This document shows, in pieces, positions 1-64,000 of a stretch of 64,000 nt of DNA. The translations under genes and the position numbers were made by a program. Below the pieces are notes generated by a model, which was not told where the DNA came from, ran no database searches, and saw only the letters and a list, made by a program, of their open reading frames with translations. How positions within the stretch are numbered: the stretch's first letter is position 1; every line of letters begins with the position of its first letter. This DNA is from an uncultured Desulfuromonadales bacterium. Lineage in GTDB: Bacteria > Desulfobacterota > Desulfuromonadia > Geobacterales > CAIOGM01. The stretch lies in NCBI GenBank assembly GCA_903929485.1, contig CAIYUY010000211.1:3770-67769 (forward strand). The letters are read 5' to 3'.

Positions 1-2
1 GA

Positions 3-581
3 ATCACCATCAACAGCAACCTGGCCACGGCGCTCTTCTACGCCATCAAGTCGGAAACCCAGGATCTGGGCCGGGAGGCGAATCTCCCCGACCGGGAAGC
101 GTACCTGAAGCTCTTCCCCCTGGCCAACAAGCGGATCATCTTCCTCATCACCCACCCCAAGCTCCCGGTGGAGTATTTCATGATGATGAACAGCGCCCTC
201 CAACATACCCGGATCTACGACACGCTCCTGGTTTCCAACCTCCACGAGATCAGTTTTCCCGAGGTGGTGGCGGAGATGGCCGATTTTCTCATCCGGCTGG
301 ACGGAATCGAAACTTCCTTCTGCATGGGACACTATGCCGGGAGTATGATCATTTCCATCAGGACGACCCGCATCGACCTGGGGCTGGGGACCATGATCCG
401 CAGGGTAGTCGCCGACCTGGGGAGCGGCGGAGGGCACGGGATGACGGCGGGAGGAAAGATCAACAACATCCCCGACGATGAGGAAGCCATTGGCGAGCTG
501 CAGGAACTCCTCACCGCCCGGCTCCTGGCGGAACTGGGAAAAAGCGGAGTCACCCCCCGCCCGCTCCTGCCGTCCAACTGA
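3..581 (+). CDS. DHH-family phosphoesterase (NrnA-like), C-terminal fragment; 5' end lies outside the window
   Basis: Frame 3 is open from the window edge to TGA at 579-581. It carries a DHHA1-type glycine motif, DLGSGGGHGMTAGG. Confidence 0.6.
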   Translation: MTINSNLATALFYAIKSETQDLGREANLPDREAYLKLFPLANKRIIFLITHPKLPVEYFMMMNSALQHTRIYDTLLVSNLHEISFPEVVAEMADFLIRLDGIETSFCMGHYAGSMIISIRTTRIDLGLGTMIRRVVADLGSGGGHGMTAGGKINNIPDDEEAIGELQELLTARLLAELGKSGVTPRPLLPSN

Positions 582-598
582 CCCGAAAAAACATTATC

Positions 599-624
599 CA
601 CGAAGGACACGAAGTTTCACGAAG
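599..624. repeat. Three direct CACGAAG heptamers (periods 9 and 10 nt); copy A of a short element found 3' of genes
   Basis: The sequence reads cacgaag-ga-cacgaag-ttt-cacgaag, 18 nt after the stop of the upstream CDS. A near-identical copy in inverse orientation lies at 13091-13116. Confidence 0.75.
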
Positions 625-659
625 AAAGTCGAACTGTTATTTACAATGGTTTTTCTCGC

Positions 660-679
660 TCCCAAGCTCCAGCTTGGGA
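660..679. repeat. Perfect palindrome TCCCAAGCT-CC-AGCTTGGGA
   Basis: Read directly from the sequence: 9-bp arms around a 2-nt centre, in the intergenic region upstream of rph. Confidence 0.7.
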
Positions 680-703
680 ACAAGAGAATAGTCTTCAGCC
701 TTT

Positions 704-745
704 AACCTTCAACATTCACCATTCAACCCTCAACCTTCAATTGGA
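704..745. repeat. Degenerate heptanucleotide tandem array (aaccttc aacattc accattc aaccctc aaccttc aattgga)
   Basis: A 7-nt periodicity is visible by eye. The array abuts the rph RBS and start codon. It is related to the NNTTCAC arrays at 8186-8254 and 45290-45367. Confidence 0.6.
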
Positions 746-751
746 GTATTC

Positions 752-1468
752 ATGCGCAACGACGGCCGTCTTCCTGCTGACCTCAGACCGGTGAGCATCA
801 TCCGCAACTACATCAAACATGCCGAAGGTTCGGTTTTGATCTCCTTCGGCGACACCAAGGTCATCTGCACCGCCTCGGTGGAGGAGTCTGTCCCCCCATT
901 CCTGAGGGGGAAGGGAACCGGTTGGGTCACCGCCGAATATTCCATGCTTCCCCGCGCCACCCATACCCGCTCCCCTCGGGAAGCCGCCAAGGGGAAGGTT
1001 GGGGGGCGGACTCACGAGATTCAGCGGCTTATCGGCCGCTCCCTCCGGGCGGTGACGGACATGAAACTCTTGGGAGAACGGAGCATTCATATTGACTGCG
1101 ACGTCATCCAGGCGGACGGCGGAACTCGCACCGCCGCCATCACCGGCTCTTATGTGGCCCTCTTCGACGCGGTGACCGGTCTCCTCCAGCGGGGGAAAAT
1201 ATCGACCTTCCCCCTCCGGGAGGCGGTGGCGGCGGTGAGCGTGGGGATCGTGGGGGGAGAACTGCTCCTGGACCTGAACTACCCGGAGGACAGCGGCGCC
1301 CAGGTGGACATGAACTTCGTCATGACCTCGTCAGACCGCTTCGTGGAGGTCCAAGGGACCGCCGAGACGGAGCCGTTCACCCTGGCTCAGATGGATGCCC
1401 TGCGGGAATCCGCCATGGCGGGAATCCGCCGGCTCTTTGCTCTCCAGCAGGAGGTTCTCAAGGGATGA
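752..1468 (+). CDS. rph: Ribonuclease PH
   Basis: 238 aa, with the characteristic MRNDGR...LRPV...[19 protein letters not shown]...[14 protein letters not shown]...[13 protein letters not shown]. Confidence 0.95.
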
Positions 1469-2073
1469 AGAAACTGGTGGTGGCGACGCGCAACCCGGGG
1501 AAGATCCGGGAACTGGAGCTCCTCCTTCAGGGAACCGTAGGAACGATCCTCCCCATAAGTTCGTTCCCCGGCCTGGCCGAAGTGGAAGAGGACGGGGCGA
1601 CCTTCCTGGATAACGCCATCAAAAAGGCCCGTTTCGCGGCGCTGGCCACCGGACTCCCGGCGCTGGCCGACGATTCCGGCTTGGTCGTGGAAGTGCTGGA
1701 CGGCCGACCGGGGGTCCATTCCGCCCGCTTCGCCGGCCCGGGTGCGGACGACGGAGCCAACAACCGGAAGCTTCTGGAGGAACTGGCGGCTGTTCCGGCT
1801 TCCCGGCGCACGGCCGCCTTCCACTGCGTCCTGGCCTTTTGCACCCCGGAGGGAAACTGCCGGACCTTTGACGGAACCCTTTCCGGGTTAATCCTTGAAG
1901 ACCCCCAGGGAGAGGGAGGATTCGGCTATGACCCGCTCTTTCTTATCCCCCAGTACGGTGAGACCCTGGCGCAACTATCCCTGGAGATCAAAAACCGAAT
2001 CAGCCATCGGGCGCGGGCGCTTTTCCAATTAAAACGTTATCTGGCCGAATCCGGCGAAAATTCGTTGCAATAA
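1465..2073 (+). CDS. rdgB: dITP/XTP pyrophosphatase (RdgB/HAM1 family)
   Basis: 202 aa with [10 protein letters not shown]...[17 protein letters not shown]...[13 protein letters not shown]. It shares an ATGA overlap with rph. Confidence 0.9.
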
Positions 2074-2105
2074 CTCAGGCGGTGTGGTATTAATTTGTTT
2101 CGGTT

Positions 2106-2182
2106 CGGGGAGTAGCGCAGCCTGGTAGCGCACCTGTCTTGGGCACAGGGGGCCGCAAGTTCGAATCTTGTCTCCCCGACCA
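2106..2182 (+). tRNA. tRNA-Pro (anticodon TGG)
   Basis: A 77-nt cloverleaf folded by hand. The acceptor stem is cggggag/ctccccg, the anticodon arm is cctgt-CTTGGGC-acagg, the T arm is gcaag-ttcgaat-cttgt, and CCA is encoded. Confidence 0.9.
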
Positions 2183-2191
2183 ACGAATTCT

Positions 2192-2225
2192 ACGGATTGC
2201 GGCATCTGCTGCAATCCGTATTTTT
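2192..2225 (+). terminator. Rho-independent terminator after tRNA-Pro
   Basis: Stem acggattgc / gcaatccgt followed by attttt. Confidence 0.7.
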
Positions 2226-2271
2226 GTACCAGCTCCCCTTCCTCGGGCCAAAGCCACCCATGATGATGGCG

Positions 2272-2739
2272 TTAAGGGTGACTGTCACGGTGAAGCGGAG
2301 GGGATTTGAAGCGGGCGTCTTTCACTAAATAACCGCAGATGGAGATATATTTTGTGTAGTTAATCCCCCGACGCCGGCAATCATAGGCATCCAGAGCCAG
2401 ATGCAACCCTCCGCCGGCCATGGCCCAGAATAAAACAGGCCAAAAATTCATCAGAAGCGCCAAAACGACAAACGGTTCCACCGTGTGAAGAATGTAGAGC
2501 CCTTTGGGCGCATACTCACCCGGCCTCAGTTTCCTCTCCGCTCTATCCTGAACCATGTAATGCCGATACGCGGTTTTCAATCGGGTAATTTTACGAACGA
2601 CGACGAGATAGCGCAGATAGTGGTCAACATCCATAAGCGTGGACGCCGTAACAAAGAGAATCGCCGCCGGAACTCCGGCGGTAATCAAAGGGAGTGAAGC
2701 CGCCATGGCTGCCATGGCCAGATGCTGTTTCGGATACAT
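2272..2739 (-). CDS. Hypothetical polytopic membrane protein
   Basis: The ORF shows several hydrophobic segments. The ATG at 2739 is preceded by GGAGAG. An alternative GTG at 2757 overlaps the upstream stop as GTGA. I recognise no family. Confidence 0.5.
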
Positions 2740-2753
2740 TATCTCTCCAATTG

Positions 2754-3683
2754 TCACCTACAAACCTTGCCGTGGAGAGCCAGATCACTGGGCTCTTGAA
2801 TATCCTTCTGCTGAACCCCTTTTTCAGCAATATCGCGAGCCCTGCTACCGGTCGTCTTCAGTGTCTGGGCATCAAGCTCCATATAGGCAAACGTGTCTAT
2901 GCTTTTGTCGGCGCAGTTCAGCGCATTGGCGAAGAGGATGATATTTTCATCCCCCAGAAACCAGGCGGTATTGATCATTTTCCTGGATTCCGTCCCCCCG
3001 TCGTCGGGCGCCCGGTACAAGAGCACCTCGTTGTCATGGGTATAATAAGGAGTCCATCCCTTGGCGATGAACATTTTTATATTTTCAGCCGTCTGTTTCC
3101 GCGCACTCTCACGAGGATCATACTGCTGCGTTACCTGAACGGGAACGGGAATTGCCGGTTTTTGCGGTATCGCCATGCTTGCGGCCAGGGGTGCGGAAAC
3201 ATGCTTTTTCCCCTTGACGGCATACCTTGAGTTCAACTTGTGAAGCAAATAGGGAGACAATACACGTTTTTGTCTGGAAGTAACTACGTCCAGCAGAGAA
3301 GGAGATTTCATCTCGGCTTTGGCCGCAACAGTAGGATTAGGAACATAACCCCTTTTTGCGGCGGTTGAATTTGCGAAACGATGATCCGCTCCGGCGCCGG
3401 CGGGCTTCAGAGCGTTCTGACGTGACGCCGTCATGATCTTGTGCAGTTCTTTTTTATATGGTTCCTGCCCTGCCACCGATTTTTTGTATTGGCTCTTGTG
3501 CCCAGTGACCTCTTTTTTAGCAGGCATGCTGTACAGAAGAACGGAAACAGCTATGACTATAATTGTTCCGGCTGCGATCATATAGAGTTGAGCCTTGGTT
3601 GGTTTAATTTTCCATTTTTTCGGCGACGTACTCCCCTCATCATTCTGCGGTGCACTGTTTTCTTCCTCGTTGGTCTCTGGCAT
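2754..3683 (-). CDS. Hypothetical single-pass membrane protein (acidic N-terminus, one TM segment, Lys-rich linker, unknown C-terminal domain)
   Basis: The start MPETNEEEN at 3683 is preceded by GGAGGA at 8-nt spacing. The TM segment is LYMIAAGTIIVIAVSVLLY. I recognise no family. Confidence 0.55.
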   Translation of the reverse strand: MPETNEEENSAPQNDEGSTSPKKWKIKPTKAQLYMIAAGTIIVIAVSVLLYSMPAKKEVTGHKSQYKKSVAGQEPYKKELHKIMTASRQNALKPAGAGADHRFANSTAAKRGYVPNPTVAAKAEMKSPSLLDVVTSRQKRVLSPYLLHKLNSRYAVKGKKHVSAPLAASMAIPQKPAIPVPVQVTQQYDPRESARKQTAENIKMFIAKGWTPYYTHDNEVLLYRAPDDGGTESRKMINTAWFLGDENIILFANALNCADKSIDTFAYMELDAQTLKTTGSRARDIAEKGVQQKDIQEPSDLALHGKVCR

Positions 3684-3745
3684 TATCTGAATCCTCCACA
3701 GGACAGACGGGACGGCGCCTGGCCGCACCGGGAGTAACTGAGTTA

Positions 3746-4378
3746 CTATTTGACGGTATAACTGACAACCGTATTGTCGGAACAGGTATAATCTATTTCC
3801 TTCGTCACCATGCGCGATATCCTGCTTGTTCCGGTGTTTATTTTTTTCACGAAGATCAGCAACTTATTTCCAGCCAGAAAATCATAGGTGCCGACCACTG
3901 CCTCATCCTGCTGATATTCATCATTTTTTATTTCACTGGGCTTACGAGTCAAGGAGACTAACCCGTTTTCGGATAATTTGAAATATGCAGCGAACTCCGC
4001 CTGAACTATCCTGTAACAGCAGACATTGTTAAGGGTGCCTCGCATTAATTCACCCATGAGAAGCCCTGTCTGCTTGGGCACGAATGAGTTGATATCCACG
4101 AAATCCGTAACCAATACGGTAGTCTGCCTTCCCCCATCTTTCTCCCCGCGGAAATCCGCCGACTGCTTACCGTTGACAATCTCCCCCTGGCTATCGGTGC
4201 AACTGTTACCACAGATATCACGGGCAATATCCTTGAACAGCGGCTTCAAATCGGTTGCCTTCATCAGCTCCTGTACCGTGCAACCGGAGCCGGTGGACGT
4301 GGGATAGGATCTGGGATCATGGGCGCAGCCGGAAAGTACGCCGAGCAGCATTGCCGCCACCGCCAGGAAACATTTCAT
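3746..4378 (-). CDS. Lipoprotein, FlgO-like outer-membrane protein family
   Basis: Signal peptide with lipobox MKCFLAVAAMLLGVLSGC. The segment VLVTDFVDINS...GLLMGELMRGTL...VVGTY resembles the neighbouring FlgO-type paralog. It shares an ATGA overlap with the upstream gene. Confidence 0.55.
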   Translation of the reverse strand: MKCFLAVAAMLLGVLSGCAHDPRSYPTSTGSGCTVQELMKATDLKPLFKDIARDICGNSCTDSQGEIVNGKQSADFRGEKDGGRQTTVLVTDFVDINSFVPKQTGLLMGELMRGTLNNVCCYRIVQAEFAAYFKLSENGLVSLTRKPSEIKNDEYQQDEAVVGTYDFLAGNKLLIFVKKINTGTSRISRMVTKEIDYTCSDNTVVSYTVK

Positions 4379-5100
4379 CTGGATATATCTTCTATCTTGA
4401 TCCATTTTGACGACTCCAGATCGCTGTTGGACCCTTTTCCCCTCCCCCGAGACGGCATGTCCCCAACGATCTTCATCGTCTTCTGCCGATCTTCATTGGG
4501 AGCAAGGAGCGATTCAGTGAACAAGTCCACCGGCATCCGCAACTGCCCGGAAGAAGCTATGATACCGCTGTTTATATCCACGACCCTCACATTGATGATT
4601 ATGTTATTCTCGGCGATGGAATAAGTACCGGCGACGATGCCGCCGATTTTATACAGATCACGTATTTTCTGGATATCCCTGCTCAAGGAGAACTCACCAG
4701 TGTTGTTTATGATGATATCCTTGGTGAGCCTGACCTCGAATACTTTCCATTTGCGCACCTGCAGCTCATGAATCAGGTTTTCGGAAAGGAGCCGACCGAA
4801 ACTAGTCGTCTCCGACAGGTTGTTCAGATTGGTAATACTGGTCACCACAAAGGTATTATCAAGACTTTTACGGTCGGCGTTTCGTTCTATCTGGTCAGCC
4901 AGGAAAATTATATTTGAATTAAACCTCCCCGCCGCACTTTGACCCCGTTGGATACTGAGTGGTTCATCCACCATGTACCGCTGGTACGCATCGAGCTTTT
5001 CCAGCTCATTGGCATCGGCGAACAGGGGGGGAGTTACGCATCCCCATGCCGCCAGAGTCGCCACCACAAGAACAACACGTATCATTTTATGACCAGTCAT
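4375..5100 (-). CDS. FlgO-family outer-membrane lipoprotein
   Basis: Lipobox LAAWGC. The pattern FVVTSITNLNNLSETTSFGRLLSENLIHELQVRKWKVFEVRL...GEFSLSRD...IVAGTYSI...IINVRVVD matches the FlgO/TolB-N-like family as I recall it. ATGA overlaps are present at both ends. Confidence 0.6.
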   Translation of the reverse strand: MTGHKMIRVVLVVATLAAWGCVTPPLFADANELEKLDAYQRYMVDEPLSIQRGQSAAGRFNSNIIFLADQIERNADRKSLDNTFVVTSITNLNNLSETTSFGRLLSENLIHELQVRKWKVFEVRLTKDIIINNTGEFSLSRDIQKIRDLYKIGGIVAGTYSIAENNIIINVRVVDINSGIIASSGQLRMPVDLFTESLLAPNEDRQKTMKIVGDMPSRGRGKGSNSDLESSKWIKIEDISR

Positions 5101-5369
5101 CTCACACCTCCACAATCGCCCTTACAGTTATCGCTATTTTCCGGCACCAAAATATACTCCGTCTGTTTTGGTCGATAAGATACGGGATAATCCTGGGAAT
5201 TATTCCGGATACCATTATCCCAGACGACGTTGTAGGTTTCCCGCACGCAAAGGTTATCATTTCCGCAGGGGGTAACAATTTTCCGGTGAGAGCCGTTATC
5301 GCTCCGCAAATCCGTCGCGCATCCGGAAACCGAACATGCAAAAATAAAATAACAGAGCAACCTTCTCAT
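5097..5369 (-). CDS. Small hypothetical lipoprotein
   Basis: MRRLLCYFIFACSVSGC signal peptide with lipobox. It is the first gene of a three-gene ATGA-coupled set. I recognise no family. Confidence 0.5.
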   Translation of the reverse strand: MRRLLCYFIFACSVSGCATDLRSDNGSHRKIVTPCGNDNLCVRETYNVVWDNGIRNNSQDYPVSYRPKQTEYILVPENSDNCKGDCGGVR

Positions 5370-5455
5370 AACACGTCTCCTTGTTTTCTGTTCAACAAAC
5401 AAAAACTCCAGCCATTATTACTATCTTCGGTTAAAAATCCAAACTCTTTAGCGTG

Positions 5456-5470
5456 ATCTTGTCTCCTCCG
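5456..5470. repeat. Direct repeat of the tRNA-Pro 3' end (candidate att remnant)
   Basis: atcttgtctcc at 5456-5466 is identical to tRNA-Pro positions 2165-2175. The continuation is tccg here versus ccg in the tRNA. The repeat sits at the GC-content transition. Confidence 0.45.
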
Positions 5471-5586
5471 GCGCCGGGCGACGGCAGTGGGCGCCAGCCG
5501 GTCACGACGACGTGCAGGAACAACTCTTACTTTTTCCAAAGGATGCCGTTCCCGCCAGGACAGGGAACAAAAGCTCCGGAGACGCG

Positions 5587-5618
5587 AAAATGGCGACCCC
5601 TTGCAATGCGGGTCGCCA
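5587..5618 (-). terminator. Rho-independent terminator of the trxA-tlpA-like operon
   Basis: On the minus strand: tggcgaccc-gcattgcaag-gggtcgcca followed by tttt. Confidence 0.65.
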
Positions 5619-5659
5619 CTGTTGTGACACTCGTGAAGCCAACTGACTACAACTACACG

Positions 5660-6184
5660 CTATTTCTCCGCCAATGCCGCCCTGACGGCGGAGTCGATGG
5701 CCTGTTCGCTCTCTTCCGACATTCCTTGGAACCTTTCCACGACGCGCCCTTTACGATTGATCAGAAAAAGAGTCGGCACCGAACGAATACCGAATGCTTC
5801 CTGCAGGGTATCATCCGCCATTGCCACCGGATACGTTATCTTCTTTTCGACGATGAACTCCTTCACAACCCGGTCCCCCGACTCGTCGATACTGAGACCC
5901 AGAACCTGAAATCCCTGCTTTCCGTACTTTTTATTCAGTCTGATGATGGCGGGGATGGATTCCCGGCAAGGGGAGCACCAAGTGGCAAAAAACTGCACAA
6001 GTAGCACACGACCGCCGTAATTAGCGCCGGTGATCCGTTGTCCGGAGGTGGAGACAACCAGCAACGGCGGCGCCTTCTGTCCCTTCTGAAGTCCCAAAGC
6101 CAGGGAAGGGAGCAAACAAGAGACGGCCAGCAAAACCGTTGCCGCCAGACGAAGCCGGCGATGAGAGATGGTGAAGCTCCTCAC
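5660..6184 (-). CDS. TlpA/ResA-type thiol:disulfide oxidoreductase (exported thioredoxin-fold protein)
   Basis: 174 aa with an N-terminal signal sequence, the redox motif FFATWCSPCRESIP, and a cis-Pro region GIRSVPTLFLI. Confidence 0.8.
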   Translation of the reverse strand: MRSFTISHRRLRLAATVLLAVSCLLPSLALGLQKGQKAPPLLVVSTSGQRITGANYGGRVLLVQFFATWCSPCRESIPAIIRLNKKYGKQGFQVLGLSIDESGDRVVKEFIVEKKITYPVAMADDTLQEAFGIRSVPTLFLINRKGRVVERFQGMSEESEQAIDSAVRAALAEK

Positions 6185-6187
6185 AAC

Positions 6188-6517
6188 CTAGAGCGCTTTG
6201 TTAATGAGTGCTTCCAGTTGAGACTTGGGAACCGCGCCGACAACCTGGTCCACAATCACGCCGTCCTTGAAGAGAATTATGGTGGGGATACCTCGTACGC
6301 CATACTTGCCCGGGGTAGCGGGACTGTCATCCACATTGACCTTGCCGATGGATATCCGGCCGTCATACTCTTCGGCAAGCGCATCCAGAACCGGGGCTAT
6401 GGCCTTACAGGGAGCGCACCAGGTGGCCCAGAAGTCCACGAGAACCGGCTTGCCGGAATTAATAACATCCGCGTCAAAGCTATCGTCGGTAATGGTTAGA
6501 ATTTTTTCGCTGGCCAT
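6188..6517 (-). CDS. trxA: Thioredoxin
   Basis: 109 aa with VLVDFWATWCAPCKAIAP...YGVRGIPTIILFKDG. The active site is CAPC rather than CGPC. Confidence 0.9.
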   Translation of the reverse strand: MASEKILTITDDSFDADVINSGKPVLVDFWATWCAPCKAIAPVLDALAEEYDGRISIGKVNVDDSPATPGKYGVRGIPTIILFKDGVIVDQVVGAVPKSQLEALINKAL

Positions 6518-6702
6518 GTGTATATCTCTCCTTGATCGTGTGGAATGATGAAAAAATTTTCCTCACTATAATCAACCGTCGCGAAAATGCAAGGGGAAAT
6601 AACCGGCAGGGCGCAATCAAATCAATGAAATATTGCATCCGGCTCCATTTTGCGATACCGTGTCAAGGAAGTTATTTTCAGTAGAGACAGTCGTGACATG
6701 AC

Positions 6703-7365
6703 ATGAACATCGGCATCTTCGGCGGGACCTTCAACCCCATCCATATGGCCCATCTCCGGATCGCGGAAGAATCCCGTGACCAATACGACCTTTCTCCGGT
6801 AATCTTTGTCCCGGCTGCGGATCCTCCTCACAAACCGCGACGCCGTCAGCTCTCTTTTTCCCACCGTCTCGCCATGGTAGCCCTGGCAATCAAAGACAAT
6901 CCCTTATTCGCCGCCTCCGGAATGGAAGGGGAAAGGCCGGGTAAATCCTACTCCGTCGATACCCTTCGCGCCTTAAGACGGAGTTATCCGGACGACCGGC
7001 TTTTTTTTATCATGGGGAGCGACTCCTTTGCGGAAATCGGCTCATGGCACGAATACCAGGCCATCTTCTCCCTTAGCAGCATCATCGTCGTGGGACGTCC
7101 GGGCACCGCGGGTATTTCACTGACCTCCGCCCTCCCTGTTGCCATCGCCCATGAATTCTGTTATGATGTTGCGGTCAATCGCCTGACACACTGCTCCGGG
7201 AGTACCGTCTCATACCTTGACGGCGTCCCGCTGCCCATCTCCTCAAGTTCCATCAGGGAACTGCTGCGGCGCGGTCGATCCGTCCGCTACCTGGTTCCCG
7301 ACAGTGTGGAACATTACCTCAAGGAACATACGCTCTATGCCCGAAGTAACCCTGTCCTCCCTTGA
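6703..7365 (+). CDS. nadD: Nicotinate-nucleotide adenylyltransferase
   Basis: GIFGGTFNPIHMAHL motif and a C-terminal ISSSSIRE motif; 220 aa. Confidence 0.9.
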   Translation: MNIGIFGGTFNPIHMAHLRIAEESRDQYDLSPVIFVPAADPPHKPRRRQLSFSHRLAMVALAIKDNPLFAASGMEGERPGKSYSVDTLRALRRSYPDDRLFFIMGSDSFAEIGSWHEYQAIFSLSSIIVVGRPGTAGISLTSALPVAIAHEFCYDVAVNRLTHCSGSTVSYLDGVPLPISSSSIRELLRRGRSVRYLVPDSVEHYLKEHTLYARSNPVLP

Positions 7366-7723
7366 ACGGGCGCTGAAATGCGCCGAGTGTGCCCTCGACA
7401 AGAAGGGTGTTGATGTAAAGATCCTCGAAATAGCGAAGATCTCCTCCATTGCCGATTACCTGGTACTGGCCACCGGCATGTCCGACAAGCAGGTGCAAGC
7501 CATCGCCGACTCCGTCAAAAAGGGTCTCAAAAAGTTCGGCAAAGTCCAGGACATGGAAGGGCTACGCGAAGGGAAATGGGTCGTTATGGACTATGGCGAT
7601 GTGCTGGTGCATGTTTTCGTGGACGAGCTGCGACACTACTATGATCTGGACGAACTCTGGGGCGACGCCCCGTTGGTGGCTCTTCCCGAACCTCCTCCCA
7701 TGGCGCCGGCTTCCCGGCGATGA
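7337..7723 (+). CDS. rsfS: Ribosomal silencing factor RsfS
   Basis: I take the internal ATG at 7337 as the start. The sequence DKKGVDVKILEI..ISSIADYLVLATGMSDKQVQAIADSV...WVVMDYGDVLVHVF is typical of RsfS/Iojap. Confidence 0.85.
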   Translation: MPEVTLSSLERALKCAECALDKKGVDVKILEIAKISSIADYLVLATGMSDKQVQAIADSVKKGLKKFGKVQDMEGLREGKWVVMDYGDVLVHVFVDELRHYYDLDELWGDAPLVALPEPPPMAPASRR

Positions 7724-8181
7724 AAATCCGCCTCCTCTGGGTCGGCAAGAGCCGGGAGGAATGGCTGAAAAGCGGCATTGAAGAGTATCGCCGCAGGATC
7801 GGACGCTACTTTCCCCTGGAAATCAGCGAAGTTCGAGAGGAGAGGGGCGCAGAGGCCGAGATCATGCGGGTCAAGGAGTGTCAACGTCTGGAAAAGTCCT
7901 TGATCCGGGGGAGTCGGCTGATTACGCTGGACGAGCGGGGGGAAGAGCTTACTTCACCCCGGTTCGCGGATTTTCTCGGGAGATACCGTGATGGCGGAAC
8001 GCAGGAACTGGCTTTCGCCATCGGGGGAGCCTATGGTTTTTCCGAGACATTTCGTACCCGGGCAGACCGGTCAATCGCCCTCTCCCGGATGACCTTCACC
8101 CACCAGATGGTTCGGCTCTTTCTCGTGGAGCAGATCTACCGCGGCTGCACCATCCTGAACAATGAACAATACCACCACTAA
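7720..8181 (+). CDS. rlmH: 23S rRNA (pseudouridine1915-N3)-methyltransferase RlmH
   Basis: 153-aa SPOUT-type protein with MKIRLLWVGK...LDERGEELTS..FA......G..ELAFAIGGAYG...LSRMTFTHQM. It shares an ATGA overlap with rsfS. Confidence 0.9.
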   Translation: MKIRLLWVGKSREEWLKSGIEEYRRRIGRYFPLEISEVREERGAEAEIMRVKECQRLEKSLIRGSRLITLDERGEELTSPRFADFLGRYRDGGTQELAFAIGGAYGFSETFRTRADRSIALSRMTFTHQMVRLFLVEQIYRGCTILNNEQYHH

Positions 8182-8185
8182 ATAC

Positions 8186-8254
8186 GTGAAAGGTGAATGG
8201 TGAATAGTGAAAAGATCAAAAGCTTTTTTTCACTTTTCACCTTTCACCATTCAC
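8186..8254. repeat. Inverted heptamer arrays: 4x GTGAANN (8186-8213) facing 4x NNTTCAC (8227-8254)
   Basis: gtgaaag gtgaatg gtgaata gtgaaaa, then a 13-nt spacer, then ttttcac ttttcac ctttcac cattcac. By my count 25 of 28 positions can pair. The arrays lie between rlmH and gpmI. Confidence 0.75.
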
Positions 8255-8271
8255 CGCCTCTGGAGACCCAC

Positions 8272-9801
8272 ATGCCGAAACAACCGTTAATGCTGATGAT
8301 CCTGGACGGATGGGGAAACAACCCAAACCACGAGAACAACGCCGTGGCGCTGGCCAAAACCCCCAACATGACCCGACTCTGCCGTGATTACCCCTGCACC
8401 GAGATCGGCACCTCCGGCATGGCGGTGGGACTCCCGGAGGGGCAGATGGGGAACTCCGAGGTGGGGCACCTGAATATCGGCGCGGGACGGACGGTCTACC
8501 AGGATCTGACACGGATCAGCAAAGCCATCGTTGACGGTGATTTTTACACCAACCCGATCCTCCTTGACTGCATGACGAAGGTTAAGTCAACCGGCGGCCG
8601 CCTTCACCTCTCGGGACTCCTCTCCGACGGCGGTGTCCATTCCCACAACAGCCACCTTTACGCCCTGGTGGAGATGGCCAAGAAGTCGGGAGTTAAGGAA
8701 CTTTTCATCCACTGTCTCCTGGACGGCCGCGACACCCCCCCCAAGAGCGGCGCCGACTACCTGACTCAACTGGAAACGGAACTACGAAGGATAGAGTTCG
8801 GCAAGGTGGCCACGGTCATGGGGCGCTACTACGCCATGGATCGTGACAATCGTTGGGAACGGGTGGAAAAGGCGTATCGCGCCATCGCGCGGGGAGAAGG
8901 AAACCGGGCGGCAAGCTCCGGCGAGGCGATTCAATGGAGCTATGGAGAGGGGGTCAACGACGAGTTCGTTATCCCAACGGTCATCACCGGCCTGGACGGG
9001 AAGTTGCGGGATGGTGACGGCTTCATTTTTTTCAACTTCCGCTCCGATCGCGCTCGCGAGTTCACGAGGGCGCTGGCACTGGACGATTTCAATGGATTTC
9101 AGCGGGAGAGCCCCCCCCGACTGGCCCAGTACGTCTGCATGACCGAGTACGACGCCACCTTCGGCCTCCCCATAGCCTTCGGGCCGGAAGAGCTGACCAA
9201 CATCTTCGGCGAAATCATCAGCCGGGCCGGGCTGACCCAGCTCCGAATCGCCGAGACCGAGAAATACGCCCACGTCACCTTTTTCTTCAACGGCGGGAGA
9301 GAGGTGCCCTTTCCCGGCGAAGAGCGGGCGCTGGTCGACTCTCCCAAGGAGGTCGCCACCTACGATGAAAAACCGGAGATGAGCGCCTACCTGGTCACCG
9401 ACGAGCTCCTGACTCGTCTGGATTCCGGCGCCTATGACGTGATCATCCTCAATCTGGCTAACGCCGACATGGTGGGACATACCGGCATTCTCCCCGCTGC
9501 AATCAAGGCCATTGAGGCTGTGGACGACTGCGTGGGTCGGCTCACCCAAAAGGTGCTCGCCCTGGGGGGACGGATACTCATCACCGCCGATCACGGCAAC
9601 GCGGAGACCATGGTGGACGAAACCGGCGGCCCACACACGGCGCATACCTGCAACTCAGTCCCCTTTATCCTGGTGGACGACAGTCGTCAAGGAGCAAAAC
9701 TCCGGAGCAACGGCATCCTGGCCGACCTGGCGCCCACCATGCTCCGGATTCTCGGCATCCCCCAGCCGGTGGAGATGACCGGCGCGAGCCTCATCGGCTG
9801 A
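8272..9801 (+). CDS. gpmI: 2,3-bisphosphoglycerate-independent phosphoglycerate mutase
   Basis: I take the start as [15 protein letters not shown]. Supporting motifs are [21 protein letters not shown] and ADHGNAE. Confidence 0.92.
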
Positions 9802-9808
9802 GACGCTC

Positions 9809-10351
9809 ATGACCTCGGCCGTCGCTCACCCCCCCCTGCTTCACTTCGCCGGGATCGTCCTGGCTGCGGCGCTGGGCGCCATGCAGGGACGGGCTGACCG
9901 GGCTGGACCGTTCTGGCGGATTCTCGTCAGGCTCCCCGGCACATTGCTTCATGAGATGGCTCATCTGGTAATGGCCTTCATCACCGGCGGCAGACCCGCC
10001 GGATTCACCGTCATCCCCCGCCGGACCGTGGGGGTCACCGCCGGCGGCTCGACGCGGCAGGTCTGGGTGCTCGGCTCGGTGACGATCACCAACCCCTCAA
10101 TCATCGCCGCGTTCCCCTCCGGATTTGCTCCACTTCTGTTGCTCCCCCTCGCCTGGTTTCTCTATGACAACTGGTTCATCTGGTTCCCGCCGGACCTTCC
10201 GCACTCACTCCTCATGTATCCGGCCGTGGTAATCTGTTGCGGCGGTTCACTCCCTTCGTCCCAGGATGTTTCCGTGGCGTTTTCCCGCCCCCTCGGGCTG
10301 TTGCTCTACTCGACCATCGGCTCCTGCATCTGGCTGACATACCGGCATTAA
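9809..10351 (+). CDS. Membrane protein with HExxH motif (M50B-like metallopeptidase family, tentative)
   Basis: 180 aa and hydrophobic. LLHEMAHLVMAFITGG resembles the M50B-like signature as I recall it. Confidence 0.45.
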   Translation: MTSAVAHPPLLHFAGIVLAAALGAMQGRADRAGPFWRILVRLPGTLLHEMAHLVMAFITGGRPAGFTVIPRRTVGVTAGGSTRQVWVLGSVTITNPSIIAAFPSGFAPLLLLPLAWFLYDNWFIWFPPDLPHSLLMYPAVVICCGGSLPSSQDVSVAFSRPLGLLLYSTIGSCIWLTYRH

Positions 10352-10532
10352 AACCATGCAACCGTGCCTATTTCCGATGCGTGCCGTCTGTTCGCCGGCG
10401 GCGCTCACTTATGAACTTAAATCTAATAATTTAAGCATGTTACCCAATACAAAGGAGCCTGATACGTATATATTGCGACACTACGGCCGATCCGACATCA
10501 TCCGTGGGTGATTCGTGCATGATTTTTACAGA

Positions 10533-10562
10533 TTGACAACAGAGCGCAACTACAGGTAAATA
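10533..10562 (+). promoter_or_regulatory. Candidate sigma70-type promoter for the secreted-protein/adhesin operon
   Basis: A perfect TTGACA at 10533-10538 is followed 17-18 nt later by a weak -10 (gtaaat/taaata). Confidence 0.3.
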
Positions 10563-10656
10563 GGCGGAATTCATACAGGATGCCGGAAACGGAAGAGGAA
10601 CATTTCATCGGCGGAATTCATACCGGATGCCGGAAACGGAAGAGGAACATTTCACT
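10563..10656. repeat. Tandem duplication, 2 x 47 bp
   Basis: Unit 1 (10563-10609) and unit 2 (10610-10656) differ at 2 positions that I can see. Each unit carries ggaagagga and atgccggaaacg. Confidence 0.85.
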
Positions 10657-11313
10657 GTGATCATATCGTCTAAAAAGAGCAGAACAACCTTCTGCCTGCT
10701 GCTGGCAGTTACTTTCGCCCTGGGCGCCGTTGGTCCCGGCGCTGCCGCCGACAAGAAAAAACAGTCGTCGGCAGTTAAAAGTACGCCGGCGTTGCCGCCA
10801 AGTACGCCGCCGGCAACGCCCCTCCCCTCCTCCCCGCTGGTCACCTCAACCGCCACCGTGACCGCGACCGGAGCGCAAACCGTCGTGAGTAACATAACCC
10901 AGGATGCGGTCAAGGGGGGGGTCCTGGCCTGCGCCGGCCGGATCAACCAAGTGGCCAATTTCCTCACGGGGGGGAACCAGGGGGTCGGCGCATTTATCTT
11001 CCTCCCTCCAACGGATCAGGATCAGCGGCTGACATCATTTTCCATCGAGGTGCCGTCAACCACCGGGGCGTCATCTTATGCCAGCGCCGGTTTCGCGCCC
11101 AATCAGGCCAACGGTTGTGGCGGGATGTATGAGTCGCTGACGTACTGGCCCCAAGGGTGCGCCGCCGTGGCAGCCGGAGCCTACGGCGCCTTGAAACGGG
11201 GAGGAATCCTTGCCAAAGAGATCATGGTGCTTGACGGCGGGCCCATGACCAGAATATTCCTGATGCCGGCCGGAACCGGCTGTCTCTCCATCAAAAAGGA
11301 AATTGTTCTGTAA
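10627..11313 (+). CDS. Hypothetical secreted protein (Ala/Pro/Thr-rich N-terminal region)
   Basis: The signal-like segment is KKSRTTFCLLLAVTFALGAVGPGAAA. The start is ATG 10627 or the in-frame GTG 10657. I recognise no family. Confidence 0.55.
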   Translation: MPETEEEHFTVIISSKKSRTTFCLLLAVTFALGAVGPGAAADKKKQSSAVKSTPALPPSTPPATPLPSSPLVTSTATVTATGAQTVVSNITQDAVKGGVLACAGRINQVANFLTGGNQGVGAFIFLPPTDQDQRLTSFSIEVPSTTGASSYASAGFAPNQANGCGGMYESLTYWPQGCAAVAAGAYGALKRGGILAKEIMVLDGGPMTRIFLMPAGTGCLSIKKEIVL

Positions 11314-11346
11314 CCGGGCTTATCAGCCCACAGGAAGGAGACACGA

Positions 11347-12849
11347 ATGAAACAACACCAACAGAACCACCCACAAAACAGACTTTTTCAGGCAGTTCCG
11401 CGCACTCTTGCGGTAACGGCTCTTTTTATTCTCACCTGGAGCATACCGTTAACCGCCATGGCCAGCGATCTCCAACTCAACACCCTCTCCGTTGACACTT
11501 CAAGCACCCTCAACGGCATAACAACGATCAACGCCACCCTCACGGCTACCGGTATCTCGTCAATCAATGCCACGGGAAATAATACGACGACCATCGGCAA
11601 CATCAACAACCAGACAAACCTCACCGGCGCCGTAACGATCAACAGCACCACGCCGGCAGTGACGACCATCGGAGCAACCGGCGGCGTCACAACTATCAAC
11701 GGTTTTACAAATATCAACGGCCCCGTCGCCATCAACAGCTCCGGTAACGGGAGTACCCTCATCGGCGCTGCCGCCGGAACGGTGGGTATCGCCGGAGTCA
11801 CAACCATTTCCGGCGCTACCACCGTGAGCAACTCGCTGGCCGTGACCGGGGCAACCAGTTCGACAGGTCTCTCCAACACAGGGATGCTCACCAACACGGG
11901 CGTTTTCACCAACAACGGCGCCACGAATCTTAACGGCACAGCATCAATTACCGGAGACCTTACCGTCACCGGCAACCTCACGACCTCCAACATCTCCTAT
12001 ATGACCATCGGTTCCATCACGACCACGGGGGGGATTTCCGGCGGCTCTCTCGCCACCACCGGGGCGTTAACCGCCGGATCGGCCACCCTCTCCGGAACGC
12101 TGGCCGCCGATCAGCTGAATGTCACCGGCGGCGTCACCGCTTCAGCCCTCACCGCCGCCACCGGCAACATGGCTACCATCACTTCCGGTACAATAGCCAA
12201 CAGCGGTCTCCTGAGCAGCGGTACACTTCAGGTCACCGGAATCAGCAGCACCAACGGCATTGTCAACAACGGAGAGCTCACCAGCAGCGGCGTTACCACC
12301 CTCACCGGGACAACCGGTATCAATACCACCGGGACGGCCGCCACAACCATCGGCAACAGCAATCCCGCCACCGTCGTCATCATGCGCGGTGGAGCGGGGA
12401 GTGTCGCCATCGGTAATGAGACAACGGCCATTGTCGGGGCCACCACCAGTATGACGCTGAACGGCAGCGGGGTAACTTTCAAGAATACGGCCAACGGGGG
12501 GGGAGCGGTGAAGATTACCGGCGTGGCTGACGGCGTCTCCGGCTACGATGCCGCCAATATGCGACAACTCCAAGGATTGGAAGCACGACTGAACAGCTCG
12601 CTGAAGGCGCAGGAAGTGACGCTCTCCCGTGGTGTCGCCATGGCAGCCGGACTTGCAGCCATCCCTCAAGTGGATCAGAACAAGAGCTATGCCCTGGGAA
12701 TCGGAACCGGGCTCTACAATGGCGAGGCGTCCCTGGCCATCGGCGCCAGCATGAGGCTTGCCGAAAATGCAGTCGTCAAGGCCGGCCTGAGCTTCTCTCC
12801 CGGCGGCGAAGCCCCCATGGGGAACGTGGGGATGGGACTTTCCTGGTAA
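11347..12849 (+). CDS. Trimeric autotransporter adhesin (YadA-like C-terminal anchor)
   Basis: 500 aa with a signal peptide and a T/N/G-rich repetitive passenger (TTINATLTATGISSINATGNNTTTIG...). The C-terminal segment YDAANMRQL...GVAMAAGLAAIPQ...SYALGIGTGLYNGEASLAIGAS...GMGLSW is typical of the YadA anchor. Confidence 0.8.
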   Translation: MKQHQQNHPQNRLFQAVPRTLAVTALFILTWSIPLTAMASDLQLNTLSVDTSSTLNGITTINATLTATGISSINATGNNTTTIGNINNQTNLTGAVTINSTTPAVTTIGATGGVTTINGFTNINGPVAINSSGNGSTLIGAAAGTVGIAGVTTISGATTVSNSLAVTGATSSTGLSNTGMLTNTGVFTNNGATNLNGTASITGDLTVTGNLTTSNISYMTIGSITTTGGISGGSLATTGALTAGSATLSGTLAADQLNVTGGVTASALTAATGNMATITSGTIANSGLLSSGTLQVTGISSTNGIVNNGELTSSGVTTLTGTTGINTTGTAATTIGNSNPATVVIMRGGAGSVAIGNETTAIVGATTSMTLNGSGVTFKNTANGGGAVKITGVADGVSGYDAANMRQLQGLEARLNSSLKAQEVTLSRGVAMAAGLAAIPQVDQNKSYALGIGTGLYNGEASLAIGASMRLAENAVVKAGLSFSPGGEAPMGNVGMGLSW

Positions 12850-13090
12850 CCAGCCGCGTAAATCAGGAACGGACCAGCGCAAACCCTCACCTGATTAGCG
12901 ACAATCTTGAGCTAAGTCTCTACCAATTATTGTCGTCCCCGAATTGTTCTATCGGGGACCTGGTTTGCTTACCCCCGCTGTCGGGTAGGAATCCGCCGTT
13001 GATTCAACTGGTTGAATATCATCGCTCATCAGGAAGAGTAGATAGCAACCTGTAGGGTGAGCCTGTCCTAGTCCGTACCGTTCAGCTCTT

Positions 13091-13116
13091 CTTCGTGAAA
13101 CTTCGTGTTCTTCGCA
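13091..13116. repeat. Copy B of the 3x CACGAAG element (reads cttcgtg-aaa-cttcgtg-tt-cttcgc on the plus strand)
   Basis: On the minus strand, cgaagaacacgaagtttcacgaagaa matches 601-626 with one mismatch. It lies just 3' of the ychF stop. Confidence 0.75.
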
Positions 13117-13136
13117 GATAAATGAATTTTTAATTA

Positions 13137-14231
13137 TTAGACATTAAAACGAAAGTGCATCACGTCGCCATCCTGGACGACGTACTCTTTACCTTCCAAC
13201 CGCATGACCCCCTTCTCCTTGGCGCCCGTTTCTCCGCCGGCAGAGATGTAACTGTCGTAAGCGATGACCTCGGCCCTGATGAACCCTTTCTCAAAATCAC
13301 TGTGAATCACACCGGCAGCCTGGGGCGCCTTGGCCCCCCGAGGGATGGTCCAGGCGCGAACCTCCTTGACCCCCGCGGTGAAGTAGGTAATGAGTCCCAG
13401 CAGTTCGTATCCCGCGCGGATCAGCGCATCCAGGCCGGATTCGGCCAGTCCCATCTCCTGAAGAAACATCTGCTTCTCTTCGCCGTCCAGTTCGGAGATC
13501 TCCGCCTCAATCTTCCCGCAGATGCAGACAAGCCCCCCTTTCTCCCGGTCAACAACTTCCCGGAGCTGCGCCACGAAGGGGTGCGCACCCTCCGGATCGT
13601 CTTCCGCCACGTTGGCCACGTAGAGCACCGGCTTGCCGGAAAGGAGGTGAAGGTCACGCTGCCAGATCAGCTCGTCATCCCCCACCGCAAGATTCCGGGG
13701 GGACTCCCCCAGTTCCAGCGCGCTCTTGACCCGGGCGTAGAAATCCGCCTCTTCCTTCAATTTCCGGTCACCGCTTCGGGAGAGCTTTTCAGCTCGCTGG
13801 AGTTTTTTCTCCACCGTATCCAGATCGGCCAAGGCCAATTCAGTCTGGATAATCTCCACGTCCCGCACCGGATTGACACTGCCGTCCACATGAACCACGT
13901 TCTGATCGTCGAAGCAGCGTACCACATGAACGATGGCGTCCACGGAGCGGATATGCCCCAAAAACTTGTTTCCCAACCCTTCTCCCCGGCTGGCCCCCTT
14001 GACGAGACCGGCGATGTCAAGAAATTCAATGGTAGTGGGGAGCATCCGCTGGGGCTTGACGATCTTTGCCAACTCCTCCATGCGGGGATCGGGCACCGGG
14101 ACAATCCCCACGTTGGGGTCGATGGTGCAGAAGGGGTAATTGGCCGATTCGGCGCCGGCGGACGTGAGAGCGTTGAAGATGGTGGACTTTCCCACGTTGG
14201 GGAGACCGACGATACCGCAGGTGAAACCCAT
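13137..14231 (-). CDS. ychF: Redox-regulated ATPase YchF
   Basis: I take the start as MGFTCGIVGLPNVGKSTIFNALT. The C-terminal TGS-like region is RAWTIPRGAKAPQAAGVIHSDFEKGFIRAEV. Confidence 0.92.
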   Translation of the reverse strand: MGFTCGIVGLPNVGKSTIFNALTSAGAESANYPFCTIDPNVGIVPVPDPRMEELAKIVKPQRMLPTTIEFLDIAGLVKGASRGEGLGNKFLGHIRSVDAIVHVVRCFDDQNVVHVDGSVNPVRDVEIIQTELALADLDTVEKKLQRAEKLSRSGDRKLKEEADFYARVKSALELGESPRNLAVGDDELIWQRDLHLLSGKPVLYVANVAEDDPEGAHPFVAQLREVVDREKGGLVCICGKIEAEISELDGEEKQMFLQEMGLAESGLDALIRAGYELLGLITYFTAGVKEVRAWTIPRGAKAPQAAGVIHSDFEKGFIRAEVIAYDSYISAGGETGAKEKGVMRLEGKEYVVQDGDVMHFRFNV

Positions 14232-14259
14232 AATCCGTATCCTTTGCAAGTATGAACTG

Positions 14260-14844
14260 TTACGGTTGCAGCGTCAGATCCTTGCGATTGTAGAGACTCA
14301 TGCTCTTTGGAACCCCTTCCCGGAGCAGGGTAGACAGCAGGTCGCAGACCCCGTCACAGAGCCGTGACAGGTGAGGGAGTTCGTCCCTGCCAAAGGCGCC
14401 AAGCACATACTTCACCGGATCCCCCTTGACAGGACGGCCGATCCCCACCCGAACCCGAAGAAAATCACCGTTCCCCAGTTCCGCCATGAGGGAGCGAAGA
14501 CCGTTGTGACCGCCGTGCCCCCCCCCCTCTTTGATCTTAACCTGACCGAAGGGGATGTCCAGCTCATCATGAATAACGATAAGGTTCGCCGGGGAGAGCT
14601 TATGGTAACGAAGCGTCGCCGCCACCGACCGTCCGGAGAGGTTCATGTAGGTCTGCGGCTTGACCAGGAGTAACCGCTCACCTTGCCAGCTTCCTTCGCC
14701 GCAGAGACCGGAAAACGACTTCTTCGTCACGGAGATGCCGGCCAGATCCCCCAACCGGTCCAGAACCATGAAACCCGCGTTATGGCGGGTTTCATGATAC
14801 TCCGGACCGGGATTCCCCAGTCCGGCTATGAGGTGAACGGACAT
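14260..14844 (-). CDS. pth: Peptidyl-tRNA hydrolase
   Basis: LIAGLGNPGPEY..TRHNAGF...DELD.PFG..K.K..GG.GGHNGLRS. Confidence 0.92.
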   Translation of the reverse strand: MSVHLIAGLGNPGPEYHETRHNAGFMVLDRLGDLAGISVTKKSFSGLCGEGSWQGERLLLVKPQTYMNLSGRSVAATLRYHKLSPANLIVIHDELDIPFGQVKIKEGGGHGGHNGLRSLMAELGNGDFLRVRVGIGRPVKGDPVKYVLGAFGRDELPHLSRLCDGVCDLLSTLLREGVPKSMSLYNRKDLTLQP

Positions 14845-14860
14845 CTGCTAATATCCTCCG

Positions 14861-15433
14861 CTACTCGGCGGTTCCCGGCTTGGGAAGTACGGTAACGAGA
14901 GAAGCCTTGGGTTCGGCAAGAACCTTGACCCCTTCGGGAAGAACCAGATCACTGACATGAAAGGAATCCCCCACGGCAAGGTCTCTGACGATGATTTCGA
15001 TGTGATCGGGGATGTTGCCGGGAAGGCACTCCACCTCAAGCTCATGCATGAGCGGATCAAGTAACCCGCCGCTCTTGACGCCGATGGAGGTGCCCACGAA
15101 AGAAATCGGCACGGTGACCCGAAGCTTTTCGGTCATGTTGACTTTGAGCAGATCGACATGAGTAGGAATCCCCTTGAGGCAATCTTTCTGCAACTCGGTG
15201 ACGATGACCGTGATCCCTTCCAGAGAACCGCCCCCTGCCAGGGCGATGAGTCTGTTAACTCCCCCCTCGCCGGCGATGGCGGCGCTCAGTTCCTTGGGGC
15301 TCAGGGTAACGGAAAGCGACTCCATCCCCTTGCCGTAGACCACTCCGGGGATTCTGCCGGCGCTTCTGAGCTTCCGACAGACACCTTTACCTGATTTTTC
15401 CCTGAGTTCAACATTAAGAACCTGCTGCGACAT
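14861..15433 (-). CDS. rplY: 50S ribosomal protein L25 / general stress protein Ctc
   Basis: 190 aa with R...GKG..RKLR..G.IP.V.YG and a two-domain Ctc-type length. It sits in the conserved prs-rplY-pth-ychF order. Confidence 0.88.
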   Translation of the reverse strand: MSQQVLNVELREKSGKGVCRKLRSAGRIPGVVYGKGMESLSVTLSPKELSAAIAGEGGVNRLIALAGGGSLEGITVIVTELQKDCLKGIPTHVDLLKVNMTEKLRVTVPISFVGTSIGVKSGGLLDPLMHELEVECLPGNIPDHIEIIVRDLAVGDSFHVSDLVLPEGVKVLAEPKASLVTVLPKPGTAE

Positions 15434-15514
15434 GTCTGCCTCCCTGATATGAAGATAAATTATTGAGCTTAAAAATTACCAATGACGATGGATCATGCCC
15501 GGCGGTAATGCCGG

Positions 15515-16459
15515 TTAAAAAAAGAGAGAACTCACCGATTCATCCTCATGGATACGCCGGATAGCCTCGGCCAGGAGCGGCGCCACGGAAAGGATTCGGA
15601 TCTTCGAACTCTGCTCGGCCTTATCTCCAAGCTGGATAGTATTGGTCAGGACAACCTGGGTGATGTCTGACCCATTGATCCGCTCAATGGCAGGTCCGGA
15701 GAGGACACCATGAGTGGCGCAGGCGTAGATTTTGCTCGCGCCGTGCTGCTTCAGCGCCTTGGCGCCATGGGTAAGGGTGCCGGCGGTATCAATCATATCA
15801 TCCAGCAGGATGCAAACCTTGTCCCGCACATCACCGATAACATGCATGACCTCGGCCACATTGGGGGCGCTACGCCGCTTGTCGATAACCGCAAGAGTGC
15901 AACCGATCCTCTTGGCAAACGCCCTGGCCCGCTCGGTCCCTCCGGCATCAGGGGAAACCATGATAATGTTTTGACCGTCGAACTCTTTTTTAATATATTC
16001 CACGATGACCGGGGCAGCGTAGAGATTGTCCACCGGGATATTGAAGAAGCCCTGTATCTGGCCGGCATGAAGATCAACGGTTACCACCCGATCCGCCCCA
16101 GCGGTGGTGATGAGATCGGCCACCAACTTGGAGGTAATGGGAGTCCTGGGAGCCGCTTTCCTGTCCTGACGGGCATAACCGTAATAGGGGATAACCGCGA
16201 TGATCTTGGCGGCGGAAGCCCGTTTGAGGGCGTCCATCATGATCAGCATTTCCATCAGGTTGTTGTTGGTGGGGGCACAGGTAGCCTGAACAATATAGGC
16301 ATCCCGGCCACGAACGTTCTCGCAGATTTCGACCCTGGTCTCGCCGTCGGAAAAAGTCCTGACCAAGGATTCGGACAGGGGAAGACCCAGCTTGTCGCAG
16401 ATCTCCTGCGCCAGTTGCGGGTTGGAATTACCGCAGAAAATCTTTATTTTATCGAGCAT
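15515..16459 (-). CDS. prs: Ribose-phosphate pyrophosphokinase
   Basis: 314 aa with FSDGE..V.I.ENVRG.D..I.Q...P.N..LMELLIM.DA..RASA, plus VSPDAGG and DDMIDTAGT. Confidence 0.93.
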
Positions 16460-16689
16460 GAAGATCCCTCAAGCGTTCAGCCGCTTTTCCAGCCTGGAGT
16501 CGGGCGCCGGAGCGGCACTGACGTCCCGGCTCACCCGCCAAAAGAGTTTTTGTACACCATGGGGGGGATAAAGTCAACAGGAAACGGGATGTTGTCCGGG
16601 GAGAGTCAAAACCGTTCGCCAGGAATTCGCCCGGCCGGGAATGCGCCGGGCGGATGAAAAAGGTATTCACAATCGAGGTGAAGATTGTA

Positions 16690-17379
16690 TCAGGTAAGGA
16701 CGAAATCGGCGATGGTCCGGGCGATGCGCGAGTTCCTGACCTTGCTGTTGTTGACGACCATGTGGTAATAGAGGGGATCATGGGGGTCGGCATCCAGCAA
16801 CGTCCGGATGATCCGATCCCGCTCCTTCTGTTTTTCATCGATGAGCAGTTCGGCATCCTGACGAGAGAGTTCCAACCGCCTGGCAATAGAGCGGACCTTG
16901 AACTCCTGATCGGCAACCAGCCGGAAGTGCGTGCAATTTTTCAGTGATTTCGTGATGATAGCGGCGCCAAGACCCACGAAAACAGCATTGCCGGCCATGG
17001 CGACGGACGCGATCTGATTGCAGATCAGTTCATAGTAGCCAGCCTGGCTCTTCCAACCGGGGGAGAGGGTAGCGAACATCTCGTCCAACCACTGAGGCTT
17101 CTGTCCAAGACCCTGAAGGATCTCTTCGGCCAAGCTGTGATTCTTGGCCACCGCGGTGAGCAGCGACCTATCCACCAGCACCCACTCCTCGCCGCTCTTC
17201 TCCTGCACCAGTTTCATCAACTCCTCGGCAACGGGAAACGCCTCACAGCCGAATTCTCGGGAGATGGTGATGGTTGGCCGGGGAAGAACATCAGGCTTGA
17301 GCACCCTGGCTCGACGCACAACTTCGTTGAAAGCGCCCATCCTCTGTTCGATTGACGGGGAAAGCACGGTCAGGTTCAT
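16690..17379 (-). CDS. Cytidylate kinase-like family protein (PF13189-type)
   Basis: The ATG at 17379 is preceded by AGGAGG. The sequence ITISREFGCEAFPVAEELM...FVGLGAA...FRLVA....R..... matches the family pattern as I recall it. Confidence 0.6.
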   Translation of the reverse strand: MNLTVLSPSIEQRMGAFNEVVRRARVLKPDVLPRPTITISREFGCEAFPVAEELMKLVQEKSGEEWVLVDRSLLTAVAKNHSLAEEILQGLGQKPQWLDEMFATLSPGWKSQAGYYELICNQIASVAMAGNAVFVGLGAAIITKSLKNCTHFRLVADQEFKVRSIARRLELSRQDAELLIDEKQKERDRIIRTLLDADPHDPLYYHMVVNNSKVRNSRIARTIADFVLT

Positions 17380-17655
17380 AACATCCTCCTGTGATGAGAG
17401 ATGCCGCAGAGCAGTCTCTTGACGGCGGTGAAGAGAAGACAACGGTTCGAACAACCATCATATGACTAATACAATGAATTTTGTTTCTTGGCAAGTCTCT
17501 CCTGCGTTACCCTGCAAGAGGGGATGATTAATCCCTTGCAAAGACGGCTCTCCCTTGAGCCATCCCCCTGGCCCCTTGGAGTGAACTATCTCTTCACTAT
17601 CCATGAAATCTCCTTTTGATGGTTATTTTCCCGAAACAGGGATATACTCCGGCAT

Positions 17656-18579
17656 ATGTCGCCTCCCCTACCCATAATTGAGAATAAAACCATTCAGAAC
17701 GGCGCACCATCCCCCCGTCTCAAACTGCTGCTGGACTCTCTCCACGCGAACCGCTCCCAAAATCACCTGGAAAACGACCCCCTCTCCCGAAGCCGGAGCT
17801 TCATTGGAACCGAGGATCAGGAGATCGCCGCACTTATCGCCTCGTCCTTTGCCTACGGGAACGTCAAGAGCATCCTCGGAAGCCTGGATGGTATCTTTCA
17901 GAAAATGGGGCCATCCCCCCGACGTTACGTGGAACAGTTCGACCCGGAAGAAGGGGTGCGACGCTTTGCCGGGTTCAGACACCGCTTTAACGATCACCGC
18001 GACCTCTGCGCCCTCCTCCTGGCGATCCGGATGATGATCCGGGAGGCGGGAAGCATTCAGGCATTTTTCTGCCGCGGCCACAATGCGGCGGCCCCCGACA
18101 TCACCGACACCCTGACCTCCTTCAGCGCCAGGGTGCTCGGTCTGGAGTATGGCCCGCTCTTCGGGGAGCAGGGAATTCCCCATGACTCCTACTTCCCCTT
18201 CCTGTTCCCCTCTCCCGCCTCGGGGAGCGCCTGCAAGCGTCTCTGCATGTTTCTCCGGTGGGTCGTACGGCCTGATGACGGCATCGACCTGGGGCTCTGG
18301 GACAGCATCTCACCGTCACAGCTGGTCATCCCGGTGGACCTGCATATCCGCCGGATCGCCCGTTCCCTTGCCCTCACGAAGAGAAACCAGGCAGACTGGA
18401 AAATGGCCCGCGAGATCACGGCCGGACTGAGGGAACTTGACCAGGACGACCCGGTAAAATATGATTTTTCACTCTGCCACCTGGGGATCTCGGAAGGATG
18501 CGACGGCAAAAGCAGGGAACCGTGCGGCGACTGCGCGGTGGCCCCCGTCTGCAACGGCCCCGACCGCCGGACAAAGTGA
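17656..18579 (+). CDS. TIGR02757/DUF2400-family protein
   Basis: 307 aa. DQEIAALIASSFAYGNVKSI and VIPVDLHIRRIAR resemble the family as I recall it. The C-terminal region is Cys-rich. Confidence 0.55.
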   Translation: MSPPLPIIENKTIQNGAPSPRLKLLLDSLHANRSQNHLENDPLSRSRSFIGTEDQEIAALIASSFAYGNVKSILGSLDGIFQKMGPSPRRYVEQFDPEEGVRRFAGFRHRFNDHRDLCALLLAIRMMIREAGSIQAFFCRGHNAAAPDITDTLTSFSARVLGLEYGPLFGEQGIPHDSYFPFLFPSPASGSACKRLCMFLRWVVRPDDGIDLGLWDSISPSQLVIPVDLHIRRIARSLALTKRNQADWKMAREITAGLRELDQDDPVKYDFSLCHLGISEGCDGKSREPCGDCAVAPVCNGPDRRTK

Positions 18580-18622
18580 ACGTTCACGCCATCAATAATC
18601 CAACACTTTGAGGAGAATACGG

Positions 18623-19489
18623 ATGAAACAGTACGGTTTTCTCGGTCTCGGCATCATGGGGACGGCAATGGCCACCAACTTGGTGAAGGGGGGGTATCCT
18701 GTCACGGTATGGAACCGCTCTCCCGGAAAAACGGAGGAACTGGCAGCCATGGGGGCCCGTGTGGCTCTATCTCCCGCTGCGGTAATGGCCCACTGCGACA
18801 TCACCTTCGCCATGCTCTCCGACCCGGCGGCAGCGCGGACGGTCTGTTTCGGTGACCAGGGAGTTCTTGGGGCGATGACGGCCGGCAAAGGGTATGTGGA
18901 CTTTTCCACCGTGGATGCGGCGACGAGCCTGGAGATCCGGACGGCGCTCATTGCCCGGGGAGGACGATTTTTGGAGGCTCCGGTTTCGGGGAGCAAGAAA
19001 CCGGCGGAAGATGGGAGCCTCATCATCCTCGCGGCCGGCGACCGCTCCCTCTACGATGAGGTTCTCCCCTGTCTGGAAAAGCTGGGAAAGAAGATCCTGC
19101 ACCTGGGCGCCGTGGGGAACGGCGCCAGGATGAAGATTGTGGTGAACCTGATCATGGGGGGGATGATGGCGGCGCTCTGCGAAGGGCTGGCCCTGGGAGA
19201 AAAAAGTCAGCTCAATCTGGTGGAAATCCTGGACGTGCTGGACGCGGGCGCCCTGGGTAACCCCCTGTTCCGTCTCAAGGGGGAAAACATCATAGCCGAC
19301 GCGTATCCCGCCGCCTTCCCGCTGAAGCATATGCAAAAAGATCTTCGCCTTGCCATCGATCTGGGAGACGAACTGATGCAACGGCTCCCTTGCACCGCGG
19401 CGGTGAATGAGCTTTTCAAGGGTGCCCGGCAGGCGGCTCTTGGCGAGGAAGACTTTTCCTCGCTGTTCAAGACATTACGCCGGCCATGA
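18623..19489 (+). CDS. NAD(P)-dependent oxidoreductase, 3-hydroxyisobutyrate dehydrogenase/GLYR family
   Basis: The start MKQYGFLGLGIMGTAMATNL carries the Rossmann GxGxxG motif. Also present are SGSKKPAEDGSL and GNGARMKIVVN. An RBS (gaggag) precedes the start. Confidence 0.8.
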   Translation: MKQYGFLGLGIMGTAMATNLVKGGYPVTVWNRSPGKTEELAAMGARVALSPAAVMAHCDITFAMLSDPAAARTVCFGDQGVLGAMTAGKGYVDFSTVDAATSLEIRTALIARGGRFLEAPVSGSKKPAEDGSLIILAAGDRSLYDEVLPCLEKLGKKILHLGAVGNGARMKIVVNLIMGGMMAALCEGLALGEKSQLNLVEILDVLDAGALGNPLFRLKGENIIADAYPAAFPLKHMQKDLRLAIDLGDELMQRLPCTAAVNELFKGARQAALGEEDFSSLFKTLRRP

Positions 19490-19570
19490 CTTTCGGGTTT
19501 CCTTCCTTGACAGAGTAACCCCTTTTTCTGTATAAACATCTCTTCATATCCGCCGCTTTTCGAGGAACAC

Positions 19571-19888
19571 ATGACCATTATCGCCAATCTGCTCCTTGCC
19601 TTCGCCAAAATAACCGACATCCTCCTGACTCTCTATACCTACATCATCATCGGCCGGGCCATCATCTCGTGGGTAAACCCCGACCCGTATAACCCCATCG
19701 TAAACTTTCTCTATCGCGCCACGGAACCGATTTTGCACCGGGTCCGTTCCCTGTTGCCGGATCTGGGAGGAATTGACCTTTCTCCCCTGGTCGTCCTTTT
19801 GGCAGTCCAGTTTCTGCAACGATTCATCGTCACCTCGGTCATTGGACTAGCCTGGTCCATGAAAACAGGCACGGGAGTATTCCCATGA
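19571..19888 (+). CDS. yggT: YggT family membrane protein
   Basis: 105 aa with YTYIIIGRAIISWVNPDPYNPIV.FL...TEPIL...R..LP..GGIDLSP. Confidence 0.85.
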   Translation: MTIIANLLLAFAKITDILLTLYTYIIIGRAIISWVNPDPYNPIVNFLYRATEPILHRVRSLLPDLGGIDLSPLVVLLAVQFLQRFIVTSVIGLAWSMKTGTGVFP

Positions 19889-20334
19889 ACATCACCCCGC
19901 TGGACATCCTGCAACAGCAATTCAAGGGACGGATCTTCGGAGGACTCGACCCTGACGAGGTTGACGGTTTTCTCCAACAGGTGAGCCAGGAAATGGAACA
20001 GCTCATCCGGGAAAACAACGACCTGAAGGAACAGAACCGAAAAGCGCTGACCGAACTGGAAGAGATGAATAGCCGGGAAAAAGCCCTTCGCGAGACCATG
20101 CTGGCGGCGCACCGGATCACCGAGGACATGAAGAGTAACGCTCAGAAAGAGGCGAACCTGATCATCACCGAGGCGGAGCTGCAAGGGGAGAAACTCCTCT
20201 CCACGGCAGAGGCGCGACTGGTGGAACTGCGCACCGAACTCCAGGAGTTGCGCCGCCAAAGACAGCAGTTCGAGGCGTCATTCAAGTCGCTCCTGGATTC
20301 CCACAGTAAGATGCTCTCCACAATCGATGAATGA
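19885..20334 (+). CDS. DivIVA domain-containing protein
   Basis: The N-terminal ITPLDILQQQFKGRIFGGLDPDEVDGFL is followed by coiled-coil sequence. It shares an ATGA overlap with yggT. Confidence 0.85.
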   Translation: MNITPLDILQQQFKGRIFGGLDPDEVDGFLQQVSQEMEQLIRENNDLKEQNRKALTELEEMNSREKALRETMLAAHRITEDMKSNAQKEANLIITEAELQGEKLLSTAEARLVELRTELQELRRQRQQFEASFKSLLDSHSKMLSTIDE

Positions 20335-20641
20335 AGCGGCGGAACGGATCTCCGTCAAGGAGGGAGATGGCGGCATCACCTTTGCCGTGCATGCCCAGCC
20401 ACGGGCATCCAAGTGCGGCATTACCGGCATCCTGAACGGAGCGATGAAGATCCGCCTCACCTCTCCCCCGGTGGACGGCGCGGCAAACGAGCAGTGCGTG
20501 GACTTTCTTGCTCAACTCCTCAAGGTTCGGCGACGGGACGTCACCATCATCACGGGTGAAAGTTCCCGCCACAAAGTCGTAAAAGTATCAGGAATCAACG
20601 CTCAACAACTTCAGGAACTGATCGCCGATAATCTGCCGTAA
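20327..20641 (+). CDS. DUF167 (YggU) family protein
   Basis: 104 aa with V.AQPRASK..I.G......K.RLTSPPVDGAAN......FLA..L.V.......I..G.SSR.K. Confidence 0.8.
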   Translation: MNEAAERISVKEGDGGITFAVHAQPRASKCGITGILNGAMKIRLTSPPVDGAANEQCVDFLAQLLKVRRRDVTIITGESSRHKVVKVSGINAQQLQELIADNLP

Positions 20642-20683
20642 CCACCCAATAACCACCGGAAGAAGAGTATGCGACATTTTCTC

Positions 20684-20712
20684 TTGACTCCCTTCCCGTT
20701 TGATGATAATTA
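20684..20712 (+). promoter_or_regulatory. Candidate sigma70 promoter of rpsT
   Basis: TTGACT at 20684-20689 with GATAAT/TAATTA 15-17 nt downstream. Confidence 0.35.
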
Positions 20713-20759
20713 CTACGCTTTCGTAACGAATACTTTTACCCCTACCTGGAGGTGCAGTT

Positions 20760-21023
20760 TTGGCAAATCATAAGTCGGCCATCAAGCGGATCAAACAGAA
20801 TCAGAAGAAAAACGAGCGCAACACCCATATCAAATCCACCCTCAAAACCTTCATCAAGCGGGTCAGGGAAGCAGCCGCGGCCAAAGACGCCACCGCCGCC
20901 AAGGAAGCTCTCACCGCGGCGATTCCCATCGTTGACGGTGCAGCCACCAAGGGTGTCATTCATCGCTCCACCGCGTCCCGCAATGTTTCCCGTCTCACCA
21001 AGCTCGTCAACTCCCTGGGCTAA
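20760..21023 (+). CDS. rpsT: 30S ribosomal protein S20
   Basis: 87 aa, [21 protein letters not shown]. The start codon is TTG, preceded by GGAGGTG. Confidence 0.92.
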
Positions 21024-21056
21024 CTCCCGACGTTGCGATAGCTGCCCATTTTTGAA

Positions 21057-21085
21057 AGCCCCGCCGAAATCTCGGCGGGGCTTTT
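21057..21085 (+). terminator. Rho-independent terminator of rpsT
   Basis: Stem agccccgccga / tcggcggggct with loop aatc, followed by tttt. Confidence 0.85.
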
Positions 21086-21145
21086 GTCGTGGCCTGACAA
21101 CGGCGATGCAAGGGAGAAGCCACTTCCCTTGTAGGGCTTGAGCTG

Positions 21146-24100
21146 ATGAAGTTCATGCTGCTTGCACGTTCCGCCGTGAATCGGTATACTCCCGCCATGA
21201 GACTCTTCACCGGCAGGCGCATTCTCTTCATTCTTTTTTCGTTCCTGCTCCTGGCGGGAGGAGCGGCCCTGTATCTGCAACAACTCCTCCGGATGGACAC
21301 GTACAAGGAACAGATCGTTGCTGAACTGGGGTCCGCTCTGCATCGGGAAGTTTCCTACCGGACCGGCGACTTCACCCTTCGCTACGGCCCCTCATTTACC
21401 TTCACCGGGATTACCATCACCGAACGGGACGGCGTTTCCCGGTTCCTCCACGCCGACCGACTGACTCTGCGCATCGCCCTACTCCCTCTGCTGGAAAAAA
21501 AGATCATCATCAAGGAACTAGACCTGGACGCCCCCCACATCGCCATCACCCGTAACCGGGACGGCGCTTTTTCCCTCTCCGATCTGCTGGAGCAGCACCC
21601 TTCATCGCTCTCCCTCCAGATCCAAGGAGTCAAGGTGAGCCGGGGAACCATCGTCTTCACCGACCGGAAAGCCTCGGAGGAGGGGCTCACCCTGGTCCTC
21701 AGTAAGACGGATTTCATGCTTAACCGTCTTGCCCGGGGAAAGAAAGGGAACATCTCCTTCGCCGCCTTCCTGGGGGATGGGCAACAGTCACTGGGTTCGC
21801 TCTCCGTCAAGGGAAAGGTACGCCCCCCTCCCACCGGCGTCACCCTGGATCACTCCGATCTGGATCTGGAGATAACCACGGTGGGGCTGGACGCCGCCCC
21901 CTTCTGGCCCTACTACCGCAGCCATGTCCCGTTCAAAAAGATCCTGGGTCGACTCTCAACCCAGAGCAGCTTCAAGGGTGAAGTGACCCGATTCACGGCA
22001 AAGGGCTCTGTGAAGATCGACGGCGCCCGCCTGGACTACCAGCCGATTTTTCATGCGCTCCTGGAACCAAAGAACCTGGCCGCGACCTACACACTGGAAC
22101 TCTCCCCCGATCAGGTAAACGTCTCATCCCTGGACGCCACCCTGGACGGCGTCCGTATCAAGGGAAGTTGCGCCATCCGCGACCTCGCCACGGGGGATCC
22201 CCGCATCATCGCCAAGGCAACCTCCACCCTTATCCCCCTGGAGAAGTTCTCGAGGTACATCCCCTATGGGGTTATCGTCCGGGAGCCATCTGAATTTATC
22301 GAACAAAAGATCAAGGGGGGGAGTGTACGGATCAATGACGGCACACTGCTGAACGGCAAGATCAGCCAGATTCTTGCCATGGAAAAGGGGACCAACTACA
22401 ATATTCTGGCAGTCCGGGGAACCATCGAGAAGGGAATCGTGGAGTGGGGAAGCAAAGTCCCCCGGTTCACGGAACTCAAGGGAGAGCTGGAACTTGCCGG
22501 CAAAGATTTCAACCTGAAAAAAATAACGGGGCGTTTCGGCGCCTCTCCCTTCACCCTGGATGGCGCCCTCAGGGATTATCCCGTGGAAAGCCCCACCCTC
22601 TACCATTTCATCATGGCCATGACTCCCTCTTCCACGGAGGCGGCTTGGCTGTTCAAGCTCGGGAAAGAGGGTCAGGCAGGAGTGAACGGCGCAAGTACGC
22701 TGCTGTTGGCTGGAGACGGCCCTACGAACAACTATACTATCTCCGGTTCATGGGATCTCAGCCAGGCAGCCTACACGATTCCCGGCATCCTGACCAAGCC
22801 GGCCGGCATGGTCAACTCGGCATCATTCAAGGTGGAGTTCACCCCTGACCGGACGACGCTCAAGGAGGCGCAGTACCGCCTCCCACCACTATCGGCCAAA
22901 GCCTCGGCGGAGTATCGTTACAACGGGGATGAAGAAGTCAGCTTTACCTTGGCAACCAACCAGTTTTCCCTGGCAAACCTGGCGCCGCTGGCGCCGCGGA
23001 TCAGCAGATACCAGCCACGGGGAAACGTGCAGCTATCCCTGCACGGCACCCGGCCAACCTCCACGGCCGGCCAGATATCCGTCTCCGGAACCGTCGCCCT
23101 TGCCGCCGCGTCGTTCCTTCCCTGGGAAGGGATGAAACCGCTGACCGAGCTTAACGGCGCCGTGACCTTCACCGGCTCGCGGCTGGAAACATCCCTCATC
23201 TCGGCCAAGCTGGGAACAACCCTCCTCTACGGCAAGGGAACCCTGGCGAACTTCGCCAAACCGATCGTAAACATCGCCTTTTCTTCACCGCTGGTGGACC
23301 CGGCCGACCTGGGACTGAAGAGCTCCGACAGGGCATTCCGTCCCAGTCGGGTGCAGGGAAGCATCACTCTCCAGGAGCAATCCATGCGCATTGCTTCTTT
23401 TTCCACACAAATAAATAATACTCATCTTTCCGTGACCGGAACGATCCAGGATCTGCGCCATCCCCGCGCCGATCTGGCGATCACCTCTCCCCATCTGGAA
23501 TTGGACGACATTCTGACCCTGGCGGCATTGGAACGGGAAAAGCCCCTCGCGGGGGGGGGTGATAAACCTCTCCTGAGAGCATCCCTGAAAGCGGAATCGG
23601 GAAAATTCAAAGAGGTATCTTTCGACAAACTTACCACCGACATCATCTACGAGGACGGCATTCTCTACCTGCAACCCATTGAATTCCAGACGATGGGAGG
23701 AACTATTACCTCCAAGGTCCGGGTAGATACGGCTGCCGGTCGAGCGGCGCGCTATCAAGTCAATTACGAGCTGCGGCGAATCTCATCCCAGGCATTACTG
23801 AAGGCTCTGGGGGTTAAAAAACAGGAACTATGGGGAACCTTGTCAGCCCAGGGTGAGCTCAACGCCCGGGGGGGAGCTTGGGATGACGTAAAAAAATCAC
23901 TACTGGGATCGCTCTCCTTCCATATCGACAACGGCTCCATCAGACGGTTCGCCTCCCTGGCCAAGATTTTCTCCATACTCAATGTCTCCCAGTTGCTCAA
24001 GATGCACCTGCCCGAAATGACCACCGGCGGCATGCCGTTCAGTGAGATAACCGGCGCCGTTGCGATCAAGGATGGCGTCTTCTCATCCTCCGATCTGTTC

Positions 24101-24424
24101 GTAAAGAGCGAGGCCATGAATATCTCGGCGGTGGGATCGTTGAATCTCCCCCGGGACACTCTTAATGTCATCGTGGGGATCCAACCGCTCCAGGCGGTGG
24201 ATAAGGTCGTCAACCGGATACCCATTGTCGGCTGGATACTCACCGGCAAGGACAAGTCATGGATCACCTCATATTTCGAGATCACCGGTACTATCGACGA
24301 TCCACGGGTCTCGGTAAAAACCGTCTCGTCCATGGCCACGGGAGTGGTCAATATCTTCAAACGACTCTTTCAGCTCCCCGCGAAACTCTTCACCGACACC
24401 GGGGCGGTCATCCTGGGTCAATAG
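21146..24424 (+). CDS. AsmA-family large envelope protein (YhdP/TamB-like)
   Basis: 1092 aa with an N-terminal TM anchor (ILFILFSFLLLAGGAALYL) and long beta-rich sequence. The C-terminal region resembles the AsmA C-terminus. The start codon is uncertain (21146, 21155 or 21197). Confidence 0.7.
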   Translation: MKFMLLARSAVNRYTPAMRLFTGRRILFILFSFLLLAGGAALYLQQLLRMDTYKEQIVAELGSALHREVSYRTGDFTLRYGPSFTFTGITITERDGVSRFLHADRLTLRIALLPLLEKKIIIKELDLDAPHIAITRNRDGAFSLSDLLEQHPSSLSLQIQGVKVSRGTIVFTDRKASEEGLTLVLSKTDFMLNRLARGKKGNISFAAFLGDGQQSLGSLSVKGKVRPPPTGVTLDHSDLDLEITTVGLDAAPFWPYYRSHVPFKKILGRLSTQSSFKGEVTRFTAKGSVKIDGARLDYQPIFHALLEPKNLAATYTLELSPDQVNVSSLDATLDGVRIKGSCAIRDLATGDPRIIAKATSTLIPLEKFSRYIPYGVIVREPSEFIEQKIKGGSVRINDGTLLNGKISQILAMEKGTNYNILAVRGTIEKGIVEWGSKVPRFTELKGELELAGKDFNLKKITGRFGASPFTLDGALRDYPVESPTLYHFIMAMTPSSTEAAWLFKLGKEGQAGVNGASTLLLAGDGPTNNYTISGSWDLSQAAYTIPGILTKPAGMVNSASFKVEFTPDRTTLKEAQYRLPPLSAKASAEYRYNGDEEVSFTLATNQFSLANLAPLAPRISRYQPRGNVQLSLHGTRPTSTAGQISVSGTVALAAASFLPWEGMKPLTELNGAVTFTGSRLETSLISAKLGTTLLYGKGTLANFAKPIVNIAFSSPLVDPADLGLKSSDRAFRPSRVQGSITLQEQSMRIASFSTQINNTHLSVTGTIQDLRHPRADLAITSPHLELDDILTLAALEREKPLAGGGDKPLLRASLKAESGKFKEVSFDKLTTDIIYEDGILYLQPIEFQTMGGTITSKVRVDTAAGRAARYQVNYELRRISSQALLKALGVKKQELWGTLSAQGELNARGGAWDDVKKSLLGSLSFHIDNGSIRRFASLAKIFSILNVSQLLKMHLPEMTTGGMPFSEITGAVAIKDGVFSSSDLFVKSEAMNISAVGSLNLPRDTLNVIVGIQPLQAVDKVVNRIPIVGWILTGKDKSWITSYFEITGTIDDPRVSVKTVSSMATGVVNIFKRLFQLPAKLFTDTGAVILGQ

Positions 24425-24507
24425 TTTTTTTATTGATTTTTGATGCGGAAATGGGGTATAAGGGGATGTTTTTCGTCACAGTCACACAATCAACAGGGAG
24501 GATACAC

Positions 24508-24927
24508 GTGAAAAAGACATTATTTGTGCTGTTTTTATGCCTGGCGGTAACCGGAGCCGGCTGCAAGAAAAAGGAAGAGGCACCCAAGATGCCCCCCGCA
24601 TCGGCCGGAAAACCCGGCATGCCCGCGGACGGCGCCCATGCCGGTGACCCCCATGCCGGCCTGAAGCCCATGGAAGTTCCCAGCGCCTCAAACAACCACA
24701 AGGGGACGGTCCTTGAGACCATGAACGCCGCCGGTTACACCTACATTCAGGTTGACGAGAAAGGTCAAAAACTCTGGGTTGCCGTCATGGAGACCAAGGT
24801 CAAGGTTGGCGAGAGCGTGGAGTTCCCCGATTCTCCCCCCATGGTCAACTTCCAGAGCAAGAGCCTCAACCGGACTTTCGACAAGATCATCTTCGCACCG
24901 GGCATCAAGATCGAAGGCGCGAAATAA
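24508..24927 (+). CDS. Hypothetical lipoprotein
   Basis: The GTG start is preceded by GGGAGGA. The signal peptide with lipobox is KKTLFVLFLCLAVTGAGC. The sequence continues with HAGDPHAG and then a compact C-terminal domain. The upstream part of the tracked ORF overlaps the asmA-like gene and is not used. Confidence 0.6.
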   Translation: MKKTLFVLFLCLAVTGAGCKKKEEAPKMPPASAGKPGMPADGAHAGDPHAGLKPMEVPSASNNHKGTVLETMNAAGYTYIQVDEKGQKLWVAVMETKVKVGESVEFPDSPPMVNFQSKSLNRTFDKIIFAPGIKIEGAK

Positions 24928-24950
24928 GAGAACCTGGTTTAGCTGAAAAA

Positions 24951-24983
24951 GGCGCTGTCCCCCTGGGGCAGCGCCTTTTTTTT
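24951..24983 (+). terminator. Rho-independent terminator
   Basis: ggcgctgtcccc / ggggcagcgcc stem followed by an 8-T run. Confidence 0.8.
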
Positions 24984-25032
24984 GAAACCGAATCGGCGCG
25001 CGGGCCGGTTTGCAAAGATGCCACGGGTATGA

Positions 25033-27356
<2,324 letters not shown>

Positions 27357-27383
27357 TTCCCGGCAACGACTGACGTCCGAAAA

Positions 27384-27797
27384 TCATTCCTTCCTGGAGT
27401 CCCGATGACGACGTTTTTTTTGCGGCGTTATGTTGCGCCAGAACCGTCTCGTCTCCCCCAGCAGGGAAAGGGCCGGGGGATAACCTCCCGATTCATGGCC
27501 AGAAAGCCTACCGCGCCCCCCCAGTAGAGCAAGAAAGAGGCAGACAACCGCCATGGCCACCAGGTTGAGGGGGGCTTGGCGCCATTCAACAAGGGCAGAG
27601 AGCAGGAGGGTAAGCAGATAGGCGCCCGCCATGAGCGCCAAAAACAGGGCATTTTTTCCACCCCACCACCGGATAAACCCCTCGGTGGACTTGTTCCGAG
27701 CGTTGAGCAGGTAGTAGTAACGGCCTGTGTACAGATCAAAACCCAGATATATGGTCAGAAGCAGGGTTGTCAAAGAAATCAACAAGAGTGCCGTCAT
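27384..27797 (-). CDS. Hypothetical membrane protein
   Basis: The ATG at 27797 is preceded by AAGGAG. I see about four hydrophobic segments and recognise no family. Confidence 0.5.
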   Translation of the reverse strand: MTALLLISLTTLLLTIYLGFDLYTGRYYYLLNARNKSTEGFIRWWGGKNALFLALMAGAYLLTLLLSALVEWRQAPLNLVAMAVVCLFLALLGGRGRLSGHESGGYPPALSLLGETRRFWRNITPQKKRRHRDSRKE

Positions 27798-28048
27798 GTA
27801 GGCTCCTTCATCGTATTGAGAGCAAAATAGCATATCTAATAAACCAAATCATTAAGAAAATCGTAAGAACCCAGATCTGCTGAAAAAATTAATCTTACAG
27901 TCAAGCAGGATGATGGATTATGAGTTGATTAAAACCATATAAGTGCTTTATAACTGTTATCCTGAAATCCCATAACAGGTAAATAATCGCGCGGGAATCG
28001 ACGCCGCCCCCCCCGCAGCAGGTACTCCACACGAGAGAAGGAACGACA

Positions 28049-28696
28049 ATGACTGAAAAACCGCGAAAACCGATAAAGAATAACAGTACCTGGGTGCTGC
28101 TGAATTCAGATCTTTCCCGACTGCTCATCGGGATCGTCCTTATCGCCGTAGTCGGCACCATGCTGGTGCAATGGTACCAGGACAGGAATCTGGAGAAACA
28201 GCGACAATTCGAGGTAATGAAACGAAGGTTGGATGAAGGGCAGAACTTCATCGAGGAGTTGTCCGAAGTGATGAACCTTCGGGTGGCGCAGTTGCGACAC
28301 GTGGAAGGTCTCCTCTACTCGGATAACAAGGAATCCCGCCAGGAAGCCTTGTCGCTCTGGCGCGAAGCATCCGAGAGTCGACAACGGTGGAACGTGAAAT
28401 TGGGGGTCTACCAAAGCAAGGCCATGCGCCTGATCTCACCGGGAATCGGGGCAAAACTCAACAACTACGAAACAGATAATGTGGCTATTACCAACCCGAC
28501 CAGCATCCATGGCTTTTTTTTCGTCAGCAATCGAGCGTTTACCGAGGTAATCCGGTGCCTTAAAGAGCCGGCATGCCAGCCTTCCGAAGCGGAGCTCAAG
28601 GAAGTTCATGAAAGTCTGAACCACCTGGATAATGCCGTTGACGCATTCATCGATGAGGCGTCAAGCGTGCTTCTGGATGCAAAGAAGACGGAGTGA
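28049..28696 (+). CDS. Hypothetical membrane-anchored protein
   Basis: 215 aa with one N-terminal TM segment (LLIGIVLIAVVGTMLV) followed by helical, charged sequence. I recognise no family. Confidence 0.5.
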   Translation: MTEKPRKPIKNNSTWVLLNSDLSRLLIGIVLIAVVGTMLVQWYQDRNLEKQRQFEVMKRRLDEGQNFIEELSEVMNLRVAQLRHVEGLLYSDNKESRQEALSLWREASESRQRWNVKLGVYQSKAMRLISPGIGAKLNNYETDNVAITNPTSIHGFFFVSNRAFTEVIRCLKEPACQPSEAELKEVHESLNHLDNAVDAFIDEASSVLLDAKKTE

Positions 28697-28758
28697 CTCC
28701 TGCTCCTTTGGGAGTCAGCTTGCACCATTTTTCATCCTAGCCATCAGCAGGAGCATCC

Positions 28759-29634
28759 ATGCGGATCATCGACTCAATAACTCCCCGGAAACCGTTCATC
28801 TCCCTGGAATTTTTCCCTCCCAAGGAGCGGGCGGAATGGCCGGCTTTTTTCCGAACCGTTGACAGGCTTGCCGGAACAGACCCACTCTTCGCGTCGGTCA
28901 CCTACGGCGCGGGGGGGAGCAGCCACGACAACACCCTGGAAATCGTCTCCCGCCTCAAACGGGATCACGGCATGGAGAGCATGGCTCACCTCACCTGCAT
29001 CGGCTCGGAATGTGACGAAGTTCAGCGGTTTCTAGACGATCTGACCCGTGAAGGGGTAACCAATGTCCTGGCGCTCCGGGGCGACCTCCCCCAGGAGAGC
29101 ATGCACGATACCCTCCCCTGCCGCCCCCTGCGGCACGCCTCCGACCTGGTGTCGCTCATCCGCTCCAGCCACCCGGAGATGGGAATCGGTGTCGCCGGCT
29201 ACCCGGAAACCCATCCGGAGGCGACAAGCCCGGAAGCCGACCTCCTGACGCTCCGGCTCAAACTGGAGCAGGGGGCCGACTTTGTGGTAACCCAGCTTTT
29301 TTTCGACAACACCCATTATTTGGAATTAGTCCGGAGAGCTCGCGCCCTGGGGATCACCAAACCGATCATCCCCGGCATCCTCCCCGTGGTGAACCTCAAG
29401 GTAATCAACCGGATCATCTCCCTCTGCGGCGCCGCCGTCCCTCCGCTCTACATGGCGGAACTGGAAGAAGCAGACCGCTCCGGTGGCGCGGCGGCGGTAC
29501 AGCGGGTGGGAGTAGCTTATGCCCGCCGACAGGCCGAGGAGCTCCTTGCCTCCGGTGCACCCGGTATCCACCTCTACACCCTCAATCGAGCCGACGCAGT
29601 GTTGGGGATCGTGGACGGACTGCTGCCCGCATGA
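28759..29634 (+). CDS. metF: Methylenetetrahydrofolate reductase
   Basis: 291 aa with SLEFFPPK, TYGAGGS, HLTC, NVLALRGD and VAGYPE.HP. Confidence 0.9.
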   Translation: MRIIDSITPRKPFISLEFFPPKERAEWPAFFRTVDRLAGTDPLFASVTYGAGGSSHDNTLEIVSRLKRDHGMESMAHLTCIGSECDEVQRFLDDLTREGVTNVLALRGDLPQESMHDTLPCRPLRHASDLVSLIRSSHPEMGIGVAGYPETHPEATSPEADLLTLRLKLEQGADFVVTQLFFDNTHYLELVRRARALGITKPIIPGILPVVNLKVINRIISLCGAAVPPLYMAELEEADRSGGAAAVQRVGVAYARRQAEELLASGAPGIHLYTLNRADAVLGIVDGLLPA

Positions 29635-29639
29635 CAAAC

Positions 29640-29667
29640 GTAGGGGCACGGCGCGCCGTGCCCCTAC
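29640..29667. promoter_or_regulatory. Perfect 28-bp palindrome between metF and metH
   Basis: gtaggggcacggcg/cgccgtgcccctac. No T-run follows it. Confidence 0.6.
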
Positions 29668-29694
29668 AGGCATAACCACATCAAGGAGTCCTTC

Positions 29695-32600
29695 ATGTCC
29701 CAGAGTATCCACCAGGCTCTCCAAGACCGCATCCTTGTCATCGACGGCGCCATGGGAACCCAACTCCAGGAGCGCCACCTCACCGCCGCCGACTTCGGCG
29801 GGCCGGAATACGAGGGGTGCAACGAGCAGCTGGTGCTGACTCGCCCCGATGTCATCGCGGACGTCCATCGCGCCTACCTGGAGGCCGGGGCCGACATCAT
29901 CGAGACCGACAGCTTCGGCGCCACCGACATTGTCCTGGCCGAATACGGCTTGGCGGATCAGGTCTTTGAGATCAACCGCCTCTCCGCGGAGATCGCCCGC
30001 GCCGCCTGCGACGCCTTGGCGACTCCGCAAAAACCCCGCTGGGTGGCCGGCTCCATGGGGCCGACGACCCGGACCATCTCGGTCACCGGCGGCGTCACCT
30101 TTGCTCAGCTCGTCACCGCCTTTCATGGCCAGACCCTGGGTCTCCTGGCCGGGGGGGTGGATCTCCTTCTCCTGGAGACGGCCCAGGACACCCTTAATCT
30201 CAAGGCCGCCGCGGAAGGAATCCGGCGGGCTTTCAGGGAGTGCGGCAAGAGCGTTCCGCTCATGATCTCCGGGACCATCGAGGCCACCGGAACCATGCTG
30301 GCCGGTCAGGGGGTAGAAGCCCTCTACGCCAGTGTCTGCCACCTGGAGGACTCCCTGGGACTCATGAGTATCGGCCTCAACTGCGCCACCGGTCCGGAGT
30401 TCATGACCGACCACCTCCGCTCCCTCTCCCAGCTGGCCACCTGCGGCGTCTCTGTTTACCCCAATGCCGGACTCCCCGACGAGAACGGCAACTATGCCGA
30501 AACTCCCGACTCCCTGGCCAAGAAACTGCTCCGTTTCGTGGACGAGGGGTGGCTCAACATCGTGGGGGGATGCTGCGGCACGACTCCCGCTCATATTGCG
30601 GCCATCGCCCGGATGGTGGCGGGGAAGCGGCCACGCCGGCCGGCGGCATCACGACGCAAGGTTATCTCGGGGATCGAGCCGCTCTTCATCGAGGATGATG
30701 CCCGCCCGGTGCTGGTGGGAGAGCGGACGAACGTCATCGGTTCCCGCAAGTTCAAGAATCTCATCATCGCCGGTAAATTCGAGGAGGGGAGCGAGATCGC
30801 CCGGACCCAGGTCAAAGGGGGGGCACAGGTCATCGACGTCTGCGTGGCCAACCCGGACCGGGAGGAAAGCGACGACATGATGCGGCTCCTGGATTTCCTC
30901 CCCCGCAAAGTCCGCGCCCCGCTCATGATCGACAGCACCGATAAAGCGGTCATGGAGTTGGCTTTCCAACGGCTCCAGGGAAAGAGCGTCCTCAACTCCA
31001 TCAACCTGGAAGATGGAGAAGAACGGTTCGCCCAAGCCGCCGACCTCCTCCTCCGCTACGGCGGCGCCGTTGTCGTGGGATGCATCGACGAAGACCGTGA
31101 GCATGGCATGGCGGTTACCCGGGAACGGAAGCTGGCCGTGGCCCGTCGCTCCTACGATCTTCTGGTGAACAAATACGGCATTCGCCCGGAGGAGCTGATC
31201 TTCGATCCACTGGTCTTCCCCGCGGGGAGCGGCGACGACAACTACAACGGCTCCGGCCTGGAGACCATCGAAGGGGTGCGACTCATCACCCGGGAGTTCC
31301 CCCGCTGCAGCACGATCCTGGGGATATCCAATGTCTCCTTCGGCCTTCCCCCGGCGGGAAGGGAGATCCTCAACTCGGTCTTTCTGCACCACTGCGTCAA
31401 GGCCGGCCTCACCTACGCCATCGTCAACACCGAGAAATTGGAACGGTACGCGGGTATCCACGAGGAGGAGCTTCGTCTTGCCGAAGATCTCATTTTCTGG
31501 CGGGGGAGCGATCCCATCGCCCACTTTGCCGCGGCTTTCCGGGATCGGGCGCCAATTTCCCACATCCCCCCCGCTGACCTCCCCCTGGACCAGCGACTCC
31601 CCCGCTACATCATCGAAGGGATCAAGGATGGGCTCACCGCCGATCTGGACGAAACCCTGGCACGGGGAGATCGCCCCCTGGAGATCATCAACGGCCCCCT
31701 CATGGCGGGAATGGCGGAGGTGGGGCGACTCTTCAACGACAACCAGCTCATCGTGGCCGAGGTGCTCCAGTCGGCGGAGGCGATGAAGGCGGCGGTGGCC
31801 TATCTCCAGCCGTTTCTGGAAAAATCGGAGAGCACCACCAAGGGGAAGATGCTTCTGGCCACGGTGAAGGGGGATGTTCACGACATCGGCAAGAACCTGG
31901 TGGAGATCATACTCAGCAACAACGGCTACGAAGTGGTAAATTTGGGGATCAAGGTGCCGCCGGAAGAGCTTATTGCAGCTGCCCGGCGGGAGAACCCCGA
32001 CTTCATCGGTCTCTCGGGGCTTCTGGTAAAAAGCGCTCAGCAGATGGCGATCACGGCAGGAGACTTGAAGGCTGCCGGTATTCACGTACCGCTGATGGTG
32101 GGTGGGGCGGCCCTGTCAAAAAAATTCGCCGACACCCGCATCGCCCCGCTCTACGGCGGCCCGGTTCTTTACGCCAAGGAGGCCATGTCCGGCCTGGAGC
32201 TGGCCAACCGGCTCTCCGACCCGCTCCTCCGTTCGGAGCTCCTCCGGCAGACCGCGGAGCAGCAACAGACGGCCCAACAGATGCCGCTCCGTCCGGCGCC
32301 GCTCCCCGACCCGTCGGCGCCCGGCCGGTCGGCGGTGAGATGCGACCTCCCCCTCCCCGTCACCCCGGAGTTCACGCCGCATATCATGCGGGATATCCCT
32401 TTGGCTCATGTGACCCCCTACCTCAACCGGCAGATGCTTTACAGCAAGCATCTGGGGCTCATGGGTGTGGTGGATAAGCTGTTGGCCGCGGGAGACGACA
32501 AGGCGGTAAAGGTCCACCAAGCGGTGGAGGCGCTCCTGGCCCAGGCGAGGGAGGAGCTCCTCATCAAGCCCCAGGCGCTCTACCGCTTCTTCCCCGCTGC

Positions 32601-33147
32601 CGGTGACGGCGACGACCTGATCCTCTTCGACCCGGAAGGCTCCGGCGCCGAAGTCGTCCGCTTCACCTTCCCCCGTCAGGCAGGGGGAGAGCGGCTCTCT
32701 CTCCCCGATTTCGCCCGCCCCTTGGCATCGGGGGAGAAAGACAGCGTGGCCCTCTTCGTGGTCACCTGCGGCCAGGGGGTACGGGAGAAGGCGGAACAGC
32801 TGAAAGATGCGGGGGAGTACCTGAACTCCCACATCCTCCAGGCCCTGGCCCTGGAAATGGCCGAAGCCACCGCCGAGTTCATCCACAAGCGAATCCGCGA
32901 TGCCTGGGGGATCACCGACCCGGCGGATCTCACCATGAAGCAGCTCTATAATGCGGAGTACCACGGGATCAGGGTCTCCTTCGGCTATCCCGCCTGCCCG
33001 GAGATCAGCGATCAGGCGAAACTCTTCACCCTGCTGCAGCCGGAGCAGATCGGAGTTCAGCTCACCGAAGGGTATATGATGGACCCCGAGGCCAGTGTCT
33101 CGGCCCTGGTTTTCCATCATCAGGAAGGAAAATATTTCGCGGTATAA
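29695..33147 (+). CDS. metH: Cobalamin-dependent methionine synthase
   Basis: 1150 aa. It has an Hcy-binding N-terminus, a pterin-binding region, the B12 motif GDVHDIGKNLV, and a C-terminal reactivation domain (GIRVSFGYPACP...EASVSALVFHH). Confidence 0.95.
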   Translation: MSQSIHQALQDRILVIDGAMGTQLQERHLTAADFGGPEYEGCNEQLVLTRPDVIADVHRAYLEAGADIIETDSFGATDIVLAEYGLADQVFEINRLSAEIARAACDALATPQKPRWVAGSMGPTTRTISVTGGVTFAQLVTAFHGQTLGLLAGGVDLLLLETAQDTLNLKAAAEGIRRAFRECGKSVPLMISGTIEATGTMLAGQGVEALYASVCHLEDSLGLMSIGLNCATGPEFMTDHLRSLSQLATCGVSVYPNAGLPDENGNYAETPDSLAKKLLRFVDEGWLNIVGGCCGTTPAHIAAIARMVAGKRPRRPAASRRKVISGIEPLFIEDDARPVLVGERTNVIGSRKFKNLIIAGKFEEGSEIARTQVKGGAQVIDVCVANPDREESDDMMRLLDFLPRKVRAPLMIDSTDKAVMELAFQRLQGKSVLNSINLEDGEERFAQAADLLLRYGGAVVVGCIDEDREHGMAVTRERKLAVARRSYDLLVNKYGIRPEELIFDPLVFPAGSGDDNYNGSGLETIEGVRLITREFPRCSTILGISNVSFGLPPAGREILNSVFLHHCVKAGLTYAIVNTEKLERYAGIHEEELRLAEDLIFWRGSDPIAHFAAAFRDRAPISHIPPADLPLDQRLPRYIIEGIKDGLTADLDETLARGDRPLEIINGPLMAGMAEVGRLFNDNQLIVAEVLQSAEAMKAAVAYLQPFLEKSESTTKGKMLLATVKGDVHDIGKNLVEIILSNNGYEVVNLGIKVPPEELIAAARRENPDFIGLSGLLVKSAQQMAITAGDLKAAGIHVPLMVGGAALSKKFADTRIAPLYGGPVLYAKEAMSGLELANRLSDPLLRSELLRQTAEQQQTAQQMPLRPAPLPDPSAPGRSAVRCDLPLPVTPEFTPHIMRDIPLAHVTPYLNRQMLYSKHLGLMGVVDKLLAAGDDKAVKVHQAVEALLAQAREELLIKPQALYRFFPAAGDGDDLILFDPEGSGAEVVRFTFPRQAGGERLSLPDFARPLASGEKDSVALFVVTCGQGVREKAEQLKDAGEYLNSHILQALALEMAEATAEFIHKRIRDAWGITDPADLTMKQLYNAEYHGIRVSFGYPACPEISDQAKLFTLLQPEQIGVQLTEGYMMDPEASVSALVFHHQEGKYFAV

Positions 33148-33157
33148 CGGTATGTTG

Positions 33158-34597
33158 TCAGAGATACGGTGAGAACAATTTTGCCCCGCTGTCCCGGAGT
33201 TTTTCCGGAAGCGACCGTCCCGACAGTTCTCCGGGAAGGACCCGTCGAGACATGGTCAGCGCCTCCAGGAAATGAGCTTCCAGTTCCCCGCAAAAATCGG
33301 GATCGTAAAGTTCAAGATTCAGTTCGAAATTGAGACGCAGGCTGCGGGGGTCCAGATTGGCGGAACCGATGAGTCCCCAGACACCGTCCACAAGAAACAG
33401 CTTGGTATGGACGAAGGGGGGAGGATGGTAATAAATTTTGATGCCAAACCGGAGCAGTTCAGGAAGAAACGCCCGATTGGCCCAGTGGACAAAGAGGAGA
33501 TTGTTTTGTCGGGGCAGGATGATGGTGACATCAACCCCCCGCAGGGCGGCGGTGGCCAGGGCGGAAATCAGTGATCTCCCCGGAATAAGATAGGGGGTCA
33601 TGATTTGAACCCGCTCCCTGGCACAGGAAAGCGCCCCGATGATGATCCACTGTAGCTTCCGGTACTCCCGGTCGGGGCCATCGGCTATCCCCCTGACAGT
33701 AGAGTTCCCCATCGGCAGAAGCTCCGGGAAGCAGGCGGGATCGTCAAGAAACTCCCCGGTGGTAAAATACCAATCCTCAAGAAAGCTCTTCTGCAGGTCG
33801 GCCACCACCGGACCCGTCACGCTAAAATGAAGATCCACCACCGGTCGGGAAGCAGACTTAACCAGGTGCCGGTCGCTGATATTCATCCCCCCCGTAAAAG
33901 CCATCCGCCCGTCGATGATCAATAGTTTCCGGTGGTTGCGCAGATTAACGTAGATCCCCCTCACCAACGGCAGAAATCGCCCCACCCGGACCCCGGACCC
34001 CTTGAAAAGTCGCATGCCGCTGGGGAAGGAGTAGAGTTCACCCAGGCTGTCGATGAGCAATCGCACGGCAACGCCACGCCCCGCAGCCTCCCGGAGCTGC
34101 GCCGCAAACGCTTCCCCGGTCCGGTCATTGTCAAAGATATAACTGCTCAAGTGTACCGATTCCCGGGCGCCGGCGATGGCGGCCAGCATGGCGGGATAGG
34201 CCTCTTCGCCGTTTCGCAGAAGGGAGATACGGTTCCCCCCCAGAAGAAGCCCATGAGCCACCCGATCGGAGAGATTCCTCAGGGTCTCCAGGTGCCTCGC
34301 TTGGAGTGGCAGTTCCTTTGCTGCAAAAATCCCCGTGCGGTGGGCAATCTCGCCGTTCCCCAGTCGGCGACCGCTTTGGCGCCACTTGAGGGTCCGCCGG
34401 TGTATCCGGTTGGCCCCCAGGCTCCAGTAAAAAACCGCTCCCACCAAGGGAAGAGTCAGGCAGATGACCACCCAGACCAACGCCGACCGGGGGTCGCTCT
34501 TTCTCAGCAGGGCATGCCCCGCCGACCCCACCGCCACGATCAGGAGAGTAAGGACGATCATGATATGAAGGGTGTCGAACAGATGGTCCATGATCAT
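33158..34597 (-). CDS. cls: Cardiolipin synthase (PLD superfamily)
   Basis: 479 aa with N-terminal TM helices and two HKD motifs (NHRKLLIIDG...GGMNI and VHTKLFLVDG...GSANLD). It shares an ATGA overlap with the upstream PPTase gene. Confidence 0.88.
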   Translation of the reverse strand: MIMDHLFDTLHIMIVLTLLIVAVGSAGHALLRKSDPRSALVWVVICLTLPLVGAVFYWSLGANRIHRRTLKWRQSGRRLGNGEIAHRTGIFAAKELPLQARHLETLRNLSDRVAHGLLLGGNRISLLRNGEEAYPAMLAAIAGARESVHLSSYIFDNDRTGEAFAAQLREAAGRGVAVRLLIDSLGELYSFPSGMRLFKGSGVRVGRFLPLVRGIYVNLRNHRKLLIIDGRMAFTGGMNISDRHLVKSASRPVVDLHFSVTGPVVADLQKSFLEDWYFTTGEFLDDPACFPELLPMGNSTVRGIADGPDREYRKLQWIIIGALSCARERVQIMTPYLIPGRSLISALATAALRGVDVTIILPRQNNLLFVHWANRAFLPELLRFGIKIYYHPPPFVHTKLFLVDGVWGLIGSANLDPRSLRLNFELNLELYDPDFCGELEAHFLEALTMSRRVLPGELSGRSLPEKLRDSGAKLFSPYL

Positions 34598-35307
34598 ATC
34601 ACAGCGGCGCTCCCCGCGTAATTCGGGGGGAGCAGCAGATCATGGGAACCTGCCGAAACCGTCCCCGGTGGCTCCGGCCGACAAGCAGCATGAGAGTCTG
34701 TGGCAAAACCGGTCCCCCGCGCCTTAAGGGCGGCCTCCAAACGGCACCACTGCCGATAGAAAGCAGGGAGTTGCTCGGCCTGGGTCAGAGCAGCGATCCC
34801 ATCGCTTATCATCCGAGGAAAAAATTGTCGGGCGATGGGTTGCCACTCCATATCCGCTCCATACATTTCCAAATCAACCCCCACGGGACGGCGGGGGTGA
34901 AATCCCAACAGTATCAAGTCACCGGAATGGGCCACATTGAACTGTAGCGAAGAGGCCGTACAGGTCGGGTCGAGAAAGGGCTTGCCGTGAGGAGTCTGAA
35001 CGAACCTTACGGCGGCGGGAACAACCCCCAGGGGACGGGCCAGCAACAGCCGGAGCACCCCACGCCCCAGGAGGAGACAATCCCGATCCTCCTGCCGGCG
35101 CAGTCGGTAAAGCCTCCCTCTTTCTTCCGGCGACAACAGGGGAAGAAGGTCGCCGGCAATTTCAAGAGCCAGTTGTCGCTGAATCAACCAGATGGCGGGA
35201 GGAGCCTGTGGAGAGTAGTCCAGCCATCCGTCACCACCCCAGGGAAGATCAGGATGCCAGGGTCGGGGGGTCAGACAAGAATTCAGATTGCAGCACACCG
35301 TCTTCAT
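34594..35307 (-). CDS. 4'-phosphopantetheinyl transferase, Sfp type
   Basis: 237 aa with FNVAHSGDLILLGF...VGVDLE and WCRLEAALKARG. It shares an ATGA overlap with the NRPS stop codon. Confidence 0.85.
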   Translation of the reverse strand: MKTVCCNLNSCLTPRPWHPDLPWGGDGWLDYSPQAPPAIWLIQRQLALEIAGDLLPLLSPEERGRLYRLRRQEDRDCLLLGRGVLRLLLARPLGVVPAAVRFVQTPHGKPFLDPTCTASSLQFNVAHSGDLILLGFHPRRPVGVDLEMYGADMEWQPIARQFFPRMISDGIAALTQAEQLPAFYRQWCRLEAALKARGTGFATDSHAACRPEPPGTVSAGSHDLLLPPNYAGSAAVI

Positions 35308-38300
35308 TCTCCCGTCCCTGGATTTTCGTTTTCATGAAGAAGTTGCCGCAAAAAGGCCGCGAGAGGCTCCGCGCCATGGGATCTGTAATAATCATGATGG
35401 TTATCGAAAAGCCGATGAACTTTCACCCCGCGGCGGGCGTAGTAATACCAGAAGAGAAACATACGGCTCTTGGTCTTTGTGGTGGTAACAAGATTAAGTT
35501 CAAGATCAAGTCGAGGCGGCCTATAAAATGTGACAATAGTAGAGGTATGATCCATGACATGGGGCGAATCCTGGTGTGCAAATCTGGCATTGTTGATTGT
35601 TTCGATTTCCGGTGATTTCTTTGGTTTTCTCAAAAGAATCTTTGCATAGAAGAGCTGCGAAACCAAGCGCTTCTTCAGATAGGTAATTCTGCCCCCCTCG
35701 GGACGATGACGAAGTTTGTCTACATGATAAGAAACACGGCCCATCAAATAACTCCCCAATTCCAGCCACTCGTTGAAGTTGAGCCATTTGTGAATATTGG
35801 CGTTTGCATGGGTATCCAGTAGCGTCAGGAGTCCGATAGCGCCCCCCTGACGGAGAAGATGATCGGCAACGGCGTAAGCAAGCCACCCCCCGACGGAACA
35901 GCCGACGAGATGATAAGGGCCGGTAGGCTGCAAGGAGCGAATCTGAGCGGCATAATGCTCTGCCATGGCATCAATGGACGTGTGACGTGGTGTCTTGCCA
36001 TCCAGTCCGACAGCCTGAAAACCATAAACGGGTCGCTCCGGCGCAAGATTCTGCGCCATGTGAACAGACCAGTAGGCATCACCTCCCCACCCATGGAGAA
36101 CGAAAAGGGGCGTTTTTTCTCCTTTCGGTTGAAGCGGCACGAGGGAACTCCAGGCAGGAGTTTCCTCATCATTACGAAGCAGCACAGCCAGAGTGGCGAC
36201 GGTCTGGGCATGAAAGAAAGAGGCAATGGGTACCTTATGCCCCACAAGATGATCTATTTCAGAGGCGAGACGAGCGGCAATGAGGGAATGACCTCCCATT
36301 GAAAAGAAATTGGCGTGGATACCGAAGTCGGATTGTCCCAGTGCCTTATGCCAGAGTTGAAGCAACTGCTGCTCCAGGAGATTCCGAGGCGTTGCATGAA
36401 GATCTCCGGCCGAATTGTCGCTATCGGTAAAAGCCTCCGGTTCCGGTAGCCCCTTACGGTCTATTTTGCCGTTGGGTGTGAGCGGCAGAGCTTCCGGAAA
36501 GACAAAAGCCGCGGGAAGCATGTAGTCGGGAAGCGTCACCTTCAGGAAGGCGCGCAGCTCACCGGGAGCGGGCCGATCTGCTGCGGGAACCACATAGGCG
36601 ACAAGACGCTTCTCTCCGTCGGCATCGCTTCCGGCACTGACCAGAGCCTCCCGAACCCCCGGATGAGCCGCCAGCGCTGCTTCGATCTCCCCCAGCTCGA
36701 TGCGAAAGCCCCTGATCTTCACCTGATGATCCATCCGGCCAAGAAACTCAATGTTCCCGTCTGACCGATACCGGGCCAGATCCCCGCTTTTATAGAGCCG
36801 GGCGCCGGGAACGTCACTGAAGGGATCGGAAATGAATTTTTCCGCGGTAAGTTCCGGCCGGTTCAGATAACCCCTGGCTAGTCCGGCGCCGCCGATATGC
36901 AGCTCTCCGGGAACGCCCATGGGGGTCGATTCAAGATGACTGTCGAGGATGTAGAGCTGTGTATTCGCTACGGGACGACCGATAGTGACAACAGCATGAT
37001 CCGTATCTTGCTCAGTTACCAGGTAACAACTCGACCAGATGGTCGTTTCGGTAGGACCGTAGAGATTCCAGAGCGATGCCCCTCGAAAAAGCATCTTTCG
37101 TGCCAGGAATCCGGACAAAGCCTCCCCACCCACCAACATTTTCAAATTTGATTTCCCGGACCACCCGGCATCAATAAGCATCAGCCAAGTGGCCGGTGTT
37201 GCCTGAAATACAGTGATATCATATTTATCCAGTAGCGTGATCAGAGCCACCGGATCCACAGCATCAAAACTCCGAGTCACCACAATACGTCCGCCGCAGA
37301 TCAAGGGGAGATAGATCTCCAGACCAAAAATATCAAAGCTGACGGTGGTCACGGCCAGAAGCGAATCCTTCCTGTTGAAGCCTGGATTCCGTTGCATTGT
37401 CTGGAGAAAATTGAAAAGTCCGCCATGTCCTACCGCCACCCCCTTAGGTTTTCCGGTTGAACCGGAAGTATAAATGATGTAGGCAAGGTGCTCCGGAGCA
37501 ACCATCTGGTGAGGGTTCATCTCCGACTGACAAGCGATGTCCGTCCACTGGGTGTCCAGAGAAAGAGTATGTTCAACTTTCTGTGTCAGGCGATGGCGCA
37601 CCGTTTCCTGGGTAATCAGTATCCGGGCGCCAGAATCCTCCAGCATGAACGAAAGGCGCGTTGACGGATATCCCGGATCCAGCGGCACATAGGCCCCCCC
37701 CGCCTTGAGAACTGCCAAGAGCGCCACGATCATCTCCGGGGAGCGTTCCAGGGCAATGGCAACCGGAGCATCGGGAACGACCCCCAGCCGTATCAACGTG
37801 TGCGCCAGCTGATTGGCACGGGCATTGAGTTCTCGGTAGGTGAGCCTTTCATCCTGGAAGAGCACTGCTACTGCGTCCGGACTCTCTTCAACCTGCGCCT
37901 CGAAGAGTTGATGCACGCATTTTTCCGGTAATGGCGCCGCCGTGTTATTCCAGTCAACCAGGAGTCGCCGCCTCTCCTCTGAAGGGAGAATAGCAAGAAG
38001 AGAGACCTGTTGTTCAGGATTGGCGACAACCGAACGGAGCAGTTCCTGAAACTGCCCACCCAGCCGCTGGATTGTCTCTTCATCGAAAAGATCGAGAGCA
38101 TATTCCAGGGTAGCGGTCAGTCCCCCATGGAGTTCGGTGACGGATAGCGTCAGATCGAACTTCGCCGTCACCCCCTCGCTTTCGGCAAGGGTGACATCCA
38201 GTCCGGGGAGGAGCGGCGCCGCAGGATCGGCATTCTGGAGAATGAACATGATCTGGAAGAGCGGGGCATGGGCGAGGTTCCGCGTAACCCCCAGTGACTC

Positions 38301-41300
38301 CACCAGTATTTCGAAGGGAAGCTCCTGGTGCGCATAGGCATCCAGACAAGTATGCCGGAGACGGGCCAGAAGTTCCAGGAACGGGGGATTACCGCTCAGG
38401 TCGGCGCGCAAGGCCAGGGTGTTGACGAAGAAACCGATGAGCGGCTCCACCGCGCTCTGAGTCCGGTTCGCCACCGGGGAACCGATAACCAGATCCTCTT
38501 CACCGCTGTAGCGGGAAAGCAGGATGGCCCAAGCCGCCAGGAGCGTCATGAACAGGGTCGCTCCGGAGCGACGCCCCAAATCATGCAGTTCGGCGGTGAG
38601 GAGAGCATCCACGGCAAAGGCGACTGTTCCCCCCTGATGACTCTGCCGGGGCGGACGGGGTCGATCGGTGGGAAGATTGAGACAATCCGGTGCGCTGGCC
38701 AGGTGATTTAGCCAGTACTCCAGCCGGTACCGCAGACGTTCCCCGGTAAGCCAGCCACGCTGCCAGACGGCATAGTCGGCGTACTGAATCTCCAGTTCAG
38801 GAAGAGGTGACGGCTTACCTTCCCGGAAGGCGCCATAGAGGATGGCCAACTCCCGAAACAGAATGTCCATGGACCAACCGTCGGCGGCCACGTGCTGCAG
38901 GGTCAGGAGGAGCGTCCAGGCGGACTCCCCACGCCGCAGCAGACGGAGACGCAGCGGCTCATCCCGGGCAAGGTCGAAGGGGTCGGAGGCTTCCCGGCGA
39001 GCCAACTCACGGGCTTCCATCTCCGGATCGACACTTTCCCGCAGATCCACAATCGGCAGGGTTATGACGCTCGCCGGGGAGACAAGTTGTATCGGCTCAT
39101 CTCCCCGCAGCAGCAGACGGCTGCGCAACACTTCGTGACGACGGATGATTTCCGAGAAGGCGCGGTTCAGCGCCTCAAGATCCAGGGGTCCGGCCAGTTC
39201 CAGCACGAGGGGAATGTTGTAGGTGGAACTGGGCCCTTCCAACTGATGAAGAAACCAGAGCCGCTGCTGGGCAAAGGAGAGCGGCGGCTCCCGGTCCCGT
39301 GGGGCCGGGGAAATGAGCCGCGCAGCGGCTTCTTCCTGCCCATGAGCGTCGCCTTGTTGAATGATATGAATCCAATCAGCAAGTCCGGCCACGGTGGGGA
39401 ATTCAAAGAGCCGGCGCACCGGTATATCCATCTCCAACGCGTCACGCAACCGGGAGGTGAGCCGGGTAGCCAGCAGGGAGTGCCCCCCCAGTTCGAAAAA
39501 GTTGTCGTGAATACCGATACCCGGTTGATGCAGAAGGGTCGCCCAGAGGCCGACAAGAACCTCTTCCAGCGGGTTGCGGGGGGCGGTTCCGGTGGAGGCC
39601 GAGGTACAGGCGTCAGGTTCCGGCAGGGCCTTCCTGTCGATCTTGCCGTTGGGGGTAAGCGGCAGCGCCTTCAGGAAGACAAAAGCCGCGGGGAGCATGT
39701 AGTCGGGAAGCGTCATCTTCAGGAAGGTGCGCAGCTCTCCGGGAGCGGGCCGATCTGCAACGGGAACTACATAGGCGACAAGACGCTTCTCCCCGTCGGC
39801 ATCGCTTCCGGTAATGACCAGAACCTCCCGAACCCCCGGATGAGCCGCCAGCGCCGCTTCGATCTCCCCCAACTCGATGCGAAAGCCCCTGATCTTTACC
39901 TGATGATCCATCCGCCCCAGAAACTCGATGTTCCCGTCGGGACGATAGCGGACCAGGTCGCCGGTTTTGTAGAGACGGGCGCCGGGAGCGTCACTGAAGG
40001 GATCGGGAATGAATTTTTCCGCGGTGAGTTCCGGCCGGTTCAGATAACCCCGGGCGAGCCCGGCGCCGCCGATATGCAGCTCTCCGGGAACACCCAGAGG
40101 AACGGGACGAAGGGAGCCATCCAGGATGAAAAGCGTCGTGTTGCTGATCGGCTTACCTATGGGCACCTGTCCCTCAATGACGCTGGAACCGTTCATGAGG
40201 TGGCAGCAAGCAAACGTGGTGCTCTCGGTGGGACCATAGCCGTTGATGAAGCGGTGCCCGGGAGGAAGAATCTCGAGAAACTTCCGGACGTGGGGAGCGG
40301 AAAGAAAATCACCCCCGGCGAGTATCTGGCGGACGCCGGTCAGACTCTGGAGCTCATGGTCAACCATCAGGTGAAAGAGAGATGCGGTAAGCCAGAGGAT
40401 GGTGATGCCCCGGCTGCCGATGAATGCTCCCAACTCTTCCGGAGTCGGTATCCGGGGAGAAAAGACGACGAGACCGGCGCCGTTGAGCAACGCTCCCCAG
40501 ATCTCAAAGGTGGCGGCATCAAAAGAGATGGGCGCAAACTGGAGGAACAGGTCTGAAGGGGTGATTACGACATAATTGGTATTTTTCACGAGGCGTACGA
40601 CTGAACGATGTTGGATCAGACACCCCTTGGGTTTCCCGGTGGAACCGGAGGTATAGATGATGTACGCGAGGTTCTCCGGAGCCACGGGCTGGTTGGGGTT
40701 ACTCTCCGGTTGTCGGGCTATGGCGGCCGCTTCACTGTCCAGACAAAGAGTATGCTCCACGCTCCGCGGCAGGCGGAGAAAGAGCGATTCCCGGGTGATG
40801 AGGATTCGTGCCCCGGAATCTTCCAGCATGAAGGCCAGACGTTTTGTGGGATACTCCGGGTCCAGCGGGACATACGTGCCTCCGGACTTGAGGATCGCCA
40901 GGAGGGCGACAATCATCTCCGAGGAGCGCTCCAGTGCTATGGCCACCGGCGCATCCGGGCCGACTCCCCTTTCGATAAGGGCATGAGCCAGCTGATTGGC
41001 CCGGACGTTCAGTTCCGCATAGGTGAGGCTTTCATCCTGGTAGAGCACCGCTACCGCGTCCGGACTCTCCTCCACTTGTGCTTCAAAGAGTTGATGTACG
41101 CATTTTTCCGGCAGCGGCGCCGCCGTGTCATTCCAGTCAACAAGGAGGCGTTTCCTCTCCTGGGGAGGGAGAATATCAAGGAGGGAGACCTGTTGTTCGG
41201 GGTTGGCGACAACCGAACGGAGCAGCTTCCGGAACTGTCCCCCCAACCGCTCAATTGTCTCCTCATTAAAGAGATCCGTGGCGTATTCCAGCGTGGCGGC

Positions 41301-44300
41301 CAGTGCGCCGTCTCCTTCGGTAATGGAAAGTGTCAGGTCGAACTTTGCCGTCGTGCTCTCGCTCTTGGCAAGAGTGATGTCCAGTCCGTCAAGGAGCGGC
41401 GCTTCCTCATCGGTATTCTGGAGAACGAACATGACCTGGAAGAGTGGCCCGTGGGCAAGATTGCGCGTTACCCCCAGTGATTCGACAAGTATCTCGAAGG
41501 GAAGTTCCTGGTGGGCATACGCTTCCAGACAGGTATGCCGAATACGGGCCATAAGTTCCAGGAACGAGGGATTACCGCTCAGGTCGGCGCGCAAGGCCAA
41601 GGTGTTGACGAAGAAACCGATAAGCGGCTCCACCGCGCTCTGAGTCCGGTTCGCCACCGGGGAACCGATGATGAGGTCATCTTCTCCACTGTAACGTGAA
41701 AGAAGGGTGGCCCAAGCCGCCAGGAGCGTCATGAACAGGGTCGCGCCGGAGCGACGTCCCAATTCATGAAGGTCGCTGGTGAGAGCCGAATCAACGGTAA
41801 AGGAAATGACTCCCCCTCGGTGACTTTGCCGTGACGGACGTGGCCGGTCAGTGGAGAGATTCAGGCAATCCGGAGCGCCGGCCAGGTGGCTTTGCCAGTA
41901 GTGAAGCTGCCGGTTTCGACGTTCCCCGGTGAGCCAGCCACGCTGCCAGACAGCATAGTCTGCGTACTGAATTCCAAGTTCAGGAAGAGGTGACGGCTTG
42001 CCTTCCCGAAAGGCGCCATAGAGGATAGCCAACTCCCGAAACAGGATGGCAAGGGACCAGCCGTCTGCGGCCACGTGCTGCAGGGTCAGGAGAAGCGTCC
42101 AGGCGGACTCCCCACGCCTCAGCAGACGGAGACGCAGCGGCTCATCCCGGGCAAGGTCGAAGGGGTCGGCTGCTTCCCGGCGAGCCAACTCATGGGCTTC
42201 CATCTCCGGATCGACGCTTTCCCGCAGATCCACAACCGGCAGGGTCACGACACCGGCCGGGGAGACAAGTTGTATCGGCTCATCTCCCCGCAGCAGCAGA
42301 CGGCTGCGCAACACTTCGTGACGACGGATGATTTCCGAGAAGGCGCGGTTCAGCGCTTCAAGATCAAGGGGTCCGGCCAGTTCCAGCACGAGGGGTATGT
42401 TGTAGGTGGAACTTGGCCCTTCCAGCTGATGAAGAAACCACAAGCGTTGCTGGGCAAAGGAGAGCGGCAGCTCCCGGTCCCGTGGGGCCGGGGGAATGAG
42501 CCGCGCAGCGGCTTCTTCCTGCCCATGGGCGTCGCCTTGTTGAAGGGTGCGGATCTGGCGAGCAAATTCGGCCACGGTGGGAGCTTCAAAGAGCCGGCGT
42601 ACCGGGATATCCATCTCCAGCTCGTCACGCAGCCGGGAGGTGAGCCGGATAGCCAGCAGGGAATGCCCGCCATGTTCAAAAAAATTATCGTGAATGCCGA
42701 TACCGGGTTGATGCAGGAGGGTCGCCCAGAGGCAGACAAGAACCTCTTCCAGCGGGTCGCGGGGGGCGGCTCCGGAGGAGGTGCAGGCGTCAGGTTCAGG
42801 CAGGGCCTTGCGATCGACTTTACCGTTGGGGGTAAGCGGCAGCGCCGGAAGGAATACCCAGGCTGCGGGGAGCATGTAGTCGGGAAGCGAGCGTTGCAGG
42901 AAGGTGCGCAGCTCCCCGGGAGCGGGCTGCTCTGCAACGGAAACGACATAGGCGACCAGACACTTCTCCCCGTCGGCATCGCTTCCGGCAATGACCAGGG
43001 CCTCACGAACCCCCGGATGAGCCGCCAGCGCCGCATCGATCTCTCCCAGCTCGATGCGAAAGCCTCTGATTTTAACCTGGTGGTCCATTCGTCCGAGAAA
43101 CTCGATGTTACCATCAGGGCGATAGCGGGCCAGGTCGCCGGTTTTATAGAGACGGGCGCCGGGAACGTCGCTGAAGGGATCGGGAATGAATTTTTCGGCG
43201 GTAAGTTCCGGCCGGTTCAGATAACCACGGGCGAGCCCCGCGCCGCCGATGTGCAGTTCTCCGGGGACGCCGATGGGAGTCGGCTGGAGATGGCCGTCAA
43301 GGATATAGATTCGGGTGTTGGCGATGGGGCGGCCGATGGATGGCGCTTCACCCGGAGAGCGCATTTTGAACGTAGTATAAACAGTATCTTCCGATGGGCC
43401 GTACAGATCGTAAACCTTCCGGATCGTCGGAACGCCATAGATGCGATCTGCAAGATTCATGGTGAGCGGCTCGCCGGCTAGATTCACCACCCGCACGCCG
43501 GCAGGGATTCCGCCTTGAACCAGCAGGGTGTTCATTGCGGAAGGGACGGTATTGATCAGCGTCACCATGTCACGACATTTAATCGTCAGTAATTCCAGAA
43601 CGTTTTCAACCAGAATCACGGCGCCCCCAACCGAAAGAGGAAGAAAGAGTTCGTAAACAGATAGATCAAAACAGATGGAAGTTCCAGAAAGAACGCACCG
43701 CAATTCGTCCACGGTCCATACCGTACGCGCCCATTGCAGTAACGCAGTCGGGCCACGGTGTTCAATGGCGACTCCCTTGGGTTTCCCGGTGGAACCGGAG
43801 GTATAGATGATGTAGGCAAGATTCTCCGGAGCCACGGGCTGGTTGGGGTTACTCTCCGGTTGCCGGGCAATGGCTGCCGCATCAGTATCATAACAAAGAA
43901 TACGTTCCACGATCCGTGGCAGGCGATGAGACAGCGATTCCTGGGTGATGAGGATTCGCGCCCCGGAATCTTCCAGCATGAAAACCAAGCGTGTTGTCGG
44001 ATACTCAAGATCCAGCGGAACATAAGCGCCCCCTGCCTTGAGGACCGCAAGAAGCGCGACGATCATCTCCAGGGAGCGTTCGAGGGCGATGGCCACCGGA
44101 GCGTCAGGAACAACTCCCAAACCGATCAGGGCATGCGCCAGTTGATTGGCCCGAGCGTTCAGCTCCCCATAGGTGAGGCGTTCGTCCTGGAAGAGCACTG
44201 CGGTTGCATCAGGGCTCTCTTCGACCTGCGCCTCGAAGAGTTGATGCACACATTTATCCGGTAACGGTGTCGCCGTGTCGTTCCACTGGACAAGCATCAG

Positions 44301-44516
44301 CCGCATTTCTTCCGGAGACGGAAAAGTAGGGATTGCTGAATCGGGACAAAGAGTTTCTTCCGGAGACGGAACTGTAGGAATGTCAGGATCGGGACAAATA
44401 GTTTCTTCCGGAGACGGAACTGTAGGAATGTCAGGATCGGGACAAATAGTTTGTTCCAACGACGGTTCGCTTGGAACCAAGAGGAGAGGCTGTTGCCGCG
44501 GCGCTGCTTGTTTCAT
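35304..44516 (-). CDS. Non-ribosomal peptide synthetase, three modules: A-T-C-A-T-C-A-T-TE
   Basis: 3070 aa. Three A domains each carry LAYIIYTSGSTGKPKG, GELHIGGAGLARGY, Y K[TS]GDL, KIRGFRIELGEI and NGK[VI]DRK. Three carrier domains carry GGHSL. Two C domains carry LSFAQQRLWFL...QHVAADGWS. The C-terminal TE carries LHGWGGD...GCSVGG. Approximate map on the minus strand (nt, within roughly 30 nt): A1 44255-42801, T1 42761-42552, C1 42476-41163, A2 41105-39624, T2 39578-39369, C2 39293-37980, A3 37922-36450, T3 36395-36180, TE 36119-35307. Confidence 0.93.
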   Translation of the reverse strand: MKQAAPRQQPLLLVPSEPSLEQTICPDPDIPTVPSPEETICPDPDIPTVPSPEETLCPDSAIPTFPSPEEMRLMLVQWNDTATPLPDKCVHQLFEAQVEESPDATAVLFQDERLTYGELNARANQLAHALIGLGVVPDAPVAIALERSLEMIVALLAVLKAGGAYVPLDLEYPTTRLVFMLEDSGARILITQESLSHRLPRIVERILCYDTDAAAIARQPESNPNQPVAPENLAYIIYTSGSTGKPKGVAIEHRGPTALLQWARTVWTVDELRCVLSGTSICFDLSVYELFLPLSVGGAVILVENVLELLTIKCRDMVTLINTVPSAMNTLLVQGGIPAGVRVVNLAGEPLTMNLADRIYGVPTIRKVYDLYGPSEDTVYTTFKMRSPGEAPSIGRPIANTRIYILDGHLQPTPIGVPGELHIGGAGLARGYLNRPELTAEKFIPDPFSDVPGARLYKTGDLARYRPDGNIEFLGRMDHQVKIRGFRIELGEIDAALAAHPGVREALVIAGSDADGEKCLVAYVVSVAEQPAPGELRTFLQRSLPDYMLPAAWVFLPALPLTPNGKVDRKALPEPDACTSSGAAPRDPLEEVLVCLWATLLHQPGIGIHDNFFEHGGHSLLAIRLTSRLRDELEMDIPVRRLFEAPTVAEFARQIRTLQQGDAHGQEEAAARLIPPAPRDRELPLSFAQQRLWFLHQLEGPSSTYNIPLVLELAGPLDLEALNRAFSEIIRRHEVLRSRLLLRGDEPIQLVSPAGVVTLPVVDLRESVDPEMEAHELARREAADPFDLARDEPLRLRLLRRGESAWTLLLTLQHVAADGWSLAILFRELAILYGAFREGKPSPLPELGIQYADYAVWQRGWLTGERRNRQLHYWQSHLAGAPDCLNLSTDRPRPSRQSHRGGVISFTVDSALTSDLHELGRRSGATLFMTLLAAWATLLSRYSGEDDLIIGSPVANRTQSAVEPLIGFFVNTLALRADLSGNPSFLELMARIRHTCLEAYAHQELPFEILVESLGVTRNLAHGPLFQVMFVLQNTDEEAPLLDGLDITLAKSESTTAKFDLTLSITEGDGALAATLEYATDLFNEETIERLGGQFRKLLRSVVANPEQQVSLLDILPPQERKRLLVDWNDTAAPLPEKCVHQLFEAQVEESPDAVAVLYQDESLTYAELNVRANQLAHALIERGVGPDAPVAIALERSSEMIVALLAILKSGGTYVPLDPEYPTKRLAFMLEDSGARILITRESLFLRLPRSVEHTLCLDSEAAAIARQPESNPNQPVAPENLAYIIYTSGSTGKPKGCLIQHRSVVRLVKNTNYVVITPSDLFLQFAPISFDAATFEIWGALLNGAGLVVFSPRIPTPEELGAFIGSRGITILWLTASLFHLMVDHELQSLTGVRQILAGGDFLSAPHVRKFLEILPPGHRFINGYGPTESTTFACCHLMNGSSVIEGQVPIGKPISNTTLFILDGSLRPVPLGVPGELHIGGAGLARGYLNRPELTAEKFIPDPFSDAPGARLYKTGDLVRYRPDGNIEFLGRMDHQVKIRGFRIELGEIEAALAAHPGVREVLVITGSDADGEKRLVAYVVPVADRPAPGELRTFLKMTLPDYMLPAAFVFLKALPLTPNGKIDRKALPEPDACTSASTGTAPRNPLEEVLVGLWATLLHQPGIGIHDNFFELGGHSLLATRLTSRLRDALEMDIPVRRLFEFPTVAGLADWIHIIQQGDAHGQEEAAARLISPAPRDREPPLSFAQQRLWFLHQLEGPSSTYNIPLVLELAGPLDLEALNRAFSEIIRRHEVLRSRLLLRGDEPIQLVSPASVITLPIVDLRESVDPEMEARELARREASDPFDLARDEPLRLRLLRRGESAWTLLLTLQHVAADGWSMDILFRELAILYGAFREGKPSPLPELEIQYADYAVWQRGWLTGERLRYRLEYWLNHLASAPDCLNLPTDRPRPPRQSHQGGTVAFAVDALLTAELHDLGRRSGATLFMTLLAAWAILLSRYSGEEDLVIGSPVANRTQSAVEPLIGFFVNTLALRADLSGNPPFLELLARLRHTCLDAYAHQELPFEILVESLGVTRNLAHAPLFQIMFILQNADPAAPLLPGLDVTLAESEGVTAKFDLTLSVTELHGGLTATLEYALDLFDEETIQRLGGQFQELLRSVVANPEQQVSLLAILPSEERRRLLVDWNNTAAPLPEKCVHQLFEAQVEESPDAVAVLFQDERLTYRELNARANQLAHTLIRLGVVPDAPVAIALERSPEMIVALLAVLKAGGAYVPLDPGYPSTRLSFMLEDSGARILITQETVRHRLTQKVEHTLSLDTQWTDIACQSEMNPHQMVAPEHLAYIIYTSGSTGKPKGVAVGHGGLFNFLQTMQRNPGFNRKDSLLAVTTVSFDIFGLEIYLPLICGGRIVVTRSFDAVDPVALITLLDKYDITVFQATPATWLMLIDAGWSGKSNLKMLVGGEALSGFLARKMLFRGASLWNLYGPTETTIWSSCYLVTEQDTDHAVVTIGRPVANTQLYILDSHLESTPMGVPGELHIGGAGLARGYLNRPELTAEKFISDPFSDVPGARLYKSGDLARYRSDGNIEFLGRMDHQVKIRGFRIELGEIEAALAAHPGVREALVSAGSDADGEKRLVAYVVPAADRPAPGELRAFLKVTLPDYMLPAAFVFPEALPLTPNGKIDRKGLPEPEAFTDSDNSAGDLHATPRNLLEQQLLQLWHKALGQSDFGIHANFFSMGGHSLIAARLASEIDHLVGHKVPIASFFHAQTVATLAVLLRNDEETPAWSSLVPLQPKGEKTPLFVLHGWGGDAYWSVHMAQNLAPERPVYGFQAVGLDGKTPRHTSIDAMAEHYAAQIRSLQPTGPYHLVGCSVGGWLAYAVADHLLRQGGAIGLLTLLDTHANANIHKWLNFNEWLELGSYLMGRVSYHVDKLRHRPEGGRITYLKKRLVSQLFYAKILLRKPKKSPEIETINNARFAHQDSPHVMDHTSTIVTFYRPPRLDLELNLVTTTKTKSRMFLFWYYYARRGVKVHRLFDNHHDYYRSHGAEPLAAFLRQLLHENENPGTGE
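44304..44447. repeat. 3 x 48-bp in-frame tandem repeat at the 5' end of the NRPS gene
   Basis: It encodes ICPDPDIPTVPSPEET twice, then the diverged copy LCPDSAIPTFPSPEEM. gtttcttccggagacgg recurs at 44353 and 44401. Confidence 0.85.
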
Positions 44517-44719
44517 GAAGTGTAGTCACCGTTCAAACTATTGCCAATCACACCGTTTTTGCCTCGCTATCATTCCAGCTTCTCCACCGGCAGTGAAGCT
44601 TGATAAAAACAAAGGCAAAGCGGAAACGGACGAGAAGGGAAAGATAGGGCAATATATCATGTTTCCACGGTAAATGCACCGGATTGTCCTGATTTAACAG
44701 CAACAAAAAGAGCTCGACC

Positions 44720-45265
44720 CTACCCTTCCCCCTTCTCCACCCAGCACTGGGCCAGAGCCAGATGCTTGAGAAAAGCGGCGGCGAAACGGAAACCGGCGCG
44801 GGGGACCGGGACGTTAATAAAATCATTACCCCGGCCAACGAAGAGGGCGAATTTACGCTCTCCCGGCGCCGTCCAGTAGGACTCGATCCCCACTTCGGTC
44901 TGTACCTTACCGGCGGAACTCTCGTAGACATGGGGAGGAAGACGGTAGGAAACACTGGTTTTTGCGCCGGAGCTTTTTACCTTGAAGTGATTGGCCTCGT
45001 ACTCCTGGGGAGAAACTCCCGGGTTCAGCAGCATCTCCATGGCCCACGCCAGATCATGGGCCTCGGACGGCTCGCTGACGAAGCGGATCTGGGTCGGCTT
45101 GTCAGTGGAACCGGGGGGCTTGAGGAGGAAGAAGCGGAACTGAACCCGCCCTTCGCTCCCCTCATGACCATGACCGTTCACCTGTTTCACCCCCGGCTGG
45201 AGTTCCAGTCCGCTGTGGGCCGCGTAAAAAATCTGCCTCACGGTACGCTCTGTCTTATCGGTCAT
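44720..45265 (-). CDS. Hypothetical protein (181 aa), no recognised family
   Basis: The ATG at 45265 is preceded by GGAGG at 8-nt spacing. The ORF is uninterrupted and lies between scpB and the NRPS gene on the same strand. Confidence 0.55.
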   Translation of the reverse strand: MTDKTERTVRQIFYAAHSGLELQPGVKQVNGHGHEGSEGRVQFRFFLLKPPGSTDKPTQIRFVSEPSEAHDLAWAMEMLLNPGVSPQEYEANHFKVKSSGAKTSVSYRLPPHVYESSAGKVQTEVGIESYWTAPGERKFALFVGRGNDFINVPVPRAGFRFAAAFLKHLALAQCWVEKGEG

Positions 45266-45289
45266 GACGAACACCTCCGTATTTAAAAC

Positions 45290-45367
45290 CGTTTACCGTT
45301 CACCGTTCACCATTCACGTTTCACCCTTCACCCTTGCCTTTTTCACCCTTCACCCTTGCCCTTCACC
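45290..45367. repeat. Heptanucleotide tandem array (NNTTCAC)n, about 11 units, with an internal 22-bp duplication
   Basis: cgtttac cgttcac cgttcac cattcac gtttcac ccttcac ccttgcc tttttcac ccttcac ccttgcc cttcacc. The array overlaps the last codons of scpB. Confidence 0.75.
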
Positions 45368-45922
45368 CAGCGGCAGCTCCGGCTGTCCCTCCTCAAAGGG
45401 GCGCTCTCCCAGCTCCTGAACTTCCTTCAGAGTGGGAAGACTAGCCAGATCCCTGAGACTGAACAGCTCCAGAAATTCCTTGGTAGTACCGTAGATAAGC
45501 GGCCTCCCCGGGACATCCTTCTTCCCCAATATCCGGACCAGCCGTTTTTCCAGACAGCTTTTCAGCACCCCGCCGCAGTCGACCCCCCGGAGATATTCCA
45601 CCTCGGCGCGAGTTATGGGCTGCCGATAGGCGACAATGGCCAAGGTCTCCAGGGCCGACTGACTGAACTTGGGTGGTCTGCTCTTGGTGAGCCGCTTGAG
45701 GTATTCCGCGTACTCCGGCAGGGTGCGGAACTGGTACCCTCCCCCCACTTCCGCCAGGACCACGGCGCCGCCACGCAGCCGATAGTCGGCGGTCAACTCC
45801 ATGAGGGCCGAGCGGATGTCGCCCCGCTCAAACTCCTCCAGAAGAACGCAGATCCGATCCAGGGAAAGAGGGGCATCGGAGATAAAGATGAGACTCTCCA
45901 CTATCGGCTTAAGCTCAGGCAT
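45350..45922 (-). CDS. scpB: Segregation and condensation protein B
   Basis: 190 aa with VESLIFISDAPLSLDRI...GGYQFRT...LSQSALETLAIVAYRQPITRAEVE.LRGV. Confidence 0.9.
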   Translation of the reverse strand: MPELKPIVESLIFISDAPLSLDRICVLLEEFERGDIRSALMELTADYRLRGGAVVLAEVGGGYQFRTLPEYAEYLKRLTKSRPPKFSQSALETLAIVAYRQPITRAEVEYLRGVDCGGVLKSCLEKRLVRILGKKDVPGRPLIYGTTKEFLELFSLRDLASLPTLKEVQELGERPFEEGQPELPLGEGQG

Positions 45923-46733
45923 CCTCTCCCTCCTGTTCGGAGGAATCAGCCGTCACCGCGGGGGTGAGAAGAATGGAACCGTACCGCTCGTCCTGGACGA
46001 TGTTGATCATCCGAAGTTTGCAGAGCTCCAGGATCGCCAAAAAAGTCACCACCAGCAGCTCCCGGTTGCAGCCGTCATCGAAAAGTTCGTCAAAGAGCGC
46101 CGTCTCCCGCTCCACGATGAAAGCCAGAACCTGGGTGATCCGGTCGGCAATGCTGATGCTGTCGGCCGCCACCTGATGAATGGCGGAAGCCGGCATCTTT
46201 GCGAGAAGTTTCCGGAAAGCCTCGATGAGCTGGAACAGTTCCAGCTCCAGCGGCCCCTCCTCGGGGGCCAGGTCAACCAGATCGGGAGGATCGAACTTCC
46301 GGGCAAAGGTCTCTCTCCCCAGGAGGTCCCGCTCCCGGAGTAGAAGCGACGCGGCCTTGTACCGCTGATACTCCAGGAGCCGCCGGACCAGTTCGGCCCG
46401 AGGGTCTTCCTCCTCCACTGTCCCCTCCTCGTCCGTCGCCGTGGGGAGAAGGAGCCGGGACTTTATCTGGAGGAGCGTGGAGGCCATGACGAGAAATTCG
46501 CCCGCAACCTCCAGGTTAAGCTCCTCCATGAGGTGGATATACTCCAGATACTGGCGAGTGATATGGGCGATGGGAATATCATAGATGTTCAGCTCATTCT
46601 TTCGGATAAGGTGCAGCAGAAGATCAAGCGGCCCCTGAAAGCTCTCCAGCGTGACACTATAGAGGGAGTTGTCATCAAAGAGAAGGCCGGTGGGCTCTTC
46701 GGCAAGTCGAGTCGTCACGGGCGCCTCATGCAA
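45915..46733 (-). CDS. scpA: Segregation and condensation protein A
   Basis: 272 aa with FQGPLDLLLHLIRKNELNIYDIPIAHIT.QYLEY. It overlaps the scpB start. Confidence 0.9.
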   Translation of the reverse strand: MHEAPVTTRLAEEPTGLLFDDNSLYSVTLESFQGPLDLLLHLIRKNELNIYDIPIAHITRQYLEYIHLMEELNLEVAGEFLVMASTLLQIKSRLLLPTATDEEGTVEEEDPRAELVRRLLEYQRYKAASLLLRERDLLGRETFARKFDPPDLVDLAPEEGPLELELFQLIEAFRKLLAKMPASAIHQVAADSISIADRITQVLAFIVERETALFDELFDDGCNRELLVVTFLAILELCKLRMINIVQDERYGSILLTPAVTADSSEQEGEDA

Positions 46734-46752
46734 CGTTTTTCCTCTTCCCCCG

Positions 46753-47439
46753 TCACCTGGTCATGACCTTCGTCAGGAGCTGCTCAAAGACCCACTGGGT
46801 TTTCGGTCCGGCCAGGAGGTCGATCCCCACGGAAAGGAGAGGCTGAAGAATCGTTGAAAAAACATTGGTAAAAAAGACCAGCGCGACGATGAGGATCATG
46901 CCGTAGGGTTCGAAACGCGCCAGAAAGAGGGCCGGCCGAGGGGGGAGTAACCCCACCACCACCCGTCCGCCATCCAGCGGAGGGACAGGAATAAGATTAA
47001 ATATTGCCAGGAGAAGGTTAATATAGACCGAAAAGGCCAGCATGAGGAGGAGAGGAAAGAGCACCGACTCCACAAGGGAAGAAGAGTTCATGACCGCGGA
47101 AAGGGTGACCCCACCCCGCAGAGCCAGAGCCGACAGACAGGCCAGGATGAAATTGGTTATGGGCCCCGCCGCCGCCACCCAGATCATGTCCCGCTTGGGA
47201 TTGCGCAGATTGCCGAAATTCACCGGCACCGGCTTGGCCCACCCGATACCGGCGACAAAGACCATGAGAGTCCCGATAATGTCCAGATGCTTGAGGGGAT
47301 TAAGGGTCAAACGCCCCAGGGAACGGGCTGTGTCGTCCCCCAACCGGTTGGCCACATAGCCGTGGGAGACCTCGTGGCAGGTGATTGCCATGAGCCCCGG
47401 CGCAAGCATGATCGAAAGTTTAAGAAAAAACAACTCCAT
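46753..47439 (-). CDS. Site-2 protease family (M50) membrane metalloprotease
   Basis: 228 aa with the HExxH motif in CHEVSHGYVANRLGD, plus LTLNPLKHLDIIGTL and multiple TM segments. Confidence 0.85.
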   Translation of the reverse strand: MELFFLKLSIMLAPGLMAITCHEVSHGYVANRLGDDTARSLGRLTLNPLKHLDIIGTLMVFVAGIGWAKPVPVNFGNLRNPKRDMIWVAAAGPITNFILACLSALALRGGVTLSAVMNSSSLVESVLFPLLLMLAFSVYINLLLAIFNLIPVPPLDGGRVVVGLLPPRPALFLARFEPYGMILIVALVFFTNVFSTILQPLLSVGIDLLAGPKTQWVFEQLLTKVMTR

Positions 47440-47619
47440 AAAACCCCGCTGGTCAGGAAATGTTCAGCGCCGTTTTTGTAGCAGATTGACGGGTGCAAGT
47501 CAACGATGGAGAGCTGAAGTCCAACCTTTCCCTTGCACCGGCCCATAATCTACATTACCATGCCGCAAGGTATCAATCTTCAATGAAGTCATCTCCTTTC
47601 GTCAACAGGGACACAAATC

Positions 47620-48468
47620 ATGGCAACGATTCGCCAAACCATCCTCTGCCCCACCTGTCGCCGGCTCGTCAGTCGAGACGAGAAAGCCTGCCCCTGGTGC
47701 GGTTCGACCCACCCGGGAGCCTGGTGGCGTCGCGCATTCAGCATTCTCAGCGGCGATAATCCGCAGTTGGCCCTGAAGGTCATTATCAGTATTAACGCCG
47801 GGATGTTTCTGATCTCATTGCTGCTCAATTCGGGGATGCCGGGAGAGGCTCAAGGAATATTCGGCTCACTGACCCCCGACCAGAACAGCCTGTTTACGCT
47901 GGGGGCCACCGGGACGATTCCGGTGCTTCGGTCCGGACGACTCTGGTCGCTGATCAACGCCGGCTACCTTCACGGCGGGATCATGCATCTCCTGTTCAAC
48001 ATGATGGCGGTATACCAACTCTTTCCCATGACGGCTCGTGAATACGGGACTTCACGGACCATCACCATCTACTGTTGCGGCGGGCTTGCCGGGTTTATCC
48101 TCTCGGTGCTGGCCGGAGTTCCCATGACCATCGGCGCCTCGGCTCCGGTCTGCGGTCTTATCGGGGCGCTTCTCTACTACGGGAAAAGCCGTGGGGGGAG
48201 ATGGGGCGAGGCTGTCTCTCGGGAGGTCATGGGGTGGATCATCAGCCTTGCCCTGTTCGGGTTTATTTTTCCCGGCATCAACAACTGGGGACACGCCGGA
48301 GGGATCGCCGGAGGGGCAGCGGCTGCCTTCGTGCTTCATTATCGTGAGCGGCAACCGGAGAGTAGTCGCCACCAGATCATCGCCGCGGCCTGCGCCGTGG
48401 CGACACTCCTCTCCCTGGGGTGGGGGCTCATCGACGGCGCCGTTGCCTTTCTCTGGGGGGGACTATGA
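47620..48468 (+). CDS. Rhomboid-family intramembrane serine protease with N-terminal zinc ribbon
   Basis: CPTCRR...CPWCG at the N-terminus, then [25 protein letters not shown] and GHAGGIAGG. Confidence 0.85.
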
Positions 48469-48926
48469 AAGCGGTTATTCAACGGGTAACCGCCGCATCG
48501 GTAGAGGTGGCGGGAGCGGTGGTAGGAACAATCGGCCCGGGAATTCTCGTGCTTTTGGGGGTGGAAAAGGGGGATGAGCAACAGGACGCCTACCGACTGG
48601 CGGAGAAGATCGTCGGTTTGAGGATCTTCGCGGATGAAGCGGGGAAGATGAACCGGTCGTTGGGGGAGATCAACGGGGAACTCCTGGCGGTCTCCCAGTT
48701 CACCCTGGCGGGAAACTGCAACAAGGGACGCCGTCCCTCCTTCGACACCGCTGCACCTCCCCAGGAAGCCGACCGGCTCTACAACTACTTTGTCCATGCG
48801 GCAAGGGGCTTCGGCATCCCGGTGGCCACCGGTATCTTTCAGACAGAGATGAGGGTGAGTCTTGTCAACGACGGCCCTGTCACCTTCATCCTGGAATCCC
48901 CATCCCGGCGAAAAGGGGTCGCATAA
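48465..48926 (+). CDS. dtd: D-aminoacyl-tRNA deacylase
   Basis: MKAVIQRV....V.V.......IG.G.LVLLGV...D.......LA.KI..LRIF.D..GKMN.S......ELL.VSQFTL...C.KG.RPSF. It shares an ATGA overlap with the rhomboid gene. Confidence 0.92.
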
Positions 48927-48987
48927 ACTGCTCCGAAAAACTTCCCTTGATTTCAAGTCATGATGAAGAGGGGGTGAAATAATGAAA

Positions 48988-49329
48988 TTACTTGAGAAAG
49001 GGATGAAGGAAGGATCTTCGGCTCCTGCTTATTCTTCCGCAGCTGGGGCAGACATATTCACGGCAAATGACAACAAAATAGAGTATTCCTGGAATTATTC
49101 CCATGAGTAACAGGAGAATCAGCGTGACACGTCTCCTCCTGCCGCGAAATGAAGAGTTAAAGACGCCGTTGTAGCCGCAGGAATAACAACTTCTGGATCG
49201 CCTTCGCCCCTTCCGGTAAGCATATATATTGGTGATAAAGATTATACCCAGCATGACGACGCTTAACAATACCAATGGAACCATTTTTAACTCTCTCCCC
49301 AAAAACTCCGGAAACTTTTTTTTCATCAT
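48988..49329 (-). CDS. LITAF-like zinc-ribbon membrane protein (tentative)
   Basis: 113 aa. CYSCG, then about 20 aa, then a hydrophobic stretch LILLLLMGIIPGILYFVV, then CPSCG. It lies in a low-GC region. Confidence 0.5.
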   Translation of the reverse strand: MMKKKFPEFLGRELKMVPLVLLSVVMLGIIFITNIYAYRKGRRRSRSCYSCGYNGVFNSSFRGRRRRVTLILLLLMGIIPGILYFVVICREYVCPSCGRISRSRRSFLHPFLK

Positions 49330-49518
49330 TTCCGAAACAAACCGGACTCATTTCAACTAAAACCGTAGCCGAAAACAGGGAGAGCAGTTTCACCGACGCC
49401 ACGCAATGATGTATCGTTTACGAAACATACCGCATCCTTTCACTCCAATCGTGTCATCCATATCACAATGAGACGGATCATATCAATCTAAAAATCAAAC
49501 TTTGTCTCTAACGGGCCG

Positions 49519-49842
49519 CTACCTTGCTCCCTCATCAACCCCCTTGGAATTGAGCCCGAAGGCTTTGGGCGCCCATTCGCCGTCTACCACCTTTATGTAA
49601 TCAACGATCCCGTACGAAACAAGGGATTGTTTGTTTTTGTCACGGGTAGCCGTCACAAATTTCCAGTCGACAAATTCAAGTCCCTCCCAAGGAGGCAGGG
49701 CATAAACTGTTTCAGAAACAGCCTCAGTCGAACCGGTAGCCGCTTTATAGATTTTTTGCTGATGATTGATCAGAAGCGGCTTTTTATAGTTAGCATACAC
49801 GAAGGGAGCTATTACGACTGCCAGAAAGATCCATTTTTTCAT
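49519..49842 (-). CDS. Hypothetical exported protein
   Basis: The ATG at 49842 is preceded by GGAGG. The signal-like N-terminus is MKKWIFLAVVIAPFVYA. I recognise no family. Confidence 0.5.
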   Translation of the reverse strand: MKKWIFLAVVIAPFVYANYKKPLLINHQQKIYKAATGSTEAVSETVYALPPWEGLEFVDWKFVTATRDKNKQSLVSYGIVDYIKVVDGEWAPKAFGLNSKGVDEGAR

Positions 49843-49929
49843 ATGATAACCTCCGAGATTATCCCTCGGGAAAGAAGACAAAGAAAGAGCCCCGAAGTCA
49901 CTGGACTTGGGGGCTCATCTCTGATAGTT

Positions 49930-50016
49930 TGGTGCCGAAGACTGGAATCGAACCAGCACGAGGAATCCCCCACCAGAACCTGAATCTGGCGCGTCTACCA
50001 ATTCCGCCACTTCGGC
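49930..50016 (-). tRNA. tRNA-Leu (anticodon CAG)
   Basis: An 87-nt class II tRNA folded by hand. It begins gccgaagtggcggaattggtagacgc, has the anticodon arm ccaga-TTCAGGT-tctgg, a long variable arm, and ends cttcggcacca. Confidence 0.88.
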
Positions 50017-50083
50017 ACGTAAAAAGATGTATATCATGAGGTCTCGACCAATGCAAGAAAATTCTGGCACGGTGAGGAGAGAT

Positions 50084-50911
50084 ATGTGCGGCAACGGACG
50101 ACGAAGGTTGCAGGTGACACTGTCAGGAAGAATAAGGATACCATGCCTGCTGGCTCTGACCCTCTCCCTGCTCCTCCCCCTGCCAAGCGGCAACGCGGCG
50201 ACTCCCGGTGATGCGCCGCCCGTGGCCACAGTCACCTCCCCTCCCCTCTTTGCTCCTTCCCTGGAATTCGACAAGCTGAATACCCTGATCCGTGACCGTC
50301 AAATTCCCAAGGAGGAGGCAAGGCGGACACTCTCTCTCCTCCTCCACCGAATCAAGGAAGAGTATTACCGGGACGGTGGAAAAACCTTTTCCCGCTCCGA
50401 CTGGATCTTTCCGCTCCGGGGATACACGGCCGCGGCGGTGGGGGAAGGCCCAGCCCACGGCTACATTCCCAAGGGGTATGATTATTACGACGGCAACCGC
50501 CACAACGGGCACCCTTCACTGGATATATTCATTCACGACAGCAACCAGGATGACCTGGACGACCGGACAGGAGAATATGTTTCGGTGCGGGCCGTTACCG
50601 GAGGGGTGGTGGTGGCGCGGGAAACATCATGGCGAAAGGGGAGCAAACTTCGGGGAGGAAAATATCTCTGGCTGTATGATCCGACCACGGACCATCTTTT
50701 CTACTATGCGCATCTGCGGGAACTCTCCGTTCAAGTCGGGACTCGGGTAGAGCCGGGCGCCCCCTTGGGCCTCGTGGGGCGAACAGGGTTGAACGCCAAC
50801 AAAACACGCTCCCCCACTCATCTTCACCTGACCTGTCTTTCCACCGCCACCCCGGGGATGCGTCCCGAAAACATCCACTCGGACCTTCTCCGAGCAAAGA
50901 ACATGAAATAA
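50084..50911 (+). CDS. M23 family (LytM-type) peptidase
   Basis: GHPSLDIF (HxxxD), YYAHL, GRTG and THLHL motifs, with a signal-like segment IPCLLALTLSLLLPLP. The start is uncertain (50027, 50036, 50051 or 50084). Confidence 0.75.
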   Translation: MCGNGRRRLQVTLSGRIRIPCLLALTLSLLLPLPSGNAATPGDAPPVATVTSPPLFAPSLEFDKLNTLIRDRQIPKEEARRTLSLLLHRIKEEYYRDGGKTFSRSDWIFPLRGYTAAAVGEGPAHGYIPKGYDYYDGNRHNGHPSLDIFIHDSNQDDLDDRTGEYVSVRAVTGGVVVARETSWRKGSKLRGGKYLWLYDPTTDHLFYYAHLRELSVQVGTRVEPGAPLGLVGRTGLNANKTRSPTHLHLTCLSTATPGMRPENIHSDLLRAKNMK

Positions 50912-50921
50912 AAGCAATTTT

Positions 50922-51809
50922 TTACCCTTTTCTCGTAATACCCCTGGCGCCGGGTTTGCGCGGCTCGGAAGGGCGGAGCGTACGCGCCTCGGTTTTCCTT
51001 GCGTCTTTCACCTCATTTCGCTGCAAAGGCTTTGTCTCATGGCGCGTGGAGTTCCCCTGTGGTTTCGGCTGCCTCACCTGGGGCGCCGTCGCCCGGGGAT
51101 CTTCCGCCAGACGCTTCGCCTCTTCCGCCGTCAGTTCCCTGAATTCCCCCGGATTGAGCCCCGCCAGATTGAGAAACCCGTACCGGTTACGCCGGAGGCG
51201 AACCACCGAAAGCCCCACAGCCTCGCACATCCGACGAACCTGACGGTGCCGTCCTTCGTGAATGGTCACGGAAATCCAGGTATTATGTTCACTCTCCTTA
51301 AGCAGGGTGACGGCGGCCGGCGCCGTACGACCATCCTCCAGGGTGACGCCGGCGGCAAGCCGGGCGACCTGGGCAGGGGAAACCCCACCCTGAACCCGCA
51401 CATGATACTCCTTGTCAATCTCGTAGCGGGGATGAGCCAAACGGTTGGCCCAGTCGCCGTCGTTGGTCAGGAGTAACAACCCTTCGCTATTATAGTCAAG
51501 CCGTCCCACGGGATACACCCGTTCCCCGATCCCCTTGAGAAGGTCGATAACGAGCGGTCGCCCCTCCGGGTCCTTCAAGGTTGTCATATACCCTGAAGGC
51601 TTATAGAGGAGAATATACCGCTTCGTGGTTGCGACGAGCAGTGGTTTGCCATCCACCACAATCATATCATGATCCGGATCGGCCTTGGTTCCCAGTTCGA
51701 CAACTACCGCGCCGTTCACCGCCACCCTGCCGGCGGTAATCATGGTTTCAGCCTGGCGCCGGGAGGCGATTCCGGCTTGGGACAACAGTTTCTGCAAACG
51801 TTCCTGCAT
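50922..51809 (-). CDS. rluB: 23S rRNA pseudouridine synthase, RluB type
   Basis: S4 domain RLQKLLSQAGIASRRQAE..I..GRV.VNG, catalytic GRLDYNSEGLLLLTNDG, and a basic C-terminal tail. Confidence 0.85.
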   Translation of the reverse strand: MQERLQKLLSQAGIASRRQAETMITAGRVAVNGAVVVELGTKADPDHDMIVVDGKPLLVATTKRYILLYKPSGYMTTLKDPEGRPLVIDLLKGIGERVYPVGRLDYNSEGLLLLTNDGDWANRLAHPRYEIDKEYHVRVQGGVSPAQVARLAAGVTLEDGRTAPAAVTLLKESEHNTWISVTIHEGRHRQVRRMCEAVGLSVVRLRRNRYGFLNLAGLNPGEFRELTAEEAKRLAEDPRATAPQVRQPKPQGNSTRHETKPLQRNEVKDARKTEARTLRPSEPRKPGARGITRKG

Positions 51810-52098
51810 AAGGACTCCCAAAAAACAAAGTCAAGGTTTCAGGCCAAGGTTTCAAAAACCCTTTCCAGCTCCTTGACCTTGAACGTAAAGCGCCTCTTCC
51901 TCGGCTTGCGCCGGGAAGCGCGACAATTCAAAAAAATTCGTCAACAGTCCCAAGTAAATGTTTTTCAGCCATGGTTAACCCGGAGCTTTGCACCTGCAAG
52001 ACTCTGTTTAGCGCCGGTTTCGACAAAAATAATCAAGCTAGCCTATCACGTAACCGTGCAGCGGTGCAACAGATTAAACATAAACACTTTCAATAAAT

Positions 52099-52123
52099 AT
52101 GAAAATTATTTAAAAATTTTCAT
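52099..52123. promoter_or_regulatory. Perfect inverted repeat ATGAAAATT-N7-AATTTTCAT (candidate operator)
   Basis: Read directly from the sequence, in an AT-rich region 66 nt upstream of the small ORF at 52189. Confidence 0.5.
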
Positions 52124-52188
52124 TGCATATTGACAATTTTTTTCATACTATCTCTCTCGCGGAACACCACACGAGAAGGAGGAAACTC

Positions 52189-52356
52189 ATGGGATATGCG
52201 GAGGGAGCGAAGGTAAGAATCAAATCGACGGGAGAGGCAGCGGAAGTGCTGTTTGATTGGCGGGAGGTTCCAGGTAATGAGGACGACGCTTTCCCCGTGG
52301 AATTAAGGGGATATGATGACGGCTTCGCCGCCGAGGAAGTGGAACTGATGAGGTAG
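52189..52356 (+). CDS. Small acidic hypothetical protein (55 aa)
   Basis: A strong RBS (GAAGGAGGA) lies 6 nt before the ATG, and the ORF is followed by a terminator hairpin. I recognise no family. Confidence 0.5.
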   Translation: MGYAEGAKVRIKSTGEAAEVLFDWREVPGNEDDAFPVELRGYDDGFAAEEVELMR

Positions 52357-52377
52357 GGAAACAGCTTAATCACAAGA

Positions 52378-52411
52378 GAAAAGCCTCTGCTACCCACGGA
52401 GGCTTTTCTTT
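52378..52411. terminator. Bidirectional terminator hairpin between convergent small ORFs
   Basis: Perfect 10-bp stem gaaaagcctc / gaggcttttc with an 11-nt loop. T-rich sequence follows on both strands. Confidence 0.65.
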
Positions 52412-52423
52412 CAATGGCACTGT

Positions 52424-52627
52424 TTACCGGTTGACCGGCAATTCACCGGCCTGCGTCAGCTTTGCTCGATCAGGATGAATGCATAAATTGAAATCCAGGC
52501 CAAACAGGATCAAATGATTGCAAACATACGGTTCGTCCACCAGACACTGATACGCGTTACACTCTCCCTCGAAATAAAGATGAGTCTGGCAAATCCGTTC
52601 GTCGGGCAATAGTGCTTCATTATTCAT
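52424..52627 (-). CDS. Small Cys-rich hypothetical protein (67 aa)
   Basis: The ATG at 52627 is preceded by GAGGTG. The ORF contains six Cys residues and lies in a low-GC region downstream of accA. Coding status is uncertain. Confidence 0.35.
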   Translation of the reverse strand: MNNEALLPDERICQTHLYFEGECNAYQCLVDEPYVCNHLILFGLDFNLCIHPDRAKLTQAGELPVNR

Positions 52628-52699
52628 GTGACACCTCGAATGTGATGTCACGCAAGAATACTTAAAAAAAACAAACGTGTCAATATATATTCATTACAT

Positions 52700-53653
52700 C
52701 TAAAGCTCCGTGAATCGCGACATCTTACGGAACTTGTCATACCGCTGCTGAACCAACTCCTCCGGAGTAAGTTTTTGTAACTCCCGCAGGTTGCGGCTAA
52801 GAGCTTCAGCCAAACTCGCGGAGATGGCGGCATAGTCACCATGAGCACCACCGATGGGTTCCGTGACGATCTCGTCTATGACCTCCAACTCTTTGATATC
52901 CCGAGCCGTCAGTTTGAGCGCCTCGGCAGCCTGTGGCCCCTTGGTTCCATCGGACCAGAGGATAGCGGCGCACCCTTCGGGAGAGATGACGGCATAGACG
53001 GAAAATTCCAGCATGAGAATCCGATCCCCCACGGCAATGGCCAGCGCACCGCCGGAGCCCCCCTCACCGGTAACACAGACGATAATGGGAACCCGAAGAC
53101 GTGACATCTCCCGAAGATTGCGGGCAATAGCCTCGGCCTGCCCCCGCTCCTCGGCGCCGATGCCGGGGAAGGCGCCGGGGGTATCCACAAAGGTAATGAT
53201 GGGAAGATTAAACCGCTCCGCCATTTCCATGAGACGCAGCGCCTTACGATACCCTTCCGGGTTCGGCATGCCGAAGTTGCGAAAAACCTTATCCTTGGTG
53301 TCGCGCCCCTTCTGATGACCGATGACCATGACCGGTTCACCGTTCAACCGAGCCGGACCAGCCACGATGGCATGATCATCGCCGTAAAGCCGGTCACCAT
53401 GGAGTTCGGTGAAGTCGGTAAAGATCCGTCCGAGATAATCAAGCGCATAGGGACGATTGGGATGACGCGCCACCTGGGCGGTCTGCCACCGGGTCAGGTT
53501 GGCGAAAATTTCTTTCCGCATCTGCTCAGCCATCTTCTCCAGCGTGGCGATTTCCGTCTGAAGCAGTTCGGGAGAAACAGCCATCAGCTCCCGAATCTTT
53601 TTTTCCAGCTCGACTACCGGTTTTTCAAATTCCAGATAAAATGGCGTCGCCAT
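52700..53653 (-). CDS. accA: Acetyl-CoA carboxylase carboxyltransferase subunit alpha
   Basis: 317 aa with LEFEKP..ELE.KI.EL...RHP.RPY.LDY....F..F.ELHGDR...D.AIV.G.A...G.PV..IGHQKG and FVDTPGA.PG. Confidence 0.95.
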
Positions 53654-53675
53654 GGGGAAGCTCCTTTACTCCTTA

Positions 53676-56600
53676 TCATTCGAAACGAACGGCATTATAC
53701 CCGAAAAGTCTCTCAACCTCCACCGATAAATCTTCGGAGGCGGAAACAGCAAGAGAAGGAAGCGGCATGACCCCCGGCGGCATCTCCCCCAACTGAAAAT
53801 GGAGGAATGTCCGGCAACCGCCCGGATAGCGCTTGAGGAGATCCCTGAGCAGTTCCAGCTGATTCCGCCCCAACTCTTCCTTCAGGGTTACATGGACCCT
53901 GGTGGTCTGCCGGGCATTGGCGTCCCGCAGCAGTACGATCTCGGTAGCCTTGATTTTACAGCTCTCTTCCCCTATTTCCACGGTGCCGCTGACCAGAATC
54001 GGTTCGTCGGACTTGATGGCCGGCGCGGCGGCGGCAAAGGTATCGGGGAAAACCATCACCTCCACGGAGCCGCACCTGTCCTCCAGGGAGAAAAAGGCCA
54101 TCCGGTCTCCCCGCTTGGTCATCTTCTCCGAAAGCGACGCCACGATGCCGCAGAGCTTCACGGTGCTCTTGTCGGGACGCTCGGCAAGGGTCGCCGTGGT
54201 CACCGAGCTGAACTTCTTGGTCTCCTCGCCGTACCGGTCCAGGGGATGCCCGGTGATATAAAACCCCAGCGCCTCTTTTTCAAAGGCCAGGAGTTCACGG
54301 GAGGTCCATTCGGGGAGATCAGGGATCTGCCCCCCCCCCGCGCCATTCCCCCGAACGATCTCCGCCGCGCCGAAGAGGGATACCTGAGCGCTCTCCTTTT
54401 CCCTCTGCATCTTCTGCCCGAAATCCATGGCGTATTCCAGGCCGCCCACCATGGCGGCCCGCTTCTCCACCGTGGAGTCGAAGGCGCCGCACTTGATGAG
54501 CGATTCTACTACCCGCTTGTTCACCCGTCGCAAATCCACCCGCTGGCAGAAGTCGAAGAGCCCCGCGAAGGGGGTCACCCCACGCGCCTCTATGATCGCC
54601 TCGATGGCCCCGGTCCCCACATTCTTCACCGCCCCCAGACCGAAACGGATGGCATGCTCCATGACCAGGAAGGAGCGATCCGAGGCGTTGATATCCGGGG
54701 GGAGGACCTGGATCCCCATGTCGCGACAGTCGCTGATACTCTTGATGATCTTGTCGGTATTCCCCATGTCCTCGGTGAGAAGCGCCGCCAGGAACTCCAC
54801 CGGGTAGTGGGCCTTCAGATAAGCGGTCTGATACGCGATGAGGGCATAGGCGGCGGAGTGAGACTTGTTGAAACCGTATTCGGCAAACTTGGCCATGAGG
54901 TCGAAGATCGCCCCCGCCTTCTTCAGGTCGGTCCCCTGCTCCTTCGCTCCCGCCAGAAAAGTATCCCGCTGTTTGGCCATCTCCGCGGCGTCCTTCTTCC
55001 CCATGGCCCGCCGGAGGAGGTCCGCGCCCCCCAGGGAGTACCCTCCCAGGGTCCGGGCGATCTGCATGACCTGCTCCTGGTAGACGATGACCCCGTAAGT
55101 ATCCTTGAGGATCGGCTCCAGTTGGGGGAGGTCATAGACCACGCTCTTTCGGCCATGCTTCCGATCGATAAAATCGTCCACCATCCCGGAACCCAGCGGA
55201 CCGGGACGGTACAGGGCGCAGGCGGCGATGACATCCTCGAAGCAGGAAGGCTTCAGCTTGACCAGCATCTCCTTCATGCCGCTGGACTCCAGCTGGAAGA
55301 TCCCCGTGGTGTTCCCCACCGAGATCAGGTCATAGCTGGCCTTGTCATCATCAGCCAGGATGGAGATATCAAACTTGGGGTCCTTCCCCACCCGGATCAG
55401 CTTCACCGCGTTGTCAATGACCGTCAGGTTTTTCAGTCCCAGGAAGTCGAATTTGACCAGCCCGATCTTCTCCACGTACTTCATGGAGAACTGAGTCGTC
55501 AGCGCCCCGGTCTTCTGGTCCTTGTAGACCGGACAAAAATCTTCCAGGTCCGACGGCGCCACCACCACCCCGGCGGCATGAGTTGAGGCATGGCGAGCCA
55601 ACCCCTCCAGGCAGAGAGCGATCTCCAGCAGGTTCTTCACCCGGGGATCCGCCGCGGCCATCTCCTTGATCTTCGGTTCCTGTTTCAATGCCTCCTGCAG
55701 GGTGATATTGAGGACATTGGGGACCAATTTGGAGATCTTGTCCACCTCGCTGTAGGCCATGTCCAGAACACGCCCCACATCGCGGATGACCGCCTTGGCC
55801 TTCATGGTTCCGAAGGTGATGATCTGACAGACCCGGTTCCGGCCATACTTCTCGGTGACATACTGAATCACCTCTTCCCGGCGGTCCTGACAGAAGTCCA
55901 CGTCGATATCAGGCATGGAGATACGTTCCGGGTTGAGAAACCGTTCAAAGAGGAGGTTATAGGGGAGCGGGTCGATGTCGGTGATCCTGATGGAATAGGC
56001 GACCAGGGAGCCGGCCGCCGAACCGCGCCCCGGCCCCACGGGAATCCCCTGGTCCTTGGCCCAATTAATAAAATCGGCCACGATGAGAAAGTAGCCGGGA
56101 AACCCCATCTGCTTGATACAGTCCAGTTCAATCCGGAGTCGATCGTAATACGCCTTTTCGTCCGCTTCCTTGAAGTTTGGGTACTTGATCCTGATGGCGG
56201 GAAACCGCCCGCGAAGACCCTCCAGGGCCGCTTCTTCCAGCTCCTCATCCAGGGACTTCCCCTGGGGGGGGATGTACTGAGGAAAATGGTAGCTCTTGAA
56301 GTCGAACTCCACGTTGCACCGCTCGGCCACCGTCACCGTATTGGCCAGCGCCTGGGGAGCGTAGGCAAAGGCCGCGGCCATCTCCTGTGGGGACTTGAAG
56401 TAGAACTCGTCGGCGGAAAATTTCATCCGGTGCGGATCCGACATGGTCTTCCCCGTCTGGAGGCAAAGGAGCGCCTCGTGGGCCTTGGCGTCGGAGCGGT
56501 TCAGGTAGTGGCAGTCGTTGGTAGCCACCAAGGGAAGCCCCAGCTCCCGAGCCAATTCCAGGAGTCGTTCATTGACTGTCGTCTGTTCCTGCAGGGTGTT

Positions 56601-57140
56601 CTCCTGAAGTTCCAGATAGTAGCGGTCCGGGAAGAGCCGGGCATACCACTGGGCCGTCTCCCGGGCAGCCTCCATCCGGTCCCGGAGACAGTGGGAAGCC
56701 ACCTCCCCCTTGAGGCAGGCGGAAAGGGCGATAAGCCCCTCACTGTACTTCTCCAGAACCTCCTTATCGATGCGGGGTTTGTAGTAGAACCCTTCCTTGA
56801 AACCGATGGAGACCAGCCTGGAGAGGTTGCGATACCCCTGGATATTCTCGCAGAGGAGGATCAGATGGTTATTGGTGGGGACATTACTGTTGGCGTAATC
56901 CCGGTTGAAGCGGGAGTCGGGGGCGATGTAGACCTCGGCGCCGATGACCGGCCGGATTCCCCCCTTCTGGCAGGCGGCATGAAACTCCAGGGCGCCGAAC
57001 ATGGTGCCGTGGTCGGTGAGCGCCACCGACGACATGCCATACTCCTTGGTTTTCTTGACCAGATCGTCCAGCCGGATGGCGCCGTCCAGAAGGGAGTACT
57101 GGGAATGGAGGTGGAGATGGGCAAAGGGAGGCTGGCTCAT
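53676..57140 (-). CDS. dnaE: DNA polymerase III subunit alpha
   Basis: 1154 aa with the PHP N-terminus FAHLHLHSQYSLLDGA, plus PGRGSAAGSLVAY and DIDVDF motifs. Confidence 0.96.
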   Translation of the reverse strand: MSQPPFAHLHLHSQYSLLDGAIRLDDLVKKTKEYGMSSVALTDHGTMFGALEFHAACQKGGIRPVIGAEVYIAPDSRFNRDYANSNVPTNNHLILLCENIQGYRNLSRLVSIGFKEGFYYKPRIDKEVLEKYSEGLIALSACLKGEVASHCLRDRMEAARETAQWYARLFPDRYYLELQENTLQEQTTVNERLLELARELGLPLVATNDCHYLNRSDAKAHEALLCLQTGKTMSDPHRMKFSADEFYFKSPQEMAAAFAYAPQALANTVTVAERCNVEFDFKSYHFPQYIPPQGKSLDEELEEAALEGLRGRFPAIRIKYPNFKEADEKAYYDRLRIELDCIKQMGFPGYFLIVADFINWAKDQGIPVGPGRGSAAGSLVAYSIRITDIDPLPYNLLFERFLNPERISMPDIDVDFCQDRREEVIQYVTEKYGRNRVCQIITFGTMKAKAVIRDVGRVLDMAYSEVDKISKLVPNVLNITLQEALKQEPKIKEMAAADPRVKNLLEIALCLEGLARHASTHAAGVVVAPSDLEDFCPVYKDQKTGALTTQFSMKYVEKIGLVKFDFLGLKNLTVIDNAVKLIRVGKDPKFDISILADDDKASYDLISVGNTTGIFQLESSGMKEMLVKLKPSCFEDVIAACALYRPGPLGSGMVDDFIDRKHGRKSVVYDLPQLEPILKDTYGVIVYQEQVMQIARTLGGYSLGGADLLRRAMGKKDAAEMAKQRDTFLAGAKEQGTDLKKAGAIFDLMAKFAEYGFNKSHSAAYALIAYQTAYLKAHYPVEFLAALLTEDMGNTDKIIKSISDCRDMGIQVLPPDINASDRSFLVMEHAIRFGLGAVKNVGTGAIEAIIEARGVTPFAGLFDFCQRVDLRRVNKRVVESLIKCGAFDSTVEKRAAMVGGLEYAMDFGQKMQREKESAQVSLFGAAEIVRGNGAGGGQIPDLPEWTSRELLAFEKEALGFYITGHPLDRYGEETKKFSSVTTATLAERPDKSTVKLCGIVASLSEKMTKRGDRMAFFSLEDRCGSVEVMVFPDTFAAAAPAIKSDEPILVSGTVEIGEESCKIKATEIVLLRDANARQTTRVHVTLKEELGRNQLELLRDLLKRYPGGCRTFLHFQLGEMPPGVMPLPSLAVSASEDLSVEVERLFGYNAVRFE

Positions 57141-57357
57141 GACGCTCCTGTCGCAACGCGGAACGCCCCGGAGGGGGCGCCGCGGCGGTTAGGTGTAAAG
57201 ACAAACTGTGTTCGGGAAAAGAAGCGGTGAGCTCCGGGAAGGTTGGCAAGCGGAACTGGTCCGGAGTATGTCACAAAGCGGTGGAGGGTGTCAATGGAGG
57301 AGAAAGGATAAGGGATCCTCCCTTTCAGCTCTTCAAACTCTTGTAGAACTCCCCTCC

Positions 57358-58173
57358 CTACGCGCTCCGGCTCTGATAGTCATTAAAGAACTGCTTGACC
57401 TTGACGATATACTGCTGGGTCTCCTTGGGGAGCCCCCCCTTCTTCCGATCCAGATTTCCCGGCCCCCAGTTGTACGCGGCAAGCGCCTTGTCCACGTCGC
57501 CGCCGTACCTGTTCAGCAGGTTCTTGAGGAAACGGGTTCCCGCCATGATGTTCTGTTCCGGGTCGAAGGGATTCTTCACCCCCATGTCGGAACTGGTTCC
57601 CGGCATGAGCTGCATGAGCCCCTGAGCACCCGCGGGAGAAACCGCGGTGGGGCTAAAGTCACTCTCGGCATGAATCACCGCCTTGATGAGCCCCGGCTCC
57701 ACGCCGTACCGTTTGGAAGCCCGTGCGATGTGTTGGGAAAGAGCCTCCCCCTTTCCGGACAGGGAGGAGACAACAGGAGGAGCGGCCATCGGAAGAGCAA
57801 TGTCGGAAGAGGCGGAAACAGTCGCCGTCGATGCGTCAGGCTGAACTTCACTGGGAACGTCAGGGGGAACGTCAGCGTTTTGACTCCCCGGTTCAAGAGA
57901 AAAGAGCACGTCAGGCAAGCGGGTAGTCCCCGCCGAACCGGAAGCCTCCCCCCCCGTGAAGGCTTCGCGCATCATCTTCAGATGTGCAATCTCGGCATTC
58001 TGGGCAGCCAGAGCGGGAGTGGTGACGACTTCTTTCCTGGCCGCCGCGGCGTCCAAATTAGTGTCAAAAGTCGACGCCCTGGCAAAAACATTGGGCGTCT
58101 TGACGCCGTCCTGTTCCGCCCATTTGCGAATAACCGATAACGCATTATGTGTGGCGGTAAAATTCATCTCCAT
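57358..58173 (-). CDS. Lytic transglycosylase (SLT) domain protein
   Basis: The C-terminal SLT domain reads [32 protein letters not shown]...[10 protein letters not shown] see no obvious N-terminal signal peptide. Confidence 0.8.
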
Positions 58174-58446
58174 AATCTCCGGCCCGCACCTTCACACGAT
58201 TCATCCGGGATGGCCTCACCCGACCTTCAGTGGTTTCAAAAAATAACAGGAAGAATCGCTCAAGGTTTCGTCACGAAGTGACGATATGATCCAAGGAGTA
58301 TAAATATGCAACATTATGTCCAAAAGTAAAGCCTTAAAAGAAAATATATTCATCCAACCAAACAAAAACACATTTACATCATGCAATGGCCGCACGGCAA
58401 CCCTCTCCCGTATTGAAAAACGAGTAGCAGGTTGGAGTGAACGGCC

Positions 58447-60261
58447 TCACCCCAGCTTCTCCTTGATGACCCCGGCCAGCTCCGGTGTGATCCCCTTCAC
58501 CTCCCGCAGCTCCTCCAAGGTCGCCTCCCGAACCTTCTTCAAACTCCCGAACCGGAGCAACAGCTCCTGCTTCCGCTTATTGCCGATACCGGGAATATCG
58601 TCCAAGGGGGAATGAAGACTCTTCTTTCCCCGGAGGTTCCGGTGATAGGTTACCGCGAACCGATGGGCTTCGTCGCGGATACGCGTCAACAACAGGAGCG
58701 GAGCCGAATTCTGCCGCAGCGCCACCGGGTTTTTCCGGCCGGGAAGAAAAACCCGCTCGTCGCTTTTCGTGATCTCCACCGAAGTCGCTCCCGGTTCCAC
58801 CCGACTCTTGGCCAGACCCGCCGCCGCAACCCCCTTGATCCCCAACTCCCCCAGCACCGCCGTGAGGATGTTCAACTGACCGATGCCGCCATCCACGACG
58901 ATGAGGTCGGGGCGCTCCTCCGTATCCCGACTGAAACGCCGGGTCAACACCTCCCTCATCATGGCAAAGTCGTCCGTGCCGCTCACATCCCTGATCCGGT
59001 AATGACGATAACTCTTGGGGTCACTTTTCCCCTCCCGGAAGAGTACCCGGCTCCCCACCGCCTGAGCTCCCTGAAAAAGAGAAATATCGTAACACTCGAT
59101 GATCCGCGGAAAAGTGGGGAGTTGAAGCCGCTCCCGCAACTCTTCCAGACTCTCCGCCGCCGCCCGCTCTCCCTTCTGCCGGTCGGCTGCGGCGCTCTGG
59201 GCGTTCTTGGTGGCCAGAAGCATCAGCTCCCGCTTGACACCACGACACGGGTAATGAACCGTCACTTTTTTCCCCTTTTTCTCGGAGAGGAGTTCAGCGA
59301 AAACCGAGGCATCCTCCAGCTGCATGGGGAGGAGGATCTCCGCGGGAATGACGACCTCCCGATGGTAGTACTCCAGGAGGAGAGAACCCAGCCCCTCGGC
59401 ATCATCCAGTTCCCAGGGAGTAGTGAAATTTCGCCCCCCGATGATTCGCCCCCCCCTGAGGTACAACAGAGCGACCTCCAGGGAGTTTCCCAGGCGAAAG
59501 TACCCGAAGATATCCGCTTCACCGCCGGGAAGGACCATCTTCTGCTTCTCCAGAGTCGTCCCGATGGCCCGGATCAGGTCGCGAAACCGCCCTGCCTCCT
59601 CGTATCGCTGAGCTGCCGCCGCCTGTGCCATCCGCTCCTTCAGCAGATCCTGAACGGCCCGATCCCGACCGTCCAGAAAAAGGGCCGTCCCCTGAGCCAG
59701 CGCCGCATACTCCTCGCGGCTGATCACCCCTTGGCAAGGAGCGGCGCACTGGCGGATCTGGTAAAAAAGACAGGGGCGTTTCCGCCGGCGGCAAATTTCC
59801 CAGGGGTAATGGCGCAGGGGGAAGATCCGGGAAAGCTGATTCAGCACCTCCCGGGCCGCCGTGGCCGAGGCGTAGGGGCCGAAGTAACGGGCGCCATCGG
59901 ACTTCACCTTCCGGATAACCGTGATCCTGGGGAACTCTTCCTCAAAATCCATCCGGAGGGAAAAATAGGTCTTGTCATCGCGGAGTTCTATGTTGTAGCG
60001 GGGGCGGTGCTCCTTGATGAGGGTGTTTTCCAGGATCAACGCTTCTTTTTCCGTGTCGGTGACAATAAAGTCGATAACGGCAACCCGGTTCATGAGGGCA
60101 GGTATCTGGTATCTTCCATCCGCGGCGGCTCCGAAGTAAGAGCGAACCCGGGCCCGAAGATTGCGAGCCTTCCCCACGTAGAGGATGACACCGGCGGCAT
60201 CTTTCATGAGGTAGACGCCGGGGGATGCAGGGAAATGGGCAATGACGTTTATAGTAAGCAT
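58447..60261 (-). CDS. uvrC: Excinuclease ABC subunit C
   Basis: 604 aa with the GIY-YIG N-terminus [29 protein letters not shown] and a C-terminal HhH region [18 protein letters not shown]. Confidence 0.95.
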
Positions 60262-60426
60262 GGCCGGAGTATAAAAGCATCAGGAGCAACGTACAACCTC
60301 TTTCGTGCCGGCCATTGAGGGCTGATAATGGTGAATCATGGTTCACCCATTGACAACGGCCCGTGAAAAGTGGTATCCAGACAGCTGATTATTAAATTTG
60401 ACAAAAAAAATATCCCAGGTTTTCCC

Positions 60427-60852
60427 GTGAACAGATTGTCGGGCAGTTGGTCGTTCTTGGCCGGAATTCTCCTCGTCGTGCTCATCACCGCCACTCCGCC
60501 GGCGAGGATCTCTTGGGCGGCGCAATCCGCCGACGCACTCCTCTTTATTGCCGGATTCAACGCCTACCAGGGGAACGATTGCAGGATGGCCGTGGATAAG
60601 CTCTCCCAATTTCTGCAAGAGCATCCTGCATCGCCATTACGTGACGTAACTCTCTACTGGCTGGCTCGCGCTCTTTATGGGGTCGGCGACCGCCACCAGG
60701 CCGCCCACACCATGGCCGGATTCCTCAGGGAGTATCCGGCCCATCCCCTGGCGGGGAGCGGTGAGACCGACCTGCTGACCCTGGCGGCCGAGTATGGCCG
60801 GCAAGTCGATGCCCCGCGGACACCGGCCACTCCCCCACCCTCTCCTCCCTGA
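60427..60852 (+). CDS. TPR-repeat exported protein (YbgF/CpoB-like, tentative)
   Basis: A GTG start at 60427 gives the signal-like N-terminus NRLSGSWSFLAGILLVVLITA...ISWAAQS. The ORF could also begin at GTG 60370. TPR-like sequence: A..L..FL.E.P.SPL...TLYWLARALY..GD..QA. Confidence 0.55.
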   Translation: MNRLSGSWSFLAGILLVVLITATPPARISWAAQSADALLFIAGFNAYQGNDCRMAVDKLSQFLQEHPASPLRDVTLYWLARALYGVGDRHQAAHTMAGFLREYPAHPLAGSGETDLLTLAAEYGRQVDAPRTPATPPPSPP

Positions 60853-60961
60853 GCCATCCCAACCTGTTGATTTTATGAATTGAATTATGAGCAAAAGCTG
60901 GTATAGTCAACTCACATCTTTTCATAACGCAAAATCGAGATTAGTACATCTAAAAAGGAGT

Positions 60962-61432
60962 ATGGAACTCATGGCAACCCTTCTTGAAATGGCAAAAGAG
61001 ATCGCAGCGGCGCACGCAGTAACAACGACTCTCACCACCGACCAACTGATTCATGAGATTCATCAAATTCATTCCGTGCTGCAGCAACTTGAAGCGGGCA
61101 TCTGTTCCCTGGAGACGGCGGCAGCGGAATCGGCGATAAAACTTCCCACCCTCACCATCAAGCAGGCATTCAGAAACAACGAGATTTTCTGCATGATCTG
61201 CGGCAAGGGGGGAATGAAAACCCTCACCCGGCATCTCAACCAAGCCCATGAGATGAAGCCGTCAGGGTATCGCAAAGAGTTCGGCATTCCCAAGAGCCAA
61301 TCCCTCATGTCCCGCAAATACGCGGAGACCAGAAAACAGATTGCCGCAACCATGGATCTGGGAGCCAACCTGGAGAAGGCGCGGGCAGCAAGGAAAAACG
61401 CTCCCAAAAAAGGAAAGAGCAAGAAACAATAG
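60962..61432 (+). CDS. MucR/Ros family transcriptional regulator
   Basis: The zinc-finger region IFCMICGKGGMKTLTRHLNQAHEMKPSGYRKEFGIP....LMSRKY...R is typical of MucR/Ros. Confidence 0.8.
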   Translation: MELMATLLEMAKEIAAAHAVTTTLTTDQLIHEIHQIHSVLQQLEAGICSLETAAAESAIKLPTLTIKQAFRNNEIFCMICGKGGMKTLTRHLNQAHEMKPSGYRKEFGIPKSQSLMSRKYAETRKQIAATMDLGANLEKARAARKNAPKKGKSKKQ

Positions 61433-61450
61433 CAGATAAAGGAGCAGTGT

Positions 61451-62725
61451 ATGCGGAAACCATTCTGGATGCGTACCGTGGGTACTCTCACCGCAGTTCT
61501 CCTGACTCTCCCCCTCCCAGCCATGGCGCGGAGCGCCGACTATCCCTCCCGGGAACAGAGCGCTCAACCTGAAAAACAATTTTCCCAGGAAGAGCTGGCC
61601 CAGTTGGTGGCCCCCATCGCACTCTATCCCGACGAACTGGTGGCCCAGATCCTTATGGCCGCCACCTACCCCCTGGAGATCGTGGAAGCCGACCGATGGG
61701 TGCAACAGAACAAGGATCTCCAGGGGGATACCCTGGCCAGGGCGCTGGAAGAGAAGAGCTGGGATCCCAGCGTCAAGTCACTGGTAAACTTCCCGTCTCT
61801 CCTCTCCATGATGAGCCGGAAGCTGGAGGTCACGGCAAAGCTGGGCGACGCCTTCCTGACTCAGGAAAAAGAGGTGATGGATACGGTCCAGACCTTAAGA
61901 AAGAAAGCCTACGCGGCGGGAAACCTGACGGCAACCCGGGAACAGAAGGTTCTGGTGGATAATGATACCGTCATCATTGAGCCAACCAACCCGCGGATCA
62001 TCTACCTCCCCACCTACAACCCCACCATAGTGTACGGGGAGTGGATGTACCCTGCCTACCCACCCTACCCCTATTACGCCTACCCCCCCCCGACATATGG
62101 AGCGTTCGCCTTTGCCGCGGGGATAACCGTGGGACTCGCCTGGGGGTATGCCTGGGGTGGCTGCAACTGGCATGGCGGTAGCGTAAATTTTAATATCCGG
62201 CGCAATACCACCATCAACAATACCTACATCAATCGCAACAACTATCAGAGAAGCTACCAAACCAGAGGATTGGTCGGGCCAAATGGCGACGGGAGATGGC
62301 GTCACGATCCCACCCACCGCAAGGGGGTAGCCTACCGGCATACCGAAACCGCTCGAAAATATGGGCAATCACCGCCACGCGCCTCCCAGCCGGGACGTGA
62401 CGCTCGTGGTTACGGCGTCAACTATCCCGTCCCACCCCCCAGGGAAAGCAAGGGAACAAACGGCAAGAGCGGAGGGGGCGGCAACCTGGCCCCCGCCGGT
62501 GGCGGACGGATGGACGCCGGAAAGGGGTCTCCTCCATCCGGAGTTCGAGAGTCGGCATTCGGTCGTTCCTACGGCGACAGCGGCAGCTCCCGCGCCGACA
62601 GCGTCCGCGGACGAGCCAGCCGGCAGAACTCCGGTGGCGGCCCCGGACAGGGGAGTTCCGGCGGGTTCAGCGGAGGCGGCCGTGACGGTGGTGGAGGCCA
62701 TGGCGGTGGCAGTTTCCGTCGATAA
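61451..62725 (+). CDS. DUF3300 domain-containing secreted protein with Gly/Ser/Arg-rich tail
   Basis: Signal peptide, then ELAQLVAPIALYPDELVAQILMAATYPLEIVEADRW...WDPSVKSLVNFP, which is typical of DUF3300. Confidence 0.8.
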   Translation: MRKPFWMRTVGTLTAVLLTLPLPAMARSADYPSREQSAQPEKQFSQEELAQLVAPIALYPDELVAQILMAATYPLEIVEADRWVQQNKDLQGDTLARALEEKSWDPSVKSLVNFPSLLSMMSRKLEVTAKLGDAFLTQEKEVMDTVQTLRKKAYAAGNLTATREQKVLVDNDTVIIEPTNPRIIYLPTYNPTIVYGEWMYPAYPPYPYYAYPPPTYGAFAFAAGITVGLAWGYAWGGCNWHGGSVNFNIRRNTTINNTYINRNNYQRSYQTRGLVGPNGDGRWRHDPTHRKGVAYRHTETARKYGQSPPRASQPGRDARGYGVNYPVPPPRESKGTNGKSGGGGNLAPAGGGRMDAGKGSPPSGVRESAFGRSYGDSGSSRADSVRGRASRQNSGGGPGQGSSGGFSGGGRDGGGGHGGGSFRR

Positions 62726-62780
62726 CTCATCATTAGTCAACAACCGCGGCAGGACACTCACTTTTGAGGGAGGAACAACC

Positions 62781-63737
62781 ATGACGGTCATGATACCCCG
62801 GAGAAGTACCACCACACACCGCCTGTTCCCACTGCTGGTCATGCTCATGATCCTGGCGCTGGGGCTCCCCGCCTCCGCCATGGCCGCCCAAGGAAGACAA
62901 AAAAGCTTTGCATCTCCGGATAAAGCAGCGCATCTCCTCTTCACCGCAGTCAAGTCTAACGACATCAAAAAACTGATATCAATCCTTGGCCCCGGAGCGG
63001 AAGCCCTGGTCACTTCCGGCGACCCGGTGGCCGATGCAGCCGGCAAAAAAAGTTTCGTAAAACTTTACCAAGAAAATAACCGTATCCAGCAGCTAACCCC
63101 TGAAACGGCAATTCTCATCATCGGCCCCCAGAACCATCCCTTCCCCATCCCACTGGTACAAAGGGTAGGGCGCTGGCGCTTCGACACCAAGGCCGGCAGA
63201 GAGGAGATACTCAACCGGAGGATCGGCAAGAATGAGTTGAACGCCATTGAGGTTGCCCGCGCCTATGTCATCGCCCAGAGAGAATACTCCTCCAAGGATA
63301 GGGACGCCGACGGCGCAGTGGCGTACGCCCAACGCTTCCGGAGCAGAGCCGGCGCCAGGGACGGACTTTTCTGGGAGGTAAAGGAGGGTGAAGAAGAGAG
63401 CCCCTTCGGCCCCCTGGCGGCCCGAGCCGCCCATGAAGGGTACGGGGAAACCAACCCCGACACCCCCGACCCGTATCACGGCTATCTTTTCAAGATCCTG
63501 AAAATGCAGGGTGAGAATGCCGAGGGAGGAGCCTACGACTACGTGGTAAACGGCAAGATGGTGCTTGGCTTCGCCCTTGTGGCTTATCCGGCGCAGTATG
63601 GTTCATCGGGCATCATGTCGTTTATCGTTAACCAGAGCGGCATCGTCCATGAAAAGGATCTGGGGGAAAATAGTGCTGCGATAGCTTCGGCCATGACACG
63701 CTACGATCCGGACAAAAGCTGGAAAAAGGTGGAATAG
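62781..63737 (+). CDS. DUF2950 domain-containing secreted protein
   Basis: The ATG at 62781 is preceded by GAGGGAGG. A signal peptide is present, and the family pattern (YAQRF.S..G..DGL.W......SP.GPL.A.A...GY; HGY.FKIL..QG..A.GGA.DY) matches as I recall it. It is paired with DUF3300. Confidence 0.75.
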   Translation: MTVMIPRRSTTTHRLFPLLVMLMILALGLPASAMAAQGRQKSFASPDKAAHLLFTAVKSNDIKKLISILGPGAEALVTSGDPVADAAGKKSFVKLYQENNRIQQLTPETAILIIGPQNHPFPIPLVQRVGRWRFDTKAGREEILNRRIGKNELNAIEVARAYVIAQREYSSKDRDADGAVAYAQRFRSRAGARDGLFWEVKEGEEESPFGPLAARAAHEGYGETNPDTPDPYHGYLFKILKMQGENAEGGAYDYVVNGKMVLGFALVAYPAQYGSSGIMSFIVNQSGIVHEKDLGENSAAIASAMTRYDPDKSWKKVE

Positions 63738-63758
63738 GAGTGAAGGATGAAGGGTTTT

Positions 63759-64000
63759 CTATCTTCTATTGGCGAGGGTTTCAGAGGATGACAGATGTCC
63801 CGATACGGTCCCGCACCGTCGGCAGGGATACTTCCTGCTCCCCCATGAGATAAAGACGACTCCAGGGAGAATACCCAGAAGAAGCAGAGAATAGGCGGCG
63901 GCAGAGAACTCCTTGTTATTCAGGACGGTCTGCATCCTTCCCGAATGCCCGCAATGGGCGCACCGGAGAAACTTCCCCTTATCTTTTCCGGCCTCCACCA
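63759..64000 (-). CDS. LITAF-like zinc-ribbon membrane protein, paralog of 48988-49329; 5' end may lie beyond the window
   Basis: CAHCGH, then about 20 aa, then the hydrophobic stretch YSLLLLGILPGVVFI, then CRRCG. The frame is open to the window edge. Confidence 0.45.
   Translation of the reverse strand, partial: VEAGKDKGKFLRCAHCGHSGRMQTVLNNKEFSAAAYSLLLLGILPGVVFISWGSRKYPCRRCGTVSGHLSSSETLANRR

Follow-up and report, generated by a model that had tools for sequence, protein, structure and literature searches.

An AT-rich gene block beside tRNA-Pro in an uncultured Desulfuromonadales bacterium is probably for the most part an old FlgO-type outer-membrane lipoprotein operon common to related Geobacteraceae

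The AT-rich block between tRNA-Pro and tlpA

The window analyzed here is a stretch of 64,000 nucleotides from an uncultured Desulfuromonadales bacterium (GCA_903929485.1, CAIYUY010000211.1:3770-67769). It contains a tRNA-Pro gene, followed on its 3' side by an AT-rich islet with five minus-strand ORFs, here called g1 to g5, and then by tlpA and trxA (Table 1). With a GC content of 0.495, the block (2183-5452) falls below the window as a whole (0.575) and below both the left (0.601) and the right flank (0.573). Among 3.27-kb windows (mean 0.574, sd 0.025) none has a lower value, the block being about 3 sd under the mean, and GC3 is 0.50-0.60 in g1-g5 versus 0.64-0.79 in the flanking genes. The AT-richness from tRNA-Pro to about 5450 that was described in the initial annotation is thus real, being visible in both overall GC and GC3.

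The islet starts 9 nt past the end of tRNA-Pro (2182). All 77 nt of this tRNA are identical in the relatives L001, L002 and L083, and alignment revealed a hairpin at the position equivalent to the tRNA-Pro terminator in L083 and L002. On the right, the low-GC block truly ends at the tlpA terminator hairpin, which has equivalents in L002, L083 and L169.

All five genes were initially described as encoding envelope proteins, with no mobility gene among them. Lipoprotein signal peptides in g5, g4 and g3, a single membrane pass in g2 and several hydrophobic helices in g1 agree with the former statement. The latter was upheld by a Pfam and NCBIfam search, in which the five block proteins matched neither an integrase nor any other mobility domain.

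Table 1. Features at and around the AT-rich block (positions in the window)
Feature	Position	Strand	Evidence
tRNA-Pro (anticodon UGG)	2106..2182	+	ARAGORN; Rfam tRNA, 64 bits
11-mer ATCTTGTCTCC, copy 1, in tRNA T-arm and acceptor stem	2165..2175	+	Exact match
tRNA-Pro intrinsic terminator (13-bp stem, then TTTTT)	2191..2226 (hairpin 2191-2220)	+	Hairpin scan
g1, 155 aa, hydrophobic helical, DVDH motif	2272..2739	-	ORF call
g2, 309 aa, membrane-anchored	2754..3683	-	ORF call, predicted model
g3, 210-aa lipoprotein (lipobox LSGC), divergent FlgO-family paralogue	3746..4378	-	Pfam PF17680
g4, 241-aa FlgO-family lipoprotein (236 aa from second ATG, 5085)	4375..5100	-	Pfam PF17680, PDB match
g5, 90-aa lipoprotein (lipobox VSGC)	5097..5369	-	ORF call, orthologue alignment
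Putative sigma-28 (FliA) type promoter, TAAAGAGT-N11-ACCGAAGA	5424..5450	-	Motif search
11-mer, copy 2, 5 nt upstream of the -35 element of the g5 promoter	5456..5466	+	Exact match
tlpA terminator hairpin GGCGACCC...GGGTCGCC, then ATTTTCG	5586..5617	-	Read from sequence; not among terminator-scan reports
tlpA (5660-6184) and trxA (6188-6517)	5660..6517	-	Pfam, NCBIfam, synteny

By sequence, the g4 product is homologous to FlgO, a flagellar H-ring lipoprotein of Vibrio cholerae. It matched the Pfam FlgO family PF17680 with 118.9 bits (E=1.7e-34; cut-off 22.6) and the Vibrio cholerae FlgO structures 9YDS/9YFG with E=1.5e-14. The g3 product is a divergent FlgO paralogue, which matched PF17680 with 27 bits against the same cut-off and gave no direct match in the PDB; its nine orthologues all hit the family too. 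The lipoprotein signals as read from the sequence end in LAAWGC (g4), VLSGC (g3) and SVSGC (g5), and the lipobox cysteine does not vary among the aligned g5 and g3 sequences. The g5 product, always encoded by the first gene of the module, has two more invariant cysteines and a DYPVSYR motif in an alignment of 10 orthologues; it had no match in Pfam, and its profile found nothing in the PDB. The g2 product begins with an N-terminal tail, has a single transmembrane helix (~residues 30-52) and continues through a long low-complexity linker into a conserved C-terminal alpha/beta domain (~190-309); the predicted model has a pLDDT of 50. The start of g4 overlaps the stop of g5, and the start of g3 overlaps the stop of g4 (ATGA); these three genes are probably translationally coupled. 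The last gene, g1, follows 15 nt after g2 and is convergent on the tRNA.

Conservation of the operon in related Geobacteraceae

The gene order trxA-tlpA-g5-g4-g3-g2 was found in five Geobacteraceae lineages, namely the species of the window (at least 22 contigs), L002, L081/082, L083 and L169/170, with tlpA-trxA as the conserved neighbours in all five. GC dips at this locus in each of them, and all orthologous loci show the same compositional shortfall as the window. Pairwise identities were 0.77-0.84 for trxA+tlpA, 0.71-0.77 for g4+g3 and 0.45-0.66 for g5+g2. For g4+g3 and for g5+g2, L169 stood furthest from the other lineages, and it also ranked with the most distant ones for the trxA+tlpA flank; the islet proteins and the flank proteins co-diverge. 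We infer that g5-g4-g3-g2 (2754-5369) forms an operon that is old and has been inherited vertically. It encodes two FlgO-family lipoproteins together with a small lipoprotein that contains Cys and a periplasmic protein with a membrane anchor.

Neither the 80 rdgB loci nor the 7 close tlpA loci compared included an empty site, and in none of these did rdgB-tRNA-Pro directly abut tlpA. The initial annotation had set relatives with the same genes, the same GC and no empty site against an insertion, and, with the exception of g1, such relatives exist: they have g2-g5 at this place in unchanged order. In L169/170, a histidine-kinase gene lies on the other side of the block and a tRNA is absent within 8 kb (L169); because the block retains tlpA there, the islet is linked to tlpA and not to the tRNA. 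The content of the interval from tRNA-Pro to tlpA differs between relatives. A small Cys-rich ORF is located at opposite islet ends in L002 and L083, which shows rearrangement at both junctions. In other Geobacteraceae, tRNA-Pro-Arg-His-Leu arrays follow rdgB, indicating that more was rearranged at the tRNA-Pro/islet junction than a simple insertion would explain.

Elsewhere, the g5-g4-g3 trio has different surroundings, namely in Geotalea (L086), Geobacter sp. AOG2 (L084), GWC2_58_44 (L172/173), L171 and a Desulfuromonadaceae MAG (L087). Beside tlpA, the islet is missing in L089, which has an IHF-like gene instead, and in L091-094, which have plsC-MFS instead; the history of the family must therefore include a gain or a loss of the islet. 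One explanation is an ancient horizontal acquisition unrelated to the tRNA, in which g5-g2 entered the ancestor of the subclade beside tlpA by illegitimate or homologous recombination, with a GC content that is not yet host-like and a tRNA-Pro adjacency that arose from later rearrangement. The absences beside tlpA, the many different contexts across the family and a GC3 deficit of 0.05-0.25 in all five lineages are consistent with this, as is the restriction of the g2 family to a narrow clade (7 cluster representatives among 1.8e9). Since the module lies 6-10 GC points under its flanks in several lineages, an ancient foreign origin retains some likelihood. However, the 323 homologues of g4 are overwhelmingly from Geobacteraceae and Desulfuromonadales, with identities similar to those of housekeeping proteins, and the donor would thus have to be a close relative. 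In addition, the GC of the trio is close to that of the host in Geotalea and L172, and low GC3 is also expected of weakly expressed, fast-evolving genes. We consider such an acquisition somewhat unlikely. In the reading favoured here, low GC is something that the module retains in most lineages, not the scar of a recent insertion.

A putative sigma-28 type promoter and a possible flagellar role

A promoter match, beginning 81 nt upstream of the g5 ATG, was identified beside the far-end 11-mer, and the pattern TAAAG-N15-CCGAW has this single match in the 64-kb window (1 found, 0.2 expected). Of 11 lineages, 7 have the form TAAAGAGT-N11-[A/G/T]CCGA... (NCCGAxxx type) upstream of g5, in three unrelated genomic contexts that include those of L086 and L172, whereas the background of ~2-3e-6 per nt per strand corresponds to ~5e-4 matches expected per 200-nt upstream region. 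Compared with the sigma-28 consensus TAAAGTTT-n11-GCCGATAA (PMC2859248), the two elements of the window score 6/8 and 5/8, and the scores reach 6/8 and 8/8 in L081, where the -10 element is a perfect GCCGATAA; the spacing is exactly 11 nt, and the -10 element of the window, ACCGAAGA, is the weakest of the set. Sigma-28 sites have also been predicted upstream of Geobacter fliC (PMC2577667). Judged by its sequence, the conserved stretch is a sigma-28 (FliA) type promoter, from which the operon would be transcribed. It has both elements and the exact spacing of class III (late) sigma-28/FliA promoters across lineages and contexts; unlike those, the site upstream of g5 is one predicted from sequence. 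Most likely, the islet represents an operon for FlgO lipoproteins under FliA control.

In the Vibrio cholerae H-ring, FlgO forms a lipidated C58 ring (bioRxiv 10.64898/2025.12.02.691832). The operon resembles the Vibrio flgO-flgP/flgT genes in encoding a FlgO homologue and a paralogue, both with lipoprotein signals as in Vibrio FlgO, and in its putative flagellar sigma-28 type promoter. Unlike the Vibrio genes, it lies outside a flagellar gene cluster, in a Geobacteraceae host, and neither FlgP (LPP20) nor FlgT was detected in it (g5, g2 and g1 being without Pfam match); it combines two FlgO paralogues with a lipoprotein of 90 aa that is unrelated to them and with a membrane-anchored protein specific to the clade. 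Outside Gammaproteobacteria, the Arcobacter motor offers a precedent for an outer-membrane-associated disk based on FlgO: FlgO is present there and FlgP absent, and the outer-membrane disk consists of concentric rings, although the assignment of FlgO to the disk itself is only suspected (PMC5758724). It differs in its partner proteins, g5 and g2 being unrelated to PflA/PflB. To our knowledge, no structure of a Geobacteraceae flagellar motor is available.

By analogy with Vibrio FlgO, the three lipoproteins would be lipid-anchored on the inner face of the outer membrane and form a ring or disk associated with the flagellar basal body, while g2 would span the periplasm from the inner membrane. 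We tentatively propose, as a possible though still doubtful arrangement, that Geobacteraceae and Desulfuromonadales have a FliA-controlled module in which two FlgO paralogues and a small Cys lipoprotein, joined in one subclade by the inner-membrane-anchored g2, form an outer-membrane-associated flagellar ring or disk without FlgP/FlgT. If true, this would extend H-ring and basal-disk motor embellishments to a lineage in which homology surveys reported none.

Alternatively, the FlgO-like (TolB-N-like) lipoproteins might form a non-flagellar envelope complex for outer-membrane/peptidoglycan maintenance or export, the conserved box being bound by a factor other than sigma-28. Such a role would suit the neighbours in the subclade of the window (trxA/tlpA, rdgB and a histidine kinase), where no flagellar gene adjoins the islet, as well as those in L172, a glycosyltransferase and an MshE-type ATPase. 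It would also suit the JGI name 'TolB-like protein' that g4 homologues carry, the lack of detectable FlgP/FlgT in the operon, and a survey without FlgO or FlgP homologues in the delta-proteobacteria that it sampled (PMC5758724). Nevertheless, we regard it as unlikely: seven lineages, in three contexts, have a box that fits the two sigma-28 elements and their exact 11-nt distance, g4 aligns to a solved flagellar FlgO, the module in L171 adjoins a che gene cluster, and Arcobacter already has FlgO without FlgP.

The 11-mer repeat and the tRNA-proximal slot

The 11-mer ATCTTGTCTCC recurs exactly at the far GC transition, as had been noted initially, and these two copies are the only ones in the window (0 in 100 shuffles). 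The second copy has the same orientation as the first and is located in the intergenic DNA of the boundary. The repeat was initially taken as the footprint of site-specific integration into the tRNA 3' end. The att core in tRNA-integrated islands normally includes the tRNA 3' terminus; the tRNA copy of the 11-mer ends 7 nt short of it. When one indel is allowed, the match between the two sites, as read from the sequence, grows to ~15/18 nt. An exact match of at least 11 nt to the next 3.4 kb was obtained for 18% of random 77-nt segments in this window. The chance was 10-18% for a match anywhere in the islet and 1.3% for one confined to a given 290-nt slot (0.4% for the 3' 37 nt). The repeat is thus uncommon but not extraordinary; as the position-specific chance is only ~0.4-1.3%, a verdict of coincidence leans mainly on comparative data.

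The far-end copy was confined to the species of the window, and elsewhere in 1.76 Mb of related loci the 11-mer occurred only in the tRNA itself. In the four other lineages (L002, L081, L083 and L169), the orthologous far-end site has the sequences TTCTTGAGAAA, ATGTGGGGAGG, ATCTGGTGCGG and ATACGTATGCG, resembling the 11-mer at or below chance, while the directly adjoining sequence is conserved. The same tRNA end also gives chance 10-12-mers within the rdgB and DHH genes of relatives. On these alignments, the second copy is most likely a chance match in non-conserved DNA just upstream of the promoter.

These comparisons bear on the idea of a decayed or minimal island, in which an integrative element with all five genes would have entered the tRNA-Pro 3' end and later lost its integrase, leaving ATCTTGTCTCC at 5456 as the distal att remnant. 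The locus resembles tRNA-linked tyrosine-integrase islands in its low-GC islet directly 3' of the tRNA, its short repeat of tRNA sequence at the far boundary and the differing accessory genes in the tRNA-proximal slot of sister lineages, and the absence of the islet beside tlpA in some lineages would fit as well. Unlike them, it has neither an integrase nor an empty site, and four of its five genes are a conserved operon that is tlpA-linked even without the tRNA. The five lineages that share the four-gene block differ by ~20% in TrxA+TlpA, so any insertion would predate them. Homologues of g4 and g1 were absent from plasmids, phages and IMG/VR contigs. A tyrosine integrase beside tRNA-Pro(GGG) is located 9 kb from the trio in Geobacter sp. 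AOG2, but the trio there exceeds the mobile DNA around it in GC3, and the 20 kb searched contained no att repeat. Together with the unconserved repeat and the tRNA arrays after rdgB, this makes tRNA integration of the five genes highly improbable.

The reading that we favour, with fair though not strong confidence, has two layers: an old FliA-type FlgO lipoprotein operon (g5-g2) to which a species-specific g1 was added at the tRNA-proximal end, with the 11-mer as a coincidence. Only g1 is presence/absence-polymorphic among the islet genes: it was found in all contigs of the window's species and is missing from L002, L081, L083 and L169. It had no Pfam or NCBIfam match, and its relatives among 5.8e9 proteins were only itself and one protein at 57% identity. 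It is probably a recent, species-specific accessory gain and the sole block gene that looks recently acquired. The genes g2-g5 are conserved in the five lineages, and variability stops at the g1/g2 junction rather than at 5456. In L001 the same slot, 3' of tRNA-Pro, is occupied by a type III restriction enzyme and in L002 by the small Cys-rich ORF, and in L083 it holds nothing, indicating that the 3' flank of tRNA-Pro is a variable spot. The one relative of g1 is located 3' of a tRNA-Gln, in low-GC accessory DNA.

Composition and layout of the islet

The AT-rich block beside tRNA-Pro that the initial annotation described was confirmed by windowed GC and GC3 calculations. This islet, lying between tRNA-Pro(UGG) and tlpA, has a GC content of 0.495 (to ~5452), compared with 0.575 for the window, 0.601 for the left flank and 0.573 for the right flank. 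No 3.27-kb stretch of the 64-kb sequence has a lower value (mean 0.574, sd 0.025). GC3 was 0.50-0.60 in its genes g1-g5 versus 0.64-0.79 in rph, rdgB, tlpA, trxA, nadD, rlmH and gpmI. The ATGA overlaps at the g5/g4 and g4/g3 junctions and the 15-nt gap between g2 and g1 indicate that the five genes probably form one operon. No mobility domain was detected in the five proteins using Pfam and NCBIfam, in line with the earlier remark that no mobility gene is left. Searches for relatives of g4 and g1 on plasmids and phages (tblastn) and in IMG/VR (pattern scans) gave none.

Features of the islet and its borders
Feature	Coordinates	Strand	Description
tRNA-Pro(UGG)	2106-2182	+	
11-mer, tRNA copy	2165-2175		ATCTTGTCTCC, in T-arm/acceptor
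Terminator after tRNA-Pro	2191-2220		Strong hairpin
g1	2272-2739	minus	Hydrophobic helical protein
g2	2754-3683	minus	N-terminal tail, one transmembrane helix, long low-complexity linker, conserved C-terminal domain
g3	3746-4378	minus	Lipoprotein; weak FlgO match (27 bits vs Pfam cut-off 22.6)
g4	4375-5100	minus	Lipoprotein; strong FlgO match (PF17680, E=1.7e-34)
g5	5097-5369	minus	90-aa lipoprotein
Conserved box upstream of g5	5450-5424	g5 strand	TAAAGAGT-N11-ACCGAAGA
11-mer, far copy	5456-5466		ATCTTGTCTCC
tlpA terminator	~5586-5617		Hairpin and T-tract, right of islet, read from sequence

Conservation of the islet and the integration model

To place the islet in context, related loci were compared. 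The window comes from an uncultured member of the Geobacteraceae, and its species was found in at least 22 metagenome and MAG contigs, each with the identical five-gene set. The order trxA-tlpA-g5-g4-g3-g2 and the GC dip were common to four further lineages (L002, L083, L081/L082 and L169/L170), whose TrxA and TlpA share 77-84% identity with those of the window and among themselves; g1 was missing from all four. In L002, tRNA-Pro was followed by a small ORF and then g2, and in L083 g2 directly abutted tRNA-Pro-rdgB. Helicase-fragment and HATPase_c_4 genes came after g2 in L081/L082, followed by the contig end. The L169/L170 block, with GC down to 0.40-0.43 versus 0.55-0.62, had moeA as its neighbour at one end and a PAS histidine kinase, pth, L25 and prs at the opposite end, and no tRNA was found within 8 kb of it. 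Identity matrices were star-like for trxA+tlpA, g4+g3 and g5+g2, with L169 the most distant for the latter two pairs and among the most distant for trxA+tlpA, which fits co-divergence of islet and flank. L081 and L001 (a MAG contig) could not be joined as one sister-lineage locus, as no DNA overlap links them.

The trio g5-g4-g3 also occurred in other neighbourhoods, in Geotalea (L086), GWC2_58_44 Geobacteraceae (L172/173), a Desulfuromonadaceae MAG (L087) and Geobacter sp. AOG2 (L084), and with a g2-like gene in a che-cluster context (L171). In AOG2, it lay 9 kb from an integrase adjoining tRNA-Pro(GGG), its GC3 was higher than in the mobile DNA around it, and a search of 20 kb gave no att repeat of this tRNA bounding the integrase-bearing region or the trio. 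The AOG2 region at 679-9500 carries tRNA-Pro(GGG), a tyrosine integrase, AlpA, DUF3987, a second IHF/HU paralogue and ORFs with GC down to 0.32; after these very low-GC ORFs come the trio, at host-like GC, and Rhs/SpvB toxin genes.

An empty site, with rdgB-tRNA-Pro abutting tlpA, was seen at no locus compared, within a search bounded by a metagenome scan with TlpA that returned just seven close loci, all short contigs. Flanks of tlpA lacking the islet held an IHF-like gene in L089 and plsC-MFS in L091-094, and Geomonas and others had a tRNA-Pro-Arg-His-Leu array after rdgB. The L089 gene (623-925) follows a tlpA whose product is 75% identical to that of the window (short contig), and of the two AOG2 IHF paralogues its protein is nearer to the island-borne than to the chromosomal copy.

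The islet had been proposed to result from integration into the tRNA-Pro 3' end, bounded by a repeat of the tRNA end. The recurrence of the 11-mer at the far GC transition is real: both copies are exact, and the window holds no other. At the orthologous sites, the last five bases gave 0-1 matches to the tRNA in every relative, which is at or below chance, and the 13-15 nt immediately beside the site were almost invariant. Throughout 1.76 Mb of related loci, the only contigs with the 11-mer outside the tRNA were those of the window's species. Its empirical chance of matching was 0.4-1.3% in this particular slot and 10-18% when the whole islet is allowed, and comparable tRNA-end matches were found in rdgB of L002 (12-mer) and in the DHH genes of L001 (11-mer) and L083 (10-mer). 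The repeat ends 7 nt before the tRNA 3' end; att cores of tRNA-targeting integrases normally include this end. An ancestral att site that stayed perfect in one lineage and became random in each of four star-like sisters would be much less likely than a lineage-specific coincidence.

Sites orthologous to the far 11-mer copy and boxes upstream of g5
Lineage	11-mer site	g5 upstream box
Window	ATCTTGTCTCC	TAAAGAGT-N11-ACCGAAGA
L002	TTCTTGAGAAA	TAAAGAGT-N11-ACCGATAA
L081	ATGTGGGGAGG	TAAAGAGT-N11-GCCGATAA
L083	ATCTGGTGCGG	TAAAGAGT-N11-GCCGATAT
L169	ATACGTATGCG	TAAAGAGT-N11-TCCGATGA
L086 (Geotalea)		TAAAGGAT-N11-GCCGATAG
L172		TAAAGGGA-N11-CCCGATAA

In its position on the tRNA 3' side and its composition the islet agrees with tRNA-linked islands; it differs from them in having no att repeat traceable in relatives, no mobility genes and no empty site among the loci compared. 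By the criterion set in the initial annotation, the integration model is refuted for g2-g5, because relatives share these genes at an equally low GC and no empty-site variant was found. The islet appears to be an ordinary conserved operon mimicking an island, with g1 as its one recent accessory part. It provides a cautionary case of an AT-rich block beside a tRNA that, with its 11-nt repeat, resembles an integration scar, yet proves on comparison to be a conserved operon.

In ERZ1426515, a contig from one MAG of the window's species carried a g4 that diverged after 81% of its length at 100% identity; next came a 324-aa gene with a PPK2 match, and then the contig end. A second ERZ1426515 contig begins inside the islet. 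A break or chimera introduced there by assembly probably accounts for this.

A putative sigma-28 type promoter and FlgO homologues

On the g5 strand, the invariant stretch that adjoins the 11-mer resembles the sigma-28 consensus, TAAAGTTT-n11-GCCGATAA (PMC2859248), a match spotted by reading the conserved box. Predicted sigma-28 sites are known upstream of Geobacter fliC genes (PMC2577667). The pattern TAAAG-N15-CCGAW had one match in the window, at the g5 site (0.2 expected), and its background in the loci was ~2-3e-6 per nt per strand, equal to ~5e-4 per 200-nt upstream region. It was present upstream of g5 in 7 of the 11 lineages, in three unrelated genomic contexts. L171 and L087 had GCCGATAA/GCCGATAC with less regular -35 elements. 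A consensus scan revealed no sigma-70 promoter upstream of g5. We interpret the box as a putative sigma-28 type promoter, from which transcription of g5 would start ~7 nt downstream of the NCCGATAA box. A second sigma-28-type match was observed in L171 (11032-11056), upstream of a 248-aa gene that comes shortly after the FlgO module and a CsgG-like gene in the che-cluster context.

The g4 protein aligned to the solved FlgO of Vibrio cholerae (9YDS/9YFG) with E=1.5e-14, and all nine g3 orthologues (9/9) matched FlgO (PF17680); both g4 and g3 belong to the FlgO family. The g5-family and g3-family profiles gave nothing significant against PDB sequences, and AlphaFold2 models of g2 (5-sequence alignment) and g1 (2 sequences) each had a mean pLDDT of ~50.

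In Vibrio, FlgO is a lipoprotein anchored in the outer membrane via its N-terminal Cys, and together with FlgP it builds a ring of 58-fold symmetry within the H-ring of the flagellum (bioRxiv 10.64898/2025.12.02.691832). The islet operon shares FlgO homologues with this system but differs from it in that FlgP and FlgT were not detected with the operon, so membership in a Vibrio-type H-ring is not established. FlgO without detected FlgP is a likeness to Arcobacter, where FlgP is likewise missing and concentric rings make up an outer-membrane disk (PMC5758724). The FlgO homology, the lipoprotein signals and the promoter match with its conservation are read directly from the sequences, and a late-flagellar (FliA-class) operon is our best reading of them. 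The lipoproteins g5, g4 and g3 would then form an assembly at the inner surface of the outer membrane, with g2 reaching across from the inner membrane; we infer the flagellar location and this assembly. A non-flagellar envelope role is a real alternative that would fit the absence of flagellar genes near the islet, as well as that of FlgP and FlgT. A functional tie of the Cys-rich lipoproteins to the adjacent TlpA/TrxA was set aside, as the trio is also found in five other contexts that lack tlpA, and the islet and tlpA units are divided by a terminator.

The more useful by-product is a family-wide, putatively sigma-28-promoted operon with two FlgO paralogues in Geobacteraceae, a modestly interesting lead that adds a member, perhaps a variant, to the flagellar outer-membrane accessory genes. 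If flagellar, it would extend FlgO-based outer-membrane motor accessories beyond Gamma- and Epsilonproteobacteria and offer defined targets for gene deletion in culturable Geobacter or Geotalea species.

The tRNA-proximal slot and other low-GC patches

A single relative of g1, at 57% identity, was found among 5.8 billion proteins. Its surroundings have low GC (0.42-0.50) and include a SRAP peptidase, an IHF-like gene and small ORFs, and it converges on a tRNA-Gln 3' end in the same geometry as g1 and tRNA-Pro. The relative lies at 3030-3858 of L178 (also in L179 and L180), with UPF0270 in the same accessory DNA, and the tRNA is tRNA-Gln(UUG). No tRNA-end repeat of at least 9 nt was detected at the g1/g2 junction.

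The slot between tRNA-Pro and g2 was empty in L083 and held a 69-aa Cys-rich ORF in L002; in L001, the MAG whose rdgB is closest (82%), an identical tRNA-Pro had a type III restriction enzyme gene right after it. Because these contents differ, the 3' flank of tRNA-Pro(UGG) can now be marked as a small variable slot, of which g1 is the current occupant in the window's species. The restriction gene (2748-5219, minus; ResIII and RE_endonuc domains) stands in place of g1/g2, and the contig ends before the far side.

The 69-aa ORF was also present in L083, there between g5 and tlpA. The two copies (L002 10826-11035 and L083 9242-9451; MKLTCxNGTPELYPDNC...) are 75% identical, have no Pfam match and occupy opposite islet ends, at tRNA-Pro in L002 and at tlpA in L083; the ORF is missing from the window, L081 and L169. 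One of the two elements must have moved.

A second low-GC patch (48990-49900, 0.44-0.49) lies directly 3' of tRNA-Leu(CAG) (49930-50016, minus), a pattern equal to that of g1 beside tRNA-Pro. It contains two minus-strand ORFs with hydrophobic segments, at 48988-49329 (113 aa) and 49519-49881 (120 aa). Another stretch of ~900 bp (51820-52700, GC 0.46), between a rluB-like gene (50922-51821) and accA (52700-53653), is without an ORF of at least 110 aa and could hold small genes or an RNA.

Follow-up and report, generated by a model that had tools for sequence, protein, structure and literature searches.

The window, a 64,000-nucleotide stretch from an uncultured Desulfuromonadales bacterium, contained on its minus strand three consecutive genes for an NRPS, a PPTase and a cardiolipin synthase (cls), each sharing an ATGA with the next (Table 1). 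The first-pass annotation had described them as an A-T-C-A-T-C-A-T-TE NRPS, an Sfp-type PPTase and a cls with two HKD motifs, and this description agreed with the results of Pfam and motif searches. The two ATGA overlaps joining the three genes were also confirmed at the sequence level, as were scpAB upstream and the convergent metH 10 bp away. The flanking genes tested (ligA, metF, metH, M50 protease, rhomboid, dnaE, accA, uvrC, pth, L25 and ychF) were all housekeeping genes, in line with the earlier view of an orphan NRPS in such surroundings. A search of all six reading frames over the 64-kb window detected no MbtH signature, and no transporter, regulator or tailoring gene accompanied the NRPS and PPTase genes among the flanking genes examined; these absences, like those of starter C and E domains in the NRPS, had been pointed out before.

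Downstream of cls, metH marked a breakpoint of the window lineage, and pcnB was found at that place in relatives. The hypothetical gene between scpB and the NRPS gene, with its probable start at the ATG at 45265, was 80-82% identical to its counterpart at that place in L017, L009 and L010, which are NRPS-less loci, and no family in Pfam or NCBIfam matched it. This gene lay inside the coordinates of the first-pass annotation, yet was absent from its description. One sigma-70-like promoter match was located upstream of the NRPS gene, the number of such consensus matches in the region being at chance level. No promoter-like site was found on the minus strand from the 3' end of the NRPS gene to cls, and Rfam detected neither a riboswitch nor any other RNA family in 33000-46000.

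Table 1. Positions of genes, domains and other features at the locus, counted from the first nucleotide of the window
Feature	Position	Strand	Basis or remark
metH	29695-33147	+	convergent; ends 10 bp from cls stop
cls, 479 aa	33158-34597	-	ORF calling
PPTase/cls overlap, ATGA	34594-34597	-	context ...GTGAT ATGA TC
PPTase, 237 aa	34594-35307	-	ORF calling
Putative inserted segment, 10,124 bp (promoter-like region, NRPS and PPTase)	34593-44716	-	blastn against empty site L017
NRPS/PPTase overlap, ATGA	35304-35307	-	context ...GGAGA ATGA AG
NRPS, 3070 aa (longest ORF)	35304-44516	-	ORF calling
TE domain, aa 2803-3070	35307-36110	-	GCSVGG nucleophile motif, Ser2874
T3 carrier	36162-36383	-	Pfam and motif
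A3 domain, aa 2196-2709	36390-37931	-	pocket by alignment to GrsA numbering
C2 condensation, aa 1742-2186	37959-39293	-	Pfam and motif; QHVAADG 38877-38897
T2 carrier	39357-39560	-	Pfam and motif
A2 domain, aa 1135-1650	39567-41114	-	pocket by alignment to GrsA numbering
C1 condensation, aa 681-1125	41142-42476	-	Pfam and motif; QHVAADG 42060-42080
T1 carrier, GGHSL, Ser aa 619	42513-42731	-	Pfam and motif
A1 domain, aa 74-590	42747-44297	-	pocket by alignment to GrsA numbering
48-bp tandem repeat, 3.2 copies	44306-44457	-	NRPS 5' end; in frame with long ORF; upstream of M74
Sigma-70-like promoter match, TTGGCA-17-TACACT	44519-44547	-	upstream edge of putative insert; consensus match only
Hypothetical backbone gene, 181-184 aa	44720-45265/45274	-	between scpB and NRPS; outside cassette
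scpB	45350-45922	-	Pfam; backbone gene; synteny with L009, L010, L017
scpA	45915-46733	-	Pfam; backbone gene; synteny with L009, L010, L017

Sfp-type (group II) PPTases are two-lobed proteins of about 230 aa with the motifs GKP, G-x-D-x-E and W...E..K. The PPTase of the window was of the Sfp/HetI type, with both AASDHPPT_N and ACPS above the Pfam cut-offs, and the residues G108-K109-P110, G143/D145/E147 and W187/E191/K195 were invariant in the clade alignment. Adjacent Sfp-type PPTase genes accompany NRPS operons in Bacillus subtilis (srfA/sfp) and Brevibacillus (grs/gsp), and cyanobacterial HetI is found next to hetMN. Similarly to srfA/sfp-type operons, a modular NRPS was here followed by a two-lobed PPTase expected to be able to prime its carrier domains, whereas in the present locus the two genes overlap translationally and form the whole cluster. 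Unlike HetI, the PPTase fell below the equivalog cut-off of NF042922, its best named NCBIfam match (103 bits against 370), and was thus not a member of that family, and its host is an uncultured Geobacteraceae of the anaerobe type.

The cls product showed Pfam matches to PLDc_N (aa 22-61) and twice to PLDc_2/PLDc, scored 323.1 bits for TIGR04265 against an equivalog cut-off of 290, and retained both HKD motifs intact (HRKLLIID, aa 222 of the window translation, and HTKLFLVD, aa 397). Its identity to other cls dropped smoothly from 85% to 58% into the named cls of Geobacter and Geotalea, and the 58-64% identity to the latter supported the earlier assignment of the host to a Desulfuromonadales-type lineage and placed it in Geobacteraceae. 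As in ClsA-type enzymes (TIGR04265), there were a PLDc_N membrane segment, two HxKxxxxD motifs, a length of about 477 aa and a syntenic Geobacteraceae orthologue. Judged by homology and gene order, cls is a resident ClsA-type housekeeping orthologue of Geobacteraceae at its native locus, and its orthology with Geobacteraceae cls points to the activity PG + PG -> cardiolipin + glycerol. The window cls differed from ClsA-type genes in that its 5' leader was replaced by the 3' end of the PPTase gene and D340 by Gly, and use of the overlapped ATG would lengthen its N-terminus by two codons; the native start corresponds to the ATG at 34591-34589 (MDHLFDTL...), and the new ATG overlapping the PPTase stop lies 6 nt upstream.

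Domain organization and condensation motifs of the NRPS

Pfam detected three AMP-binding, three AMP-binding_C, three PP-binding, two Condensation and one Thioesterase domains in the NRPS, and the order of the motifs corresponded to A-T-C-A-T-C-A-T-TE. The three AMP-binding plus AMP-binding_C matches gave E = 3e-270, the A core motifs A3 (TSGxTGxPKG), A7 (YxTGD), A8 (GRxDxQVKIRG) and A10 (NGK) were each present three times, and the carrier motif GGHSL occurred at aa 616, 1677 and 2741. Neither Pfam nor the motif order indicated an E, Cy or starter-C domain in the NRPS. An E-type second HHxxxDG was not found after T3, and there were only two Condensation-family matches. In other assemblies the gene callers used M74 at 44297 as the start codon, giving a protein of 2997 aa, and the first 73 codons of the longest ORF, which include the tandem repeat, may be non-coding.

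In the TE domain, PF00975 covered only the first half (aa 2803-2911) with GCSVGG at aa 2872. Spacing and conservation suggested Asp2901 and, close to the C-terminus, the conserved His of VHRL as candidates for the rest of the catalytic triad. The C-terminal half was nothing special: 412 cluster representatives matched at E <= 1e-30, many of them over the full length, and TEs of this full-length type were common among other NRPSs. A profile scan of metagenome contigs with the TE alignment returned no relevant relatives. None of the matches listed in a homologue search with the C1 domain was longer than about 820 aa. P0244, of which the C domain was 65% identical, was rejected as an orthologous cassette because it belongs to a large, unrelated PKS-NRPS cluster.

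Both C domains, although matched by PF00668 over the full length, carried QHVAADG (aa 813 and 1874) in place of the canonical HHxxxDG, with the second His, the Asp and the Gly kept, as had been noticed in the first-pass annotation. Orthologues of the NRPS carry HH[GS]AADG, and among 108 motifs read from the 120 nearest C-domain proteins, 105 had HH and none had QH. The QHVAADG motif, a real though lineage-specific feature, was present without exception in seven strain variants of the NRPS (2997 aa). The 9-kb ORF was intact in all seven with amino-acid differences under 1%, and the strains differed by only 0-3 nt, too few for an informative dN/dS. C-type domains that are active with a first residue other than His, (D/H)HxxxDS, have been documented, the second His being conserved in more than 99% (PMC13310621).

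These motifs raised the question of whether the NRPS is crippled or in decay, with condensation abolished by the replacement of H by Q in its two C domains and the locus kept because cls needs its transcript. The restriction of QH to this lineage among orthologues and near relatives, together with the presumed dependence of cls on upstream transcription, would agree with such decay. We nevertheless regard it as unlikely, as the long ORF is unbroken in the seven variants, every core motif of the A, T and TE domains is intact, neither the catalytic second His nor the Asp and Gly have been lost, and some C domains that naturally lack the first His are active (PMC13310621). The QHxxxDG-type C domains of this NRPS are unusual but plausibly active.

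A-domain pockets and predicted product

The pocket code of A1 was DLYNNALVYK, which is Cys-like with DLFNNALTYK as the nearest pocket relatives; by published specificity codes, this pocket is probably specific for Cys. The literature searched contained no text confirming Cys for A1-type codes (DLYNNALTYK, DLYNNAL and DLFNNALTYK), and a search with A1 as the query gave general similarity to NRPS A domains only (best match LgrA) and no specificity information. The codes of A2 and A3 were DAFWLGGTFK and DILQLGLIWK, corresponding to Val and Gly, respectively. The predicted product is therefore a linear tripeptide (Cys?)-Val-Gly, most simply H-Cys-Val-Gly-OH. Nothing relevant on NRPS products of Geobacter was found in the literature searched.

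With respect to architecture, the enzyme resembled ACV synthetase, which is also a one-protein trimodular NRPS without a starter C domain that releases its product by a C-terminal TE, and the predicted product would likewise be a free-amine, thiol-containing tripeptide with Cys and Val. It differed from ACV synthetase in the absence of an epimerisation domain, in its pockets, and in the product (predicted Cys-Val-Gly instead of Aad-Cys-D-Val), and neither isopenicillin N synthase nor any other downstream gene accompanied it; the likeness concerns architecture, and no orthology is claimed.

The three modules shared most of their nucleotide sequence. A 2.66-kb internal repeat comprised the end of an A core, T, C and the sequence up to the following A3 motif, the C2 stretch being 84% identical to the C1 stretch, and internal repeats of 84-89% identity spanned everything but the pocket segments. 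The module scaffold (C-A linker, A N-terminus, Asub, T and C) was 77-89% identical, and the modules differed in the pocket-bearing segment from motif A3 to about A5/A6. As the orthologues in sister lineages have different A pockets (Pro-like and Val), the family evidently diversifies through exchange of A cores from one sister lineage to another. NRPSs are well known to evolve by Acore swapping (Baunach et al. 2021, PMC8097286), and the near-identical scaffold with a swapped pocket segment is shared with the microcystin and hormaomycin families described there. The present enzyme, recognized here from genes alone, differs from those families as it is a minimal three-module Geobacteraceae enzyme and not a member of a large cyanobacterial or Bacillus/Pseudomonas lipopeptide family.

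The locus with and without the NRPS and PPTase genes

An empty site was found in L017, where the gene order was scpA-scpB-hyp181-[about 40-44 bp]-cls-pcnB. In blastn, positions 935-2890 of L017 matched 46674-44717 of the window (82%) and positions 2931-4365 matched 34592-33158 (80%), and the 10,124 bp of the window between these blocks were non-homologous and stood in place of the native spacer. The same slot between the hypothetical gene and cls held unrelated cargo in L009, L010 and L011/12. Neither a tRNA gene at the insertion site nor terminal direct or inverted repeats flanking the insert were found.

The order NRPS-PPTase-cls with the same overlaps was present in two further species-level lineages and was hence not unique to this genome, as the synteny comparison proposed in the first-pass annotation revealed. 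Among the three NRPS-linked lineages, identity was 79-85% for cls and 59-67% for the PPTase. The ATGA overlap between the NRPS and PPTase genes was kept in five of five loci compared (the window, L002, L015, L001 and L013), of which L013 and L015 represent the same species. All NRPS-less cls, including the more distant ones of L010 and L011, started with ATGGACCAT behind a related short leader, whereas the NRPS-linked cls all had ...ATGAYCAT(G/T)GAC, and the native ATG was changed to ATT in L001.

L002 harbored a collinear orthologous NRPS gene (63% over about 2540 aa) that shared an ATGA with the PPTase gene behind it, and no cls was found anywhere in its 18.4 kb; L002 and the NRPS-less L009 derive from one metagenome and are not assignable to one genome. 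The PPTase of L002 branched outside the cls-linked clade. L013 was rejected as another cls-less locus because its cls runs off the contig end and it is of the same species as L015/L016. Of 185,579 species-representative genomes, the patterns used picked out one species with the NRPS-PPTase family. All associations of cls with NRPS-PPTase came from one junction and one cls clade, not from independent contexts.

In an NJ tree constructed without bootstrap, the three NRPS-linked cls formed one clade, sister to L017 plus L009. Their identity to outgroups was 1-3 points below that of their NRPS-less sisters, with no marked acceleration of the rate. Among 161 columns conserved at >=95% in other cls, a single column was changed in all three NRPS-linked cls, namely Asp D340. 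We counted this replacement as a point against regarding cls as a native passenger.

Origin of the three-gene arrangement

These results made it likely that a self-contained cassette of the NRPS and PPTase genes was inserted before the native cls, and that the three-gene operon is a scar of this insertion. The identical junction and the single cls clade in three lineages point to a single insertion that was then inherited vertically; it would have taken place in the common ancestor of a few uncultured Geobacteraceae from lakes, which form a small clade. The cassette would have landed in the short spacer before the resident cls in the string scpA-scpB-hyp-cls(-pcnB), removing the 40-bp native leader, so that cls would now start at, or 6 nt after, the ATG overlapping the PPTase stop. 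As the orthologous pair in L002 stands without cls, the conserved unit would be NRPS plus PPTase, with cls captured into its transcript, as we infer, and read by translational coupling; cls in this gene cluster is best read as a passenger, not a tailoring enzyme, probably still making membrane cardiolipin. The PPTase would convert the three carrier domains of the trimodular NRPS to the holo form, and modules 1, 2 and 3, built on one homogenised scaffold and differing mainly in the A-core pocket segment, would load probably L-Cys, L-Val and Gly, respectively. The two C domains would join the residues, and the TE would presumably free the linear free-amine tripeptide by hydrolysis. As the cls/PPTase overlap was kept in three diverged lineages and the native ATG was lost in one of them, selection may now favor the coupling.

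If the insertion reading holds, the locus illustrates how one insertion can couple a housekeeping gene tightly, at the level of translation, to a gene of secondary metabolism, and cautions against annotating gene clusters through guilt by association. Uncultured Geobacteraceae are also shown to have a minimal, self-priming NRPS cassette, and the thiol tripeptide, if confirmed, would represent a new, small natural product of an anaerobic lineage of metal reducers. Nothing at the locus points to a new kind of system.

A functional three-gene unit appeared improbable. In such a unit the PLD-family enzyme would use or modify the NRPS product, for example by transphosphatidylation to a phosphatidyl-peptide, or the peptide would act on a cardiolipin-rich membrane and the coupling would have been selected for that. 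The conservation of the ATGA overlaps across three diverged lineages, the loss of the native cls ATG in L001 that makes the overlapped start obligatory there, the substitution of D340 in all three NRPS-linked cls and their slightly greater divergence from outgroups would agree with a functional link. However, cls is an apparent resident orthologue at its ancestral locus, for which an empty site is known, every linked case stems from one insertion, and the L002 pair stands without cls; the earlier speculation that the peptide is tied to membrane lipid chemistry was left unsupported by these findings. Moreover, cls scored above the equivalog cut-off with both HKD motifs intact and 160 of the 161 conserved columns not jointly changed, the predicted Cys-Val-Gly has no hydroxyl for classical transphosphatidylation, and the literature searched contained no paper linking cls with NRPS clusters and nothing relevant on cls-NRPS-PPTase clusters.

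It is a more distant prospect that the insertion rewired cls in such a way that cardiolipin synthesis and the thiol tripeptide are obligatorily co-expressed and possibly also connected chemically, for instance through anchoring or export of the peptide by the PLD-type enzyme or its membrane. This idea draws on the coupling kept in three lineages, one of them without the native cls start, and on the one cls residue changed in all; if true, Geobacteraceae in anoxic lake water would have a peptide-phospholipid system specific to them. Least probable was an order NRPS-PPTase-cls ancestral to the group, with L017, L009, L010 and L011 having lost the cassette by deletion or replacement: its presence in L002 with the outside-branching PPTase suggests that the cassette may predate the cls-linked clade, and the slot is clearly prone to rearrangement, but the NRPS-less loci share the native start and leader, of which repeated precise restoration is implausible, and the NRPS-linked cls form a derived clade nested among NRPS-less ones.

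A scan of metagenome contigs with the PPTase alignment detected distant PPTases only (34-39%). The relatives of the PPTase outside the clade were stand-alone picocyanobacterial PPTases, which fits a foreign origin of the cassette.

Organisation of the NRPS locus

The core motifs and the Pfam matches of the NRPS (three AMP-binding/AMP-binding_C, three PP-binding, two Condensation and one Thioesterase) bore out the domain order A-T-C-A-T-C-A-T-TE proposed in the first-pass annotation, and no starter C, E, Cy, MT or R domain was found in the window NRPS. The two ATGA stop/start overlaps claimed there, NRPS/PPTase and PPTase/cls, were both present in the sequence, as was the motif QHVAADG in both C domains. 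The surroundings also agreed with that description: scpA and scpB were found upstream by Pfam, the end of the convergent metH lay 10 bp from the cls stop, and the MbtH signature was absent throughout the 64-kb window. No transporter, regulator or tailoring gene was found among the 30 flanking ORFs scanned, each of which was housekeeping or without a family match. Elsewhere in the window, genes for a YadA-type trimeric autotransporter adhesin and a DUF2950 protein (11347-12849 and 62361-63737) stood among otherwise housekeeping neighbours.

Features of the NRPS locus in the window and of the corresponding slot in related loci
Locus	Feature	Coordinates	Strand	Remarks
Window	NRPS	35304-44516	minus	ORF, 3070 aa
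Window	PPTase	34594-35307	minus	ORF, 237 aa; Pfam AASDHPPT_N + ACPS
Window	cls	33158-34597	minus	ORF, 479 aa; Pfam PLDc_N + two PLDc_2/PLDc
Window	Conserved backbone gene	44720-45274		184-aa ORF, within the span of the first-pass annotation; 80-82% identical to counterparts in relatives
L009	Slot cargo	4576-7793		PEP-CTERM protein + 812-aa protein; unrelated to cassette
L010	Slot cargo	7538-9932		M24 peptidase + acyl-CoA dehydrogenase; unrelated to cassette
L011	Slot cargo	1-9299		Integrase/hydrolase island (L011/L012), phage-type integrase; unrelated to cassette
L017	Slot	2888-2931		Empty

Resident cls and the variable slot

The identity of homologues to the window cls graded smoothly from 85% to 58%, into the named Geobacteraceae cardiolipin synthases (approximately 477 aa), with 58-64% to those of Geobacter/Geotalea, which places the host among the Geobacteraceae. 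The protein scored 323 bits against the NCBIfam cardiolipin synthase equivalog, above the cut-off of 290, and both HKD motifs were intact. Among 161 columns conserved at 95% or more in 117 other Geobacteraceae-type cls, one was altered in all three NRPS-linked cls, namely D340 (approximately 33578-33580), where the Asp found elsewhere was replaced by Gly, Gly and Glu. The outgroup identity of the NRPS-linked cls was only 1-3 points below that of their NRPS-less sisters, and these sequence comparisons gave no sign of a change of function.

The genomic contexts of the closest cls relatives were decisive for identifying cls as a resident Geobacteraceae gene. The related locus L017, which lacks the NRPS, showed the order M50-scpA-scpB-hyp181-[44 bp]-cls-pcnB, where hyp181 is the conserved hypothetical backbone gene, and its cls was 83% identical to that of the window. 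This backbone was also common to three further NRPS-less loci, L009 (cls 84%), L010 (79%) and L011/L012 (78%), and the hyp-cls spacer is a variable slot within this Geobacteraceae group. When L017 was compared with the window by blastn, the sequences flanking the break were 82% and 80% identical, with breakpoints at window positions 44717 and 34592, and 10,124 bp (34593-44716) stood in place of 40 bp in L017. Downstream of cls, pcnB was found in L015 (an NRPS-bearing locus of a related species), dnaB on the contig of the PPTase relative P0002 and the convergent metH in the window, where no pcnB was present anywhere in the 64 kb. With the insert upstream and metH or dnaB versus pcnB downstream, cls is bounded by breakpoints on both sides. 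In relatives, pcnB, encoding poly(A) polymerase, overlaps the cls stop (L017 4365), and the window has metH there (33148-33157 on). On the other side of the slot, approximately 10 copies of the heptamer tandem repeats ACCGTTC/ACCCTTC occupied the 3' end of scpB together with the spacer between it and the gene that follows (45288-45368), and the length of scpB differed among relatives from 190 to 200 aa.

Junction and history of the probable insertion

In all NRPS-less loci, cls started with ATGGACCAT (MDHLFDTL), preceded by a related short leader. The junction in the NRPS-bearing loci (the window, L015/L016/L013 of one species, and L001) read ...GT(G/C)(A/C)T-ATGA-(T/C)C-AT(G/T)-GAC, in which a new cls ATG, two codons 5' of the native one, overlapped the PPTase stop. 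This new upstream ATG accounts for the annotated lengths, 479 aa for the NRPS-linked cls and 477 aa for the rest. In L001 the native ATG had become ATT, leaving the overlapped ATG as the sole remaining start. From the NRPS 3' end to cls, the minus strand showed no sigma-70-like site, and one was located at the insert's upstream boundary (44547-44519). This promoter evidence is weak because site counts in the region were at chance level. The promoter-like site stops 3 nt short of the upstream NRPS ATG. The 5' end of the NRPS ORF carries 3.2 tandem copies of a 48-bp repeat (44306-44457, minus strand), which would encode PSPEETICPDPDIPTV three times in frame, and the gene callers of other assemblies begin the NRPS past it, at M74; the repeat could be either a Pro-rich N-terminal extension or 5'-UTR.

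In a neighbor-joining tree, the three NRPS-linked cls formed one clade with L017 and L009 as sister, and L010 and L011 were placed outside. As these cls form a clade and share an identical junction, one insertion followed by vertical descent would be the simplest history. A collinear NRPS orthologue in the relative L002 (63% identity over approximately 2540 aa) was likewise followed by an ATGA-overlapped PPTase, but beyond it lay an unrelated minus-strand ORF, lepA and lepB, with no cls-like sequence within 18.4 kb. Since the pair occurs there without cls, and the NRPS/PPTase overlap was seen in all five loci compared, the conserved unit is NRPS plus PPTase. The coupled NRPS-PPTase-cls arrangement described in the first-pass annotation was confirmed, the overlaps being real and kept within a clade. 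Its further suggestion of a peptide linked to membrane lipid chemistry was not upheld, given a resident housekeeping cls, an empty site in L017 and a probable single insertion, and a dedicated peptide-lipid pathway is not the best explanation of the fusion. The operon-like fusion is best explained by an NRPS-PPTase cassette that would have inserted at the hyp-cls spacer and captured the resident cls.

Relatives, modules and predicted product of the cassette

The locus adds a new member to a known kind: a minimal orphan NRPS accompanied by a PPTase of its own. The PPTases of the window, P0002-P0005 and L015 formed a clade with mutual identities of 54-88%, and their next relatives were stand-alone picocyanobacterial PPTases (45-50%), which hints at a cyanobacterial-type origin. 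The best named family was HetI, with a score under the cut-off. The Cyanobium/Synechococcus PPTase genes (L003, L008) adjoin a short-chain dehydrogenase gene, not an NRPS. When 185,579 species genomes were scanned with the TE, the NRPS family turned up in one MAG only, the Geobacteraceae VK3_bin-0517, which was the nearest genome hit, and no member of the NRPS-PPTase family was found in the JGI metagenome contigs scanned. The TE type itself is common, and collinear trimodular NRPSs carrying it occur in other organisms (P0376, 3095 aa, 44% identical; P0392; P0416), with 37-44% identity to the window NRPS over the full length.

Within the NRPS gene, nt 1246-3894 and 4423-7077 were 84% identical and further blocks 77-89%, whereas the segments from motif A3 to approximately A5/A6 had no nucleotide similarity between A domains. 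Such alike scaffold blocks with dissimilar A3-A5/A6 segments show the pattern of Acore swapping, which has been put forward as the principal way in which NRPSs diversify (PMC8097286). Orthologues carried HHSAADG or HHGAADG in place of QHVAADG, and none of the 108 motifs read in the 120 nearest C-domain proteins began with QH. All seven strain variants of the 2997-aa protein, which is intact in them, carried QHVAADG. As both C domains lie inside the 84%-identical repeat, a single H-to-Q change could have spread between them by conversion. Active C-family enzymes with (D/H)HxxxDS are documented, the second His alone being near-invariant (PMC13310621). The QHVAADG domains are probably active.

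The A domains were aligned to GrsA-PheA, whose numbering reproduced DAWTIAAICK. The pocket codes were DLYNNALVYK for A1, DAFWLGGTFK for A2 and DILQLGLIWK for A3, which would correspond to the published codes for Cys (9/10 positions to DLYNNALTYK), Val and Gly, respectively. No text confirming the Cys code was found in the literature searched; the A1 pocket segment was closest to NRPS modules on cyanobacterial plasmids, which have the code DLFNNALTYK. As starter C, E, Cy, MT and R domains are lacking, the simplest predicted product would be linear L-Cys-L-Val-Gly with a free amine, which the TE would release by hydrolysis. The pockets of the L002 orthologue were Pro-like (DVQFIAQVVK), then Val. 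The MAG VK3_bin-0517 contained a second, paralogous NRPS (L014 3-5281) that also ends in this TE type and shares 63% identity with window aa 1673-3067; its last module had a Val pocket. The gene found 53 bp past this NRPS encodes another A domain, with 39% identity, and not a PPTase.

Follow-up and report, generated by a model that had tools for sequence, protein, structure and literature searches.

In the hormaomycin synthetase, which Crüsemann, Kohlhaas and Piel described in 2013, the adenylation (A) domains of the pathway are reportedly highly similar except for a central specificity stretch, a pattern said to have been read as natural recombination points. Natural recombination of the Acore subdomain has been described in other nonribosomal peptide synthetase (NRPS) families, including the microcystin enzymes McyB and McyC (Baunach et al. 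2021, PMC8097286), and recombination hotspots have been placed between motifs A2 and A4 and downstream from approximately A5 (Calcott et al. 2020, PMC7486941). Two engineered exchange units, both quoted with GrsA numbering in PMC7486941, provide further reference points: the unit of Crüsemann (K205–A322) and the flavodoxin-like subdomain swap (T221–I352) of Kries, Niquille and Hilvert (2015), the latter being a structure-guided engineering construct and not an evolutionary unit. With the gene described here we add another clear case to this class of recombination mosaics, which is already well documented in such enzymes (Crüsemann 2013; Baunach 2021).

The gene lies in a 64,000-nucleotide stretch of DNA, referred to as the window. 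The host is an uncultured freshwater Geobacter relative, and its population is known solely from metagenome assemblies. Based on the ORF list, translation, Pfam, and motif anchors, the NRPS ORF (35304..44516; this and all features below are on the (-) strand) encodes 3070 residues with the architecture A1-T1-C1-A2-T2-C2-A3-T3-TE. Pfam identified three AMP-binding (E 3e-270), three AMP-binding_C, two Condensation, three PP-binding, and one Thioesterase domain. The A domains carry the core motifs A1–A10 of type I modular NRPSs, with three copies each of A3 (LAYIIYTSGSTGKPKG), A5 (YGP(T/S)E), A6, A7 (YK(T/S)GD), A8 (GRMDHQVKIRG), and A10 (NGK(V/I)DR). The carrier, condensation, and terminal thioesterase motifs of this enzyme class are present as well: GGHSL at residues 616, 1677, and 2741 in the three PP-binding domains, QHVAADGWS in both Condensation domains (with Gln in place of the first His of HHxxxDG), and GCSVGG as the GxSxG of the thioesterase. 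The cognate phosphopantetheinyl transferase is provided by an Sfp-type gene (34594..35307; Pfam AASDHPPT_N and ACPS) whose start overlaps the NRPS stop codon (ATGA).

The three modules are homologous over two stretches, one beginning at the C-A linker (LLVDWNDTA) and ending with GKPKG, the other leading from GVPGEL through A10. The A N-flanks, delimited by alignment, dS, and identity, comprise residues 74–248 in module 1 (43773..44297; a C-A-linker remnant plus A1–A3, homogenized with modules 2 and 3), 1124–1298 in module 2 (40623..41147), and 2185–2359 in module 3 (37440..37964); between KCVHQ and GKPKG, they are 78–85% identical between modules at the protein level and 75–82% at the DNA level. 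The A C-flanks (A6–A10), for which sliding identity was also used in module 3, comprise residues 416–566 (42819..43271), 1475–1625 (39642..40094), and 2534–2684 (36465..36917); from GVPGEL to LTPNGK, protein and DNA identities are 89–91% and 85–91%, and homology of module 3 to modules 1 and 2 stops just past A10. The variable cores, delimited by the breakpoints, span residues 249–415 in module 1 (43272..43772), 1299–1474 in module 2 (40095..40622), and 2360–2533 in module 3 (36918..37439). They are approximately 167 to 176 residues long (roughly 170) and share approximately 30% identity over their whole length, with 12–35% amino acid and 28–49% nucleotide identity in 30-codon sliding windows.

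The 5′ identity break lies directly past AAACCCAAGGG, the end of A3 (GKPKG), at residues 248, 1298, and 2359 (window positions 43773, 40623, and 37440), and identity is regained where A6 (GVPGEL) begins, with GGCGTnCCCGGAGA, at residues 416, 1475, and 2534 (43271, 40094, and 36917). The transition at A3 is complete within a few nucleotides. Exact inter-module repeats within the A flanks reach at most 41 nt, and the 41-nt matches, the longest between the A1 and A2 flanks, adjoin the 5′ break. Max-chi2 values at this break were 32–52 versus a null maximum of 19–23 (500 permutations; p < 0.002) for all three module pairs. The breakpoints are thus abrupt and statistically supported, and they fall inside Acore and spare both the C-A linker and Asub. 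A sequence-only reading of this DNA had described the flanks as near-identical and the segments between A3 and A6 as sharing little beyond motif residues, and had expected a sharp identity drop at A3/A6. Sliding identity and breakpoint testing agree with the last two points, as opposed to uniform divergence along the modules, and place the breaks within about 10 nt of the positions that had been proposed; the flanks are indeed closely similar in all three modules, but at 78–91% protein and 75–91% DNA identity, "near-identical" was too strong.

Modules 1 and 2 also share their carrier and condensation domains. T1 plus C1 (residues 567–1123; 41148..42818) is a paralogue of T2 plus C2 (residues 1626–2184; 37965..39641; defined by Pfam, sliding identity, and dS) at a 3183-bp offset, with an identity of 86% in protein and DNA alike that is itself mosaic (nucleotide identity of 0.72–0.98 in sliding windows). 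The 15-mer GGCGCCATAGAGGAT, from which the period of 3183 bp (1061 codons) had originally been read, occurs at 38829 and 42012 only, and none of 100 shuffled controls had two matches. The original count of differences between the two C domains proved exact, since the segment PLSFAQQ...WLTGER (residues 684–866 and 1745–1927) differs at 8 of 183 residues, and at 36 of 549 nucleotides. T3 plus TE (residues 2685–3070; 35307..36464) is found in module 3 only and is AT-richer (GC3 of 0.50–0.51); as anticipated for the TE-encoding 3′ end, GC is 0.45 at 35400–35699 versus approximately 0.60 for the remainder of the gene. The TE-end tail is kept up to the stop codon in P0001, with 62% identity.

The nearest relatives of the cores lie outside the gene, among McyA-type Ala, LgrA-type Val, and AB3403-type Gly domains. 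The best solved relative of core 1 was McyA (8jbr, E 3.9e-53), the whole A2 domain matched LgrA best, and the best solved relatives of core 3 were 4zxh (E 3.4e-41) and 5u89. Specificity codes were derived by hand from the motif register rather than with a prediction tool, and they are unlike one another: DLYNNALVYK, DAFWLGGTFK (module 2), and DILQLGLIWK (module 3). The code DAFWLGGTFK is given as Val in PMC9113097. The predicted substrates are an Ala-like residue for module 1, Val for module 2, and Gly for module 3.

In a comparison with 176 outside A domains, identity peaked at 58% in the N flank, 68% in the C flank, and 51–54% in the cores; among 5.8 billion proteins, the best matches of A1 reached 60%, 75%, and 62% for the N flank, C flank, and core, respectively. 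The flanks are closer to each other within the gene (79–84% for the N flank and 88–92% for the C flank) than to anything outside (at most 58–75%), whereas this is reversed for the cores (about 30% versus up to 51–62%), and the histories of core and flank are discordant both in phylogeny and at synonymous sites. Searches of genome, metagenome, and protein collections yielded no core donor above 62% identity (the best outside matches of cores 1, 2, and 3 being 62%, 60%, and 53%) and no orthologous NRPS in other species (best module 51%, best TE 62%), so that no donor or orthologue with an alternative core was identified.

Structurally, the cores align to residues 199–370 and 201–367 of 1AMU and enclose the GrsA pocket (residues 235–331), with 9 of the 10 code positions inside the variable segment. 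This segment includes the subdomain of Kries and the same pocket residues, but its natural boundaries, at approximately GrsA 199 and 370, do not coincide with T221 and I352; it runs from the end of A3 to the start of A6 and is about 40 residues longer. The mosaic resembles the proposed natural A-subdomain swap in that only the core between A3 and A6 varies, but this variable part is larger than the engineered subdomains. Compared with the systems in PMC8097286 and PMC7486941, part of Acore is likewise affected, the C-A linker, Asub, and the Asub–T interface are intact, the breaks are near conserved motifs, and the exchanged stretch exceeds the engineered subdomains in length. Those studies, however, compare orthologous modules across strains with donor-like sequences, whereas here the modules are paralogous and belong to one gene, and the age mosaic of the flanks points to repeated intragenic conversion.

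The pattern is the same as that reported for the hormaomycin synthetase, with a variable stretch of about GrsA 199–370 here, and with an actinomycete host there versus a Geobacteraceae relative here. The mosaic pattern was found in approximately 2% of comparator NRPSs. Other intra-gene A-domain pairs of this kind, with identities of at least 75%/85% in the flanks and at most 40% in the cores, occur in P0196, P0208, P0214, and Corallococcus praedator locus L023. The flanks in P0196, P0208, and P0214 are 97–100% identical, versus 79–92% (dS 0.4–1.3) here, and the events in these three are therefore much younger.

Synonymous divergence of the A-domain flanks among modules ranges overall from a dS of 0.36 to 1.3. 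By segment, dS was 0.18 for the C-domain N-lobe, 0.35–0.46 for T and the A C-flank, and 0.74–1.3 for the A N-flank, while the C-flank of module 1 gave 0.36–0.62; between T1-C1 and T2-C2, it varied from 0.18 to 0.81 depending on the segment. Nei–Gojobori pS was 0.29–0.62 in the flanks and 0.77–0.87 (saturated) in the cores. At residues conserved between modules, synonymous codon identity was 0.54–0.79 in the flanks versus 0.23–0.39 in the cores (Fisher p 4e-4 to 5e-7), showing that the two compartments differ in age. The flanks are not of one age either: for modules 2 and 3, the synonymous ages of the N-flank and C-flank are unequal (p = 1.9e-5), and the closest pair along the alignment changes from modules 2 and 3 (23|1; columns 1–30) to modules 1 and 2 (12|3; columns 121–174) and back (23|1; columns 406–506). 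Such mixed tract ages with a switching closest paralogue are as expected for concerted evolution.

Taken with the outside relatives of the cores, the synonymous divergence supports a recombinational origin of the A-domain mosaic and not merely faster core evolution. Along with the breakpoints, these data favor the original proposal of module duplication or gene conversion in which only the substrate-binding part was exchanged or retained. The mosaic flank ages and the switching of the closest pair are best read as repeated inter-module conversion that halts at the core, although conversion as a process is something we infer. We assign a probability of roughly 0.75 to the gene being a working trimodular NRPS whose scaffolds have been homogenized by repeated intragenic exchange stopping at A3/A6, with anciently diverged cores. 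The predicted building blocks of such an enzyme are an Ala-like residue, Val, and Gly, loaded in this order, and TE would release the product. Its module scaffolds (C-A linker, A1–A3, and A6–A10/Asub, as well as T and C in modules 1 and 2) would be kept alike by repeated homologous exchange within the gene, through gene conversion or unequal crossing-over, and exchange tracts would end at the conserved DNA encoding A3 and A6. The A3–A6 segment (GrsA ~199–370) may be too diverged to recombine, shielded by selection for substrate choice, or both, and every module would thus combine a shared scaffold with an old, specificity-defining core. Given the flank dS of 0.4–1.3, most exchanges are old, and any "ongoing" conversion would have to be read solely from differences between assemblies, which are ambiguous (see below).

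Alternatively, a 3183-bp unit may have been duplicated in tandem and a foreign Acore segment from another NRPS imported later into each copy by recombination at A3/A6, the likeness of the flanks being a leftover of the duplication. In that case the gene would represent a genuine natural "subdomain swap". We consider this order of events possible but somewhat doubtful. It is the model preferred in PMC8097286, and it accords with the nearest relatives of each core being outside A domains of matching specificity. Conversion between modules that were initially about 50% identical is, moreover, mechanistically hard, which makes a duplication origin of the flanks attractive. GC3 is lower in unique than in repeated segments (0.545 versus 0.669; p = 6e-11); cores 1 and 3 (0.58 and 0.54) and T3-TE lie at 0.50–0.58, below every neighboring gene (0.61–0.81), but core 2 is ordinary (0.665). 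The low GC3 of the unique segments agrees equally well with biased conversion and with later foreign import of cores and T3-TE. Import also lacks a donor among the sequences searched, and a single duplication followed by one swap predicts neither the unequal N- and C-flank ages nor the switching of the closest pair, so that later conversion is needed anyway.

An origin without recombination, by whole-module duplication and fast core divergence under positive or relaxed selection with constrained flanks, is very improbable. Cores are generally less conserved (baseline medians of 51–54% for the N-flank, 38–39% for the core, and 63–68% for the C-flank, from 189 and 610 intra-gene A-domain pairs), but here flank identity exceeds core identity by about 55 points, a difference near the 99th percentile of this baseline. 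At conserved residues, the cores also show far greater synonymous divergence than the flanks, with pS saturated there only, and the transition at A3 is abrupt. Massive convergence would also be required for cores that are approximately 30% identical to each other to reach approximately 50–62% identity with Ala-, Val-, and Gly-type cores from outside the gene.

All six assemblies (the window and five other independent ones, from at least two pipelines) carry the A-domain mosaic, and their A domains show few scattered variants only. Differences between the sister assemblies and the window are almost solely C- and T-domain patches that match the other module, clustered in T1, C1, and C2. In the C2 patch (residues 1815–1953; 38658..39074), L080 and L089 have the C1 sequence, whereas the window and L088 have the diverged C2 sequence; in the C1 patches (residues 1006–1035 and 1101–1109; 41190..41501), the window matches C2, whereas L080 and L081 differ. 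The longest exact repeat in the C1/C2 region is 471 nt in L080 and L089 versus 101 nt in the window, and several contigs end inside the NRPS gene, at repeats. These are short-read assemblies, in which repeat collapse could give the same pattern, and the patches reflect either ongoing conversion or assembly collapse. That repeat collapse or mis-phasing created the inter-module similarity or the mosaic itself is highly unlikely, even for a population represented by metagenome assemblies alone, since the A-flank repeats are short and each flank is joined to its unique core within one read length, so that an artifact could affect T and C only, and these only in part.

It is conceivable, although we lean against it, that the patches are real haplotypes and that the lake population has been caught in the midst of inter-module gene conversion. 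If so, some genomes would have had more than 417 nt of C2 overwritten with C1 sequence and the reverse would have occurred in others, against a genomic background differing by approximately 0.03–0.3%, and short conversion tracts would also be present in the A flanks adjoining the A3 boundary. In this population, it would then be possible to measure directly, in nature, how fast NRPS scaffolds are homogenized, how long the tracts are, and where their boundaries lie, and to see conversion tracts halt at the specificity core.

The 5′ end of the ORF carries a 48-bp tandem repeat of 3.2 copies (44306..44457; TRF) encoding ICPDPDIPTVPSPEET. Gene calls in the sister assemblies place the start of the NRPS gene at M74. 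The copy number of the repeat varies among assemblies, with L088 being without one unit.

The NRPS is encoded by a minus-strand ORF of 3070 aa (35304-44516), for which Pfam gives three AMP-binding plus AMP-binding_C, three PP-binding, two Condensation, and one Thioesterase match in the order A-T-C-A-T-C-A-T-TE. Motifs A3, A5–A8, and A10 are present, together with the carrier motif GGHSL, the condensation motif QHVAADGWS, and the TE motif GCSVGG. Module 1 starts exactly at the C–A linker, with MLVQWNDTA corresponding to LLVDWNDTA, suggestive of derivation from an elongation module. The homology of module 3 with the other modules is limited to the flanks of its A domain, and T3, the carrier domain that faces the TE, shows no sequence relationship to the other T domains. 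Codons 1 to 73 include a tandem repeat of 3.2 copies of a 48-bp unit (44306-44457, minus strand) that encodes ICPDPDIPTVPSPEET three times and has a GC3 of only 0.37. One unit fewer is found in L088, a locus from another public assembly. At its end (PSPEE-), the repeat unit is similar to the beginning of the C–A linker in modules 2 and 3 (PPQER/PSEER). Gene callers place the start of the NRPS in sister contigs at M74 (2997 aa), and the repeat may thus or may not be translated.

The three modules were compared in a codon-aware alignment, along which identity was scanned in windows of 30 codons. A sequence-only reading had described the modules as near-identical except for their adenylation cores. 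Close similarity was borne out, whereas near-identity was an overstatement: between modules, the N flanks of the A domains (up to motif A3) are 78 to 85% identical in protein and 75 to 82% in DNA, the C flanks (A6–A10) are 89 to 91% and 85 to 91% identical, respectively, and T1–C1 is 86% identical to T2–C2. The 15-mer on which that reading had based its repeat period occurs only at 38829 and 42012, 3183 bp apart, and never twice in shuffled sequence; the 183-aa C-domain stretch that it had compared differs at exactly eight residues and at 36 of 549 nt. The expected drop between A3 and A6 was also seen, with window identities of 0.28 to 0.49 (nucleotide) and 0.12 to 0.35 (amino acid) in the cores, compared with 0.72 to 0.94 (nucleotide) in the A-domain flanks, and with recovery after A6. 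The 5′ break immediately follows AAACCCAAGGG, which closes GKPKG (A3), at 43773, 40623, and 37440, and the 3′ recovery sets in at GGCGTnCCCGGAGA, the start of GVPGEL (A6), at 43271, 40094, and 36917, within about 10 nt of the segment boundaries first proposed. At the 5′ break, the maximum chi-square was 32 to 52, against a permutation maximum of 19 to 23 (0/500). The longest exact repeat between A-domain flanks is 41 nt, and the mosaic is present in six of six independent assemblies, across which the A domains show only a few scattered variants; the A-domain mosaic is therefore not a product of assembly.

Recombination is favored over a core that is merely fast-evolving as the source of this contrast, on three lines of evidence. 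First, synonymous divergence is unequal along the A domain: pS is 0.29 to 0.62 in the flanks and 0.77 to 0.87, that is, saturated, in the cores. Second, at residues conserved between modules, codon identity is also lower in the cores (0.23–0.39) than in the flanks (0.54–0.79; Fisher p 4e-4 to 5e-7), and restricting the count to these residues removes alignment and amino acid selection as confounders. Third, affinities are reversed. The flanks are closest to each other within the gene (79–92% identity, compared with 58–61% for the N flank and 68–75% for the C flank in the best matches among approximately 740 outside A domains), whereas the cores share only about 30% identity with one another and reach 51 to 62% with outside cores. 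These results support the earlier proposal of module duplication or conversion in which only the substrate-binding part was exchanged or kept.

The flanks do not have one common age. By segment, dS is 0.18 in the N-lobe of the C domain, 0.35 to 0.46 in T and the C flank of the A domain, and 0.74 to 1.3 in the N flank of the A domain; the middle and end of the C domain have a value of 0.8. When modules 2 and 3 are compared, the N flank differs significantly from the C flank of the same A domain (p = 1.9e-5). The closest pair of modules also switches along the alignment, from modules 2 and 3 at the C–A linker to modules 1 and 2 just before A3, and back to modules 2 and 3 in the C-terminal subdomain (Asub). 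Unequal flank ages and pair switching would be expected from repeated conversion between modules with tracts ending at the core, and neither is predicted by one duplication with one later swap in each module. The most likely mechanism is thus recurrent exchange of module scaffolds within the gene, stopping at the specificity core. The cores may either have been imported into duplicated modules or have been retained while their flanks were overwritten.

Base composition cuts both ways. GC3 is 0.669 in repeated and 0.545 in unique segments (p = 6e-11), which would fit GC-biased conversion of the repeats, or else unique parts that have another origin. The unique segments have values of 0.37 (N-terminus), 0.58 (core 1), 0.54 (core 3), 0.50 (T3), and 0.51 (TE), with core 2 as the exception at 0.665. 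The AT-rich 3′ end of the TE-encoding region, pointed out in the sequence-only reading, was confirmed (GC down to 0.45 at 35400-35699); it belongs to this wider low-GC3 pattern and is genuine coding sequence, whose conservation in a relative of 62% identity extends as far as the stop codon. A foreign composition of the NRPS as a whole was rejected, as its overall GC3 of 0.63 lies at the low edge of, and not outside, the range of its neighbors (0.61–0.81).

Core 1 matches the McyA structure (8jbr, E 3.9e-53), the A2 domain the LgrA structure, and core 3 structures 4zxh and 5u89. Hand-derived specificity codes for modules 1, 2, and 3 are DLYNNALVYK, DAFWLGGTFK, and DILQLGLIWK. Taken with these codes, the specificities of the matched proteins, which differ between the cores, suggest an Ala-like residue, Val, and Gly as the predicted substrates of modules 1, 2, and 3, respectively. 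The code DAFWLGGTFK has been assigned to Val (PMC9113097).

The rarity of this architecture was assessed against two baselines. The first comprised 189 intralocus A-domain pairs (72 genomic loci), with medians of 54% identity for the N flank, 39% for the core, and 68% for the C flank, and only one pair, from Corallococcus praedator (comparator locus L023), was similar to this NRPS. Among 610 intraprotein pairs from 150 large NRPS representatives, the same mosaic was found in seven pairs from three proteins, some with flanks that are 97 to 100% identical. The flank-minus-core gap of approximately 55 points in the present NRPS lies near the 99th percentile, and the mosaic is uncommon but recurrent, in roughly 2% of sampled NRPSs.

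The phenomenon is already known, and this NRPS is a further tidy case. Its variable segment corresponds approximately to GrsA 199–370 and thus encloses, and is longer than, the units engineered by Kries (T221–I352) and by Crüsemann (K205–A322), both as given in PMC7486941. In that work, Calcott et al. placed hotspots of recombination in the A2–A4 interval and from about A5 onward. Baunach et al. (PMC8097286) described natural partial exchange of the main part of the A domain (Acore) with preservation of the C–A linker and the Asub–T interface; in those events, as here, the exchanged segment exceeds the engineered subdomains. NRPS engineering needs exchange boundaries that evolution has already tried, and this gene offers three paralogous A domains on one scaffold, with junctions at nucleotide level and a different predicted specificity in each, which together form a compact and self-consistent template for exchange of a "long Acore." The gene adds an uncultured freshwater relative of Geobacteraceae to the organisms in which the phenomenon is known and leaves the understanding of NRPS evolution unchanged. 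Only the differences between assemblies described below may be new, if real.

Outside the NRPS, loci L080, L081, and L089 from other public assemblies are about 99.97% identical to the window (three mismatches in approximately 10 kb). Inside the NRPS, they show 40 to 57 mismatches, all in the paralogous stretches of T1, C1, and C2, and at nearly every one of these, one allele is the homologous base of the other module. L088 and L090 represent a slightly different strain (0.3% diverged) and add short clusters, one of which, at residues 232 to 234 of module 1, lies beside the A3 boundary; in this cluster, two assemblies made with different pipelines agree with module 2. Agreement with the paralogous base is not strong evidence of conversion for isolated SNPs between strains, because ordinary mutation in the window lineage would yield the same pattern; only dense clusters are informative on conversion. 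Across these five loci, paralogue-matching T/C patches lie at 38658-39074, 41190-41501, and 42678-42710 (minus strand). In L080 and L089, residues 1815 to 1953 of C2 carry C1 sequence, and the longest exact C1/C2 repeat is 471 nt, compared with 101 nt in the window; conversely, residues 1006 to 1109 of C1 match C2 in the window and are distinct in L080 and L081. The dense patches may reflect either real conversion variants that segregate in the population or artefacts of short-read assemblers, namely repeat collapse and misphasing. Recovery of both states from the same pipeline, and of the same state from different pipelines, leans toward real haplotypes, and the 471-nt exact repeat leans toward collapse. 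Given this ambiguity, C-domain identity in the window, which is locally 0.92–0.98, may be a little too high or too low, without consequence for the A-domain result.

Several public contigs (L082–L086; window 36406-37916) end within the NRPS, near residues 2201, 2614, and 2704; exact intermodule repeats of 26 to 31 nt lie at the first two of these positions. Contig ends inside the gene are repeat-induced assembly breaks, and assemblies at k = 31 will fragment such genes.

Searches for an orthologue found none: the best match was 62% identical, on a 1.6-kb contig, with T3–TE as query, and 51% identical with module 2 against genome contigs, and T3–TE against metagenome contigs gave no match. Look-up of the exact 3070-aa and 2997-aa products returned no record. 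No donor above 62% identity was found, either for the A1 domain among 5.8 billion proteins or for the A2 domain among 1.84 billion representatives. Giant multimodule proteins filled most of the A2 ranking, and its matches served only as a baseline set.

The NRPS stop codon and the start codon of an Sfp-type phosphopantetheinyl transferase gene share the sequence ATGA, and the stop of the transferase gene in turn overlaps the start of a PLD/cardiolipin-synthase-like gene (33158-35307 for the two, minus strand); these overlaps suggest one translationally coupled operon. A PLD-family enzyme is an unusual companion of a small NRPS. An ORF of 184 aa immediately upstream of the NRPS (44720-45274, minus strand) has no Pfam match, is conserved in all sister contigs, where it is called as a 181-aa gene, and could belong to the cluster. 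Other neighbors are housekeeping genes (metF, metH, ligA, scpA/B, accA, dnaE, and uvrC), and no second NRPS or PKS gene was found within the window. AccA is 78 to 80% identical to Geomonas and Geobacter proteins, and the NRPS locus also occurs in assemblies and MAGs from stratified-lake metagenomes; these findings identify the host as an uncultured freshwater relative of Geobacteraceae.

In sister species (AccA 88–94% identical), no orthologue was found next to AccA, as the contigs lose synteny with the window short of the NRPS, just beyond the M23 peptidase gene (50027-50911) and the abutting tRNA-Leu(CAG) (49930-50016, minus strand). This site looks like an integration hotspot. Past the peptidase gene, locus L094 has a phage-integrase-like gene and locus L097 an AAA_14/DUF4143 gene. 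Elsewhere in the window, and unrelated to the NRPS mosaic, a plus-strand gene (11347-12849) encodes a YadA-type trimeric autotransporter adhesin with anchor and stalk domains.

Follow-up and report, generated by a model that had tools for sequence, protein, structure and literature searches.

The classic trimodular NRPS that frees a linear tripeptide is delta-(L-alpha-aminoadipyl)-L-cysteinyl-D-valine (ACV) synthetase. When their substrates are very short chains, thioesterases (TEs) frequently join several of them into oligomers, as in the gramicidin S, enterobactin and valinomycin pathways, and natural exchange of the specificity subdomain in adenylation (A) domains is known from the hormaomycin and microcystin synthetases. 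In the window, a stretch of 64,000 nucleotides of DNA from an uncultured Desulfuromonadales bacterium, a single minus-strand ORF encodes an NRPS with the domain order A-T-C-A-T-C-A-T-TE (Pfam; T, carrier; C, condensation), followed by a 4'-phosphopantetheinyl transferase (PPTase) gene (Table 1). The likeness to ACV synthetase lies in the architecture: both enzymes consist of three modules, begin with A-T instead of a starter C domain, contain two C domains between modules and end in a TE. In contrast, ACV synthetase carries an E domain before the TE, which has no counterpart here (Pfam), activates Aad, Cys and Val, compared with the Ala, Val and Gly predicted for the present enzyme, and belongs to a beta-lactam cluster, whereas the NRPS described here has the PPTase as its only dedicated neighbour. 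This locus probably encodes an intact, stand-alone trimodular NRPS with its own Sfp-type PPTase, the product being linear L-Ala-L-Val-Gly. It adds one more ordinary member to a well-known type of enzyme and is a routine orphan NRPS.

Table 1. Features of the NRPS-PPTase locus (coordinates in the window)
Feature	Position	Strand	Details
PPTase, Sfp/HetI-like	34594..35307	-	Pfam AASDHPPT_N (PF22624) and ACPS (PF01648)
NRPS gene	35304..44516	-	3070 aa from first ATG; ORF list and translation, Pfam
Thioesterase domain	35307..36131	-	aa 2796-3070; Pfam match covers first half only
TE triad	35895-35897; 35814-35816; 35397-35399	-	Ser2874 in GCSVG; Asp2901; His3040
Carrier (T) domain 3	36162..36386	-	Ser2744, 36285-36287; Pfam
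A domain, module 3	36438..37943	-	aa 2192-2693; code DILQLGLIWK; predicted Gly
A3 specificity core	36918-37439	-	aa 2360-2533
C domain, module 3	37959..39296	-	aa 1741-2186; LCL-like; His1875 at 38892-38894
Carrier (T) domain 2	39357..39581	-	Ser1680, 39477-39479; Pfam
A domain, module 2	39615..41126	-	aa 1131-1634; code DAFWLGGTFK; predicted L-Val
A2 specificity core	40095-40622	-	aa 1299-1474
C domain, module 2	41142..42476	-	aa 681-1125; LCL-like; QHVAADG, catalytic His814 at 42075-42077
Carrier (T) domain 1	42537..42761	-	phosphopantetheine Ser619 in GGHS, 42660-42662; Pfam PP-binding
A domain, module 1	42792..44276	-	aa 81-575; code DLYNNALVYK; predicted L-Ala
A1 specificity core	43272-43772	-	aa 249-415
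48-nt tandem repeat	44306..44457	-	3.2 copies; would encode CPDPDIPTVPSPEET repeats if first ATG used

Pfam recognises in the ORF three AMP-binding (with AMP-binding_C), three PP-binding, two Condensation and one Thioesterase domain and no others, the matches of the first, second and third kind being all far above the cut-offs. With A-T(-C) modules repeated along a single polypeptide, the enzyme is a type I modular NRPS (linear, type A). The search of the 3070-aa ORF detected no E, MT or Cy domain, with only two matches from the Condensation family, and there is no space for an inserted domain, given module lengths of 1050 and 1061 aa and A domains of ~500 aa. The segment 36450-44255, from which an earlier note on this DNA had read an NRPS with a terminal TE and without E, MT or Cy domains, covers the three A domains of this ORF, and the Pfam domain set bears out that reading. 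The enzyme appears to be catalytically complete in its residues: each of the three T domains has its carrier serine within a GGHS motif, both C domains have the condensation histidine, the TE has the Ser/Asp/His triad, and Lys517 occurs in all three A domains. The start codon picked by the gene callers in two other assemblies of this population (L035 and L036) is that of M74 (ATG 44295-44297), which gives a protein of 2997 aa, and the sequence of the 5' end under these calls is identical to that in the window. The 48-nt tandem repeat is located upstream of that codon.

The same two assemblies reproduce the NRPS gene at 99.3-99.5% identity. This agreement bears on the possibility that the three modules appear in this order only because near-identical metagenomic repeats were misassembled, so that the true number or order of modules differs. 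The modules are indeed 80-95% identical at the nucleotide level outside the specificity cores, many assemblies break within the gene, and the differences between assemblies are concentrated where the T and C segments repeat. Such an artefact is nevertheless scarcely credible given that the gene is collinear from end to end in three assemblies of different samples, that the longest exact internal repeat, 101 nt, is shorter than both the k of 141 that appears in the names of related contigs and the typical read length, that the frame is uninterrupted across 9.2 kb, and that a distant homologue (L034) shares the identical module layout and the PPTase.

The specificity codes were extracted by aligning the three A domains with MAFFT to GrsA and reading positions 235, 236, 239, 278, 299, 301, 322, 330, 331 and 517; the GrsA sequence itself gave DAWTIAAICK at these positions, as it should if the register is right. 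Simple pairwise alignment put positions 278, 299 and 301 in the wrong place, and multiple alignment was therefore adopted throughout. Applied to unrelated control loci, the fixed-alignment procedure returned the textbook codes DAWTIAAICK, DFWNIGMVHK, DLTKVGHVGK and DVWHFSLVDK. The codes obtained for the three domains (Table 1) are letter for letter those that the earlier note had read by hand, and both the codes and the specificity cores are identical in L035 and L036. The reference for interpretation was a compendium from 2025 that lists characterised A domains (PMC12283262, supplement). Beyond the ten code residues, each ~165-aa specificity core groups with domains of the matching code, and from the codes and core similarity together we infer Ala, Val and Gly as the substrates, bearing in mind that codes predict in vitro preference rather than product.

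For modules 2 and 3, all ten code positions agree with the codes seen most often for Val and Gly, respectively, in characterised pathways, which is more than chance can account for. DAFWLGGTFK is a Val code in 19 domains of the compendium (entry Val(13)) and an N-methyl-Val code in two, TubC and VioD, and is absent from its Ile table (PMC12283262); malacidin MlcM, with the same code, also specifies Val (PMC9113097). DILQLGLIWK is assigned to Gly in 28 domains, more than any other Gly code of the compendium (entry Gly(8); PMC12283262). The cores agree, that of A2 being 50-58% identical to other DAFWLGGTFK domains and that of A3 45-55% identical to domains with DILQ[LI]G[LMV][IV]WK codes. The earlier calls of Val for module 2 and Gly for module 3 thus correspond to exact codes of known specificity.

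For module 1, the compendium has no entry for DLYNNALVYK itself, and the four listed codes that differ from it by one substitution, DLYNNALTYK (73 domains), DLFNNALVYK (three domains), DLYNNALIYK and DLYNNGLVYK, are all Ala codes (PMC12283262). Among solved structures, the A1 core comes nearest to module 2 of the microcystin synthetase McyA (PDB 8jbr; 172-181 bits, 56% identity over ~160 aa); in the PDB search, McyA2 scored 172 bits compared with at most 61 bits for all other entries. McyA2 preferred L-Ala in a hydroxylamine-release adenylation assay. Both are domains of the short, FDLSV[FY]E-type subfamily, and the codes, DLFNNALTY in McyA2 and DLYNNALVY in A1, differ at position 239 (F and Y, respectively) and position 330 (T and V), the two positions at which the main family of Ala codes varies (PMC12283262). 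McyA2 differs from module 1 in being part of an elongation module that is followed by an E domain, within a PKS/NRPS hybrid, and its C domain is a poor match to those found here (89 bits). The A1 core is, furthermore, 52-56% identical to metagenomic domains with DL[FY]NNALTYK codes, the next-best class sampled scoring 80 bits or less. With a code within one substitution and a core similar to that of an assayed member, A1 falls into the Ala class DL[FYW]NNAL[TVI]YK. The first residue is most likely Ala because all four neighbouring codes specify Ala and because the closest core, McyA2, was assayed on L-Ala.

Loading of a different small residue (Gly, Ser, Cys or 2-aminobutyrate) by module 1, so that the product would be X-Val-Gly, appears distinctly unlikely. 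In addition to the lack of the exact code among those compiled, this alternative can draw on the related code DIFNNALIYK of XabAB that accepts both Gly and Ala (PMC12283262), on Cys codes such as DLYNLALVWK that match at eight of the ten positions, and on the Thr to Val replacement at position 330, which takes a polar group from the floor of the pocket. That replacement is, however, isosteric, Phe and Tyr at position 239 are both found in Ala codes, and neither the neighbouring codes nor the core, at no more than 80 bits to every other class sampled, point away from Ala; Cys is further disfavoured because the Cys-activating A domain of PchE in the PDB falls below the threshold for the A1 core and because the NRPS has no Cy domain. 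Ala at module 1, accordingly, remains the preferred assignment; the earlier note had correctly associated DL[FY]NNALTYK with Ala and, with low confidence, had proposed Ala or another small residue, which the neighbouring codes and McyA2 narrow to Ala.

The three A domains differ sharply in their cores. Judged by sequence divergence, they are mosaics, in which flanks closely related among the three domains enclose specificity cores of ancient divergence: the flanks are 79-91% identical at the amino acid level, with unsaturated synonymous divergence, compared with 25-29% identity and saturated four-fold sites in the segment that runs from core motif A3 to A6. The pattern resembles the subdomain exchange in the hormaomycin and microcystin synthetases in that here, too, only the A3-A6 region is anciently diverged. 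The mosaic may have originated by swapping in of the cores or, alternatively, by homogenisation of the flanks through gene conversion around cores that selection kept distinct. With different specificity cores in closely related scaffolds, these A domains illustrate in nature the subdomain borders at core motifs A3 and A6 of which NRPS engineering seeks to make use.

The two C domains are 86% identical to each other and look like LCL-type domains. In a ranking by bit score against PDB structures, which is not a formal classification by subtype HMM, the module-2 C domain scored highest with the LCL references TycC6 (286 bits) and fuscachelin PCP-C (276 bits), followed by SrfA-C (146), McyB1 (137), TycB1 (107), the CDA starter C domain (77) and Cy domains (65 or less). 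The motifs SFAQQRLWFL, RHEVLRSRL, YADYAVWQ and IGFFVNTLALR, read from its sequence, are of the same kind. In both domains, the first His of HHxxxDG is replaced by Gln, which we assume to be tolerated, and the second His is present. Because the C domains appear to be LCL-type, an L configuration is expected, and the all-L product of the earlier note is supported by the PDB ranking and the motifs; its short X-Val-Gly tripeptide agrees with the domain order and the codes, X being most likely Ala. In the proposed scheme, module 1 (A-T) would load L-alanine, module 2 (C-A-T) would add L-valine and module 3 (C-A-T) would add glycine, after which the terminal TE would take the tripeptidyl chain onto its serine and release linear L-Ala-L-Val-Gly.

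None of the TE triad residues varies when the domain is aligned with 11 homologues; the lid and the C-terminal half are divergent. The best PDB match, over the first 106 residues only, is Skyxy-TE (7crn), a bifunctional cyclising TE, and the best partial NCBIfam match of the T-TE region is EntF, which is far below the cut-off and includes the T domain in the matched part. The release chemistry is not predictable from the TE sequence, and the tripeptide would most simply be freed by hydrolysis. The TE could instead be iterative, holding Ala-Val-Gly, ligating a second unit and cyclising the chain to cyclo-(Ala-Val-Gly)2 or a higher oligomer. A three-residue ring would be strained, the known short-chain TEs often oligomerise, the best solved relative is cyclising, and EntF, even as a match far below the cut-off that takes in the T domain, has an iterative TE. 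Yet, the similarity to Skyxy-TE and EntF is confined to the conserved N-terminal half, and ACV synthetase, with an equal number of modules, simply hydrolyses its tripeptide. We know of no sequence feature that tells iterative from hydrolytic TEs, and we consider the iterative route unlikely although worth keeping in mind. Hydrolytic release of the linear tripeptide is the reading that we prefer.

The start of the PPTase gene overlaps the stop codon of the NRPS gene in the same operon. With two domains, AASDHPPT_N and ACPS, in ~230 aa, the protein is an Sfp-type PPTase; orthology to HetI or AcpT was rejected because the NCBIfam equivalog models for both match below their cut-offs. The genes that flank the pair are housekeeping genes. 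The succession of a TE and a PPTase gene recurs in L034 and in many metagenomic loci, among which a family of short NRPSs ending in this TE clade (for example L034 from GCA_963852995.1, L049, L050, L055 and L058) has T-TE regions with 27-62% identity across the family, a PPTase gene directly downstream and, in the aligned homologues, an invariant TE triad. L034 has the same A-T-C-A-T-C-A-T-TE and PPTase layout, its first and third positions bearing Val and Gly-like codes, and across the family the number of modules varies from one to three and the last code is mostly Val, with a few cases of Gly, Thr or Pro. The family includes no characterised member, the closest TE being 62% identical, and the Ala-Val-Gly series of codes was not found outside this population among the metagenomic loci compared.

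On the basis of a single marker gene, the host is probably a relative of the Geobacteraceae, a family from which a literature search found no described NRPS product. If the prediction holds, the NRPS and its PPTase would make up a minimal two-gene system that could be directly expressed for a defined tripeptide, and the source of this tripeptide would be an uncultured freshwater bacterium with Geobacteraceae as the nearest named relatives. It is also conceivable, if very unlikely, that the NRPS-PPTase pair is chromosomally fixed among the core genes of a freshwater lineage near Geobacteraceae and that its TE clade performs an unusual release, such as iterative cyclo-oligomerisation or transfer to another acceptor. 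If this were true, the outcome would be a widespread group of very small peptides, so far undescribed, that serve the physiology of the producer.

According to Pfam, the NRPS encompasses three AMP-binding domains (each with an AMP-binding_C domain), three PP-binding, two Condensation and one Thioesterase domain, in the order A-T-C-A-T-C-A-T-TE, whereas no methyltransferase, epimerization, heterocyclization, reductase or oxidase domains are detected in this protein. The module units consist of 1050 and 1061 amino acids and the A domains of about 500 amino acids, so that there is no space for an inserted domain, and E or Cy domains appear to be absent because either would add Condensation-family matches, of which there are only two. 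Pfam and the module lengths together thus rule out hidden E, MT or Cy domains and bear out the earlier note, in which a terminal TE and the lack of these domains had been read from the sequence. Gene callers in other assemblies place the start of this gene at M74 (44295-44297) instead of the first ATG, which explains why an exact look-up of the 3070-aa protein yields zero matches. The 73 residues ahead of M74 are filled by a 48-nt tandem repeat that would encode CPDPDIPTVPSPEET repeats, and the choice between M1 and M74 leaves the prediction of substrates and product unaffected. A promoter-like site, at chance level, ends 3 nt ahead of the first ATG.

Features of the NRPS locus (window positions)
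Feature	Position	Strand	Remarks
Cardiolipin synthase gene	33158-34597	-	TIGR04265, 323 bits against a cut-off of 290; overlaps PPTase stop codon by 4 nt
Sfp/HetI-like PPTase gene	34594-35307	-	start overlaps NRPS stop codon
NRPS ORF	35304-44516	-	3070 aa; encloses the span 36450-44255 of the earlier note
Specificity core, A3	36918-37439	-	between motifs A3 and A6
Specificity core, A2	40095-40622	-	between motifs A3 and A6
Specificity core, A1	43272-43772	-	between motifs A3 and A6
48-nt tandem repeat	44306-44457	-	3.2 copies, 91% matches; 5' end of the long ORF
184-aa ORF	44720-45274	-	GGAGG ribosome-binding site; directly upstream of NRPS, same strand

The specificity codes of the A domains of modules 1 to 3 (A1-A3) were read by alignment to the Phe-activating domain of GrsA (positions 235, 236, 239, 278, 299, 301, 322, 330, 331 and 517), which at the code positions gave DAWTIAAICK, so that its register is as expected. 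The resulting codes, DLYNNALVYK (A1), DAFWLGGTFK (A2) and DILQLGLIWK (A3), agree letter for letter with those extracted by hand in the earlier note. Pairwise MAFFT shifted positions 278, 299 and 301, and other sequences were therefore added to a fixed multiple alignment, a procedure that returned textbook codes for unrelated control loci (DAWTIAAICK, DFWNIGMVHK, DLTKVGHVGK, DVWHFSLVDK and DAFFLGVTFK).

Full-text literature searches with the code strings gave almost no matches because such codes sit in tables, and the reference used here is a compendium published in 2025 that covers 2051 A domains of characterized pathways (PMC12283262, supplement Tables S4-S7). In this compendium, DAFWLGGTFK is assigned to Val in 19 domains and, in TubC and VioD, to N-methyl-Val, with no entry under Ile; the same code specifies Val in MlcM of the malacidin pathway (PMC9113097). 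DILQLGLIWK is the commonest Gly code listed, with 28 domains (PMC12283262). Exact matches thus uphold the earlier assignment of Val to module 2 and Gly to module 3.

The A1 code has no entry in the compendium, but all listed codes one substitution away from it specify Ala, namely, DLYNNALTYK (73 domains), DLFNNALVYK (BraB, FbnO and ThfB), DLYNNALIYK (HepA/RzmA) and DLYNNGLVYK (PMC12283262). A further relative, DIFNNALIYK of XabAB, takes Gly or Ala (PMC12283262). In a comparison of the specificity core of A1 (the part of about 165 aa between core motifs A3 and A6) with the PDB, the A domain of microcystin synthetase McyA module 2 (McyA2; 8jbr) is by far the best match (172 bits and 56% identity, with all others at or below 61 bits). 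The McyA2 code read off this alignment, DLFNNALTY, differs from that of A1 at exactly positions 239 and 330, the two positions at which the main Ala code family varies (PMC12283262). In a hydroxylamine-release assay, McyA2 showed its highest activity with L-Ala, and it was crystallized from a mixture containing L-Ala and ATP (bioRxiv 10.1101/2023.11.13.566838). In a comparison with about 250 A domains of the loci analyzed here, the A1 core groups with DL[FY]NNALTYK domains (52-56% identity, with the next class at or below 80 bits), the A2 core with DAFWLGGTFK domains (50-58%) and the A3 core with DILQ[LI]G[LMV][IV]WK domains (45-55%). Because the neighboring codes, McyA2 and the core grouping all point to Ala, the substrate of module 1 is likely to be Ala, which narrows the low-confidence suggestion of Ala or another small residue.

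The two C domains share 86% identity and contain the motifs SFAQQRLWFL, RHEVLRSRL, YADYAVWQ and IGFFVNTLALR, which we take to be of the LCL type. Compared with solved structures, they score highest against LCL domains (286 bits for TycC6 and 276 bits for fuscachelin PCP-C), followed by DCL domains (146 bits for SrfA-C, 137 for McyB1 and 107 for TycB1), a starter C domain (77 bits) and Cy domains (at most 65 bits). In the active-site motif of both, QHVAADG, the catalytic second His is kept and the first His is replaced by Gln. Given the LCL-like C domains and the absence of an E domain, the all-L product proposed previously is supported, and the predicted X-Val-Gly sharpens to L-Ala-L-Val-Gly.

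The match to Pfam Thioesterase is limited to the N-terminal half of this domain, but the whole 275-aa region is conserved in an alignment with 11 homologs, in which the triad of Ser2874 (within GCSVG), Asp2901 and His3040 is invariant. The best relative of solved structure, the skyllamycin TE (7crn), aligns with the first 106 residues only. The TE sequence cannot separate hydrolysis from cyclo-oligomerization; by analogy with ACV synthetase, the TE would hydrolyze the chain to release a linear tripeptide, and iterative action yielding a dimerized product seems improbable.

Outside the segment bounded by core motifs A3 and A6, the three A domains share 79-91% protein identity, with differences at 21-58% of the four-fold degenerate sites, whereas inside this segment, the identity is 25-29%, and the four-fold sites, differing at 61-82%, are near saturation. 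This pattern fits either the exchange of cores into a duplicated scaffold or homogenization of the flanks by gene conversion while selection kept the cores distinct. Mosaic A domains of this kind are known from other synthetases.

Over the full length of the NRPS gene, the window is matched collinearly, at 99.3-99.5% identity, by two loci from other samples, L035 (ENA) and L036 (GCA_903958335.1). The 72 columns that vary among the three sequences are confined to the repeated T and C segments and spare the specificity cores; they are tightly clustered, at nt 1807-1839, 2302-2303, 3018-3326 and 5445-5857, counted from the first ATG (window ~38660-42710), which suggests either that modules have undergone gene conversion with one another in the population or that reads from paralogous segments were mixed locally during assembly. 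No exact repeat within the gene is longer than 101 nt, which is below k=141. Several other assemblies break within the gene, as expected from its repetitiveness.

There is no close ortholog of this NRPS among species-representative genomes, where the best match is 53% identical, and in a large protein collection searched with the T-TE region, the closest TE is 62% identical. One metagenomic relative, L034, is frameshifted and only 40-45% identical, but shares the A-T-C-A-T-C-A-T-TE layout and the PPTase gene that comes after it; its codes specify Val at position 1 and are Gly-like at position 3. When metagenomes were scanned with the TE alignment (loci L046-L125), this TE clade proved often to terminate synthetases of one to three modules, often with a PPTase gene directly after, and the last A domain varies, most often carrying the Val code DAFWLGGTFK. 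Among these loci, the code series reads Ala-Val-Asn in L093 and Ala-Val in L056. Three Nitrospira MAGs (L001, L002 and L008) also encode trimodular A-T-C-A-T-C-A-T-TE synthetases, with the first A domain split by an insertion between model positions ~180 and 315 and the codes DGTVIAEVWK at position 2 and DILQLGMIWK (Gly) at position 3.

The host probably belongs to an uncultured lineage related to Geobacteraceae, an assignment that rests on one marker gene; UvrC encoded in the window shares 62-66% identity with Geobacteraceae proteins, and the AsmA/YhdP protein points to a diderm. Literature searches for Geobacter and NRPS gave no relevant match.

No transporter, MbtH-like, regulator or tailoring gene adjoins the NRPS gene, and the other genes within ~15 kb are housekeeping ones: MetH, MTHFR, LigA and AsmA/YhdP on one flank, and ScpA, ScpB, an M50 peptidase, a rhomboid protease, AccA, DnaE and UvrC on the other. 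A PLD-family gene downstream was considered as a tailoring enzyme and rejected, given that its score exceeds the cut-off of the cardiolipin synthase equivalog model and that it is not kept beside the NRPS in L034. Because it overlaps the PPTase stop codon by 4 nt, this housekeeping lipid gene is apparently co-transcribed with the PPTase and NRPS genes. The 184-aa ORF has no family match in Pfam or NCBIfam and is annotated as a gene in the other assemblies. Upstream of it, at the scpB 3' end and in the intergenic region (45288-45368), there are runs of a 7-nt repeat (GGTGAAC / GGGTGAA, minus strand), along with a 22-nt duplication that is perfect. Promoter and terminator counts are at chance level. 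Rfam matches within the window are limited to two tRNAs, and neither a riboswitch nor a leader is detected near the NRPS operon.

Altogether, the earlier observation is correct and its interpretation is supported: this NRPS is an ordinary, uncharacterized member of a well-understood enzyme class.
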